Shown: positions 1 to 60,820 of the stretch, one piece after another
Position numbering within the stretch: the first letter of the stretch is position 1
Layout of the letters: each line of letters begins with the position of its first letter
Source of the DNA: Nemertoderma westbladi
Taxonomy: Eukaryota > Animalia > Xenacoelomorpha
Reading direction: 5' to 3'
Length of the DNA: 60,820 bases
NCBI GenBank assembly: GCA_032718475.1
Contig: JAUCBJ010000506.1
Span: 1-60,820 of the forward strand
Notes under the pieces: model-generated
Seen by the model: only the letters and a program-made list of their open reading frames with translations
Database searches by the model: none
Told to the model about the DNA's origin: nothing
Program-made: the position numbers and the translations under genes

Positions 1-438
1 CCTGGGCCCAAGCTACAACAACTTCTCACGAGGTCCACCCTAAACCCACCGAAGTGCCCCGCACCCACACACAAGTGCTTTACCTGTACGAATGGCCCTG
101 CACAGTGTACCACTAAGAACGTGGTGTATTCACTCACCTGTAGCCAATGTGGAGAGGTTTATGTAGGCGAAACCAGCACACAAATACGCTCACGCATCTC
201 ACAACACCGTAACGCAGTCAGAAACATCACAGGGAAAGCCACATCAGCCATGAAGGACCACTACATAAAACACCACCCCAACACTACAGATACACAGAGA
301 GAAATACCTTTCAGCATTAGAATTCTAGCACGATGTAAGGATTGGGTAGATAGGAAAATTAAAGAAAAATCATACATCAAGGATATACGACCTAAGATTA
401 ACACACAATACATTAACAATTTTGACACGGGGTGGTAA
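1..438 (+). CDS. C-terminal GIY-YIG endonuclease part of an upstream Penelope-like ORF, cut by the window edge
   Basis: Same sequence as 3305-3742; NVVYSLTCSQCGEVYVGET...RISQH motif. Confidence 0.9.
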   Translation, partial: PGPKLQQLLTRSTLNPPKCPAPTHKCFTCTNGPAQCTTKNVVYSLTCSQCGEVYVGETSTQIRSRISQHRNAVRNITGKATSAMKDHYIKHHPNTTDTQREIPFSIRILARCKDWVDRKIKEKSYIKDIRPKINTQYINNFDTGW

Positions 439-669
439 CGACTCTGTTATAATTATGTCCGTACAGTAGAAATTGGTGCTATGATTTGTGATTTATAGAT
501 CGGACCCGGTGCTGTTTAATAATGAATTAGTTATAGGTTGGTACAGTAGATCTCTGAATGTGGCATCCTAGGTTGCCATGGTGATGGGGCTACCGGTATG
601 TATTACTGAATTACTGGTTCTTGTGTGCAGTTGGCAGTCTGTAGTAGTGAGTTTGTAGGTAGGTACCTA

Positions 670-707
670 TCAGTTCGTTAAAGGCCTGTTGGCCGCAATA
701 TAACTGA
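670..707 (+). ncRNA. Hammerhead-shaped RNA motif with a non-consensus core in the PLE UTR (copies at 3974-4011 and 7359-7396)
   Basis: TCAGTT-CGTTAAA-GGCC-TGTT-GGCC-GCAA-TAT-AACTGA: type I hammerhead topology, but CGTTAAA replaces CTGANGA and GCAA replaces GAAA. Confidence 0.5.
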
Positions 708-772
708 AATTTATTATATACACGGTCACTAGTAAAAGATCCAGTTTACACACACCTTAAAGATTTGAAGCT

Positions 773-3742
773 ATGATACCTCCAGTGACCAGGGCGCGCA
801 CCAGTTTTCGTAAATTTAACCTTCCGCTTGATCAGCAGTTTGCCCTATTAGGTATGTGTCTGACAGCAGAAAAGCTAGCCAGACAGCGACTACACACAAA
901 ATTTCTACGCACCTGCCAACAGCACCACAAGTTCCCTCGATTTATAGAGAACTCCATCCACATTAGAATCATGCATCCGAGTTTCCGACGGGTGGTGAGC
1001 AACTTCAAGCAGAAAGCGCTTACTGCAGCAGTACGATCTACGTTCAGTAAACTGAGTAACCTAGAACGTCTCAGAGAAACCCAACGAGCGCGGATACAGC
1101 AGTTCAGCTTGCCTACCACTGTCATAACAGAACTTGTTACCTCGCTCCGCGACATCGAGACCTACACCGCTATAACCACTACACGCACCCATAACAAGAA
1201 ACTTAGTAGGATTACGCCGCATAAAGAACCTACCACTAGACAATCCACGGAGTTGGCGCACAGCAGAGTGTGCGTTATTACATCGACGCCTCTACCAGAA
1301 GGGACACGGAGCCTCCTGAGCAAGGGGCCGAAGTATGCGCTGACGACGCAGGTCAACCCTCGAGTGATGAAGACCGTCGAGGTGGCCTTGGATCGACTCG
1401 CGTACGGTGTCAAATGGAGATACGACATAGAGAATCGCGAACTCGAGACCACGAGTGGAACGGCTAACACCGGGACTACGAGTGGGACGACGGACGCCGG
1501 GACCACCAGTGGAACGACGAACGCCGGGACCGCCAGTGGGACGACGAACGCCGGGACCGCCAGTGGGACGACGCACGCCGGGACCGCCAGTGGGACGACG
1601 AACGCTGGGACCGCCAGTGGGACGACGAACGCCGGGACCGCCAGTGGGACGACGAACGCCGGGACCGCCAGTGGGACGACGAACGCCGGGACCGCCAGTG
1701 GGACGACGCACGCCGGGACCGCCAGTGGGACAACGTACACCGGGACTACAACACCTGGGACCACACCCGGGACCGCCTCGACAACAACGAAGCCGAAGTC
1801 GAAGTTTATGAAGATACCATTCCCAGATGTATACCGATCTAAACCACCATCGATCCCACCATTACTGGAACAAGAATTAGACGAACTCAAGGCCGCCATC
1901 CTCTCGGTTTACTCCAACTATCAGAGGAAGAACCTTCCACCACGTCACAACCTCAGTCGCTGCGAAAGGGAGGCCGTCGAGGCTATACGAACATCCACCG
2001 ACATTATAGTCAAGCGAACCGATAAGAGTGGGGGTTTCGCTGTCCTGGACCGAGCTGGGTATATAGACAAGGTCAAGACTGACATCCTAAGTGATCGGGA
2101 ATCCTATCGCCCGCTAACGAGGGACCCCAACCCGAAGGAATCGTCACGGGTTAAACACGGGATCAAAGGGATACTATGTAAACCCAACCAGCAGTACCTA
2201 TCCGGGCTACTCGTAACCCACCAACCACGCGCTCCAGAACTGTACTGTAACCCAAAGACCCATAAACCCGACAACCCCATGAGGCCGATATCATCAGCCT
2301 GCGGGTCAGCAGCGGAGAAACCAGCGTGGTTGCTCTGCCAGATCCTCACCCAAGCGCTGAAATTCGTTCCGGAGCGACTACGGAACACGAGGGACTTTAT
2401 CGAACGGGTGTCCGAACTGCCGCCATTGTCCCCAGGAGATATTATTTTTAGTACTGACATTAAGGCAATGTACACCAACATACCGGTCGGCGAAGGGATA
2501 GATGTGGTCACAGACTTCATCAACCGGCACAAAGCGGACATCAATATGTTCGGTTTGGATATTACGGATGTTTTTGGGTTATTAACTACGAGCCTGGAAT
2601 GCTCATTTTTCCATTTTGACGGCAAATATTACCTACAAATTAAGGGCATGGGGATGGGGAACAGACTAGCCCCACCCTTTGCGATTATTTACGTACATAG
2701 TATCGAACTAGGGTTTTTAGAGAGGTACCACCTTAAACCCGTGTGCTGGTATAGATTCCTGGATGACGGGTGGTCAATTTGGGAGCATGGGGAAGAAGAG
2801 TTACGCCTGTTCATGGAATACCTTAATTCTTGTCACAAGACTATTAAGTATACCATCGAACAGTCGTACACTAGTATTCCGTTCCTAGATGTCCTAACGA
2901 CAGTCAACCAAGAGGGTAAAATTGACTTTGAACTATATACCAAACCAGCTAATGTAGGGATAATCCTCAATTACTTTAGTAACCACCCCAAATCTATGAT
3001 TAACAACACGGCCCGACAAGCAGTAGCCAGAGGGATACAATACGGATCGACGGAGGGGGGGAGAAACCGAGGGGTTAGCAAGGTCCGACAGCTGTTAATT
3101 AACAACGATTACCCACCCGCGATAGTAGATAAACTCATTCATACAGTACTCCACCCACGTAACAACACACGACACCCACCCCCAGCGGTAGGGACCACAC
3201 CCATACCGTTGGTAGTCCCCTTCATAAATGAAGACATCAAGAGGCAGGTACAGGCGGTAGTCCACAAGTCCCGGTTAGCAGGATGTACTAGAGTAGTGAC
3301 AACCCCTGGGCCCAAGCTACAACAACTTCTCACGAGGTCCACCCTAAACCCACCGAAGTGCCCCGCACCCACACACAAGTGCTTTACCTGTACGAATGGC
3401 CCTGCACAGTGTACCACTAAGAACGTGGTGTATTCACTCACCTGTAGCCAATGTGGAGAGGTTTATGTAGGCGAAACCAGCACACAAATACGCTCACGCA
3501 TCTCACAACACCGTAACGCAGTCAGAAACATCACAGGGAAAGCCACATCAGCCATGAAGGACCACTACATAAAACACCACCCCAACACTACAGATACACA
3601 GAGAGAAATACCTTTCAGCATTAGAATTCTAGCACGATGTAAGGATTGGGTAGATAGGAAAATTAAAGAAAAATCATACATCAAGGATATACGACCTAAG
3701 ATTAACACACAATACATTAACAATTTTGACACGGGGTGGTAA
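773..3742 (+). CDS. Penelope-like element polyprotein: reverse transcriptase + C-terminal GIY-YIG endonuclease (989 aa)
   Basis: PLE motifs LLSKGPKY, IVKRTDKSGG, PKTHKP..PMRPI, STDIKAMYTNIP, GMGMGNRLAP, YRFLDD, IPFLDV, YTKP; Cys linker CPAPTHKCFTC; VVY-x-C-x2-C-x3-YVGET GIY-YIG. Confidence 0.96.
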   Translation: MIPPVTRARTSFRKFNLPLDQQFALLGMCLTAEKLARQRLHTKFLRTCQQHHKFPRFIENSIHIRIMHPSFRRVVSNFKQKALTAAVRSTFSKLSNLERLRETQRARIQQFSLPTTVITELVTSLRDIETYTAITTTRTHNKKLSRITPHKEPTTRQSTELAHSRVCVITSTPLPEGTRSLLSKGPKYALTTQVNPRVMKTVEVALDRLAYGVKWRYDIENRELETTSGTANTGTTSGTTDAGTTSGTTNAGTASGTTNAGTASGTTHAGTASGTTNAGTASGTTNAGTASGTTNAGTASGTTNAGTASGTTHAGTASGTTYTGTTTPGTTPGTASTTTKPKSKFMKIPFPDVYRSKPPSIPPLLEQELDELKAAILSVYSNYQRKNLPPRHNLSRCEREAVEAIRTSTDIIVKRTDKSGGFAVLDRAGYIDKVKTDILSDRESYRPLTRDPNPKESSRVKHGIKGILCKPNQQYLSGLLVTHQPRAPELYCNPKTHKPDNPMRPISSACGSAAEKPAWLLCQILTQALKFVPERLRNTRDFIERVSELPPLSPGDIIFSTDIKAMYTNIPVGEGIDVVTDFINRHKADINMFGLDITDVFGLLTTSLECSFFHFDGKYYLQIKGMGMGNRLAPPFAIIYVHSIELGFLERYHLKPVCWYRFLDDGWSIWEHGEEELRLFMEYLNSCHKTIKYTIEQSYTSIPFLDVLTTVNQEGKIDFELYTKPANVGIILNYFSNHPKSMINNTARQAVARGIQYGSTEGGRNRGVSKVRQLLINNDYPPAIVDKLIHTVLHPRNNTRHPPPAVGTTPIPLVVPFINEDIKRQVQAVVHKSRLAGCTRVVTTPGPKLQQLLTRSTLNPPKCPAPTHKCFTCTNGPAQCTTKNVVYSLTCSQCGEVYVGETSTQIRSRISQHRNAVRNITGKATSAMKDHYIKHHPNTTDTQREIPFSIRILARCKDWVDRKIKEKSYIKDIRPKINTQYINNFDTGW
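1450..1750 (+). repeat. 27-bp coding minisatellite (about 10 copies of GTASGTTNA) inside the PLE ORF; second copy at about 4835-5135
   Basis: Unit GGGACCGCCAGTGGGACGACGAACGCC repeated in frame. Confidence 0.95.
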
Positions 3743-4076
3743 CGACTCTGTTATAATTATGTCCGTACAGTAGAAATTGGTGCTATGATTTGTGATTTAT
3801 AGATCGGACCCGGTGCTGTTTAATAATGAATTAGTTATAGGTTGGTACAGTAGATCTCTGAATGTGGCATCCTAGGTTGCCATGGTGATGGGGCTACCGG
3901 TATGTATTACTGAATTACTGGTTCTTGTGTGCAGTTGGCAGTCTGTAGTAGTGAGTTTGTAGGTAGGTACCTATCAGTTCGTTAAAGGCCTGTTGGCCGC
4001 AATATAACTGAAATTTATTATATACACGGTCACTAGTAAAAGATCCAGTTTACACACACCTTAAAGATTTGAAGCT

Positions 4077-7000
4077 ATGATACCTCCAGTGACCAGGGCG
4101 CGCACCAGTTTTCGTAAATTTAACCTTCCGCTTGATCAGCAGTTTGCCCTATTAGGTATGTGTCTGACAGCAGAAAAGCTAGCCAGACAGCGACTACACA
4201 CAAAATTTCTACGCACCTGCCAACAGCACCACAAGTTCCCTCGATTTATAGAGAACTCCATCCACATTAGAATCATGCATCCGAGTTTCCGACGGGTGGT
4301 GAGCAACTTCAAGCAGAAAGCGCTTACTGCAGCAGTACGATCTACGTTCAGTAAACTGAGTAACCTAGAACGTCTCAGAGAAACCCAACGAGCGCGGATA
4401 CAGCAGTTCAGCTTGCCTACCACTGTCATAACAGAACTTGTTACCTCGCTCCGCGACATCGAGACCTACACCGCTATAACCACTACACGCACCCATAACA
4501 AGAAACTTAGTAGGATTACGCCGCATAAAGAACCTACCACTAGACAATCCACGGAGTTGGCGCACAGCAGAGTGTGCGTTATTACATCGACGCCTCTACC
4601 AGAAGGGACACGGAGCCTCCTGAGCAAGGGGCCGAAGTTGGCGCACAGCAGAGTGTGCGTTATTACATCGACGCCTCTACCAGAAGGGACACGGAGCCTC
4701 CTGAGCAAGGGGCCGAAGTATGCGCTGACGACGCAGGTCAACCCTCGAGTGATGAAGACCGTCGAGGTGGCCTTGGATCGACTCGCGTACGGTGTCAAAT
4801 GGAGATACGACATAGAGAATCGCGAACTCGAGACCACGAGTGGAACGGCTAACACCGGGACTACGAGTGGGACGACGGACGCCGGGACCACCAGTGGAAC
4901 GACGAACGCCGGGACCGCCAGTGGGACGACGAACGCCGGGACCGCCAGTGGGACGACGCACGCCGGGACCGCCAGTGGGACGACGAACGCTGGGACCGCC
5001 AGTGGGACGACGAACGCCGGGACCGCCAGTGGGACGACGAACGCCGGGACCGCCAGTGGGACGACGAACGCCGGGACCGCCAGTGGGACGACGCACGCCG
5101 GGACCGCCAGTGGGACAACGTACACCGGGACTACAACACCTGGGACCACACCCGGGACCGCCTCGACAACAACGAAGCCGAAGTCGAAGTTTATGAAGAT
5201 ACCATTCCCAGATGTATACCGATCTAAACCACCATCGATCCCACCATTACTGGAACAAGAATTAGACGAACTCAAGGCCGCCATCCTCTCGGTTTACTCC
5301 AACTATCAGAGGAAGAACCTTCCACCACGTCACAACCTCAGTCGCTGCGAAAGGGAGGCCGTCGAGGCTATACGAACATCCACCGACATTATAGTCAAGC
5401 GAACCGATAAGAGTGGGGGTTTCGCTGTCCTGGACCGAGCTGGGTATATAGACAAGGTCAAGACTGACATCCTAAGTGATCGGGAATCCTATCGCCCGCT
5501 AACGAGGGACCCCAACCCGAAGGAATCGTCACGGGTTAAACACGGGATCAAAGGGATACTATGTAAACCCAACCAGCAGTACCTATCCGGGCTACTCGTA
5601 ACCCACCAACCACGCGCTCCAGAACTGTACTGTAACCCAAAGACCCATAAACCCGACAACCCCATGAGGCCGATATCATCAGCCTGCGGGTCAGCAGCGG
5701 AGAAACCAGCGTGGTTGCTCTGCCAGATCCTCACCCAAGCGCTGAAATTCGTTCCGGAGCGACTACGGAACACGAGGGACTTTATCGAACGGGTGTCCGA
5801 ACTGCCGCCATTGTCCCCAGGAGATATTATTTTTAGTACTGACATTAAGGCAATGTACACCAACATACCGGTCGGCGAAGGGATAGATGTGGTCACAGAC
5901 TTCATCAACCGGCACAAAGCGGACATCAATATGTTCGGTTTGGATATTACGGATGTTTTTGGGTTATTAACTACGAGCCTGGAATGCTCATTTTTCCATT
6001 TTGACGGCAAATATTACCTACAAATTAAGGGCATGGGGATGGGGAACAGACTAGCCCCACCCTTTGCGATTATTTACGTACATAGTATCGAACTAGGGTT
6101 TTTAGAGAGGTACCACCTTAAACCCGTGTGCTGGTATAGATTCCTGGATGACGGGTGGTCAATTTGGGAGCATGGGGAAGAAGAGTTACGCCTGTTCATG
6201 GAATACCTTAATTCTTGTCACAAGACTATTAAGTATACCATCGAACAGTCGTACACTAGTATTCCGTTCCTAGATGTCCTAACGACAGTCAACCAAGAGG
6301 GTAAAATTGACTTTGAACTATATACCAAACCAGCTAATGTAGGGATAATCCTCAATTACTTTAGTAACCACCCCAAATCTATGATTAACAACACGGCCCG
6401 ACAAGCAGTAGCCAGAGGGATACAATACGGATCGACGGAGGGGGGGAGAAACCGAGGGGTTAGCAAGGTCCGACAGCTGTTAATTAACAACGATTACCCA
6501 CCCGCGATAGTAGATAAACTCATTCATACAGTACTCCACCCACGTAACAACACACGACACCCACCCCCAGCGGTAGGGACCACACCCATACCGTTGGTAG
6601 TCCCCTTCATAAATGAAGACATCAAGAGGCAGGTACAGGCGGTAGTCCACAAGTCCCGGTTAGCAGGATGTACTAGAGTAGTGACAACCCCTGGGCCCAA
6701 GCTACAACAACTTCTCACGAGGTCCACCCTAAACCCACCGAAGTGCCCCGCACCCACACACAAGTGCTTTACCTGTACGAATGGCCCTGCACAGTGTACC
6801 ACTAAGAACGTGGTGTATTCACTCACCTGTAGCCAATGTGGAGAGGTTTATGTAGGCGAAACCAGCACACAAATACGCTCACGCATCTCACAACACCGTA
6901 ACGCAGTCAGAAACATCACAGGGAAAGCCACATCAGCCATGAAGGACCACTACATAAAACACCACCCCAACACTACAGATACACAGAGAGAAATACCTTT

Positions 7001-7127
7001 CAGCATTAGAATTCTAGCACGATGTAAGGATTGGGTAGATAGGAAAATTAAAGAAAAATCATACATCAAGGATATACGACCTAAGATTAACACACAATAC
7101 ATTAACAATTTTGACACGGGGTGGTAA
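4077..7127 (+). CDS. Second Penelope-like polyprotein copy (1016 aa) with a 27-aa in-frame duplication
   Basis: Same protein as 773-3742 plus a repeat of LAHSRVCVITSTPLPEGTRSLLSKGPK (4555-4635 repeated at 4636-4716). Confidence 0.96.
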   Translation: MIPPVTRARTSFRKFNLPLDQQFALLGMCLTAEKLARQRLHTKFLRTCQQHHKFPRFIENSIHIRIMHPSFRRVVSNFKQKALTAAVRSTFSKLSNLERLRETQRARIQQFSLPTTVITELVTSLRDIETYTAITTTRTHNKKLSRITPHKEPTTRQSTELAHSRVCVITSTPLPEGTRSLLSKGPKLAHSRVCVITSTPLPEGTRSLLSKGPKYALTTQVNPRVMKTVEVALDRLAYGVKWRYDIENRELETTSGTANTGTTSGTTDAGTTSGTTNAGTASGTTNAGTASGTTHAGTASGTTNAGTASGTTNAGTASGTTNAGTASGTTNAGTASGTTHAGTASGTTYTGTTTPGTTPGTASTTTKPKSKFMKIPFPDVYRSKPPSIPPLLEQELDELKAAILSVYSNYQRKNLPPRHNLSRCEREAVEAIRTSTDIIVKRTDKSGGFAVLDRAGYIDKVKTDILSDRESYRPLTRDPNPKESSRVKHGIKGILCKPNQQYLSGLLVTHQPRAPELYCNPKTHKPDNPMRPISSACGSAAEKPAWLLCQILTQALKFVPERLRNTRDFIERVSELPPLSPGDIIFSTDIKAMYTNIPVGEGIDVVTDFINRHKADINMFGLDITDVFGLLTTSLECSFFHFDGKYYLQIKGMGMGNRLAPPFAIIYVHSIELGFLERYHLKPVCWYRFLDDGWSIWEHGEEELRLFMEYLNSCHKTIKYTIEQSYTSIPFLDVLTTVNQEGKIDFELYTKPANVGIILNYFSNHPKSMINNTARQAVARGIQYGSTEGGRNRGVSKVRQLLINNDYPPAIVDKLIHTVLHPRNNTRHPPPAVGTTPIPLVVPFINEDIKRQVQAVVHKSRLAGCTRVVTTPGPKLQQLLTRSTLNPPKCPAPTHKCFTCTNGPAQCTTKNVVYSLTCSQCGEVYVGETSTQIRSRISQHRNAVRNITGKATSAMKDHYIKHHPNTTDTQREIPFSIRILARCKDWVDRKIKEKSYIKDIRPKINTQYINNFDTGW

Positions 7128-8451
7128 CGACTCTGTTATAATTATGTCCGTACAGTAGAAATTGGTGCTATGATTTGTGATTTATAGATCGGACCCGGTG
7201 CTGTTTAATAATGAATTAGTTATAGGTTGGTACAGTAGATCTCTGAATGTGGCATCCTAGGTTGCCATGGTGATGGGGCTACCGGTATGTATTACTGAAT
7301 TACTGGTTCTTGTGTGCAGTTGGCAGTCTGTAGTAGTGAGTTTGTAGGTAGGTACCTATCAGTTCGTTAAAGGCCTGTTGGCCGCAATATAACTGAAATT
7401 TATTATATACACGGTCACTAGTAAAAGATCCAGTTTACACACACCTTAAAGATTTGAAGCTACAATAGCACAGAAAGGGGGAATATAAATAATGTCAAAC
7501 TGGACGAGACCAGAGGGGTAGGGATTGGTGGAGAACACGGGACATTGTGGAACCGTGGCGATGGACCAACTAATGGGGCTCGTCTGCCACAAGCCGATGG
7601 ACTGGTGCAAGTTCCGCTCCGTATTTATTCTTCTCGGAACTTGCCAAAACAAACAGAACTTGCGAACTCGCTGAAATGGGGAGCGAGACCAGGAAAGTAT
7701 ATCAGTTCCGAAGGGGAGCGATAAAGATATTATCAGAAGAGATATATCTTGAAGGAGGATTGGATAATGATAGGTTTATTAAACCTATTCATTGCCGTGG
7801 TTATCAGAAGAGAACCGACGGCGTTTCTACTATCAGGAGCACCTCTAAATCACAGGAGAGCCTTTAAGGTGGCCTTTGAGGGTCTTGTAGACCACCCGGG
7901 GCTGAAGGGCGAGTTGGTGTACTACGATAGCCGACACCTAGTGGACAGAGAGGTGGTGAGGTGGAAGAGGTGGAAGAAGTTGGAAGCGGATAGAGTCGAG
8001 GAGAGGAGGCTGAAGGAGGTCGCGAGGAGAGAAAGGAGGGAGGCGGCGGAGAGAGAAGCGGATATAAGGGGAGAGGGCGATTTTGGAAGGAAGAGACGGA
8101 GGGAGCTGGCAGGGTGGAAAGTCATGGGTGTAATATATATATATATATTCAAAAATTATTGGAAACTTGTATTACTAATTAATTGCGTTTTTTTAATTAC
8201 AAAAATGATATATTAGCTAGATTTTGCTATTTTTAATATTTTGTGTAGGCTCTACACAATGTTCGTTATTAAATATAGAAAAAAGTTCCAGAACAAATTT
8301 CGAGAACATTTTTTATATAATAGCGGTAACGAACTTGTTCTTAAATAAAAAAAAGAAGCAATTCCAAACATTCTTAGGTCACGTTCACACAACCGAGTCA
8401 AAGTCAAAATTCAAAATGTAAAACACGGATAGTTCTTTTTACAGAACACAG

Positions 8452-9105
8452 CAGAACACAGTAGAACACAGCAGAACACAATAGAATACAGGCGGAACAT
8501 AGGCGAACACAGCTGTAATTAAAATCTACACCAAAAAATAACACACTTGGGAAAGTACCGGACTTAATCATACAACTGTAAGATGTCAATTACATATTTA
8601 AATTAAATGGCGGTTTTCCATATCCTCCAAAATAAATTACCTGATCAGAGTTGCCCGATCAGCTGTTCGGTTAGGCCTGTTCCTGTTACTAGTCCAGCAG
8701 TCTGCCTGTCAGCCTGTTCCAGTACTGCAGTAGGCCTAGTGCTGTAGAGACATGTACAGACTGTACATTGTACAGGCAGACAGATGTAGGCATTTATCGG
8801 CAATTACCGGGAACAGTGTAGAGTATATTACCAATGTACTGATGTAGGCCTACTCAGCTACCGGTACTGTACTGCTGTAGAACTAACCAACTCTCCATGG
8901 TTACAGGATAATGAGAAGTAATTTATTTTGGAGGATATGGAAACCGCCATTTAATTTAAATATGTAATTGACATCTTACAGTTGTATGATTAAATCCGGT
9001 ACTTTCCCAAGTGTGTTATTTTTTGGTGTAGATTTTAATTACAGCTGTGTTCGCCTATGTTCCGCCTGTATTCTATTGTGTCCTGCTGTGTTCTTCTGTG
9101 TTCTG
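8452..9105. mobile_element. Foldback/MITE-like element with ~190-bp inverted arms
   Basis: 8452-8640 is nearly the exact reverse complement of 8918-9105. The mirrored ORFs 8404(-) and 8968(+) are by-products of this. Confidence 0.75.
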
Positions 9106-9253
9106 CGATTTCTATACAAAAAGCAACAATTACTAGCTATAATAAAAAAAATTCGAGAGGAAAATACTAAATTGTGGAGCGGGGTTCGCTTTACCTTATT
9201 ACGCAGGATGGCCCTCTTCGTGTTCAATAAGTTCGAACACATGTGGTAAACAG

Positions 9254-9366
9254 AATATCACCTGTTCTAGGTGTGATATACGATATATCAACCTTCAGCA
9301 AATAAACTTTGTTTATTTGCTTCAGGTTGATATATCGTATATCACACCTAGAACAGGTGATATTCT
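9254..9366. repeat. Near-perfect ~113-bp palindrome (small palindromic MITE-like)
   Basis: AGAATATCACCTGTTCTAGGTGTGATATACGATATATCAACC...GGTTGATATATCGTATATCACACCTAGAACAGGTGATATTCT. Confidence 0.85.
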
Positions 9367-10809
9367 CTGTATATCCTAGCACTGTGGCTCATGAAACATA
9401 TATCTCACTGGAATTGATTTTATCCTAAATACGCAATATAAATAATACAATAATATGGTAACAAAAAATAAATACAGTTTTTATTATTATTTATTATTAT
9501 TATCTTATTACTTCATTATTATTTCGAAGTGTTGACATGGCCTTTCGAAGTGTTGACATGGGCACTAAATTCCTTTAGAAGTGTTGACCATTTCTAAGTG
9601 TTGACACAGAATCCTACTACATGGTGTCGTTCAGCCCCTGCCACCCACTGCTGTTCGCGTTGTGATTCAGCCTATCTGTTTGATGGACATGCAGATTTTT
9701 TTTTTACCAATAATTGTATATACATAATAACTGCAGCGAAACTGTTACAATGTACTTGTCTAGTGCTGATCGAAATCATACTGTCATTTACTGCAATATA
9801 TAATATCTGTTTGGAAATAAAAAAAGGCTATGTCCACCATCAAGAAATTTACCAATATTGATAATATTATATATAATTAAAATAATTATCATAGTAAAAT
9901 AAGTTAATTCAAGTAAAATATTTTTGGGAAGTAAATACTTCGGGATCTAAAGACTTAATTCATGAAATCTAAATTCTTCAGGATCTAAAAAACTCTATAG
10001 GATCTATTGACCCTAGATGTGTTACACCCCCGCCACCCCGCCCATACTTTAAATCTATTTCTGTTAGGTCTCAACCAGAATAGGTATTATACTGTGGGAT
10101 TCATATTGGCCTTTGGGGATCAGGTTGTCCTGATGTTTAAAGAATAGGGTTAGCGAATTTAATTCAGGTTGAAGGATTGATTAGATAAATCTCGTTTCCT
10201 AGACAAAATAACAGTGAATAAATAACTATGTAGAGGTTAGCCAATCTGGAGAAATGGGTGCGGTTATAATGGGGAATTTGTTTGCAGTACAGCAGTGGTC
10301 AGCACGTAACGGCATAGATGCAGAAAGTAGATGATTATTTCATATTGGAAAAATTCCCTTCAAGATTTGGCAGATATATTGATTAATTGATTAAATTCAT
10401 TTTTTCCACATCGGGATTGATTCATATTCACTAATTAGTAATTAAATGACATGGTAAATTCATTTAATTATAACATATAATAATAAAATAATGAAATATT
10501 AGTCATAATTTTCATTCACATAATTAACAAATAACAAAGAAAACAATACAAATAGCAGATTAAAGATAATACAAACCAGAAAACACCTGACTAAAATTTA
10601 GACTCCCACTTTATTTCACATTTTATTAAAATCGTCAAACTAAAAATGAAGGGTAATAAAATCGCCCAAGTATCATTCATCGGAATGGTTTATGGTCGGA
10701 TACAATAAATTGTCAAGATGTAAAAATGACAACACAACGCAAAATCTGTTAAACAATAGGTCCGGTAGGCGCTAATACGTAATTTTGTTGTATATTGCGC
10801 CGAGAATAG

Positions 10810-11045
10810 TTACAGTTTATTCTTATTTTTTCTGCTGGCTTGGTTTTTTCTTGGTTTCGTGTTCGCTTTGGGCTTTTTGGTTTCCGTATGGTATTGGTAG
10901 AAACAATTCTTCGGATGAAGAAATGGCCTTTCAGGGCACCCAGTGCAAAAGAACTTTGTTTCTCTACGATTAGTGGCAGTGCTGCACACTCGGCAGCGCC
11001 GACTGCCCTTGGCACAGTCCACCAGGTGATTCATTTCTTTGTTAC
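10810..11045 (-). pseudogene. piggyBac transposase C-terminal Cys-rich domain fragment
   Basis: HLVDCAKGSRRCRVC...RETKFFCTGCPERPFLHPKNCFYQYHT matches the piggyBac C-terminal zinc-binding pattern. Confidence 0.8.
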
Positions 11046-11184
11046 GTGTATCCCTTGATTGCATTTGTCCCCCCCAATAATACATTTTGATATATTTGTC
11101 CATCTTCCACCACCAAAAAACCGACGTTTCTAATAGTCTCGTTTTAGATGATGATGCTCTTGAGTAGTACTTTTCCCAGGTTCC

Positions 11185-11375
11185 GCAATGGTGTTCGCTG
11201 TGGTGATGATGAGTTGACATGGCTGGAGTTGTGTCATTTTTCCGAACCACTTATTGAAATATGATTTCTTCATTAGCGAAACTTGCGCTCCAGTATCGAT
11301 CATGGCCAGTGTTGATGATTTGCCACCTATGGTAACGCTGCACGTCACAATTTCTCCTGTGAAATCGTCGGTCAT
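11185..11375 (-). pseudogene. Retropepsin (aspartic protease) fragment, probably from a Ty3/Gypsy element
   Basis: VTIGG...AMIDTGAQVSLM...LIITTAN motif. Confidence 0.75.
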
Positions 11376-12172
11376 TTTGTGCTGTGTAAATGGCTTTAGG
11401 CCCTAGGTTTGGGTCAGTTGGTCTCCTTACCGGGTATGGGTTCTGGGTTAGCTAGTGTTATCAAAAATACTAGAGTTAAATGGCCATCATACGCATCAAT
11501 TATATTTAATTTACAAGTTTACATATGCATCAAAAACGCAAACTTCATTTTTATTTTGATAAAAGAACAAAACTCTCAAACAGCTCAAATCTCAAATGAT
11601 TGGGACAATCAGTTTGTTTTATTCATTCAGAGATATCGATCCTGAGGAGCATTATTATAATGGATTACTATAAGATGAGGCAATATATGTAACTCTTTTA
11701 TTGGGGGTGATCTTCCTTTAAGTTTATACATAACAACCCCCTGTTAGTCAGTATGTCGTTAACATCAATTATCATAATACTGGATGACATCCTGAACAAT
11801 ATTTCAGAATTTACTTGTATTACCTTATTTATTAGTTACTAACCAATAGCTACAACAGTATCCCATATGAGAGACATGAAATCAGCAACACTAAGACACT
11901 GCAAGTAAATTGTTGTGGAATTCTGGGGTTGCATTCGACGCATTGTGAGAAATGAAAGTAAGTTTGTAATTGTGCCAACAACTGCCAAAACGAACATGCC
12001 AGTTGATCCTGTAAGAAAATAGGATAGTAATTGTGACTATTGCTGCCATAGAATTTATTGCTGGTATTTCATAATGCAAAATAATATGATTGCAATTTTA
12101 ATCAAAATTATTTTATTTATAACATAATCGGAATGTTTTGTAGATATACTATCAAAATCATCACCCAAAATA

Positions 12173-12916
12173 GGTATTGGTGAAAAATATCGAGAATTGA
12201 AAAATATCGTGAGTAAAAATATCGACAGTAAAAACATCGCGAGTAAAAATATCGACAGTAAAAACATCGCGAGTAAAAATAACAAGTATTGATAAATATC
12301 GCGATTAAAAAATTTCGAGAGTAAATATCTCGAGAGTAAAAATATCGAGAGTAAAAATATTGCGAGTAAAAATATTGTGAGCAGAACATTGCAGTGCATG
12401 GGGTACAGCAGTGCAAGTGCAAATAAATGGCATAAATACACGTTGGGTAGCCATTGACCAGAGTTATAGAACACGTGTAAGCTACCAATTTTGATAAATA
12501 TTTTGTTCTTGAACACATTTTTTTTTGTTCTAGAACATTTTTTGGAAAAATACTTATACATTATAATGGTAATTATAATCACATATTATCATACATCCCG
12601 TATTAAAAAGATTTTTACTCTCGAAATTTTTAATTTTGATATTTTTACTCTCGAAATTTTTAATCTTGATATTTTTACTCTCGATATTTTTAATCTTGAT
12701 ATTTTTACTCTCGATATTTTTCAACACTTGATAATTTTACTATCGATATTTTTAATCTCGATATTTTTACTCTTGATATTTTTACTCTTGATATTTTTAC
12801 TCTTGATATTTTACTCTCGATATTTCTACTCTCTTTATTTTTACTCTCGATATTTTTCAACTCTCGTTATTTTTACTCGCGATATTTTTCAGCTCTCGAT
12901 ATTTTTCAATATAGCC
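12173..12916. mobile_element. Mutator(MULE)-like foldback element with tandem-repeat arms and a 9-bp TSD
   Basis: Left arm repeats AAAAATATCGAGAGT, right arm repeats ACTCTCGATATTTTT; ends GG...CC; flanks CCCAAAATA (12164-12172) and TCCAAAATA (12917-12925). Confidence 0.75.
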
Positions 12917-13374
12917 TCCAAAATAAAAACAACACTATTCAAAATGTTAACAGAAAGTTAAAATTATTATTAAATCTACTGGAAGCAAAATGTGAGATTC
13001 AGTATGTAAAGGGTAAAAAGCAAAATATATAAATAACCAAATATGGTACATTTATTGTGTAACAAATGGACCTCGACAGACAGACTACAGCAGTGCTGTG
13101 AGCCATGTGTAGGTGGAAGGTAATTAACCATCGGCTAGCCATGCAGACAAGGCCAGCGGAATGTAATCAATCAATTGCAGCTGACTGTAATATAATAGAC
13201 AACATAGAAGCATAGGATATTCCAATTCTTCATTCCAAAAGTTAATATATACATCACAACCGCCTGTTAGTCAGTATGTCGGTACATTCAATTATCACAT
13301 ACGAGTGCAGCAAAGTACAACTGTTTACATCCTTATCAACAAAAAGTTGATTCTTAAACTTTAAAACGGTTTTA

Positions 13375-13880
13375 ACTGTAAAAAGGGCAGTCTTCATCCA
13401 ATGGCACAATGAACTCCGGGATGGTGTCGGAGATCTAGCAGTGCGCGCATTCAGACCATGTAATGTTGTCTGCGGGAGTACATGTCTGCGACATGGGAGC
13501 AGGGAGTGAACGGTCCAGCAGCTCTTCGGTGCGACGTTGGCATTTGGGGAGCACTAAACCCACAGACCCAGGCATTGATAGATATTCGTGTTGTAAACCT
13601 AGATGATGGGTCATACGTGGGTCACTCCCCATGTCTGTCTTCTTAGAGTTGGCTGAAGACGAGAAGAAGCATCTCTACGCAGATGATGTTTCGGCTCGGC
13701 GTGGTGACTTCTCTCCATTCGTGGCTTCCTGCAAAGGTTCTCGCACCGCAGTCGAGCTGAACCAGAGTACCGTTCGTGGGGTTGTCCCTTCAGTACGTGC
13801 CGATAGGCTGGGTCTGTACTCGAGTCCAGTTCGCGCTAATTCGTGGGGCCTCCCACTGCCTATGTGGCTCGATAACTAAG
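13375..13880 (+). pseudogene. Decayed C-terminal zinc knuckle/REL endonuclease region of a CRE-like non-LTR retrotransposon
   Basis: Frameshifted NCKKG..HNELRDGVGDL, DIRVVNLDDGSY and AEDEKKHLY...RGDFSPFV. Confidence 0.7.
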
Positions 13881-14835
13881 TTGAGAAACGGGCAGGGTTA
13901 CTGGGTGTTTCAGTGCTGCACTAATTGCAATTATTGCACATATTGCAATTCAAACAATTTATAGTAGCGGGTTCAACTTTTTAAATTTCCCTCTTTTACA
14001 AACAGTTAGCTGGGTGGTGGGTATCTCATATCATGTAAATTAGGGATAAATAACATTTGCTGTAAAGTATTAATAAATTATTATATTCATATGATTATTG
14101 CAGAATAAATACAAATACCACAAAAAGTTGTGTAAAAAACGTTAGCACCGCTTCTTCTTCTAAAATCGACTGTCCAAAAAAACTGTCCAAAAAACATATC
14201 AAAATATATTGTAATAATCTTGTAGCCAATTTAACTAGACATTCACTAAGCTTCATCTCTTTTGTGTGTGGAAAATCAACAATATCCTCAACCATGAATC
14301 TATGTCTATTATACGGTAAGCATACTGAATCACACAATCTAAATGCAGAAATTCTCCACATAATGGAAATTAAAATAATTAAATTCAGCAATTATTGTAG
14401 ATTGGGAAATTTGTTGATATGCCCTTCAAATTATGTAAGCAAATGCGAGCGAAGTGAGCATAAATTTTTAGGTATTTTATGTTTTTTTTATCAGGAGAGC
14501 TGAAAAGTAGCTAGTGTTGCTGATTAAAAAAGATTCGAACAAGACGATCAAAGTAAATCAATTTTAAAGTATTCGATTATTAGATATTTAGATGGACTGA
14601 TGCATTGTGGTTGTAATTTTATAGCTTGGCTGCCGGGTTGTGGTTCAAAAAAAATTAAATTTATGAAAACAATTTGTCATTTGTGTGCAACGTACATGAT
14701 AACCTAAGTCTGTGTTTAGGCCAATTTCATACAGTCATATTAATGTGACTGACAATAACAATAGTACAAAAAAGTTATCATTATAACCATTGACCAAACA
14801 TACAGAAGGCATAGTGTGCACTGTGCAGGGTGTTC

Positions 14836-15213
14836 CATTAATAGAAAAAACGCGAGCGAAAGCGAGCGGAATTTTTTAAACTGATGGAAACTTGGATCAG
14901 ATACATAAATGTTCGCTCTAAAGATGATGTTGATAGCCTTGTTGTTCACCCTACTCCCACTGGAACAACTACTGAGCCCAGGCGACTACTGAGGTTTCCA
15001 ATGAAGCTGCTAATGATCTCGATTCTGGTGCCTCATTATCTAACCCTTTGTTTTGTACTTTGTGTTTAGGTTTTCAAAAGTTCGCTCCATGTACTGCCAT
15101 AGGCGGCTGAAGATGTGTACCAGTATTCAGTCAAAAATACGTGCTATGCATGGGCTGGGTTTTCAATAATTCGCGACTGCCGCTGCGCCCCAGCGCGTAT
15201 TCCAACTAGGCTG
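14836..15213. mobile_element. Partial copy of the MITE family also seen at 36037-36442
   Basis: Shared AATAGAAAAAA..CGAGCGAA.GCGAGCG..AAACTGAT..CTTGGATCA block and TTCCAACTAGG end. Confidence 0.55.
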
Positions 15214-16149
15214 CCATGTTTCAGGATTGTGAACCACCTACCAGTACAGAAGTAGCAGTACCTGTACATGTTCCATGTAGATGCCATGGAAAAGGGAGAT
15301 GTCTCAATCAAGATTGGAGGAGATCTAAAGGGGGCGCAAGAAGTCGTAGAGGAGAGGGAAATAAAGGAAAGGGAATTTCGAAAAGTCGGGGGAAGAAAAG
15401 AGTCGGGAAGTCTAGAAGGAGGGGAAAAGGACGATAGGACGATTCATAAAATAAACTGATATTTTTTTTATTAAAGAGATTAATTTATTGTCAGCAATAG
15501 TATTTGAAACTTTTTTTTGATATTATGTAAAATATATTATAGCTACTAATAGAAATGACTAGCTTCTTGGTGAAATACATACATACAGTACAGTGCATGT
15601 ACAAAGGGGTTCAAAATCAACAATCCTATTTTTACATCTACGATTTCTGTTGTTTTGCATGTAAATACTTAAAATAGTAATTCAGTTATGAATTACTTTT
15701 TCTTCAGTTATGAAATACTTTTTCTCCTTTTTTTTGCATGTAATTACAATTTCCCTTTTCAAATGCATTGGTTTCTAGGTAGATTGCTGGTTGAATTACA
15801 ATTTTATAGTTTTTGGCCTGAAAGGTTTCTCTCAAATCTATATATTACAAGAGGAAAATCTGAAGAAAAAATTAGATATTTAATTGGCTTCATTGAGTAA
15901 CGAGAAATTCATTGAGTAACGAGAAACACTAAGAAAGAATAATATAATTGTTTCATACTATAAAGGTTCTTCAATTCCTGAAACTATATTAAACATTGGT
16001 CCAGTATATTCACAAGAAACCTAACAGGGCAGAGATGTAATTAGATGGATCCAGAATTTGTATTTTCGCTTTCAATCTTTAGTTACAAGCAGGTAAAAAG
16101 TGTCTCCAGTGATATTTCACCAGTTAATATTGCAGTTATTCTTCTATCT

Positions 16150-16410
16150 ATCTATAATCGGCCTGCTGTATTGCAGTTGCACTTTCTTTTGTTTCCGATG
16201 TTTTCGACAAAATTGCGCTGCCACACACCCTATCCCCCATGACTTTCGGGAGATTATCTGCATCTCCAAGGCCAGTGACCTGCAGGAGGCGTCTTAAGAA
16301 AGTCATGGGCTGTCCTCCTTGCTTATTAATCCAAACCAAGAGGCGGCCAAAGCCAAGATTGCGCACAGGCTGGTCCTCATCCCGAACGCAATATCCTGCG
16401 AAGATATTGC
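16150..16410 (-). pseudogene. 3' fragment of the RTE LINE family seen at 36920-39346
   Basis: NKQGGQPMTFLRRLLQVTG here versus NKHGGQPMTFLRRILKDTG at about 39150. Confidence 0.8.
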
Positions 16411-18619
16411 TATAAAAATTTTCCAGCGTTTATGACAACCTATTTCCGGTTTATTATTATTACTTTTTCACTTTCGATATATTTCCATTCAAACCAGCCT
16501 CCTAACCAACCTACAGCTGCACAGTACTACAGTAGCACTAAGTGGGATGAAACCATTTTCACTTTTATACAATCGCGGCCGTGTGAGTGAGGTGAATACG
16601 GCCGCTCCTAATACCGGAGGATCTATAACGTTATCCGTAATTCTGGGGTTTCCCATGGTAGCTCCTAAACTAGCCACTATTATTTCTTTATTTTCGAACT
16701 GGAGACGGGCAGGCCTATTTTAAGATTCTTAGCTTGGCCCTTTTTTTTTCATTCTATCTGTTTGACAGACGTGACGGACAATTTTCGTTCCAATTTTTGT
16801 CGATTTTAACATTAGGTTCTATGTAAACCACAAAAACCACGGGCGAAAGTACTTTTTTTTATCGTTGAAAAGTAAAGAGGGACACAAAATTAGATTTTTA
16901 CAGCTTTAAAAATAGGGGGTCCCTGACTTACTTTCCCGTCTATTGTCCGTCAAAGTTAGAAAAACGGACAAAATGACTTTGCGGGATCCACTACAACTCG
17001 GTTAATATTAATTAGTACGGGGACGAAAGTAACGCAGTTGGAAAGGGGAAGAGTGGTACTACCTTGGTATCGAATGGGGGTAAAATATTTATTAATATTT
17101 CGGGTGGAAAAAGGGGCCGTAACGTTGTCCGTTTTTCCCATCTTTTTTATATAATTTATATTTCCGAAATTTTTAATTCAAAAACGCGAGTAGGAATCCG
17201 CCAATTCTTTTTCGGAATGCATAAAACACCACAGGGGCTACGATCCTATCGAATGGGGGTACAAACAATATGTTGGCAAAAGGGTCCAAAAAGGGCCAGA
17301 AAATGATAAAATGTTTATAACTAATAACTTTTTTATTTTTGGCTCTACATGGTTAAGGTACATTTTATACGGTTAATATCGATACGGGGAATCCAAATAT
17401 TCGATTGGTTTTGCTGCACAAACGATATTAAAAAATAAGGGCCAATATTAATATTTTGCGTTTCAAACTCGCTGCGCGGGAACACGTCTAGCTCGAAAAC
17501 TACTCAAAGTCTGGGAGACGTATTTAAACATTCTTATAGAACGTTAAATTATCTATCTTTCAGCGTTAGTTACAACGCCGTAGCTATTATACAACTGGTG
17601 CGGCAGACGATCGTGTGAAATAAAATATTTATAAAAAGGGACGAATTTTTTTTTTTTTTTAATAAATCGCTTCTCTATTATAATTTAGCGTATTGCGCCA
17701 AAAGTACATTTAAAATGTAGTGAATTACCTCCGCTATCTTTTTTCTTAACATTTATAATTAAAATTACGAATTTTAAGGGTATAAAAATATCGCGTAATT
17801 TTGGCCCTTTTTTTCATTTTTTTTGGGGCCAAAAATGACCCCCTCTCAAAAGATAGAAAAAAAAATTACGGCAAAGAATATACCAATTTTAATGAATTTG
17901 GACCACCAGAACCGAAGTTAGAGCGATTTTAGAGAAAACATAAAAATATATTTTTTTTGCAAAAATTCAGAATGGGCTATATTGGTTTTCGAACCCGCGA
18001 ACTCAACTTCAATGTAACTCGATAACCAAGTGAAATTGAAATTTTCAAGTGACTATTTTTAAACATCAATAACTTCGGTTCTACTGGGCCGTTTGATCTG
18101 AAATCTTTTTCATTGGATAGAGGATAGATTGTAGTATGTGAAATAGGATACAACTTGGGAAAAGACGCATGTGCACTTAGTGCAAAATGCACTTAAATAG
18201 TGCACATTTTTTCGATATTTCAAACACTATTATTTCCAGTTCTATTCATCGTAGAATGTTATATTTTGGATTAAATTGTAGTTTAGAGTGATTTCAAGGC
18301 TCACCTTGAGTATTAAAGATGGACGACGTTTTTATTTATTTCAGCAGTTGTCTTGGTAATGCAGTGAAACCCACTGCATAATCCCTGCAATATACAGCTT
18401 AGCCCTATTCAATACAGTAGGTTTAACACACTGTTGCAACACTTTGGTAATGGTAATTTCGATAACACCACAGAACTTATAAACAGTTGTTTTAGAAGGC
18501 TGTGAAAAATGCCCCTGTGAATCGAATGTGATAATGAAGCAATGGGCGATTTATTGTGATTTACGAAATGCGATAAAGTTCATACGATTATCATGAGATT
18601 AATATTTTATTTATACCTG

Positions 18620-18845
18620 CAATTCAGAGTATTCGATTATAATGCGAATCTAGTCTTTTTTACACTTATGATTCAAAGCATTAGATTACAAAGCGAATCC
18701 TGTCTTATTTACGCATGCGATTCAAGGCTTTGGATTACAATGCAAATCATGTCTTTTTTACGCCTGTGATTCAGTGCATTAGATTACAATGCGAATCCTG
18801 TCATATTTACGCATGTAATTCAGAGCATTAGAATAACATGCGAAC
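18620..18845. repeat. ~49-bp degenerate tandem repeat, about 4.5 copies
   Basis: Unit approximately GATTACAATGCGAATCCTGTCTTTTTTACGCATGTGATTCAGAGCATTA. Confidence 0.85.
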
Positions 18846-19689
18846 CATACCTCCGCATTACTAATGTAATCCATAGTTTTGCCGAGTCAGCTCTCAGGGC
18901 AAATACCACACCCTGGATTGCCATTCCACAGGGTGGGTGTCACAGTGGAGTCAGATATGGGGCCCATCATATCTACTCTGGCGCACATGACCCACCATTG
19001 GCTGTGCAGCTCATCTGCTGGGTCATGCCCTGTACCCCTGCTGCCAGGTGCAGGTCGCAGAGAAGTGCAATCAGAGTGGACATGAGAACACTACTCCTGA
19101 CCAGCCATTGGTAGATCACCATCTGCCTGGCCAGGCCATATACCCCTGCAGACAAGTATATGGGTCCTTAATCCAGGACCAAGGGCGTCCTTATCCCAAA
19201 ATGAAGGGGGTCCTAGTTACAGGATCAGATTTGCCCTAGTAAGAGAAAGAGGGTCTATGCAGCTACAGGTGGCACCTCCTTTATGCTGCATGGAGGTGGC
19301 AAGTTTTCTTGATCAATGACCTAGAATACCTGACCTGAAATCATGTAGGAAATAATACGGCCTTAGAATAATACGGCCACAGGACTGACTGTGGTAATTT
19401 CTTCATCTGCTAGTGTCTGTCATACTGCACTGCTGGAATGTAGCCTACGACAGGAGGTAGATAGCCCACAGCGCTACACGAACAGAATATGTATAGGTCT
19501 ATTTGGAATTTACTAACTCTGTCAGAGTATAAACGGAAATATCTTTCAAGTTCTAACTTAAACAGTACCGGCAGACCGGTACGAATCAGACTGTAAAATT
19601 GTGCAGTAGTCTAATTAATGACTGACAGTTTTTATAAATGTAGGCCTACCTACTGTAGTCGGCGTAGGCCTACTGTAGTCCAGTCTGCC

Positions 19690-20948
19690 TGTAAAAGCTT
19701 CTGTGGGATATAACTGGCCCTTTTGCTTTGCAATCCAGTTTCCCCCCAGGTGCTGGAATACTCTAAAAAGCTCTCTAACTATATATATATCCCCCTCGCC
19801 CGCAAGGTACCGTTATAGGTGTTTTAACGGACATAAACGTCATTCTTCTATATGTGTGCTTTGGCGGCCATGGTAAGGCAAAAAACCCGCAATGCACCAA
19901 ATACCCTGGCACAGCTTAGCCTTGATGATTCAGATTACGACATCTAACAGCTGGTTGCTGACATGGAAACGGCCATTGGACACATGGTTCTTTGTTTAGC
20001 TTAAGCCAATCAGAGCGATTTTTTCTGTCGATGTGGAGATATTTAGCAGATCGTGCTAGTAGTGTTGAGTCTTACTGTTTTTTCTTGATACTGTTGTGTT
20101 GTTTGTATCTAGGCCAGGAACACCGGCTCTAGAGTCAACTCGTTTTCATACTTTAGAAGAAACATTAGTAGGCTTAAATTATAGAGCGTATAACTGTTAT
20201 CAGTGCATAACAATCAACTTATCTCAATTCAGTCTTACATTATCGGTTCAACATACATTATTATACTGCTGTTTACTGTTGTGTTTTGGTTGAATATTAT
20301 TTGGAGAACATCTATAAAGAACCCAAATTTCCCAATTTTCTTAATACACTACAGGTTAGAGAGACGGGTTATATATAGCGATTGCGACTTATATTATTGT
20401 GGTTTGTAGTGAATTTAATGCTATTTGATAAGCACTACATGAGTCCGTTGCTGTTCCCTTTATATATGATAAAATTCATTGACGGTCGGCAAATTAGTGA
20501 GCAGTATTGTGTGTTACCGGTAGTGTGCCTGATTGTGACTGATAACTAAGCATTTCCTAAAGAATGCGCCTCATACGTGAATCATAAGCCTTACAGACTT
20601 GCCGTTGTGATTAGTATAAGTCATATCTCTGTTTACCTAGATAGAGCGTGTTATCAGCGCTAAAGGAACTGTTAATATTTCCCGAAAGTGAATAATATTA
20701 GTCAGAAATTATTTATTAACGATCAATCGAATAATACAGTAAGCTTACACTGCAATAATAATCTAAGCCCTCAGAATCCAGTCTCCCGGGTATATCCAGC
20801 GGGTGAATGGACGCGCACTAGGCTGGCTTCTGCTAATGTTGTGTTTATTGGTATTAAATATTTGTCAACTTCTAAAGTCTATTTATAAACCAAAAGACAT
20901 ATAAATTTTGGCAGGTTAAACTGCTAAAGGTCTTCAAAAGCGCGTACA
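19690..20948 (+). repeat. 5' LTR (1259 bp)
   Basis: TGTAAAAG...CGCGTACA; nearly identical to 34398-35658. Confidence 0.97.
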
Positions 20949-20960
20949 ATAACAGTTATA
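20949..20960 (+). other. PBS position: no TGG; complementary to LTR 20189-20200 (candidate self-priming PBS)
   Basis: ATAACAGTTATA is the exact reverse complement of TATAACTGTTAT. Confidence 0.5.
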
Positions 20961-21014
20961 TACTTTATTGCAGTAAGCAATAAAGTTGAAAGTACCGGTC
21001 GACCGGTAAACCTG

Positions 21015-21140
21015 AACCAGTACTTCTGTAGGTCAGTAGGCCCAACTGCCAGAACCGGTACTGCTGTAGGTCCGTAGGTCCAACTGCCAGAACCGGTACT
21101 TCTGTAGGTCCGTAGGCCCAACTGTCCTAACCGGTACTTC
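21015..21140 (+). repeat. 38-bp tandem repeat (about 3 copies) in the BEL 5' leader
   Basis: Unit CCGGTACTTCTGTAGGTCCGTAGGCCCAACTGCCAGAA. Confidence 0.85.
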
Positions 21141-21360
21141 CAGTATAAGTACATTAGTATTATTCGATTTTGATTATTGTATACCGGTAGGTCTCGATAT
21201 TAAATCGGGGACGCCTGGTTTTTATTGGGATTTTACTTAGGTCTATTTCTGTCAGTTTTATTTCCTAGTAAGTTAATATTGAGCTGAAGACGTGTAAGTC
21301 TGCTCAGATTGTTCAGATAACTGTAGGCCGGACTGTTGTCGGATTGTTGTTGGGTTTGGA

Positions 21361-21890
21361 GAGATTACGGCGTGTGTAGAGTTTGTCCGATAGAGTGCCA
21401 GTTAGTAAGTTGGGGCAGCCATAGCTGTAAGGTCAATCCCCTCTTAAAGAATAAGTCGTACTACCGTGTTAGAACGCATACTAACTAACCATTTTGGAAT
21501 CTGCACATACTGTAGTTTATTTAGGCTTGACAGTATTCTGCCAGCGTTTAGGCCTGTGTTTATTTGTGTGGTCTGTTCAGGTACCGTAATAGTTATTACT
21601 CAGATATTTTGTAGGCTGGATTGTTGTCTAGCTATTATTAGGTCTGAAGAGATTGCTGCGTGTGTAGAGTTTGTCTGATAAAGTGCCAGTTAGTAAGTTG
21701 GGGCAGCCATAGCTGTAAGGTCAATCCCCTCTTAAAGAATAAGTCGTACTACCGTGTTAGAACGCATACTAACTAACCATTTCGGAATCTACACATACTG
21801 TAGTTTATTTAGGCTTGGTGGTAGTCTGCCAGCGTTTGGTTTGTATTTTGTTTGAGAATTCTGTACGGGTAGCGTAATATTTATTATTCA
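21361..21890 (+). repeat. 288-bp-period direct repeat (2 copies) in the BEL 5' leader
   Basis: GAGATT..CGTGTGTAGAGTTTGTC.. block starts at 21361 and 21649. Confidence 0.9.
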
Positions 21891-23185
21891 GAGTTTATGC
21901 GATTATTCGCAACATTCATGTCCCCAAGTTTATTCCTACAGTAATTGTGTTTGTTACACATACCGTTATAGTTAAATTAACCCCGGTACTACACGGACTG
22001 CTTGGCGTAGGAAAAGACTGGTGACTTTGTGCTCTGGTCACTCCAGCAGATGCCGTGGTTCTTTTAACTGTTCAAGTATATTTAACTACTGATTATTTGT
22101 TGTACCAGTACTTGTACCTAATTTAGGGTTTAGTGTACAGTGCTTTCCGAATGTAATTAGTGTGTAGGCAGTATATTTGTGTTGTAAAGTGGTTAATAGG
22201 CACGTTGGATCTGGTAGTCCGCGGTAATTAACTTCCAGGTAGGAACACTCCGTGATACATAACGTAGTACCTATAGCGATATGGCTATAGGTCGTCAGGC
22301 GGTGGTATTTTCCTATCTGGACAGTGCAATATATTTACTACTACTTATTATTTTCAAATACCGTAGTACCCTGTCCATCGTAATAACCAGAATTCTAACC
22401 CTTTGTTAGGCTGGTTTGTAGACTTCCTGTAAAATTACCCTAAAATTTCGTACGTAATATTTTTGTTGTGTTTAATTAGAGAATAAATCTCACCCGCATC
22501 GTAAGTAATTTGTAGTATTAAGTAACTTAGGTAAATTAGAATAATCTGTTTTAGTGTCCCATAAGTAGCACTCCACTGAGAGCGCACAGCTTCTGTGTAG
22601 TGACTCTCCCCAGAAATAATAACATTTATTTCAAATATTGACAAAACCCCTTTTAAACGGGTATATATATATTATAAATCAACTCAAACGATTTATAAAT
22701 AGTAGGCCTGCCATACAACAACTAGGTCTCAATATCAGTTGGACTACTGCTTAAATAACGGTAATAAAGTAAGTTAAAGTAACCAAGTAACCCTAAAATA
22801 TTCAGAAATTCAATTATTCTAAAATAATTGACATACCGGTATTTACCATAGGCTTATTATATTTATTTCTATAAATTTGGGCTGAAATCATACCGGTACT
22901 CTGTAATTAATTCTAGTTCATAATTATACTTATATATACTATAAGTGTAAGCTGTATACCGGTATTCACGATAGGCCTATTATATATTTATATATATTTG
23001 TGCTAAATTTATATACCGGTACTCTGTGACAAAACTAGTTTACAATACTTCTATATATTATAAGTGTATACCGGTATTCTAATATACTGCAATAAATTAC
23101 TGGTACTAGGCCAACGGTCATACTGAATTACTAGACTTGCTTTAACTGTAACTATAGCAGTAAGCATTCAACTGTATAGCTAAAC

Positions 23186-24370
23186 ATGTCTGACACCCAG
23201 CAAAACCTGTCAGACAGTCTAATCGATACAACCATCTGTGACACAGATAGGAGTGTGGAGCGATTAAGAAAGGAGTTCAGCTCACCTCCTACTGAAAGAA
23301 AGGTCATCCCTCCAGTAGTAGTATCAGACCCTAAGCTAATCCAACACCGTAGGTCTATCATCGGCACTCGGGCCCAAGTCAAACGGAACCAGGAAGCAGC
23401 TGTCCAACAGCAGCAACATCCTAGTCAAGAAACTTGTTCCCAGCGATCAGATAGCTCCAGTAGTTCGGATACTGTAGAGCTGACCCCCGAACGCGGATTG
23501 CAGATGGCGGCTACAGCCTACTCGGACCCCCTTCTCACCCTTCCTGCCGCAGTACTAACTACTATATTGATTGCGGTGGAGGAACATCAAGCCGATTGGG
23601 CGAGAAGTATGAGAGCGACCCAAGATAATTATGCGGGATACGCCAGGGAAGAATTGATGTCTATTGTCGAGTCACAATGGAACTTTCCCGGACTCGGACT
23701 CCCGTTAGATTTGTCCGAAGCTACTTGGGAAGATATACACAGGATGGGAGTGACTAAAGATACAATGGATCCAGCTGTTTGGAAGAGGTCGGCAGCAGGA
23801 TATGTGCACATTGTGCAGGGATTCTTCGGCTCCTTGGAGCGATTGGAAGAACAACTGTTTCGACAACCCCAAGGACCTCAAGAGCAGGAAGAGCTGCTAT
23901 ATCAAGTACGCGAAAGAACCCTACGCATTAGACTAATCCTATCAGCCTTTGAGGAAACTTCCAAAAGAAGACAGGACACGTCGCTGCAGGTTGCTGTCAA
24001 AACTTGGTTCCAGCGGGTAGGTCTCAAAGTACAAGAAACGGACCAGTGGAAATCCCAGCTGTCTGAGAGACTAACCTATGAAGAACCAACCGATGCCACC
24101 CTTTCTCAAGTGGAAGGCGAAGAGACCGCAGAGAGACCACGAACGAGAGACGCCATCGACATTTATCTGTCCGACTATCAGCGATTCCTAGGAGACGAAG
24201 AGTTGAGGAGACGGCTGTCTGGACTTTCCCCTAATAGTGAAGGAACCCAGCGTGTGTTAGACTCCATCGATGCTGAAATGTTAGCTGCTAACCAAGCTGA
24301 ATTTGATGAAAAACTCCGCCTCACTAGAGTCCAAGAAGAACAAGTAAAGAAAAAACGGATAGAGGACTGA
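23186..24370 (+). CDS. N-terminal extension of BEL/Pao gag (394 aa), separated from the main ORF by one in-frame TGA
   Basis: Same frame as 24395-31264, with 24 nt between the stop and the next ATG; helical/coiled-coil composition. Confidence 0.7.
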   Translation: MSDTQQNLSDSLIDTTICDTDRSVERLRKEFSSPPTERKVIPPVVVSDPKLIQHRRSIIGTRAQVKRNQEAAVQQQQHPSQETCSQRSDSSSSSDTVELTPERGLQMAATAYSDPLLTLPAAVLTTILIAVEEHQADWARSMRATQDNYAGYAREELMSIVESQWNFPGLGLPLDLSEATWEDIHRMGVTKDTMDPAVWKRSAAGYVHIVQGFFGSLERLEEQLFRQPQGPQEQEELLYQVRERTLRIRLILSAFEETSKRRQDTSLQVAVKTWFQRVGLKVQETDQWKSQLSERLTYEEPTDATLSQVEGEETAERPRTRDAIDIYLSDYQRFLGDEELRRRLSGLSPNSEGTQRVLDSIDAEMLAANQAEFDEKLRLTRVQEEQVKKKRIED

Positions 24371-24394
24371 AAGGCAGCTGCAGTAACAGCGGCA

Positions 24395-27300
24395 ATGGCC
24401 GAAGTGGAAGCAGAAGGAAAGGCAGCGGCGGCAGAAGCAGAAGTAGAAAGAAAGGCAGCGGCGGCAGAAGCAGAAGCAGAAAGAAAAGCAGCAAAGGCAG
24501 TGGCAGAAGCAGAACGGAGAGCCTCTGAGGAGACTACCCAACTGGAGTTGGAAAATCTGCAAGAGACGCAAGACAACATAAATAAACAGTTAACTGCTAG
24601 TCACATGCAGATGATGAGAAGATCTACTCCCAAACGCCAGGGATATACATCATCGGAGGAAAGCGAAACCACCGATCCTGAAGGCGGAGGAAATAGATCT
24701 CGTCTAAGCAGGCGTAGAAAAACATCTTACCGTCACAAATTGCCTGATTTGCCCCCAGCTGTTAGAAGACAACTAGCTAGCACCGACTTAAGTAGTATAG
24801 AACCTACAGACCAAATTATTAAGGTCAAAAAACTCCCTACTATAGTTGATGAGCCTGAAATAATTAGGCCTGTCGTTCCCAAAGTCACTCCTGTGCTAGA
24901 GACCCCTGTACTTCCAGAGCTTAACTCTAAGTTCCCTTTACACAGTACTACACTGCCTGTACCCGGTAGAACAGTCCATGAGAATATCCCTGTCCTGGAA
25001 GCTGAGAGAGAAATCAAAGATTTGTCTCCCGTCGTCCCGCGTCAGCCCGCTACAATGTTGGCGACTCCCGCTTCGGCGGTCGAGTGGGTAGAGGAGGGAC
25101 GGCGGGGGATGAATCTCCTGCTTGGACAGATGCAGGAGACTGTCCACCAACTTAAGGGAACAGTAAGGGAAGGTAGGGCCGAATTGCAAGAAGTGCAGCA
25201 AAGTATCGCGCTAGAACGCGACAAATTAGTCAATATCCAAAAAGGGATACCAATACCCCCTGTAAAATTGTGTCAACCTGTTAGGTCTGAAGTATTACAT
25301 GCGCAAGGTGTGGAGCCTACACGCATCTATACTGCTAGTGAAGTAGAAACTCCTATAGCAAACCCTATTAAGGGTGATTATAGACCTGTTGTTAATGATA
25401 TTCCTTATAGACCTGATAATGATCCGAGAAATTTATATACCGATAATTCGATATTAAATAACACGATGGCCCAAGAAAGCTTTACGCGTCAGATGGCTAG
25501 AACAGAAGCCCGCCAAGCGGTCAAAGTGGGAGAGATCGTCAAATTCAATGGAGATGAGATGAAATGGTTACCTTTCAACGAATATTACAAAGACAGCATA
25601 CAGAACTATGTGCTATCTAACGGAGAGAAACTTAGGTTCCTCATCAAGTGCTTGGAAGGACCTCCCAAGTTAATGGCGTTAAAGTTTATTGGACATCCAG
25701 AAGGATTAAGACAAGTTTGGGATACATTAAACATCAGGTATGGTAACAAGGATAACATAGCTAAGTATTTGTATGCAAAATTAGTAGCCCCCCGAAACTT
25801 CCTTAGTAGCGGGATTATAGAGTTTTCCGATGAGATTCAGGAGATCTGTAGACAATTGGACTGGTTAGGTAAGTCTCATGAATATCAGAGTTCCATGGTT
25901 ATTGGAGCCGTAGTCTCTACTTTACCAAAGGGTGGAGTATGTACACGCTGGGACAAGAAAGTGTTGTACATGAATGAACAACAACGACGAAGCCCTACCA
26001 TGGCTGATCTCATGTCCTTCTTAGATGGTGAGGTAAAACTACAACTCATCAAGCAGTCCAGAGAGAAAACATCGGAAAATAAGGTAAGTGAGAAACCCGC
26101 TTCTAGGAGAAGAGTAACACCGGTGTGTTACACTGACGACGGCGAAAGCCAAGCTTCTCAAGAAGAGGACAGCGGGAAAGACACTGATCGATCTTACTAT
26201 GTTGGCAAAACCTCAAAAGACGTAAGTAAATACAAAGCTCGAACCAACGATAGGAGAGAACAGGTTGCCAAGACCCCTCCTCAGTCCCCTAACAGAATGC
26301 ACGTAAGAAAGCCTGAACAAAGAACGAGAGTGCATCAAGTTACCCAAGGTAAAGTGAGTAACATAAAACCTAACTGTGCGCTGTGCGACGGTACCCACCG
26401 TTTGAGTGCGTGTGCTGAATTTCTAAAGAAATCCCTTGTAGACAGACGTGCAGTCGTATGGGATAAGCGGTTATGCTATAATTGCCTCAGACCAGGACAC
26501 CAACGGCGAACCTGTTACTCCGACGTAAAGTGTGCAAAGTGTAGCGCGAAACATCACATCTTGTTACACAGTGAGTTCGACCGAGACAACCCGAGTCAGG
26601 TAAGTGAGCCCGAACTACATGTCCAATTCAGTGATGTAAACGACACTGATCAAGAATCTGAGATGGAAGGATTCTATACTGACGAATTCTCCGACGCCAA
26701 CGAATCATGTTATCTAATCAATACCGCAGTGTATCGAGCACTTACTCATGAAAAGGACACCAACAATGAGTTTTCCCCAACTACTTTTGCCAGACAACCA
26801 TCTTGGAAAGCTCCAACTTCCAACGTAGGAATCAGAGAATTTCCTGTAGTGCAGGTAAGAGTTCACGGTCCTAACAAAAGTTACATAGTGAACGCACTCC
26901 TTGACTCCGGCAGCACAGGAACATTCATCGATCAAGAACTAGCCGAAGATATCTTTGCTGGACAACCCAAATTCTGGACTAAATTGAATATGTCAGGAAT
27001 TATGCAGGTTTGGAAATCTACCCTAATGGCAGATTACTATGTAGGTGTGTTGTCCACCCCCCAGGATAAATTAGGAGCACAAGGTATAAGGTCGGTAAAA
27101 ATGGTGGCTATAAAGAACTTCGCTACTACTCAGGCAGACCTTTATAATTGGGACGAGGATGAGAGCATCCAACATCTTAAGATACCTCGATTCCAGACAG
27201 ATTATCCTGGAGTGCAAATACTCATCGGCCAAAACGCGCATGAGGCGCTCGAAACATTGGAGAAACGGCCTGCTCAACCACAGCCACTGCAAACCTATGC

Positions 27301-30300
27301 GGTAAGAACTAGAGTAGGTTGGTACTTTACTGGCCCTTCCCGCAGGACTCTCGAAGAGAGAATGCCACAAGAACGAATATACCGAGTAAACGATTGGGAA
27401 GTGGAGAGCAGTGAGGTGGACGAACTAACTGAGGAAACACCATACTCCTCAGATAATGACGACATCTACCAACTCTTCGATGAAGAGAACACAATCGACC
27501 TACTTACAGAAAACCAAACTTGGAAAAATCAGGTGAACCTATGTCAACTGATTCGCCCATCGGAACCCATCGCTTACAATGACGAACTAAACGATGAGAT
27601 AGAGCGCTACAACGCTAGAACTCGGGACGAACTAGCTGTACGATTCTTTACTCAAGAACTGGTAGAGCCCAATTCATACGATAAGGCCCTATCGATAGAA
27701 GAAGAAAGAGCCAAGCAAATCCAGGAAACAACTACACGTTTTTTAAAGGACCAAGGTAGATATGAAATCGGCCTACCATTTCGAAAACGAGAACCTAGAT
27801 TTATAAATAACAGACCCTTGGCAGAGAAAAGAATCGCTCAATTACATCGACGCCTTACGGCTAATGCTTCAGTTAAAGAAATGTACCAAACTCAGCTGAA
27901 GAAATTTATAACAAAGGGATACGCGGAGCGAGTACCGGAAGGAACACCAGTGACTGAGAGAACGTATTACTTAACACATCATTACGTTCCCAAACCCGGT
28001 AAACCCCACGAAGTACGAGTCGTATTCGATGGCTCCGCCCTATATATGGGCCAATCCCTCAATTCCGAGTTGTTACCAGGACCCAACTTACTCCAATCTT
28101 TGTTGGGAATACTTTTAAGATTAAGACAATATTCCATCGCGTTCGCCTCCGATATAGAAGGAATGTTCTTACAAGTCAAGGCGCTGGATAGAGATAGAGA
28201 CAGCCTGAGATTTCTGTGGTGGCCTGAAGGAGACCTCAATCAGAAACCGGTAGAGTACTGGATGACCATCCAGGCTTTTGGAATCATATCAAGCGCTTCC
28301 AACGCCTGCTCCGTGGTGCGAACCACTGCGAATGACAATCGAGACTCCTTCTCAAAAGAGGTGATAGACAACATCAAATGGAATATATACATGGACGACA
28401 ATTTAAGGTCCCTTCCATCAGTAGAAGAAGCCATAGATGTCGCGAAAGGAACGGTAGAGTGTTTGAAAAGAGGTGGATTTCGACTGACGAAATTCACCAG
28501 CAACTCCCGTGAGTTTCTGGAAGCGATACCGGTAGAAGACCGAGGAGCGAAAGACCTAGACTTAATAAAGGACGATCTTCCTGAAACCAAGACGCTTGGC
28601 TTGAAGTGGGACACTGAAAGAGACATCCTGTTTTTTCAGTTAAAACAGCGAGATAACCCAGTTCGGACCAAACGGATTTGTTTAAGTATCCTGAGCACTT
28701 ATTTCGACCCATTGGGATTTATAAGCCCAGTTATATTGATTGCTCGGAGTTTAGTACAACAAATGTGGCTTGAAAACCACTCATGGGACGATCCGCTTAA
28801 GGGAAAGAAATGGATGAAATGGGAAGATTCTCTACCTGCCATCGAGAACTTTATAATTTCCCGTGCATATTTTGGCCATGTTCTTCCTACGCATTCCTAT
28901 CAACTCCATGTGTTTGGAGACGCCAGCGACATGGGAATAGGTATAGTAGCATATCTGCGAGTCGAAACTCCGGATGGAATCAAAGTTGCCTTGGTTACCT
29001 CTAAGGCATTGATTAACAACAAGTTAAAGGTTCCTCGAGCGGAGTTAAAGGCGGCTTTATACGCTACAGCCATCGGCCGGAACGTAACAGAACAAATCGA
29101 CTATCCACTGGAGAAAACGGTTTATTGGACCGACGCTTTACTCGTGTTGGAGTATCTAACCAATGAAGTCTGTCAGTTCAGCGTTTTTGTTACTAACAGG
29201 GTAGCTATTATTCTTAGTCGCACAAAGATAGATCAATGGAGACATTGCCCTGGTACGATTAATCCAGCCGATATCGCCTCCAGGGGAGCAACTCCACAGG
29301 AACTGATAGATACTCCAGACTGGTTGGGTGGACCCGACTTCCTGAGCAAGGAAGAGGATGAATGGCCTCCTCACCTTACTACGGCGGAGATTAGACAAGC
29401 CAAGGGAGCGGAGACAGTCAAACCTAAAACCCGGGCGAGTAAATCGAAGTTATTTAAACCGACTATCGATCTATCTGTATTACATACTTCCGGAAACGAT
29501 GCTTCGGATCCACAATCCCTTGCCACAAATAAGTCTGTTGTGGAAATTAGAGATAGAGATTGGAAATCTGGAATACCAGACGTCTCGCAAGGAATCTCAC
29601 CCATGCTGCAGAGAGCAATGCATCACTACAGTTCCTGGAATCGGCTCTGTAAAGCCGTCACATATTTAAGGCGATGTTTTCATCATCACTACTCCAGGAC
29701 GAAGACCATTAGTGATGCCGCTCCATTGACATCTGCGCAAGTTCATATTATTAAAAATTTACCCAAATATAAGACATCTGACCGTTTTCTAAAGGAGAAA
29801 ATTAGTCACCAGGAGCATGAAGAAACCAATAAGCAGATACTGAGACTCCTGCAATGCTATGAGGATTCCGAAAAGTATTTCCTGTTGTTGAGAAATCCGC
29901 AGATGCGCTTAAGGGATCGCTTCTCTAGCACAATGATAGATGGGTTAATACGTGTTGGAGGAAGGCTCACCAATGCGCCATTATCCTTTGACACTAAATT
30001 CCCCATACTCATTAGAAATCTTGAAGTACAAATCAAGATGATTGTAGATGTTCACAGCAAACTTTATCATGCTGGTAGAGAACGAGTTCTTAGCGAAATT
30101 CGAACTCGCTATTATTTTGATAAACCCCGTAGAGCTCTGAACCAAGTTCTTAGGAACTGCATACCCTGTAGGAAAGCATTCAGTAGGCCTTTAACCCAGC
30201 GAGAGGCAGAATTACCTAGGGAACGAGTAAGCTTCTATGAACCACCTTTTACTAATACTGGTGTAGATTTATTTGGCTCTATTGAAGTATATCGTGCTCG

Positions 30301-31264
30301 GACTATAGTCAAGAGATGGTGTGTCATCTTCGTATGCATGACTTGTAGAGCCATCCATCTCGATATGGTGAACGATCTATCTACCAACAGCTTCGTCTTA
30401 AGTTTACGCCGACAGATCGCTCGCTTCGGGACGAGTAATACCATGAGATCGGACAAGGGAACGAACTTCATTGGTGCCAACAACGAAATACAGGCTTACG
30501 TGAAGGACTGGAACCAAAGACAGGTGGACGACCAGCTAAGGATAACAGCGTCTAGCTGGACCTTCAACGCCGCCGACGCCCCTTGGTGGGGAGGAAGTTG
30601 GGAGAGATTAATTCGAAGTGTCAAAACCGCATTTCACTTTATAGTGCCATGCCGCGCGTATCTCACCGACGAACTTTTGCGGATGTTAATGGAGGAAATA
30701 GCTGCCTATCTCAACGAGAGACCGCTTATGCCAGTCTCATCGAGTCCCGATTCCCTGGAAGCGCTAACACCCGCGCACTTCCTACTGAAGAAACCTGTAG
30801 CCATGCTCCCACGATCGGAGATTGCCGACGGAGACGAATACTGCCGTCGAACTTGGCAACTTATGCAGTTGCTATCCCGTCGTTTCGCTGACCATTTCGA
30901 GAAACATTATCTGCTCACGCTACACCTTCGAACTAAGTGGTTTGCGCAGCAAGAAAACGTCAGCGCCGGAGATATGGTGCTTATTGTAGATCCAGACCTC
31001 CCACGTAAACGGTGGCAGACAGGTCGTATCATCGAGACTCACATCTCGGATGATGGTTTAGTACGCTCGGTAGAACTCGTCGTCATGCGGCGTAACTTCA
31101 AGAAGCCAGGCATAATCTTTGAGACGCAACAACTCAATCGCCCAGTTGGTCGTTTATGTTTACTTGAAAGAGACAGAGAACTCTCTGGAAACTATGGAAG
31201 GCAAGACACTCTTCCCACGACCACCTCCCTAATTCCTCAAACATCTAGGGACTCCCCAACGTGA
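24395..31264 (+). CDS. BEL/Pao gag-pol polyprotein (2289 aa)
   Basis: Gag core FNGD..W..F; three Cys/His knuckles (CALCDGTHRLSAC, CYNCLRPGHQRRTC, CAKCSAKHHILLH); protease LLDSGS; RT RVVFDGS, SDIEGMF, YMDD; RNase H LHVFGDAS; integrase HHCC, TGVDLFG, SDKGTNF, GGSWERL; C-terminal KW...GD.VL...W..GRI. Confidence 0.97.
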   Translation: MAEVEAEGKAAAAEAEVERKAAAAEAEAERKAAKAVAEAERRASEETTQLELENLQETQDNINKQLTASHMQMMRRSTPKRQGYTSSEESETTDPEGGGNRSRLSRRRKTSYRHKLPDLPPAVRRQLASTDLSSIEPTDQIIKVKKLPTIVDEPEIIRPVVPKVTPVLETPVLPELNSKFPLHSTTLPVPGRTVHENIPVLEAEREIKDLSPVVPRQPATMLATPASAVEWVEEGRRGMNLLLGQMQETVHQLKGTVREGRAELQEVQQSIALERDKLVNIQKGIPIPPVKLCQPVRSEVLHAQGVEPTRIYTASEVETPIANPIKGDYRPVVNDIPYRPDNDPRNLYTDNSILNNTMAQESFTRQMARTEARQAVKVGEIVKFNGDEMKWLPFNEYYKDSIQNYVLSNGEKLRFLIKCLEGPPKLMALKFIGHPEGLRQVWDTLNIRYGNKDNIAKYLYAKLVAPRNFLSSGIIEFSDEIQEICRQLDWLGKSHEYQSSMVIGAVVSTLPKGGVCTRWDKKVLYMNEQQRRSPTMADLMSFLDGEVKLQLIKQSREKTSENKVSEKPASRRRVTPVCYTDDGESQASQEEDSGKDTDRSYYVGKTSKDVSKYKARTNDRREQVAKTPPQSPNRMHVRKPEQRTRVHQVTQGKVSNIKPNCALCDGTHRLSACAEFLKKSLVDRRAVVWDKRLCYNCLRPGHQRRTCYSDVKCAKCSAKHHILLHSEFDRDNPSQVSEPELHVQFSDVNDTDQESEMEGFYTDEFSDANESCYLINTAVYRALTHEKDTNNEFSPTTFARQPSWKAPTSNVGIREFPVVQVRVHGPNKSYIVNALLDSGSTGTFIDQELAEDIFAGQPKFWTKLNMSGIMQVWKSTLMADYYVGVLSTPQDKLGAQGIRSVKMVAIKNFATTQADLYNWDEDESIQHLKIPRFQTDYPGVQILIGQNAHEALETLEKRPAQPQPLQTYAVRTRVGWYFTGPSRRTLEERMPQERIYRVNDWEVESSEVDELTEETPYSSDNDDIYQLFDEENTIDLLTENQTWKNQVNLCQLIRPSEPIAYNDELNDEIERYNARTRDELAVRFFTQELVEPNSYDKALSIEEERAKQIQETTTRFLKDQGRYEIGLPFRKREPRFINNRPLAEKRIAQLHRRLTANASVKEMYQTQLKKFITKGYAERVPEGTPVTERTYYLTHHYVPKPGKPHEVRVVFDGSALYMGQSLNSELLPGPNLLQSLLGILLRLRQYSIAFASDIEGMFLQVKALDRDRDSLRFLWWPEGDLNQKPVEYWMTIQAFGIISSASNACSVVRTTANDNRDSFSKEVIDNIKWNIYMDDNLRSLPSVEEAIDVAKGTVECLKRGGFRLTKFTSNSREFLEAIPVEDRGAKDLDLIKDDLPETKTLGLKWDTERDILFFQLKQRDNPVRTKRICLSILSTYFDPLGFISPVILIARSLVQQMWLENHSWDDPLKGKKWMKWEDSLPAIENFIISRAYFGHVLPTHSYQLHVFGDASDMGIGIVAYLRVETPDGIKVALVTSKALINNKLKVPRAELKAALYATAIGRNVTEQIDYPLEKTVYWTDALLVLEYLTNEVCQFSVFVTNRVAIILSRTKIDQWRHCPGTINPADIASRGATPQELIDTPDWLGGPDFLSKEEDEWPPHLTTAEIRQAKGAETVKPKTRASKSKLFKPTIDLSVLHTSGNDASDPQSLATNKSVVEIRDRDWKSGIPDVSQGISPMLQRAMHHYSSWNRLCKAVTYLRRCFHHHYSRTKTISDAAPLTSAQVHIIKNLPKYKTSDRFLKEKISHQEHEETNKQILRLLQCYEDSEKYFLLLRNPQMRLRDRFSSTMIDGLIRVGGRLTNAPLSFDTKFPILIRNLEVQIKMIVDVHSKLYHAGRERVLSEIRTRYYFDKPRRALNQVLRNCIPCRKAFSRPLTQREAELPRERVSFYEPPFTNTGVDLFGSIEVYRARTIVKRWCVIFVCMTCRAIHLDMVNDLSTNSFVLSLRRQIARFGTSNTMRSDKGTNFIGANNEIQAYVKDWNQRQVDDQLRITASSWTFNAADAPWWGGSWERLIRSVKTAFHFIVPCRAYLTDELLRMLMEEIAAYLNERPLMPVSSSPDSLEALTPAHFLLKKPVAMLPRSEIADGDEYCRRTWQLMQLLSRRFADHFEKHYLLTLHLRTKWFAQQENVSAGDMVLIVDPDLPRKRWQTGRIIETHISDDGLVRSVELVVMRRNFKKPGIIFETQQLNRPVGRLCLLERDRELSGNYGRQDTLPTTTSLIPQTSRDSPT

Positions 31265-31787
31265 TACGTCTGGAGTGGGTGTATGACTATATTATTTTAT
31301 CTATTTTATTATATTTTTATATGCGAACTTTATTATGTACTTTATTATAATAGTTTTTATTCAATTTTATTTAGTAGAATGTTATTTTAGTGATTATTTA
31401 GTAGATTAGTGCAATATATTAGTGTTTATTACGTACGTAATTACTTATAATATATATTTAGTGCGACGGCGAGAAAATAATTATTTTTCTCTTTCCTTAC
31501 TGTCCGTATCATATTATAAATACGTGACTACAGTAAGATGAAATGTCCGTACTTCTTAAAGTACAATAAAGCCACTACTATATTCAAGTATTATTGGTAG
31601 GCAGAGTATTAGGAATGCAAAATTCAGATCCTCGTGTCTCGGCTAAACCAAGCTCTGGGTAGACCTTGGAAACGACTTGCCTCTTCACACTGACATTGCT
31701 TCGTGCGATATTGCTCTTCTACCTTATATTAAATAATACATATAGTAGCGTGATGTCCCTCTAACAGTAGCGTAAAACGCAAATAAA

Positions 31788-32075
31788 TCTGTTAAACCTT
31801 TTGACCATCTGTAATTCTGGTCGATTGAGATATCGCGGCACCCACCGATATACTTGAAAGACAAATTCTAGAATCAGTGGTTAACGTCCCCAGACAAGTT
31901 CTGGAATAAATCGGTGCCCATCTTAAATATTAATTTAATATTTAGTAAAATCTGTAAAATTCAGATCCTTTAAATTTCTAGTCAATTAAGATATCGCAGC
32001 ACTTACCGATACGCTTAAAAGACAATTGTCATAGAATTAAGGATCCTATGTCCCCAGACATGCTCTGGAATAAAA
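31788..32075 (+). repeat. Diverged ~160-bp direct repeat in the BEL 3' region
   Basis: AGATATCGC.GCAC..ACCGATA..CTT.AAAGACAA...GTCCCCAGACA.G.TCTGGAATAAA occurs twice. Confidence 0.75.
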
Positions 32076-32892
32076 ATTGTGTCAATTTTAACATCAAATA
32101 ATAAAATTCACGGGAATAAATTTAAATTCATATTTTAAATGAATTTCATAAATTGTCATTTTGCGCAATTTATAACATTCCCAAAATTCCATTAATTAAT
32201 AGATCATGGGAGCGGAGATTCACCCTATTGAGTGTATTAGAGTGCGAGAATCTCCAACATATAGTCAATAGCCGATAAAATTAATAAAATCATACATAAA
32301 GAGGATATTGACAATTAAAGAATTATTATTAAATAGCATTCCAGATCTGTATGCATGAGAATTACCCTAATTCTACCGCTAGCATTCCATAATGTCACCA
32401 TAGCAACACCCACGCTAGAATTAGAAGCAAGTTAAAAGAACAATAGAAAGCTTGTCCCATTGCATAGCATAGAGAATACATAGCACACTGTTAGTATCCA
32501 AGGATACACAGTAATAACGTGACATTCTGGAAGGCACTGACTAACGGACAAATGGCCTGTATGTGTACAATTGGTGACAGTTGTGTGGAATTTGTGCGTT
32601 TGTAGGTGAATGTTACTGCTAAGGTGTGTTTACAGTAGCTAGTCGCAATTGTGAAAGTAGCCCAACTCTCCTATAGAAAGAACCTAAAGTGGATTCAAGC
32701 CTTTGGGACGGACAGTGGAGTGACTTGTGCCGGTTATCGTTGTCGTGATGTTGCTACATGTTGGCGTAAACACCGCGACGACGGTACATCGGCGCTGAGA
32801 ATCCCACTGTCTGGGGCGAAGAGAGGTAGGCAGCGACGCCCGCTCGCCTAAACATAAACTCATTACAATATTAATAAACTCAGATAGCAGAT

Positions 32893-34276
32893 ATGACGGA
32901 GTTGATAGAAGATGATCTTGGTATCAGGGAGCGATATACTCTACCTTTACAAGCATTTGTGGATAGCTTGATACGCGATGAAGCCGATCCAACCATTACG
33001 GAGGACGATGGTCGTTATATCGAACTGCCGATGTCCCAAGAGCAACTTACGCGTGAATTGGACTATCGAAAATTCACCGCTCGCTATACGCATCGTAATG
33101 GTACGTATATGGACTTCCTAACTACCGGCCATCCTATCGATTTACATGATACGGACGATGTAGACACCGAAAGGGAAATGGTTCTATTTAAATATCATAC
33201 CCAGCGGAGTCGTAACGATAAACCGAAAATAGATCACGAAAATTCTATTCGTAACAGACTGGGAAGACGAACCAATATGCCTAGAATCTGAGGAGATTCA
33301 GCCTATCGCGCCCGGAACAGCGACAACAATTACATCCTAGAATGGTATCAAGGTCCACAGTGTCTCACTGCGTACGATTATCGCCATGCCAACTATGTTT
33401 CTCAGCAACGTTGTCGGTTATGCGCATCGAGAGACCATGTTACGCCCATGGACACAAACGTCCGCTGTTCCTATTTCCACGAACAACCGGCGATGGAAAT
33501 TTATTGCGCGTATTGCAGACTCAATAACTTGCACATTTTTGCAGTTTGCCCTCAATTTATGACTCAATGGCAACATTGTCAACTAAAGGGACGCGCCAGT
33601 TTCGATTGCCCTTTTTAATCACGATTTGGAAAGCGTAGATGAAATGATCACACTACGTTACATCAGAGCTTGGGAAGCGAACGCTGATTTACATCGTGAT
33701 TCGCGCCATCGTTATTATCCTGGACGCGCTTACGAAGGAGTTTATGCGTTCCATCCTTATCTATTCGCTTCTGTCGAACAGAAATCACGCATATCGAGTT
33801 ACGAACTACTGAAGCGCGTCGGAGAATGTATTTCAACCAAGTTTGTACGCAAATTTCTCAGGAGTGTTAATCCTAGCGACCTTCATTCCTATAGCTTAAT
33901 CAATTATATCCGTCAGGACCCAGACTATGGAGACTTATTTGTTAACTCACACCCCGAGTTACAGGAAGTATATCGACGGCCTTACGAATACCGAGCCCGC
34001 GAATGCGAGTTGGAAAGAACCATTAAACCCAGGAAGTTTCTGACTGCCTATGGTCCACCCACGGCTCTCGTTCAGACCACTCGTAAAGGACCCGTAAGAG
34101 AGGCTGTCTTAAAACGCGCTCTCAAAGCCGTTAGACCCCTCTCCCCCGACGTTGATGTCAATCAACCCGGCACTTCGACTGGCGGATACACCGACCATAA
34201 TCCTACACCCTCTGATGCAATTATATTGCACCCTTCACCCAGGAGTTCGCCCCAAAAAGAAAAAGACTCTGGCTAG
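32893..34276 (+). pseudogene. Extra ORF in the env position of the BEL element: zinc-knuckle protein of about 460 aa, interrupted by one TGA and one +1 shift
   Basis: The frame of 32893-33291 stays open past the TGA to 33618 (CRLCASRDH, CAYCRLNNLHIFAVCP, QHCQLKGRASFDCP); a +1 shift at CCT TTT TAA joins ORF 33626-34276. Confidence 0.65.
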
Positions 34277-34388
34277 CTTTAAAAAACTGCGTAAACGCCG
34301 TCCGCGTAAGAAAGACTAACTGTTTAGAGTATTTACGTATATTAGAAACTGTGATTTTGTATATTTTATAGACTCAAATCCCATTTTC

Positions 34389-34397
34389 TGGGAGCGG
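34389..34397 (+). other. Polypurine tract (plus-strand primer) of the BEL/Pao element
   Basis: TGGGAGCGG directly abuts the TGT start of the 3' LTR. Confidence 0.75.
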
Positions 34398-35658
34398 TGT
34401 AAAAGCTTCTGTGGGATATAACTGGCCCTTTTGCTTTGCAATCCAGTTTCCCCCCAGGCACTGGAATACTCTAAAAAGCTCTCTAACTATATATATATCC
34501 CCCTCGCCCGCAAGGTACCGTTATAGGTGTTTTAACGGACATAAACGTCATTCTTCTATATGTGTGCTTTGGCGGCCCCGGCCATGGTAAGGCAAAAAAC
34601 CCGCAATGCACCAAATACCCTGGCACAGCTTAGCCTTGATGATTCAGATTACGACATCTAACAGCTGGTTGCTGACATGGAAACGGCCATTGGACACATG
34701 GTTCTTTGTTTAGCTTAAGCCAATCAGAGCGATTTTTTCTGTCGATGTGGAGATATTTAGCAGATCGTGCTAGTAGTGTTGAGTCTTACTGTTTTTTCTT
34801 GATACTGTTGTGTTGTTTGTATCTAGGCCAGGAACACCGGCTCTAGAGTCAACTCGTTTTCATACTTTAGAAGAAACATTAGTAGGCTTAAATTATAGAG
34901 CGTATAACTGTTATCAGTGCATAACAATCAACTTATCTCAATTCAGTCTTACATTATCGGTTCAACATACATTATTATACTGCTGTTTACTGTTGTGTTT
35001 TGGTTGAATATTATTTGGAGAACATCTATAAAGAACCCAAATTTCCCAATTTTCTTAATACACTACAGGTTAGAGAGACGGGTTATATATAGCAATTGCG
35101 ACTTATATTATTGTGGTTTGTAGTGAATTTAATGCTATTTGATAAGCACTACATGAGTCCGTTGCTGTTCCCTTTATATATGATAAAATTCATTGACGGT
35201 CGGCAAATTAGTGAGCAGTATTGTGTGTTACCGGTAGTGTGCCTGATTGTGACTGATAACTAAGCATTTCCTAAAGAATGCGCCTCATACGTGAATCATA
35301 AGCCTTACAGACTTGCCGTTGTGATTAGTATAAGTCATATCTCTGTTTACCTAGATAGAGCGCCACGTCCTAAAGGAACTGTTAATATTTCCCGAAAGTG
35401 AATAATATTAGTCAGAAATTATTTATTAACGATCAATCGAATAATACAGTAAGCTTACACTGCAATAATAATCTAAGCCCTCAGAATCCAGTCTCCCGGG
35501 TATATCCAGCGGGTGAATGGACGCGCACTAGGCTGGCTTCTGCTAATGTTGTGTTTATTGGTATTAAATATTTGTCAACTTCTAAAGTCTATTTATAAAC
35601 CAAAAGACATATAAATTTTGGCAGGTTAAACTGCTAAAGGTCTTCAAAAGCGCGTACA
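34398..35658 (+). repeat. 3' LTR (1261 bp)
   Basis: Differs from the 5' LTR at four visible sites: a 2-nt change, a 6-bp insertion, one substitution and one short replacement (-4 bp). Confidence 0.97.
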
Positions 35659-36036
35659 CTGCCAGTAGCAGTAATGGTGTAGTAACATAACTGCATAATG
35701 AAAGAATAGGTTAAAACAGTCAGTCAGTGTCAATTTAACTGAAAACACACCTATTTAAGGGAGTAAACGTTACGCCTACACTTACAGACTTCTCACGCCT
35801 ATACTTACATCTTAATTAAACTTGCATCTTAATCTTATACTGTTAAAGCCAGTAAGCTGTAGCCTACATCATTACAGCGATCTGGCAATGCAGTACACAG
35901 TCAGGCAGTACAGAAGTATGCCTACGTCATTACAGCAATACGGTATGCTTACTGGCTTAGCAGTAATTTGCATGTCAGCAGGTTGTTACAGTATATGCTA
36001 AATAATACCTTTCTGCATGGCAGCATGTGGGTGGGG

Positions 36037-36442
36037 CCTAGTTGGAATACTTATCGGATTCGCGCCTAAAAGTTATAAATTCGTGCCGCACTTTCATAAA
36101 ATTCCCCCTGCACTCGTTATATTTTTATATTTGTGTAACCTGTAGGCCTACTGCCAGTGGATGGTATTTTTACAATAGAAAAAAAACACGAGCGAAGCGA
36201 GCGTAATTTTTCAAACTGATAATTCTTGGATCAACTTTTGTGTCTGTGTTCAGAGTTCAGGTTTTCAAAAGTTTTCAACAGTTTTCAAAAATTCGCGCCA
36301 TGCACTGCTGCAGCTGCACTGGCAGACTGGGGGGCAGCTGGATTTTCAAAAAATTGCGCCGTACACGTGTTGGCTCTCCCGCCAACGTTATCAAAATCGC
36401 GCCATAGATTGAATAGCGCGATCTGCACAAATTCCAACTAGG
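36037..36442. mobile_element. MITE with CCTAGTTGGAAT terminal inverted repeats
   Basis: CCTAGTTGGAAT at 36037 and ATTCCAACTAGG ending at 36442; homologous to 14836-15213. Confidence 0.65.
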
Positions 36443-36919
36443 AGGTAGGGTAGGCTTCAAATTTTGTACTTTTGTCAGCCACAATATTTTTCAGTGGAAG
36501 CTGGCAGCTGGATTTATGAAAATGTAGCAGCAGAGAATTCCCTCCCACCCCCCAAAAAAATTACCCTCTGGTTAAAATTCTCTAGTGTAATTTCACCCCC
36601 CAGTTAGAATTCAATTAACCGGGGGTGAACCTACACTGGGTGTTGGGTGATTTTTTAGTGAAATTTAACCCCATCTGTGTATTCTTACCCCCAGTGATAT
36701 TTTAAATTTCAATATTAATTTAAATTTGATATAAGCCTACAGTTAAGCGAACAGACGACCACAGATACCTCTAGTAGACAGACAAACACGCGCTGGAGAT
36801 TTGTATATAGTAAAGTACTGTAGAAGATGCAAGTCTGCATCAATCACCTACATCACCCTGGGTCTATAGCAATAGTGTTAACCGAAATTCTGTCCATCTT
36901 CAGGATTTTATCTCTGGAA

Positions 36920-39346
36920 ATGTATTGTTTTCGGCTGGAACCCAGTTCAAGAAGCGAACTGGAAAGCTATGGACTCATAGTGGACCCAGTGGTCACAAGT
37001 CCCAGATAGACCATATTCTGTTTCGTAGGAAATACAGGAGCTCTATGCAAGACTGTAATGCATTTACACTTCGACCCTTCTCCAGTGATCACTGCCTTAT
37101 TGTGGCCTAGGTAAGACTTAGTCTGCGTGCTAGCAGAACAACGAAATCTGTCTTGCCACGGCATGACTGGTCTTCTCTGTTGCAACAGCCACGTGTGAGA
37201 TCCAGCTTCACACTACAGCTGAGCAACAGGTATGAGGCTCTTGCCTCTGAGGCGGCAGATCAGTGTGAGGGCTATACTGCCTTTACAGAAGCAGTTAAGT
37301 TAGCAGCTGCAGAAACAATTCCTGTATACCCTCAAAACAGGAAAAGGGCCCCCTGGACTGACAACAAAATTCAGAAGTACCGAAATGACCTTCATAAGGC
37401 ACAGAAAGAGTCCCGACTCAAACAGACTACATCGGCCAAGAATGCAGTTAAGGCTGCATCTAGATCCCTGAACAGGCAGTACTCTGTTAATCTACAGGAG
37501 CTAATAAACCAACAGGTTGATGCCATCAATGATGCTGACGACAGCAGGCAATCATCCCAGGCATGGAAATCGATCAACTTGCTTACTGGGCGGAAAAGCC
37601 AACCAACCACCAAGGTTAAGGCTGAATCACCAGCCGATGGCCTCAATGGTTGGAAAGCCCACTTTGAAAAGCTCCTCAATAATGACAGGGTATTGCCTGA
37701 TAACTTTATAGAAGTAAAAGTGTCTGAGTCTGTACTCCCAGATATTCCCATTGGCGATATCTCCTTTGCAGAAGTGAAGGCTGCTGCAAAGAGCATTAAG
37801 ACCAATCGTGCCAGTGGAGTAGATGGTGTTCCCCCTGAGGTCTTTAAAATACCTGAGTGTTTAAAGCTCATCTATCCCATCATAGTAGACATGTACCGAA
37901 CAACAAGAGTCCCACAAGAAATGAAAACAAATAAGTTGGTGCCAGTTCCCAAGAAGGGCAACCTAACACTCTATGGTTCTTTTCGGGGAATCTCATTGAT
38001 CTCGATTGCTGCAAAGCTATACAATAGAACTCTATTAAAATCGCATCAGGGATCCCATTGAGAGACTTCTCCGTGGAAATCAGAATGGGTTCTGTAAAGG
38101 TCATGGGACCATGGAGCCCATTTTGGCACGTAGAAGGATAAGTAATTAGAAGAAAGACAAGCATCTGGCTGTTATCTTTGTTGACTTCTTCAAGGCCTTT
38201 GATTCAGACTCTCGCTCACGTATGTTCATCATACTTTCATTATATGGGATTCCTGATTAAATTATTGCAGCAATCAGATAAGTATACGATGGTTCGACAA
38301 CATTTGTGTCTACTGTTGACGGTGACACAGAACCATTTGAAGTGTTATGGGGCGTCCTCCAGGGAGACACACTTGCACCATTCTTGTTCATAATTGTTGT
38401 TGACTATGTTCTACGCATGTCCTTAGATCATCATAATGATGATGGGGTGATGATAACTCCACCTACTGGCTCCAGAAGTCGAGGAAATCCTGCCAAGTCC
38501 CTAACTGATCTAGACTTTGCTGATGACTTTGGAGTACTCTCAGAATCACTAGAGGGAGCCCAGCGGCTCCTCAGCTCATTAGAACATGCTGCTTCTAGTG
38601 TCGGTCTTTTTATTAACTCCAGAAAGACCAACATTTTGACAGTTAACTTTGAAAGTCCTCAGCAAGTCTCTGATCGGATGAGCATAAGCTCAAAGGATGG
38701 TTTGCTTGAGCATGTGGACGACTTCTGTTACCTGGGATCATGGATCCGGAAGTCAGGTGAGGACCTTCGAATACGTAAGGGAAAGGAATGGGCAGCCTTG
38801 AATAGGCTTTCCAGGATTTGGAAGTCACCGAGAATTAATCGGAAACTTAAGGTCCGATTATTTAGAGCAGCAGTAGTTCCAGTACTCCTCTACGGGAGTC
38901 CATGCTGGGCTCTAACTGCCGAGGACACCAAATCTCTGGATGGCACATTCACAAGAATGCTACGCCGGGTTCATTGTGTCAAGTACAATGCACACATCTC
39001 CAACCAGACACTATATAACATTGGAGGTGTCTCATTGGTTCCCCCAAGCTTGACACTAGAACAAAATCGCCTCCGCTTTGCAGGACATTGCTTTCGCCGT
39101 GAGGACCAGCCAGTGCATAATCTTGTACTTTGGCAGCCTCATGGAGTGAATAAGCATGGTGGACAGCCCATGACTTTCTTAAGACGCATCTTAAAGGACA
39201 CTGGATTTGAAGCAAATGTCATGGGTGATGAGTTGTGGTGGTTCAATTTTGCAATGCAGCATGCCGATCCTAGTAGTAGTACGGACTATTTATGCAATAT
39301 AGTCACTTCAAAGGGAAAAATCATGGCAGCAAATATAAGTTTATAG
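36920..39346 (+). mobile_element. Decayed RTE-clade LINE (APE C-terminus + RT), with stops and frameshifts
   Basis: LWTH...SQIDHIL...SDH; LSNRYEAL; VPKKGNL...FRGISL; GVLQGDTLAPFLF; LDFADD; FCYLGS; VLLYGS..W; LRFAGHC. Confidence 0.92.
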
Positions 39347-41024
39347 CAAGCAAAAATTTGCCCCTATAGGCCTACTATTGTCTCTCAATCATTTTTTATT
39401 TATTTCTATCTATTATCTATATCTATATCTATTTATTTTTCATTTTTTTATTCGAGACCACATTTTTTAAACCAGCATGTGCATTTTCATCATATTTTCA
39501 TTTTCGGCCATTTTAAGTTTGTTTTAATTTTCTATATCTGATAATTGGCAATTTTGTAAAAAAAAATAGAAATAGAAAAAAAGTGAAAAATCCCATGTTT
39601 TTTTCTAACTTATAATTGGAAAATATGGGGAAATATTTTGTAATCAAGAAAACTGGCCGAAATTTATTTAAGCTTATGAAATTGCCTTTCAAATAAATAA
39701 AAAATTACAAAAAACGATAGTATTTTTCGTGTGAAAAAATGTCATTCAGAGATAATTGCTTTCAAAGTTCAAACCATCCCGCATAAAATTGCCTGTATGG
39801 GGTCTGGTTGGTTAATAATAAATTAAATAGTTGGAAGGAGGCATAGCATACCACGACCACCGAGCTAAAATGATATTTACAGGGGTTTTCGGGGTCGCTG
39901 ATTTAATTTCAGATGTCTGTTTTAATATTTGGTGGAATCTAGTCTGCCTGTCGGGCGGTTGTCTGTCTTACATTTTGACAGACAGATTGTCAGACAGATA
40001 TTCCACGATGTACGATAACTCGGTGAACTAAAAGGGGTCTCTCTAAGCGGTTTTCGGGTCTGCAATCCCCATTAAATTCTGGAGAAGTAGATGCAAAAAA
40101 ATATGAAATTGTATTGGGGGGGGGGGGGGGGGGGGGGTATTTATTACTATTTATAATAACAGTATTTATTATATAAATATTTAATTAAATATTTATTAAA
40201 TTGTTACGATTCTTAAAATTAAATTTTTTCAAAAATACTACCACTACTTGGCTACGTCACGTTTAGGCAACTCAAATTCGTGTTGTGGCAACTGAACAAT
40301 TACGTATCACCAAGTGCTATAGTTGTGTTTCGGCAACTCGTAGTTGCATTTCGGCGAACTGAAGTTGCGATTCGGCAACTAGGTATCGTATCTGTATCTG
40401 TAATGTATCTGTGACTGCACTCATTATATATATTATTAATATTAATTAATAATAATTAATAATAATTATGTATATTAATTATTATGTAAGTGTATTTTTA
40501 GTAATTACAGGTAGGCCCTAGGTAGGTATATTAATGTCATGTAGTATTATATAATTGTGTATCAATGTGTAACAGGCAGTTGACTTGACTTGTAGTTAAT
40601 TTAAATAAGTGTGGTAGGATGGCAAAAGGCAACTAAATAGCAGGATGTTACAACCATTTACTAATAATGTTGACTTACCAAGAAAGTATGCTATCTTGTA
40701 GTTAGTTAAATGTTGGGCACATTCAATCATTGAACTATCATCAGTGCAATTTATATCCATTAAATTATTATTATACCCGATATTATAAAAAATTTAAATA
40801 TATATATATAAGATAATAAATATTATTTTATACAGGACTTCAGATGAACAAGACAAACGACTTGAAGAATAAAAATGTGAAGATGCGAAAAAAAACGATG
40901 GGAATCTAACCTGTGTCTATAGATAATTGAATTTGTGGATGAAGTGCAAAAGTCTAAAAAGTTTATTAAATAAATTGGAGTTGTGCTGTTAATGCAACTG
41001 CAATTAATGATGTAATATAATGGT

Positions 41025-41566
41025 TTTTATTCTTAAATTGTTACTTTTTCGCTCGAATTTACCACAAAATCTGGAGAAAAAGTTGCACTTTTTTCCTCTA
41101 GGAAAAAAGTTACCCATAGGATTGCATTGATTTTAATTTTTTTCCCGATGGAAAAATTAAAATAAAATATTTTAGGTGGAATTTCTTAAATTTTATTAAA
41201 TCTGTTGAAAGAGCATCGACGTAAGAAAAGGTTTACACGTAATTTGAGTAAAATCCATTCACATACTCAAAAAAGTTATTGCAAATTTAGTGTCTGCGCG
41301 GCGTACTTCAAAACGGAACTCAATATCCAATATTGGTTTATGTTGTTAAGCGGCTCTGTAGTTACATAATAAATATTCGAGAACACTAAATTATTTAACA
41401 TTGAGTAAGACAGCATCAGGAGTTGATGAGTACAGTAATTTGAATTGCATTAACTATGGAAGCAATACATTAAAATACTATAGTTCAATTTATATTGTAA
41501 CACTATATCGCTGTACGTTTATGTTGAAGAATTAAGCAACAAAAAAGTACCAATTTAAGAATAAAA
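41025..41566. mobile_element. ~540-bp MITE with 25-bp TIRs
   Basis: TTTTATTCTTAAATTGTTACTTTTT and AAAAAGTACCAATTTAAGAATAAAA; the same terminus recurs at about 54833 and 60283. Confidence 0.6.
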
Positions 41567-41720
41567 TTACGTATTACATGGGAAGATAAACGTAGAACAA
41601 TTTTATTTCAATATTCTCTCGACCCTTTATTAACCTCGCTGACGCTTGGTAAATAATAAACGCTTCACTAAGGAATAGTGAAAAAAAGTTCTACTTTTTT
41701 ACCCATGTAATAAGTAATTA
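41565..41720. mobile_element. Small palindromic MITE
   Basis: AATTACGTATTACATGGG...CCCATGTAATAAGTAATT arms, with further inner pairing (GTAGAAC/GTTCTAC). Confidence 0.65.
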
Positions 41721-42060
41721 TTGTTCAGAAAAAGGGAAAAATACGTCACCGGGGGTTGAACCAGGATAAGTTTCGGCCTATCAGGCCTTATCAGTAGTGC
41801 TAATCAGTTCAGCCACTTGAACCTGACAATTGCTCTCCCACCTAATCTACTTCTATTGAATACGCAGTCTTAATTTGCATATATCCTATCTCTAACAGCG
41901 GAGCCTACGGGCTCAAGTATGTTTGAGTGAAACAGGAGGGAAGTACAAATAAATAAATATTGAGCTCGAGTATTGATGCCACGTGATATTACTTAAATAA
42001 ATAGGAGTTGAGCTGTTAATGCAACTGTGATTAATGATGTAATATAATGGTTTTTGTTCA
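41721..42060 (-). mobile_element. Inverted, decayed copy of the tRNA-box/hammerhead element
   Basis: Reverse complement aligns with 42085-42435; core CTGATAA-GGCC-TGATA-GGCC-GAAAC, with stem III and the stem I 3' strand deleted. Confidence 0.85.
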
Positions 42061-42447
42061 GCTTTCTCATTTTTTTCCATTTTCTGTACAAAAACCATTA
42101 TATTATACATCATTAATCACAGTTGCATTAACAGCTCAACTCCAATTTATTTAATTAATATCACCTGGCAGCAATACTCGAGCTGAATATTTATTTATTT
42201 GTACTTCAGCTCCTGTTTCACTCAAACATACTTGAGGCCGGTAGGTCCGCCGTTAGAGATAGGATGCAACTGCCCGTTCAATAGAATGGGATTAGGTGGG
42301 TGTGTGAGTGTCAGGGGCTAGTGGCTGAGCTGGTTAGCGCTACTGATGAGGCCTGTTACGCCGAAACGTACGTATAGCGCTGGTTCAACCCCCGGTGACG
42401 TGCTTTCTCATTTTTTTCCCCATTTTCTGAACAAAAACCATTATATT
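42061..42447 (+). mobile_element. ~340-bp non-autonomous retroelement (SINE/retrozyme-like) with a terminal direct repeat, tRNA-like A/B boxes and a hammerhead ribozyme
   Basis: 42061-42103 is repeated at 42402-42447; A box GTGGCTGAGCTGG (42321-42333); B box GGTTCAACCCC (42382-42392); T7 run at 42411-42417. Confidence 0.8.
42336..42381 (+). ncRNA. Minimal type I hammerhead ribozyme
   Basis: Stem I AGCGCTA/TAGCGCT; core CTGATGA (42343-42349); stem II GGC/GCC; GAAA (42363-42366); short stem III with palindromic ACGTACGT; cleavage triplet GTA ending at 42374. Confidence 0.9.
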
Positions 42448-42933
42448 GCTTCATAAAAACTTAATCACTATACTCATGCTCAATGTCCATATTTTATAAT
42501 TAGACTCTCTTATTTTAAATCTCAAACCTGTTATTGTTATATAATTATTTGTGAATGACATCCTGTTAAATGTTTTCTTGAATTCCAATAATAAATTGCA
42601 AATGTAATATAAATTTATATAAATACGATAATAGTTGTCAATTAAGTTCACTTATATATATTTTACTATATTATTATACAACTGCTACTAGGTGAAGCAT
42701 GCTCAGACTGGAAATTAGATCCTTCCCGGCTTCCCGATTCTCCATAGTTGTCGCAATTTCGATTCTCCTAAGTCCTGTAGGCCTATCCCTTTCAAGTTGG
42801 TCTACTATATGCTATAGCCAATAGTTCACGGCAATGCCTTGTGTTGGTTTCCCAGATAAGTAGATCTGGTATGACATTGTTTTAACTCGCCAGCAGTGCC
42901 CACTGAATTGCAATCTGCGTTAATGAAGAGTGG

Positions 42934-44901
42934 TTGATACATAAAATTGCTTCAAAGATATCGCCAACATTAAACCTTCAGGTTAAGATGGAAAGGTTAC
43001 AGGAAGAAGTTGAAAATGATATTTTAGCTGACCAAACAAAGTACGAGATGCAGCTAGCGGACACCCGTTCAATGAAACATCTCTTCAAATATTTCAAAAG
43101 CCTACGGAGGTCTTGTTCACTGCCACCAGTAGTACAATACGAGAATCGTACGGCATCCACTCATGAGGATCAGGCTAATCTATTTAACGAGTTCTTCCAT
43201 TCCGTTTTTAAATCCCCGCGAATACCTACTAGCGATATAAAACCACCATTTAACGACACAAACTCTGAAAGCTTGAACACGACACACGACTACGACGTGT
43301 CAGTTGACACAGTGGAGAATATACTTACGTCTCTAGATGCTACGAAATCTCGTGGACCAGACAATATTCCACCTTCATTATTTAAATCCCTCGCAAAAGT
43401 ACTAGCACCCTCAATGTCATTCCTATTCGGGAGGCTGAAAAAAAAAAACCACTTCCCCGTAGCATGGAAGCATGCACTAATAAATCCTCAACATAAAAAA
43501 GGTAGTAGAATCAAGGTAATCTTATACCGGCCAATATCTCTCTTAGCGATTCCTGGAAAAGTATTTGAGCGTTGCATCTTTATCCCCATCTACGAACAAG
43601 TACGTAGTAGGTTACACGACGCACAACATGGATTTAGGAAGTCAAGATCAACGATCACACAATTACTTACATTTCTAGACAATGTCTACAAGGGTACGGA
43701 TAATGGCCAATTGACAGTAGAAGTAATATACTTAGATTTCCAGAAAGCGTTCGACTCTGTCAGCCACGAATCCGTTCTGCGAAAATTATGGATAATGGGG
43801 GTCCGCGGAAATCTCTGGTATATCCTCCGGAGCTACCTAGCAGGAAGAACACAGTCAGTAAAAGTCGGAAACGCGAAGTCAACTCCCCGATCTGTCGACA
43901 GTGGCATGGCTCAGGGGTCCCTATTGGGACCACTATTCTTTGTTGTTGAGAGCAATGATCTCCCAGAAGTTTGTCATGTCAGCATACCATTTCTCCTCGC
44001 AGACGATTGCAAATTATTATCAGTATCACATGTCGATTCCATCATCAACACACAATTAGATATTGACCGACTTGTGACATGGGGTCTCGAGGCTGGACTA
44101 GATTTTAATGAACCGAAATGCAAGCAAATAGTCTTCAAAGGCGACATAGAAGCTCGGTCATTGTACTCAAGGACTATATCTCGAGTCGATACAGAGAAGG
44201 ATTTAGGAATAACCATAACATCAAATTTATCATGGACCGCCCACATTAAGGACAAATGCAGTAAAGCAAATAGAACATTATACCTGATCCGAAGAAGCAG
44301 TTCTAGCTAAACCTCTATATCCAAGCTAAACCTCTATAAATCCATGGTATTGCCAATCTTAACCTATGGGTCGCCTTGTTGGTTTGCCAACAAGACGGAC
44401 GCACACAAACTTGAGTCCATCCAGCGGAGAGCAACAATCTGGATTATTGGTAATGACGATCACACCTACAAGGAGAGACTCATAATATTAAACATTCTAC
44501 CGATCTCATTATACTTACAATTATCCGACCAACTAACCTTGTCAAAGATAATAAATAATAAATACGACATTGACTGGTCGCCACATCTAAAGATGAAGCA
44601 AACAAACCTCAGAAGAAACACTCGTAGCGCTAACCGACCCTCGTTTGATCTCACACACCCCCTAAAGTGCATATCAAAGCAAAATTTCTGGTTTCGCGCA
44701 CCACAATTGGCAAATCAGCTTCCCCTTCAGACAGAGTATTTTAATCACGTTGGTTTAAAGGTGCGCCTATTGAATCTGTTCTGGGCCCACTTTCACCAAC
44801 ATTACGATGTTGACATCACTTGCAGTTGGAAAATTAACTGTGACTGTACACAGATGAACTGCAACCTCCGAATATTGAACCTTAACAACTTACTCACTTG
44901 A
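42934..44901 (+). mobile_element. 5'-truncated CR1-group LINE ORF2 (RT), split by an in-frame TAA at 44308-44310
   Basis: KSRGPDNIP, YRPISLL, QHGFR, YLDFQKAFDSVSH, QGSLLGPL, LADD, EKDLGI; then YKSMVLPILTYGSPCW, LESIQRRAT, YKERL in the same frame. Confidence 0.92.
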
Positions 44902-44919
44902 TTTTATTACTTGCTAAAA

Positions 44920-45172
44920 TATTTATATTTTTATCACCTGCTGTACCTTCTGTTGATGTATATATATTTTCATCACTTGCTCTGTTGCTGTATTTATAAT
45001 TTTATCACTTGCTGTATATATACCTGCTGTTGCTGTATATATATTTTTATCACTTGCTGTATATATATTTTTATCACTTGCTGTATATATATTTTTATCA
45101 CTTGCTGTATATATATTTTTATCACTTGCTGTATATATATTTTTATCACTTGCTGTATACATATATTTTTTA
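44920..45172. repeat. 24-bp tandem repeat immediately 3' of the CR1-group LINE
   Basis: Unit ATATATATTTTTATCACTTGCTGT. Confidence 0.9.
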
Positions 45173-45397
45173 TTTACCAATTTCAGTACGTACATTGCAC
45201 AACATATGAACAAACAGGATTAAACATAAATATATTTTAATTTTCTCGGATAACGAATACTGGATTGTCTTTATTTTAATAGTGCTACTCAGTCTAAATT
45301 GTATATTTTTGTTAGTCTCCATGAATTACGTTTTTATTTCAGGGGGCGACCCCTACACTATGTGTAAATCCTTAATAATAATAATAATAATAATAAT

Positions 45398-46836
45398 ACA
45401 TCCATAACACCAGAGAGATTTAACCGTAGAGGTTTCCTAGTTTGCCCTTGAAAAATTAGTTCAGCTAACTCTTTGTCAATAAAGGAAAGAGAGCTACCAC
45501 TATCTAATAGAGCATTTACAGTCACTAGTCCTCTTGTTCCCCTAATTCTAACCTGCAGAATTGGAAACTCTCTTATACGATCTTGATTCTTTGAAACTGC
45601 TGGATGAATCTTAGTATCCTCCTCATAGGTCAATGCTTTATATACATATCGAGAATCGCAAGTTTCTTCATCAGTAAATTCATTTTCCTCAAATTCATCA
45701 GTATCTATAATATCACTATTGTTAACTGTTTCTTCTACTAGTTCGCATATTTTATGAACCCTATCAAGTGATGGGGGTGTTTTGTCGACATGAAGCAAAA
45801 GATTATGAGTACCCTTACATTTGAAACATCGTAAAGAAGATCTGCAGTCTAAACGAAGATGTCCCGGTCACAAACATATGAAACATAAATGATTCTTACG
45901 AAGGAATTCTCGCCTAGTTGCAATAGAGTCATTTTTGAAAACGTCACACAGGGTTATCCTATGCCCTCCTTTCTTGCATCTAATACAAGGTTCTTTGCTC
46001 ATTTTTATGTTATCACCAATGGAGTTAAGACAAGAACCTTCTAGAGTTCCACCATCTATGACATCAGTCAACACTATATGCTTCAGCCAAGTAATTTGCA
46101 ATTGCAATATTGATTGGTTTTGATTTATTTTCTATAGATAAATCACGTTGAGGTTTCTTAAAAGGAAACTTTGCTTGACCCTTTGAAGGTTTGCTATAAA
46201 GATTTTGTACACGTCCACCTGCGTCATCTTCTGTTTCACCTTCCTCATGTATATCATTTAATTGCATAATATTGTGAGATCGTCTCTTATCTCTATCCTT
46301 CCCAACAGAATGTCTGTCAGCAACCTTATCCTTTCCCATTGAATGTTTGTCTGAAGACCGTTCACGCTCTCTCTTAATAAAGGTTAAGTCAGTTTCCTTC
46401 TGAAGAAATTCGAGAAATTCCTCCATCACTGGTTCACGTCTATGTTTATCACGTGTATAAAGTACAATTTTGTCCCAACGATAACCTATACCTCCTGTGG
46501 GCAGTGCTGCTGAAACCATTCTCACAACCATTGGATTATTATAGGTATCAGATTTCCTCAACCAATCCAACTGGCGACATATGGTTCTCAGTTCATCAGC
46601 ATATGCAATTAAATTATCTGTTGTAACCTTACGATGAACTGTCAACTTATCAAAAATCCTCGATGCCAAAGTTGTTTCATTACCATATCTTCTCTTTAGA
46701 ATGTCCCATGCATTATCTATACCATTTGGCATACCCCTAAACCCTTCTGCTAATTTCTTTGGCTCACCATCCAAGCTATCTATAAGAAGCTTCAACCTTT
46801 CATTGGCTGGAAGAAGACTGTCCTTAATAGAAGTTT
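45398..46836 (-). pseudogene. Decayed gag-protease fragment of a second, related BEL/Pao family
   Basis: Shares LDGEPK, CRQLDWL, LPTGG..RWDK.VLY, Cys knuckles and IREFP..QVR..G...VNALLDSGS..FID.ELAE.IF.GQ with the full element; contains stops. Confidence 0.9.
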
Positions 46837-46929
46837 CACTAGTTAGAAGACTGTGGCTGCGGTATAGAATAACCTCAATAAAATTAATGCGGTCAATACG
46901 AACCTCTTTCCCGTGCTCTTTGTTTGCAC

Positions 46930-47475
46930 TACGTACAGTATGACATCAGACAGTTTGTAAGTTTGCCCCTGCCTATCTCCCATAATGCCTTCACGCTCAA
47001 CTCAAAACGGTTTTCTATTGTTGCGAGAATTGGTGGCACACCTTTCCGATTCGTTTGAATGGTACCTATTAGTGTAATATTACGAGATTGTAATTCTCGC
47101 AACAATCGTATGGATGTATAGAGCCGATCACACGTAATATTTCGTCCACCAAGTTTCTTTCTCTTTGAAGCAAAATCAACAAGTTTGATTACGACAGTAT
47201 CGTTCCCTTCCACATAGTGTGGTGCAACACGTTGTTGGGGTTGACTAAGTTGGGTCTCGGGTTCTTGGGCTAAGGTAGTTTTGACACGTTTCGCTGATTT
47301 GGTTTGGCCCAGTTGAGTTAGGGTTCGTTTGTCGGGTTTATTTGCCTGCTTGAGTGCAATCGGTTTACCGCAATATGGATCGGACGCGTATGTGAATGGT
47401 ATTCTAGCGTCATTCAATGATCGATTGTTTATACCATACCGCGCAGGTTTCGTCTTTATATATGTCTTTAAAGAT
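46930..47475 (-). pseudogene. piggyBac-type transposase central (DDD) fragment
   Basis: FKDIYKDE/YIKTKPARYGI region followed by PYCGKP, RNITCDRLYTS and GTIQTNRKGVP. Confidence 0.85.
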
Positions 47476-50400
47476 GATATAGCATGCCTAAAACATTTTG
47501 TGAATAAGTGTAATAATGAAACACAAATAATTGAAATTGAAAAGAAATAAAGAGGTTTAACTACTTTATATACTTATTAATATACTCACACTCGGTTACT
47601 GCAGTCAATAGCAAACACTGGCCAGTGCCCAGTCCCCATGATAGTGTACCTGTTCAGAGAGAGGTGCTTTCTTTCCTTCTATGGAATATGGGGCCTTAAC
47701 CCACCACATTATGCACCACATTGCTAAGCTAACTTGATCAAGTATTTTCATGTGGTCGCAAATATCTTTCAACTAAACTTGATAAAGTCTTATTTATGTA
47801 GGGATGGCATATACAATAACTTAAATAAATATAATAAATCCAGTATAGAAGTGAGAAAAGGTATATTATTTCATAAACAAATTAATTATCAGTAATATAC
47901 CGGCAATAGAAACAAGATCGTTATTATTTCTATATTACAAATCGTGATGAAATTTATTGTATGCAATAAAGAATAGTCTTTCTGTGTTTTTAATTAATTT
48001 TTTATTTTATTTATTTATTTGATTCGCTTTTAATGTCACAGTTTTTATAGTTTAATTTTAAAGTGTGAACTAATAATGTAATTTTAATCGAGTTCAGGAT
48101 ATTAAATGAAAGTAAATACACTTCTTGTTTACTAATAATGTAAATTAATACATTTTTTGTTTATAACCGCGCCATTTACATGAATTATGGTTTATTAGGA
48201 AACCATGTAAAACATTATACATTATAAAGGCACAGGTGGAAGGAAGACTAGAGTAGCAGCAGTGCACATAACATAGTTAGCAAGCAGAACCAGCAAGAAA
48301 GCGCCCTTTTAGATGCACAGCCCACCCACCACTCACATATCAGAGTACTTCCCATTGAATGATTGATTGAAATTTTATAACGGTAGTTGGCTAGCTTTGA
48401 TCAGTGCCGCTGTCCCATAGGGCTAATGTTAATATTCTCTCTCTTGGAAAACGATTTTCTGAGTAGATACACTTGGAACCAAATGTACCAATGTGGGTCC
48501 AGGGGAATGGATAATTAAATTCGTACTGTATCACTTCCACACATTGCAGACCAAATGAAACACCAATGACAACTACTCGTCTTACAAAAACGCAGCCATT
48601 ATGGGTTCAGATTACTGCTGTCTAATGCATATAATGCATATGTGCATAATGCTTATATATAATATAATGCATATAATGCATAATGCATATGCATATGTAA
48701 CCTCCGTATCTTCAATTGCCTTTCCCTCTAATGTAAATAAAAATAACGGGTCAATTTACCGCAGGCAAAATCAATTGTCTGACAGGACATTCCTGTCAGA
48801 CAGGAATGACCTGTCTCACAGTTAGAAGCAAAACGTGTGGATTTAATATAGCACTGTATCCCTACCCCCCACCCCCCACCCCTTAATTAACTTCTCTACA
48901 TTCATGAAGGGCCTATGACTTTCGATGGTGTTGCGTTATTTTATATAGCTAATGGTCTGAATGTAGAAACAGCGAAAGTAATATTATATGTTAATAAATT
49001 CACAAAGAAGGACAGGACTGACACGACGGTTTTCAATATCTGTTCGAATGTTTATTCCCTTAGCATTCTCATTGCTGCTTCTATCAGTCTATACTATGTC
49101 AGTGCCATATACCGTAGCAACCAACAACATTCTATAGCCAGGTTGGTGGAAAAGCCGTTCAAAAATAAATCACGGTTGGTTAGATTTCTAAGCGGCGTCA
49201 AGAAGTGTTATGGTTAATAGATACTGCACTGTTGGCGCATCCGGGGTTGGCGGACACCGCGGCTGTCACTCATCCTGGACCTGTCCTGCATTGTTTATTT
49301 GACAAAAGGTAGCGGCAGCCACACACTCTTTAAATCACTTAGATTTAAGTAGGCCTACCTGTCTTCAGTCTGGGTAACAGACGTTTCGGTCTAAGACGTT
49401 TTGGCCTAGGACGTTTCGGCCCAATGAATGAAATGCAAGATTTGCTTGTCGGACGTTTTGGCCCAAAGATTCACTTTACTCCCTTAAATAAGTTATTCAA
49501 TATATTTTTTTTGTAGTTGTTACCATCGTTACTAGAGGAGTTGTCAGTTGGAACTGCTCCACCTGTTTGAAGATCGAAGTTCTACATTATATTTATAAAT
49601 AATAACTAATGTAATATTATTATTATTTATTTATATAAATTTACACCATACTGTAACTTAGAAGAAAGATAACATATGCTGACAAATTAACTTTAGTATT
49701 ATGGATGGGGTTTCTCCCCTAAAAAAAAACATACATATTTTAACATGTGAGTTAATAAATAAAGTACATTAAAATACACCGAATTAAAAATATTACTGTA
49801 TTTTAATGTTAGATTTAAAAATATAATAGATAAGAAATATTCCATTACAGGAGCATTGTTAATAATTATGAGACAGACTGGATGTCATATGGAATGAGAT
49901 AAAATATATGCGTATTAAATTTAAATTTAGATGAAATATATGCGTATTAAAAGGGCCAGAGTGGATGTGAAGTGAAATAAAATATGTATTAATAAAAGCA
50001 TTATACGTCGTTATCTATGGGTATAAATCAAAATCATCTATCATCGAAGATGATAGTAGTTATTGTTTCAACAGGTCATTAAGATATAGCTGCAATACAC
50101 TGTCCAGCTACAATAATTATCAATTGAGTAGTGTTTAAAATTAATGAAGTATCTCCAAAATATATCGATCAGACGAGATTTAAGCCCTAAATGGTTCGTG
50201 AAATTGATTCACTTTGGTAGTACTGTATATTAGTTTCAGATAATTTTTACAGTTGATCCAACATAACAGATAAAATCATTAATTCCAATTTTTCTAATTC
50301 TTTAAAATATTTTTATAAAAATACTATCCTTAAAATCAAATCATTACTACTTATGATACATTAATCAATCGTTGATAACTCAGAACCACCAATACTCTAA

Positions 50401-52429
50401 TCCAAATCTAATGTAGTATAATACAGTATAATTCTAAGGCTTTATTTATACTTACAATATACTGTTACCAGTTACCAATTACCGGTACACCGGTAGCAAT
50501 TTCCGCGGACAATTCAACGGACAAAAAAAATTCTTGTGGATCTAAAGCACTGTATCCTAGTGGACCATCGAATCCTTTGACAATCAGTGAATAACTACTA
50601 CACACAGCCGCTCCACTCCCCACCCCCATCTCTCTCTCTCTCTCACAAACTCAGCTGTCCTACCAAACTAATGTGTTCTATACTATCTCCCTATAGAACC
50701 TGTTGTATTACATCTAACCAATATTAGTTAACTTATCTACCTTCATGAAGGGCATATGAATTTCGATGGTTACACCATGGCCTACTATATATAGTAGGCC
50801 ATGGTTACACCAAATAATTCCACTCTGCTACTAATGACTCACCAGCAGATATCTTTTCCAGCGGCCTTCATTGATTGGCTAAATTCTTGGCTATCATTTG
50901 GTTATCATTATGTTCTGCCTGTGCCGCCTATAAGCAAACCAACAACAATATTCTGTACATTATTACTGTTCTGGGTTTGTGTATTGAATTATTTTATATA
51001 TAGCTAATCTGCTAATGGCCTCAATGTGTAGATCGATGCGCGATCGGACCACTTTTCTTCATATTTGTTTAGGCCTAAGGCAGCAACCCAGGTAGCATAC
51101 AGTAACCGCATTTATATTTATTTATATTAATTAATTGCTTTAATTTTAGGTGTAAGCGTAAGTACTTTGTAAACATAGGCCTGTCTACCTGTCACATACA
51201 GACATAGGCCTGTCTTTTTATATGCCTGTATAGTAAAATTCTGAGAATATATTATCAGGTGATATAAACTGATTATTAATTCGAATTTGATTAATTAACT
51301 GCATTCTGGCGTTACCACAGGACCAAGTTTGTGTGCTACCCACCACTCTGCCACTCCCAAATAGACAATTGACAAACTTTCATAGAGTTGCCTCAAAGAA
51401 AGGTCCTTGACACAATCAAAGGTGCAAAGTTCATCATGACATTGACAAAGTGCTGTAGGCCAATCCGAGCTAGAGGTACCACCAGCGGTACCGGTACATT
51501 TCGCCATAATCAAGTACCGGTAATCCAGAATTATAATACAGTAATATCGGAATATGAAAATCAGTCTAAAAACACTGACTGTATGTACTGCTGTATGCTA
51601 CTGCTACGCTACACACTCTGATACTAGGACTATAATAATACAGTATCCTGGTATCGGTACCGGCTGACCGGTAATACCTAATAGCAGTATAGCCTACCTG
51701 TAGCAATAGCAGTTGCAGTATAGTGCCTGTCAGCCTGTAGGCTTGTGTTTGTTGAGCTGATTGCAGGTAGCGAAAAATCATGGGTCCCCATATGTGATAG
51801 AGCCTGTCACTTCTATGCTATATCAGTTCAGTACATGGTAGGCCAATACTTAGGCTGTTAGGCCACCAGTATTGGTTCTGTGGTTTGGAAGCAGTGGAAT
51901 TGTGGTTTGGAAGCAGTGGAATTGTGCACTGGAAGGCACCCAACCACCCAGACCACTCACCGTGGTCTGGTGGTACTTTAAATTAATCTAATTATTAATT
52001 AATCATAATAATTAATTTATCTAATCTCCCGGTTTCCATGATTTAACATACTGTAGCTACTGTACTAAGCTATATTACTATATACTAATACTAATATATA
52101 TTATAGCTAAATTGCAAGTAATGCTAGCTGTAGTAATACTACAGCAGCAATAGTACTATACTAATTAATACTACAATAGTACTATACTAATTAATACTAC
52201 AATAGTAATACTAACAGTTGGCCGTGTCTCACAGCTACCTCCTACTGTATTTCAGATACTCTCATCCCGGTTTCACAACACTACTGTCACTAAATGTGGA
52301 ATGCCTCAGTACTGGTTCTGCTACTGCAGTACCTACAAAATCTATATATATGTATCAATCAAGAGATTAAATAATGTTTTTATAATCTGAGGCGAATCGG
52401 AGCAGCACTTAGCTGCTTAGCGATAGTCC

Positions 52430-52785
52430 AGGCATTATTAAAAAAAAAGGGTTGAAAAACCAATACGAATAAAAAAAGTAAATTAAAAACTGGTATTGAA
52501 GAAAAAGAAACGGTAGTAAAAAACAGTAAGAAAAAGGCAAATAAATCATGGTAATTAAAAAGGAAAGTCAAAACTTTTATAGGCAATAAAGAAAAAATGA
52601 ATAGTAAAAACCAGGTAAAAAAAGGCATTTAAAAACTGGTGATAAAATACGAATGTAAAAACTAATAATAAAGAAATGGGAAGAAAACCAGTAAGAAAAA
52701 ACGGCAAGTAAAGTCTGGTAGGCCTAATAAAAAAGGAAAGTAAAAACTGGAAATTTGTAATAGAAAAGGAAAGTAAAAACTGATA
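52430..52785. repeat. Degenerate A-rich tandem repeat (AAAAACTGGTAATA-like)
   Basis: Recurring AAAA(A)CNGGTA blocks about every 25-30 bp. Confidence 0.6.
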
Positions 52786-53147
52786 GATTGCTCAACCACT
52801 GATACCTCCTTGGTTTGGCCGCTGGTTCCTATTGCTACTTCGATCTTTCTATCTAAACCATGTACCTGTACTTCACACATTCATTTAAGTCTCTTTGGGT
52901 TGTGAACTCATAACTCAGTTCTACCCGGTAGTTACTGGTACGATTTCTTGTAGTTCAATTTTAATTTTAATAGCGCTCATGGTACTTTCACACCTCACAT
53001 ACTGTACTGATGTTACTCTTATTCCACTGTTTTAGTAGCATTCTTACAGGTAGGCCTTCATTAACTTAATTACTTAAATTTACTGCCCAAATTTTCAATT
53101 ATAATTAAATTAAAATCGTATTCATACCTTAAAATAATTGTGCTGTC

Positions 53148-53450
53148 TAGCAGCTCCAACGGCATCCCGGAGTTCATTATGCTGCTGGATTACCAGGCCC
53201 CCCCCCCTTCTTGCAGTTGAGGCCGTGGTTTAGGTCGAAGCCTGAACCACAGCCGTCACAGCGACTTGGGACCCCCACCAGCGGCCTACCGTACTGGATG
53301 GCTAGCGCGTCCCTCAATTCCTGTGGAGACAGGTCAAACTGGTGTTCCGCCAATGGGACTGACGAAACCCATCCGCCTGTCTTCATCTCGGTCAGTGTAT
53401 GGGTGGTATCGCCACCCTCGACGGCCGCGCCCACGCCCACCACCTCGTCA
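53148..53450 (-). pseudogene. CRE-like non-LTR retrotransposon fragment (CCHC knuckle region)
   Basis: PLAEHQFDLSPQELRDALAIQYG...CDGCGSGFDLNHGLNCKKGG, then a frameshift to LVIQQHNELRDAVG. Confidence 0.8.
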
Positions 53451-54132
53451 TGGGTGAGTACTCATAATATTAATAATAGGATTACGGCCGTTGATGTGTA
53501 TTCGGTCCATGTTTCTAGGTATGCTTAATAATCAATTTGGTGCACACCACTTGTGTTTGTTTTTTTAAATAGCCCATTTAGAGGAAAAGCAGCAGGTTAA
53601 TGAGGCGGGCTTTTCTAACCAAAACAATAAACGATCACTTTTCCATTCAAATATAATTGCTTTACTCAAGCAAGTATAATTGCAGTAATTTAAGTTACTT
53701 TTTTACTCAGTTCGTAAAGGTGTCAAATATAATTGCTCTACTATTTTATTCAGTTCAAAAAGGTTTAGAAGTATAATTGCACTATTTCAATGTACTTTTA
53801 TTTCCAATATCTTGCTGAATGTTTGATAGGCCTACATCTGATGCAGAAAACAATATTTGTTTTTGTCAAGGATTTGCAGAAATCGTCTATCTTAAAGGAA
53901 CAAAATAACAAATCTACACAGATCAGATATAGTGCTGTCAGTTGAGTAGTAAGGATATTTCTGATCTTCTTTTAGGACAAAAATTGCCAGTGTACCGGTA
54001 TATACAGTAGGCCTAGTTAATTCGTCACCTGATGCTAACTTTTCTCTTGATATTGGTACTGGCAGACATGGCTATTAAGTTATCTCTCTAATCGTTGCAG
54101 ATTTGTTGCATATATGATCCATTCCACAGGAA

Positions 54133-54227
54133 ATGACTGACAAACAACTAATACATAATGTAACTGACATTTGTTTCAAACAAATGCCAGTTACATTATG
54201 TATTCAGTACATTGTGTGTCAGTCATG
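54133..54227. repeat. Long hairpin/palindrome
   Basis: 54150-54176 pairs with 54178-54204 (one mismatch); outer ATGACTGACA/TGTCAGTCAT. Confidence 0.8.
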
Positions 54228-54426
54228 TTGCGTCGTTATGGCAAACCCCGCCATCTGTGTAAAGTGTAAAGCTAAATGAGTAAATCTAAATAAGAACAAA
54301 ATGTCCGTTAAAGTGTTAAATTGTGCACTGGAATACAGTGGCTGAATTCGGCCAAAATTAATTATATTATGGAAACAAGTTTTTGGTGATGTTGTAAAAT
54401 TAATTATATTATGAAAACACGTTTCT

Positions 54427-55376
54427 CACCCAGACAGTCTGGCGCCAATGACACTCATAAGGTGACATTGGGTGTCACCCAGACAGTCTGGCGCCAGTCA
54501 GTGGGGTCTGTCTAACTGTCACCAAGCCGGCCAAGACTCTACTACTAATGTAGTTGAAGGGAAGATAGTTTGTCCGTGTTGCTGTTCAGAATTAAAGTCC
54601 AGTATATCAAAAAAGCTGATTGTACATCTCCATAAGAACATTACCTAGTACATTACCCACATTGTAGACGTACTGCCCATGGTTATCGCCAACAAGGGTG
54701 ACCCGACAATCAGCTAACTGATATTGTGCATGTGTGTTTTGTGAAGTTCAATTATTTTATATTATTTTATATAATTAGTTGGCACATTATACTTTCTATT
54801 TAAAGTGTACATACATATAATATATCATTTGTATTCTTAAATTGTTACTTTTTCGCTCAAATATACCCAAAACCCTTTTTTCCTAATCAGGACAATCAAT
54901 GCCTTTGCTGAAGATTAAGAAGTTCCGTGATGTTCCCATGACGATACCTGTGCCCTCTTCCCTTTTTCTTTAGATGCCAACTGTGAGCCGGAAATTTTCA
55001 AGACAAGGGGTAGCACATCAACAGTAACCTTGACTTTTTCTGCTACTGACTCCTTGAAAAGGACCTTGGCCCTTTCCTCTTTGCCAACAGCATATTTAGT
55101 GAGATAGCTGACCATGAGACGCCTGCCTATCACATACTTGTACCTTAGTACAAGAACATGTAAAAGTAAATAGGCATGGGATGGTGGGGACAAAAAAACT
55201 CATCACTACAGGCTGGGTAGTGATATTTCCAGCCCAGAAATTTTGGTGTAATAAACGTTCCCCTTCACCATCCATTGTTGTCAGTCCAAGAGATTCCATG
55301 ATATCCATGGTTTTGTTTGAAAAAATGTTTTTGTGTTCAATGAACACTGCTTCAGAACGTTCTAGGTACTGAGTAT
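54427..55376. repeat. Direct repeat, copy 1 (copy 2 at 59901-60820)
   Basis: Collinear high identity with small indels; offset 5474 at the start and 5444 at the end. Confidence 0.95.
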
Positions 55377-55769
55377 CCTTCACCATTCCTTGGTAACAAT
55401 TTCCTTCACCCTTATTATAAGTCTCAATTACTTTCTTTGTTGTGGGGCCATGATTGGTCCACACAACTGCATAATAATGCTCAATTACTTTCTTTGACTC
55501 ACAATTAAACAAACATTGTTATGTAACCAAGGAATCACGCAAATATTTTCCTTTTTAATTTCATTCCAAAAATAGATCTGTGACATAATGGTAAATGTAG
55601 AGTTTAGTTGAAGCAACACTTACCCTCACACTGAGCAACTCACTACACTTCACACTTTACAAAGTTCACCACTCTGACTCCCTCTACATTGTTTATTATA
55701 GCCGTAGGTTGGTAATTATACTCAGTAATAATGGATAATTGATTAACCCAATTAGTCGCTTGGCAATTG

Positions 55770-55893
55770 TTAGAGCACTCTCATGGAGAATCAGGATGGT
55801 TGTTAGAACTTGCTCGGGGAGAATAATGTTGGTTGGTAGTGCATGCTCAGGGAGAATAACAGCAGTTGGTAGAGCGTGCTCGGGGAGAATAAC
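55770..55893. repeat. ~33-bp tandem repeat, about 4 copies
   Basis: Unit approximately GTTGGTAGAGCGTGCTCGGGGAGAATAAC. Confidence 0.75.
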
Positions 55894-56554
55894 TAAAATA
55901 ATAACTAATAATAACTAATAACTAAAGTAACTAAAATTATTTTAATTACTCAAATTAATTTATCTTCAATCTGCAGCTTGCTTTAACCTATTTTATTATA
56001 TCATATTATAAAGGAATGTTAGTATTAATTAAAACTTACACCTTGGTTCCTCCCCGAAATCTTTTGATTCCTCCCAGTTTTCCTGAGGAAAGGGATGTAT
56101 GTACCGGTCCTCCTCGGCCACCGCTTTCTCTTCCTCGAGATATTCCCGGTATAAGTAATGGCCATACCAGTTGGAGGAGCTCCAGAGGCGCTCCAACTTC
56201 TCTAATGCTCAAATCGCGAGCTCTTGCTCAATCAGGTCTTCATCCCACGCCATTTCCTCCTGGTATCTGAGATGTTGCAGATATGCAGTGACTGCTTCCG
56301 GCCTGCTCTCCATAGTCTGCGTGTCAGTTGTTCTGGTTGTGGTTGGGTAGGGGATGTTGGACCCATCGGTGATGGGTGTAGTAGCTGTGCTGGTGGTGGA
56401 GACCAGTGCCATGGGGTAGCTAGCTGGGTGCTGGTGGTGGAATCCCTGATAATAAATAATTGGCGAATTAACAAGTTTAAAATAATCTGGTAAATTATCA
56501 AGTTTAAAAATGTAAAGAGTTTAAAATAAAACGTCTGAATTAATCGAACTCAAA

Positions 56555-56590
56555 ACTGATGAAGAATGAAAGCCCAACTCGGTTTATATA
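56555..56590 (-). promoter_or_regulatory. TATA box + TCAGT initiator core promoter
   Basis: Minus-strand TATATAAA (56590-56583); TATAAA begins 31 nt upstream of the A of TCAGT (56557). Confidence 0.55.
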
Positions 56591-57460
56591 GCATCAGCAC
56601 AGAGGGAACATCGTAACAGATTCAACGAGAGGTGGCTTTAATGAAAGGGTTCCCAGTGATAAGTCGTTAGGAGGCAGTAGTAATTATATAATGGTAATAA
56701 CTAAGGGGATATAACGCATGAATGTCAGCCTGATTTGGGCCCTCAAGCTTATCAGCGATAGATATATCTCACATGTCGGCCGGCCCTCACGCAAATTAGT
56801 GGCGCCATGACTAACGGGGCGCTTCAAAGACAGTCTGGCTATAGTAGAGTAAAATCAGCATACGAGTCCATAGCTAAAATACATCTGCCATGGAGTCTTC
56901 ACGCAGCACTGTGCTCACCAACTTTATTTATAAAGCTCTATATTTTATTTTTCCGTAAATATACATCACTCGGATTAATCAGGATTAATCATGAAAATCG
57001 CTAAATAATGTATTTTAATTAAATTCAACTCTGGCAAACAACTTACATATCGGGTTTGTAAAGAATTCATAGGGATTGGCTGTTTATTTAGGGAATAACA
57101 TTCAAATTGATTATGAAGGAGCAATAGGGTCATTAACGGTATGCTGAGGCTCACTTACTTCATGGCTCGCTCTCATAGTATAGATTAGCTAATAGAGAAA
57201 AATGAAAAATATCCGGTTAAACTTTTAGTTTTTTAAACATATAAGGGGGAAACAAGAATAAATAATTTTCCGACAACATCAATAATAAATAATATAACGA
57301 CAACAGATAAATAATTTACCAACAACATTAATGTTAAATAATATAAGAACATCAACAATAACAAAAGATATGGTTAGAACCGTTTTTATTAAATAAGACT
57401 GTTTACTGTTTATATTAACAGGGTTGCTGGCCTCCGAGAATAACGTTTGGTTTAACCCTT

Positions 57461-57964
57461 TTAGGGTTCGATAATATTAACGGCTGCGATAATTTTCTCT
57501 ATAATAGCTTGTTGAGATAACCTTTTCCTGGGGGGTGAAATAGATTTAAGGTGTGTATGCTGCGGGAGAAAAATGCCTTCTCTGAGAGAGTGTTTTAGTA
57601 AATCGAAAAGGCGTGCAATGGTAAAAGTCGTTGGATAGGGTAATAGTGTTGGTATTTTTCGTAATGGTGAATATAATTTCTGCTGGTTTGCTCTCAATAT
57701 GGATGTGAGGACTGAGATAGTAGTGGGTGCTGGGTGGTTTGGTCGGATTAATTGTGAGAAAATTGCTGCCCCTAATATTGAGACCGTTGGTGAACTGAAA
57801 AGTGGTATTGTATTCTCTTCGTCTTTCATTAAAATGGGCAAGATACCAACATATTTTTCGGTTTTGAACTTATAGATAAAGGCTGCAATATTGTTATTTC
57901 TGAGATAATGTTGGTGATTGGGGATCGTAATCTGCTTTTGTTTGAAAGCAAATTGTATAGCCAT
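57461..57964 (-). CDS. Orphan ORF (167 aa; open about 25 codons further upstream), function unknown
   Basis: Open frame of non-repetitive composition in AT-rich DNA; no recognisable motif. Confidence 0.3.
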   Translation of the reverse strand: MAIQFAFKQKQITIPNHQHYLRNNNIAAFIYKFKTEKYVGILPILMKDEENTIPLFSSPTVSILGAAIFSQLIRPNHPAPTTISVLTSILRANQQKLYSPLRKIPTLLPYPTTFTIARLFDLLKHSLREGIFLPQHTHLKSISPPRKRLSQQAIIEKIIAAVNIIEP

Positions 57965-58934
57965 AGCCTTGAATCTGATTAGAGCTTCACGCGCTTGAAT
58001 CGTGTTAGCTATAGTAAAGGATTCATTAAATATTCTCTCGGTTATCTGTAAACAAATTCTGAATCACTGATACAACTTTGTATCGATATTCGCTCGGAAA
58101 TGTTGTCTTTGTAGACGTTAAGTTCATTGCAGCAGACATATTCACTATCCTCGATGGTTGAATCGAACCATTTCAATTCGCCGACCTCAGGTGGTGTAAG
58201 AAGAATCATGCCCCGAGAAGAAACAATAGCCTTTCCATCGTCAACCTTGTAGCCATTCATTCATTCAACAGAACGCCCGGGCGAACTGGTATTATATTAG
58301 TTAAAATTAAGTAAAATAGCACCATGGCTAGAATAAAATGCATATATATATATATAGTAAAAGCACCAGACAAAGAGAGAGGGGGCGAGGCTCTGGTTCG
58401 AGCAACTGGGAATGGGTAATGGGAGGGAACATACTTATGAACAGTGCGTGCCCATCAGCCGACCGCAACAGTAGAGGTGAGCTAACTCATAGAGTACGTA
58501 TATTGGCAGAACTCATACTCGTTAAATTACGTTGAAGTATTCTAGTATGAGAGAGCGTTTCTGCTCAAGACTCAAAGCACTTGTGTTGAAGACAGTGCTT
58601 ATAAAGTTAGCGGAAATTCTATCCCGCTCTGTCGGATTACTCCTGCTAATCCGTGACACAACAGATGAATTTGAGTAATAAAATGTTGAAATAGAAAAGG
58701 GGCGTGGTAGGGCATACAAGGAAACTGCAGTTCGGTAGCCAGAGGAAATGCCCTTATAATGCGTATAACGATGTAGATTACTATTGGTGATTGCTAAATT
58801 GCACTCATTCTGAATATTTGTAACAAACCCAAAAGTGCAATAGTCAAAAGCAACCCAATTGCCTGGTTTTAGGACAAGGTGAGTAGTAGGAGTAATAAAA
58901 GGGCGACAGATGTTTACATATTGTTGAAATAAAT

Positions 58935-59230
58935 TTGGCGCAGAAGATCAAGAAGATCCACTACAGGTCTGTCTGTGAGGAGCGGAGGATCGAATTTACA
59001 CCATTAGTGGGCACCACCGATGGCATCTGGTGCACCGAGACCCAGATTTTAATCCACCATCTCGCAGAAATGCTTGTCGCAAAGCGGGATGGCATGCATG
59101 GCAGGGGTCTCGCGTGTGTATTGGGGGGCATTCGGCGTCGATTGCTCTTCGCACTCCTTCGCTCCAGCTCCCTATGTCTGCGAGGGGGTCAATGACCTTG
59201 GTGTGGCCTAGGGTTTGGTGATGGTGTGGG
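58935..59230 (+). pseudogene. CRE-like non-LTR retrotransposon extreme C-terminal (REL) fragment
   Basis: KKIHY..VCEERRIEFTPLV.TTDG...E...L.HHLAE.L...IRRRLLFALLRSSSLCLRG. Confidence 0.75.
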
Positions 59231-59900
59231 GTTACGGGGCTACAATCTGACGGGGCAGTTCTAATGGCGTAGTGGATTGCACGATAACCATGGACGACGA
59301 ACTCAAATGTAGGGATGCGTGACTTCTGGTTACAGATGACACTTCCGGCTGAACTCGTGCACTAACTATAATCTTAACTGGTTGAACTATTAATGTGCTT
59401 TTAGAGTCGGTAGGAGCTCAGTCCTGGTTGGTTTGAAACGTCTAAATAATATATACCGTATAGCCTATATCATAAAGTAAAAGTTAATATATACAATTAA
59501 TTAATTTAAAATAAAGTAGAAATAAATAATTAATTTTAATTTAAATACAAATAAATAAAGTAAAAGTAATACAATTAATTAATTTAAAATAAAGTACAAA
59601 TAAATAATTAATTCAAATTAAAATTAAATACAAATTAATAAAGTAAAATTAAATACAAATAATTAATTCAAATTAAGTACAAATAAATAAGTAATAATAA
59701 ATAAAAGAGCTGCGGTGTCACTTATGACACCCTCTTGGCGACAGTTAGACAACACTGACACCATTGCGTATCGGATTGATTAATTAGGATAATCAATTAA
59801 ACCCTAATTAGGAGTCGTAAGACACCTATTAGGGTTTAATTGTAGTAATTAATTGATGACACCTGTCAATTAGGGTCTAATTAGCCTAATTAGGAGGTGT

Positions 59901-60820
59901 CACCCAGACAGTCTGGCGCCAATGACACCCATAAGGTGACATTGGGTGTCAGCCAGACAGTCTGGCGCCAGTCAGTGGGGTCTAACTGTCACCGAGCCGG
60001 CCAAGACTCTACTAGATAGTTTGTCCATGTTGCTGTTCAGAATTAAAGTCCAGTATATCAAAAAAGCTGATTGTACATCTCCATAAGAACATTACCTAGT
60101 ACATTACCCACATTGTAGACGTACTGCCCATGGTTATCGCCAACAAGACAGAGCCGACAATCAGCTAACTGATATTGTGCATGTGTGTTTTGTGAAGTTC
60201 AATATTTTATATTATTTTATATAATTAGTTGGCACATTATACTTTCTATTTAAAGTGTACATACATATAATATATCATTTGTATTTTTAAATTGTTACTT
60301 TTTCGCTCAAATATACCCAAAACCCTTTTTTCCCAATCAGGACAATTACTTTGCTGAAGATTAAGAAGTTCCGTGATGTTCCCATGACGATACCTGTTCC
60401 CTCTTCCCTTTTTCTTTAGATGGCAACTGTGAGCCGGAAATTTTCAAGACAAGGGGTAGCACATCAACAGTAACCTTGCCTTTTTCTGCTACTGACTCAT
60501 TGAAAAGGACCTTGGCCCTTTCCTCTTTGCCAGCAGTATATTTAGTGAGATAGCTGACCATGAGACGCCTATCACATACTTGTACGTTAGTACAAGAACA
60601 TGTAAAAGTAAATAGGCATGGGATGGTGGGGACAAAAAAAAACTCATCACTACAGACCGGGTAGTGATATTTCCAGCCCAGAAATCTTGGTTTAATAAAC
60701 ATTCCCCTTCACCATCCGTTGTTGTCAGTCCAAGTGACTTCATGATATCCATGGTTTTGTTTGAAAAAATGTTTTTGTGTTCAATTAACACTGCTTCAGA
60801 ACGTTCTAGGTACTGAGTAT
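59901..60820. repeat. Direct repeat, copy 2, running off the window edge
   Basis: Matches 54427-55376. Confidence 0.95.

What the first reader, a model, noticed from the sequence alone, without database searches (positions are those of the whole stretch)
42314..42417. Hammerhead ribozyme grafted into the anticodon-arm position of a tRNA-like Pol III cassette
Seen: GGGGCTAGTGGCTGAGCTGGTT (tRNA 5' half, A box), then a complete minimal type I hammerhead (7-bp stem I, CUGAUGA, stem II, GAAA, palindromic ACGUACGU stem III, GUA site), then GGTTCAACCCC (B box) and a T7 run. Known: minimal type I hammerheads with a palindromic stem III are associated with Penelope-like elements and can cleave as dimers; schistosome Sm-alpha repeats combine Pol III boxes with a hammerhead. 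Inference: this is a ~100-nt self-transcribing, self-cleaving tRNA-ribozyme chimera in which cleavage falls between its own promoter boxes. It may be an undescribed SINE/retrozyme family.
Basis: partly seen in the sequence, partly recalled or inferred. Interest (0 to 1): 0.85.

Follow-up and report, generated by a model that had tools for sequence, protein, structure and literature searches.

The report
Hammerhead inside a jumping repeat's promoter
An abundant 341-base non-coding repeat, likely of an animal, carries a hammerhead ribozyme motif between the two boxes of a tRNA-type promoter motif, so it likely makes its own RNA, is predicted to cut itself only in pairs, and would pass on a whole promoter only through a circular or uncut RNA.

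Summary
In detail: A box, complete minimal type I hammerhead, B box and T7 run sit at the stated places, beyond chance. It is not a stand-alone 100-nt gene. It is the cassette of a 341-bp non-coding repeat: 1.14 units here, head-to-head with a decayed inverted copy, with 2,222 matching contigs in one DNA run and head-to-tail joints. All four common family substitutions inside the cassette keep the boxes and stems (P about 0.005-0.02). With the family's majority letters two copies fold into a double hammerhead; this window's copy is predicted to misfold. Best reading: an animal non-LTR retrozyme with its own Pol III promoter, likely cut as a dimer, circularised and copied by a Penelope-type enzyme. 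It differs from schistosome Sm-alpha, where the promoter precedes the ribozyme. Unresolved: a conserved T-run would stop Pol III about 100 nt in, before a second ribozyme. Transcription, cleavage and circles are untested; Dfam and Repbase could not be searched. This scan already noted the same layout twice on other DNA of this genome. Verdict: new variant of a known kind, interest 0.5.

The parts
42061..42401 (+). Copy A, one full 341-bp unit of the repeat (43% GC, no ATG ORF of 40 aa or more on this strand)
   Evidence: 42061-42104 recurs at 42402-42447; GC; ORFs; family cover
42402..42447 (+). Copy A, start of a second unit (46-nt extension, possibly to 42468); holds the T-run
42315..42346 (+). 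tRNA-like 5' half (acceptor 5' strand, D region); overlaps stem I and the first four core letters
   Evidence: 21 of 26 identical without gaps to a viral-collection tRNA-Arg; 18 of 20 to a tRNA-Ile(GAU) head (read); isotype not settled
42322..42333 (+). A-box match
   Evidence: only common variant G42329A keeps the consensus
42336..42381 (+). Minimal type I hammerhead motif: stem I 42336-42342/42375-42381, core 42343-42349 and 42363-42366, stem II 42350-42362, palindromic stem III 42366-42373, predicted cut after 42374
42382..42392 (+). B-box match, 48 nt after the A box
   Evidence: no substitution listed at 5% or more
42392..42407 (+). 3' segment predicted to pair with stem III and the stem I 3' strand (blocking hairpin) when 42370 and 42401 can pair
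   Evidence: prediction only
42411..42417 (+). T7 run, predicted Pol III terminator; the only run longer than four T on this strand of the unit
   Evidence: contigs align through it and continue into the unit start
41720..42061 (-). Copy B, one full unit in inverted orientation, 5' end abutting copy A with one shared base; carries letters of another subfamily
   Evidence: subfamily letters
41752..41815 (-). Decayed cassette of copy B: last G of the A box lost, core G8 changed to A, 7 nt lost across stem III and stem I, B box intact
   Evidence: low family depth over it at 88% likeness
40962..41029 (-). Copy B, start of a second unit (about 67 nt), separated from the rest by another repeat
41030..41719 (.). 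Unrelated high-copy repeat of about 690 bp inserted into the tandem of copy B

Best explanation
The feature is the A-box / hammerhead / B-box cassette of an abundant 341-bp non-coding repeat, likely a non-LTR retrozyme that carries its own Pol III promoter, is predicted to cut itself as a dimer, and is likely copied back into DNA from a circular RNA by a Penelope-type reverse transcriptase. Shown in DNA: the cassette, the 341-bp unit, many copies, head-to-tail joints, partial tandems and an inverted head-to-head pair. Inferred steps: (1) TFIIIC reads the two boxes and Pol III starts just upstream, near 42305-42315. (2) Most such RNAs would stop at the T-run as roughly 100-nt molecules with one hammerhead, which can cut only in pairs through the 8-nt palindrome. 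(3) A transcript that runs through the T-run in a tandem copy (leaky Pol III or read-through Pol II) holds two hammerheads, folds into a double hammerhead and releases a 341-nt unit. (4) The cut lies between the boxes, so the linear unit starts with the B box and ends with the A box; ligation, probably by RtcB, restores the cassette in a circle. (5) A Penelope-type enzyme copies the circle more than once round, giving copies longer than one unit that cross the cut site intact, as here. This locus has one hammerhead per strand, one predicted to misfold and one broken, so it is likely a dead end.
For: Cassette beyond chance. Unit length 341 from the direct repeat in the window, from head-to-tail joints implying 333-341 (tables 5 and 5c) and from a 371-nt contig in run X5 whose ends overlap by 30 letters (table 8). 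Abundance: 2,222, 1,242 and 105 contigs laid in three DNA runs; summed depth 250,000-320,000 over the cassette in X1 against 27-30 for unique flank contigs (rough, not a copy number). Four of four common substitutions in 42322-42392 keep boxes, core and pairing, where 27-39% of possible substitutions would (P 0.005-0.023). With majority letters the double hammerhead is the best fold in trans and in a tandem transcript (pair probabilities 0.71-0.99). Copy A is longer than one unit and spans the cut site, so it cannot come from a cut linear monomer. Partial tandem, inverted 5'-adjacent copy and a short extension match the described layout of Penelope-like insertions (10.1101/2021.04.23.441226, passages); 7 of the 15 listed joints join opposite strands (31 joints not shown). 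RT plus GIY-YIG Penelope elements lie at 761-7127 of the window. Dimer cleavage, RtcB circularisation and a proposed Penelope partner are reported for animal retrozymes (PMC7229834; bioRxiv 10.64898/2026.07.22.740005).
Against: No RNA evidence of any step. The T-run is kept across the family and would stop Pol III 18 nt after the B box (oligo-dT termination: PMC10498592), so Pol III alone would rarely make the multimer. The cassette is not less polymorphic than the rest of the unit by site count (4 sites in 71 nt against about 10 in 240 nt, read); the argument rests on the kind of change, with n = 4, and 5 rows were not shown. One contig holding a third of the X4 depth has four extra letters between stem I and the core (table 4), which would break the standard junction unless other unseen changes compensate. 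The fold is fragile: the window copy, and the letters of the X5 contig, favour a blocking hairpin by 18 and 12 kcal/mol; the majority haplotype was assembled from separate positions. The circle is not unusually self-paired (z -0.97, 55% paired), unlike reported retrozyme circles. Copies A and B carry different subfamily letters (79% overall), so the inverted pair is not a simple single-template product. No target duplication was found and the unit has no match to the window's own Penelope ends.
Confidence: 0.6

Rival explanations
1. The unit is the pseudo-LTR of an autonomous Penelope-like element that captured a tRNA gene, and the locus is a pair of 5'-truncated, ORF-less stumps; the short tandem form is a by-product.
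For: Minimal hammerhead with palindromic stem III is typical of Penelope ends (PMC4209133 passages); partial tandem plus inverted copy; 24 of 57 Xenopus retrozyme families matched known transposons, nearly all Penelope-like. Unchecked notes of this scan describe such ends in other genomes.
Against: The commonest sequence after the T-run leads straight back to the unit start (loose ends in 89 and 77 contigs, joints), and X5 assembles a closed 341-nt cycle. No ORF adjoins either copy and there is no match to the Penelope elements of the window.
Confidence: 0.17
2. One reading: the mobile unit is the roughly 100-nt Pol III RNA itself, a SINE that runs from its start site to the T-run, and the rest of the 341 bp is carried flank.
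For: Spacing is that of a tRNA gene with its terminator. Depth over the cassette is about twice that over 42130-42190, and two long contigs hold a piece spanning only 42307/42310 to 42416/42419 with unaligned DNA upstream (table 8, records 8/14/23 and 15).
Against: Both window copies include the whole 341-bp unit and run past the T-run; head-to-tail joints; a cluster of four differences at 42301-42305 can by itself stop alignments there; a self-cut 100-nt RNA would destroy its own template; no poly-A tail or target duplication seen.
Confidence: 0.1
3. The element is a retrozyme transcribed by read-through Pol II; the tRNA letters are vestiges or act at RNA level, for example as a tRNA-like signal for the RtcB ligase, and are not used as a promoter.
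For: The T-run is a poor design for a Pol III multimer; RtcB circularises retrozyme monomers in vitro; the cut falls where a tRNA intron would be; conservation of the boxes rests on few sites.
Against: The box letters are kept exactly while the D and T stems are not (2 of 4 and 3 of 5 pairs, read from the sequence) and are competed by stem I, which favours a DNA-level promoter over an RNA fold; a terminator at tRNA-gene distance is also kept.
Confidence: 0.13

Closest known systems
Metazoan non-LTR retrozymes (Cervera and de la Pena 2020, PMC7229834; passages, Results parts 1-2 of 3 and Discussion read, supplement not readable. Li, Clavereau and Pollet, bioRxiv 10.64898/2026.07.22.740005; abstract, passages and one Results section read)
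   Same: 150-450-bp non-coding unit, one type I hammerhead per unit, GC under 50%, tandem joints, dimer-type stem III, Penelope elements in the same genome.
   Different: tRNA-type A and B boxes around the ribozyme and a Pol III terminator: 'Pol III' and 'SINE' occur 0 times in the main text of PMC7229834, 'tRNA' and 'promoter' 0 times in the preprint. The circle is not strongly self-paired. No long target duplication found.
Sm-alpha / Sj-alpha SINE-like hammerhead repeats of Schistosoma (seen through passages of PMC6765202, PMC2576457 and PMC2770079; Ferbeyre 1998 and Laha 2000 not seen)
   Same: A and B boxes plus a type I hammerhead in a short, very abundant, often tandem repeat.
   Different: The review describes a promoter followed by the hammerhead, with the promoter left at the 3' end of the cut unit, and tRNAscan-SE calls many Sm-alpha-like copies as whole tRNA-Gln. 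Here the hammerhead lies between the boxes, the cut splits the promoter, and ARAGORN calls no tRNA. The Sm-alpha alignment figure itself was not seen.
Penelope-like element pseudo-LTRs (PMC4209133 and 10.1101/2021.04.23.441226, passages read)
   Same: Minimal hammerhead with short palindromic stem III, predicted dimer activity, partial tandem, inverted 5'-adjacent copy, short extension.
   Different: No ORF attached here; 'tRNA' occurs 0 times in PMC4209133; the studied Penelope promoter overlaps an intron in the terminal repeat.
Helenus TRIMs (Kojima 2024, PMC10886601, passages read)
   Same: Non-autonomous retroelement with tRNA-derived A and B boxes inside its repeat.
   Different: LTR structure with internal part and short target duplications; 'hammerhead' appears only in a reference title.

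Membership tests
Type I hammerhead ribozyme (minimal, dimer type) | Core CUGANGA, GAAA, UH with stems I, II and a short palindromic stem III | tested here: met
   Rfam does not call it
Type I hammerhead ribozyme (minimal, dimer type) | Self-cleavage at the predicted site | not testable with these tools
   folding predictions only; window copy predicted blocked
Metazoan non-LTR retrozyme | 150-450-bp non-coding unit, GC under 50%, one type I hammerhead | tested here: met
   341 bp, 43% GC, no ORF on the sense strand
Metazoan non-LTR retrozyme | Many copies, tandem arrangement | tested here: met
   contig counts and head-to-tail joints; long arrays not seen directly, only partial tandems and a closed assembly cycle
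Metazoan non-LTR retrozyme | Highly self-paired circle | tested here: not met
   circular fold z -0.97 against 100 shuffles, 55% paired, window copy only
Metazoan non-LTR retrozyme | Target duplication longer than 4 bp, when present | tested here: inconclusive
   none evident on reading the flanks; no empty site among the listed joints (290 joints not shown)
Metazoan non-LTR retrozyme | Expressed as linear and circular unit-length RNA | not testable with these tools
   no RNA holder listed
Sm-alpha / Sj-alpha | Pol III A and B boxes plus hammerhead in one short repeat | tested here: met
Sm-alpha / Sj-alpha | Whole promoter (tRNA head) placed before the hammerhead | tested here: not met
   hammerhead lies between the boxes; description
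Sm-alpha / Sj-alpha | Sequence homology to the schistosome families | not testable with these tools
   no sequence held; primary papers not available
Classical tRNA-derived SINE (features recalled) | tRNA head at the 5' end of the copy, then body and A-rich or LINE-like tail | tested here: not met
   boxes lie about 260 nt inside both copies, near their 3' ends; no poly-A tail
Penelope-like element pseudo-LTR | Partial tandem, inverted 5'-adjacent copy, 30-40-bp extension | tested here: met
   in shape: extensions 46 and about 67 nt; the two copies differ in subfamily
Penelope-like element pseudo-LTR | Attached to, or homologous to the end of, an RT-GIY-YIG ORF | tested here: inconclusive
   not at this locus and no match to the window's Penelope; no genome held to search

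The most novel reading that the evidence does not exclude
A self-promoting retrozyme in which the ribozyme is built into its own internal Pol III promoter, so that cutting splits the promoter and only circle formation rebuilds it, and in which the abundant terminated 100-nt RNA serves as a trans partner that pairs through the palindrome and licenses cleavage of single hammerheads in longer transcripts; the ribozyme's 5' arm and CUGA may have arisen from the tRNA's own sequence.
Probability: 0.2. Interest if true: 0.8.

Novelty: new variant of a known kind. Interest (0 to 1): 0.5.

Why it matters
How animal retrozymes get transcribed so heavily is not addressed in the main texts read here; this family offers a compact, directly testable answer (box mutants in a 100-341-nt construct). 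The layout also ties promoter inheritance to RNA circularisation, and the T-run sets up a clean test of trans versus cis dimer cleavage. The promoter-plus-hammerhead combination itself is already known from schistosomes, and this scan has noted the same layout twice in this genome, which limits the surprise.

Tried and rejected
No whole genome is held, so no direct census of copies, flanks or partners. No RNA holder listed; this is no evidence on expression. Run X5 (RNA only by guess, labelled as another organism) holds the unit as one closed 341-nt contig, but it also holds the neighbouring high-copy repeat at similar depth, so it was rejected as evidence for a circular RNA. Pattern scans for core...GAAAC...B box gave 9 viral, 119 metagenome (scan stopped at 39 of 64 parts) and 86 prokaryote loci: 0 of 214 had a strict A box, 2 had weak stems, none matched the unit by blastn; these collections are mostly prokaryotic, so the blank says little about animals. 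ARAGORN on the cassette with the ribozyme cut out in silico gave calls only at relaxed thresholds, in 3 of 4 versions; not taken as proof of isotype. Register test: 46 of 48 viral loci with the cassette's spacing from A box to CTGA are tRNAs, but tRNAs also cluster in two other of ten spacings, the wild-card positions were chosen with tRNA-Arg in mind, and the references are not host tRNAs; kept as a weak hint. Rfam found nothing at gathering scores. The sigma-70 scan is irrelevant to a eukaryote and gave chance-level output. Look-ups of this scan's notes by sequence found no look-alike, so whether the earlier notes concern this same family is not known. Eight paper searches (listings read) showed no description of a hammerhead between an A and a B box; the library lacks most subscription papers, Ferbeyre 1998 and Lunse 2017 were not held, and the unreadable supplement of PMC7229834 may hold retrozyme sequences with this layout.

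Full report
1. Observation. The sequence at 42314-42417 holds, in order, an A-box match (42322-42333), a complete minimal type I hammerhead (stem I 42336-42342 with 42375-42381, core 42343-42349 and 42363-42366, stem II 42350-42362, palindrome 42366-42373, predicted cut after A42374), a B-box match (42382-42392) and seven T (42411-42417). It is the only such hammerhead and the only A+B pair in the window. Of 200 dinucleotide shuffles, 0 gave such a hammerhead and 1 gave an A+B pair. The consensus motifs used are recalled. ARAGORN and Rfam at gathering scores call nothing; the best Rfam hammerhead score is 14.4 bits, E 8.4.

2. Context. The window is full of eukaryotic mobile elements: Penelope-type RT plus GIY-YIG ORFs, LINE RTs, a DDE transposase fragment. 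I infer an invertebrate animal and did not identify it further. The cassette lies inside a longer repeat. Bases 42061-42104 recur at 42402-42447, which gives a 341-bp unit plus a 46-nt start of a second unit (copy A). An inverted copy B runs from 42061 down to 41720, shares one base with the start of A, and continues for about 67 nt at 41029-40962 beyond an unrelated 690-bp repeat that inserted into it. Both 3' ends point outward. Copy B has lost the last G of the A box, core G8 and 7 nt of stems III and I. A and B are 79% identical overall and B carries letters of another subfamily, so they came from different templates or at different times. I found no target duplication by reading the flanks.

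3. The family. No genome is held, so I used assembled contigs of public runs (4 of the 7 listed runs laid). On 42040-42480, three DNA runs gave 2,222, 1,242 and 105 contigs and the fourth gave 1. Summed depth over the cassette in X1 is 250,000-320,000 against 27-30 for unique flank contigs. The tool warns that this is no copy number, but thousands of copies are likely. X1 may be the source sample. After the T-run the commonest continuation returns to the unit start, and four listed joints with their in-between letters imply units of 333-341. Of the 15 joints listed, 7 join opposite strands (31 not shown). X5 holds one 371-nt contig whose ends overlap by 30 letters, a closed 341-nt cycle; X5 also holds the neighbouring repeat, so this shows the cyclic or tandem form and not an RNA.

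4. Conservation. Within 42322-42392 five substitutions are listed at 5% or more (5 rows of the whole table not shown). C42359G is the majority (98-99.7%) and makes stem II five pairs. The other four are G42329A (an A-or-G position of the A box), T42356A (loop II), C42362T (G-C to G-U) and A42370G (U-A to U-G in the dimer). All four are compatible, where 27-39% of possible changes would be (P 0.005-0.023 over six settings). Against: by site count the cassette is no less variable than the rest (4 in 71 nt against about 10 in 240 nt), no two-sided compensatory change was seen, and one contig with a third of the X4 depth has four extra letters between stem I and the core.

5. Folding, all predicted. 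The 104-nt window RNA folds into a non-hammerhead hairpin. With the two majority letters (42359, 42401) stems I and II form with probabilities 0.63-1.0, while monomer stem III stays at 0.02. Two such RNAs fold best as a double hammerhead with an 8-pair stem III, 11 kcal/mol below two monomers. A tandem read-through RNA with majority letters does the same in cis (0.71-0.99), and the window copy does not (0.0). A blocking hairpin wins by 11-18 kcal/mol in the four of seven tested letter sets that include T42401 or G42370, among them the window copy and the X5 letters. The majority set was put together from separate positions. The 341-nt circle is not more stable than shuffles (z -0.97). Stem I uses the letters that would close the D and T stems, so cloverleaf and ribozyme exclude each other; the boxes are better read as DNA promoter elements.

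6. Origin of the tRNA part. The 5' half matches a viral-collection tRNA-Arg at 21 of 26 positions without gaps, with the core's CTGA on the anticodon stem, and a tRNA-Ile(GAU) head at 18 of 20, with CTGA on the anticodon loop after a 4-nt gap. tRNAs occupy three of ten tested spacings, so this is weak. It leaves open that the ribozyme's 5' arm was built from tRNA letters and not simply inserted.

7. Mechanism. Shown: anatomy, abundance, unit, joints. Inferred: Pol III initiation from the boxes; termination at the T-run for most RNAs (oligo-dT signal, PMC10498592 passage); dimer cleavage; release of a 341-nt unit from read-through transcripts of tandem copies; RtcB ligation (shown in vitro for other retrozymes, PMC7229834); copying by a Penelope-type RT (proposed there, and supported in bioRxiv 10.64898/2026.07.22.740005). 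Copy A crosses the cut site and exceeds one unit, which needs a circle, an uncut multimer or DNA-level duplication as source. Because the cut separates the boxes, a linear monomer carries them in the wrong order. The T-run is the main difficulty: it is the only long T tract of the unit, is kept in the family, and lies before any second ribozyme. Confidence 0.6. Rivals: pseudo-LTR stumps of an autonomous Penelope (0.17), Pol II read-through with vestigial or RNA-level tRNA letters (0.13), stand-alone 100-nt SINE (0.10).

8. Comparison. It works like a metazoan non-LTR retrozyme and meets the DNA-level features except the strongly self-paired circle; expression is untested. It shares promoter boxes plus hammerhead with Sm-alpha but fails the order: there the promoter is followed by the hammerhead (PMC6765202 passages; boxes confirmed in PMC2576457 passages; whole-tRNA calls in PMC2770079 passages). 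I did not see the primary Sm-alpha papers or the alignment figure. Eight searches listed no paper on a hammerhead between A and B boxes; Dfam, Repbase, most subscription papers and the supplement of PMC7229834 were out of reach. None of 214 pattern matches in viral, metagenome and prokaryote collections showed the layout.

9. Earlier notes of this scan. Two unreviewed notes on other DNA of this genome describe the same layout (e1-10614364, 369-base units; e1-10653974, three units in 1,028 letters), and several describe a 411-412-base family with the ribozyme behind the tRNA head. They are leads and not support; I could not check whether they share sequence with this family.

10. Verdict. Real, under apparent constraint, and an unusual arrangement of known parts: new variant of a known kind, interest 0.5.

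Noticed in passing
window 761-7462: Tandem of two Penelope-type ORFs (993 and 1020 aa; RT plus C-terminal GIY-YIG) and partial copies, over 99.8% identical, so very young; the second has an 81-bp internal duplication. No standard hammerhead was found in the spacer.
   Followed up: partly
window 41030-41719: Very high-copy non-coding repeat of about 690 bp with an internal inverted segment, inserted into copy B; its first 40 bp also match 54814-54872 and 60264-60322.
   Followed up: partly
window 42709-42900: Another very high-copy short repeat (summed depth about 234,000 in X1) just ahead of a LINE RT frame at 42907-44901; loose ends suggest a trinucleotide tail on the minus strand, possibly a SINE.
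   Followed up: no
window 49350-49430, minus strand: Three imperfect 15-bp repeats resembling the GAAAC-GUC half of a hammerhead, followed by a CUGAAGA; probably a decayed or rearranged hammerhead.
   Followed up: no
window 42341, run X4: One contig with a third of the depth has four extra letters here; they would separate stem I from the core and give the spacing at which CUGA is the anticodon loop of tRNA-Ile(GAU). Unexplained.
   Followed up: no
window 42335-42341 and 42375-42381: The two strands of stem I are also a 7-bp direct repeat, because the sequence is palindromic; stem I could have arisen by a short duplication.
   Followed up: partly
window 42370 and 42401: These two positions mismatch in the majority but pair, by different changes, in the window copy and in the X5 contig, each time favouring a blocking hairpin; chance or a switch.
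   Followed up: partly
window 23180-31264; 37111-39346; 46929-47573; 8436-9120; 12166-12908: A long BEL/Pao-like polyprotein frame (label from reading the motifs, not scanned), a LINE RT remnant, a DDE_Tnp_1_7 transposase fragment and two elements with long inverted arms; together with Penelope they point to a repeat-rich animal genome.
   Followed up: no
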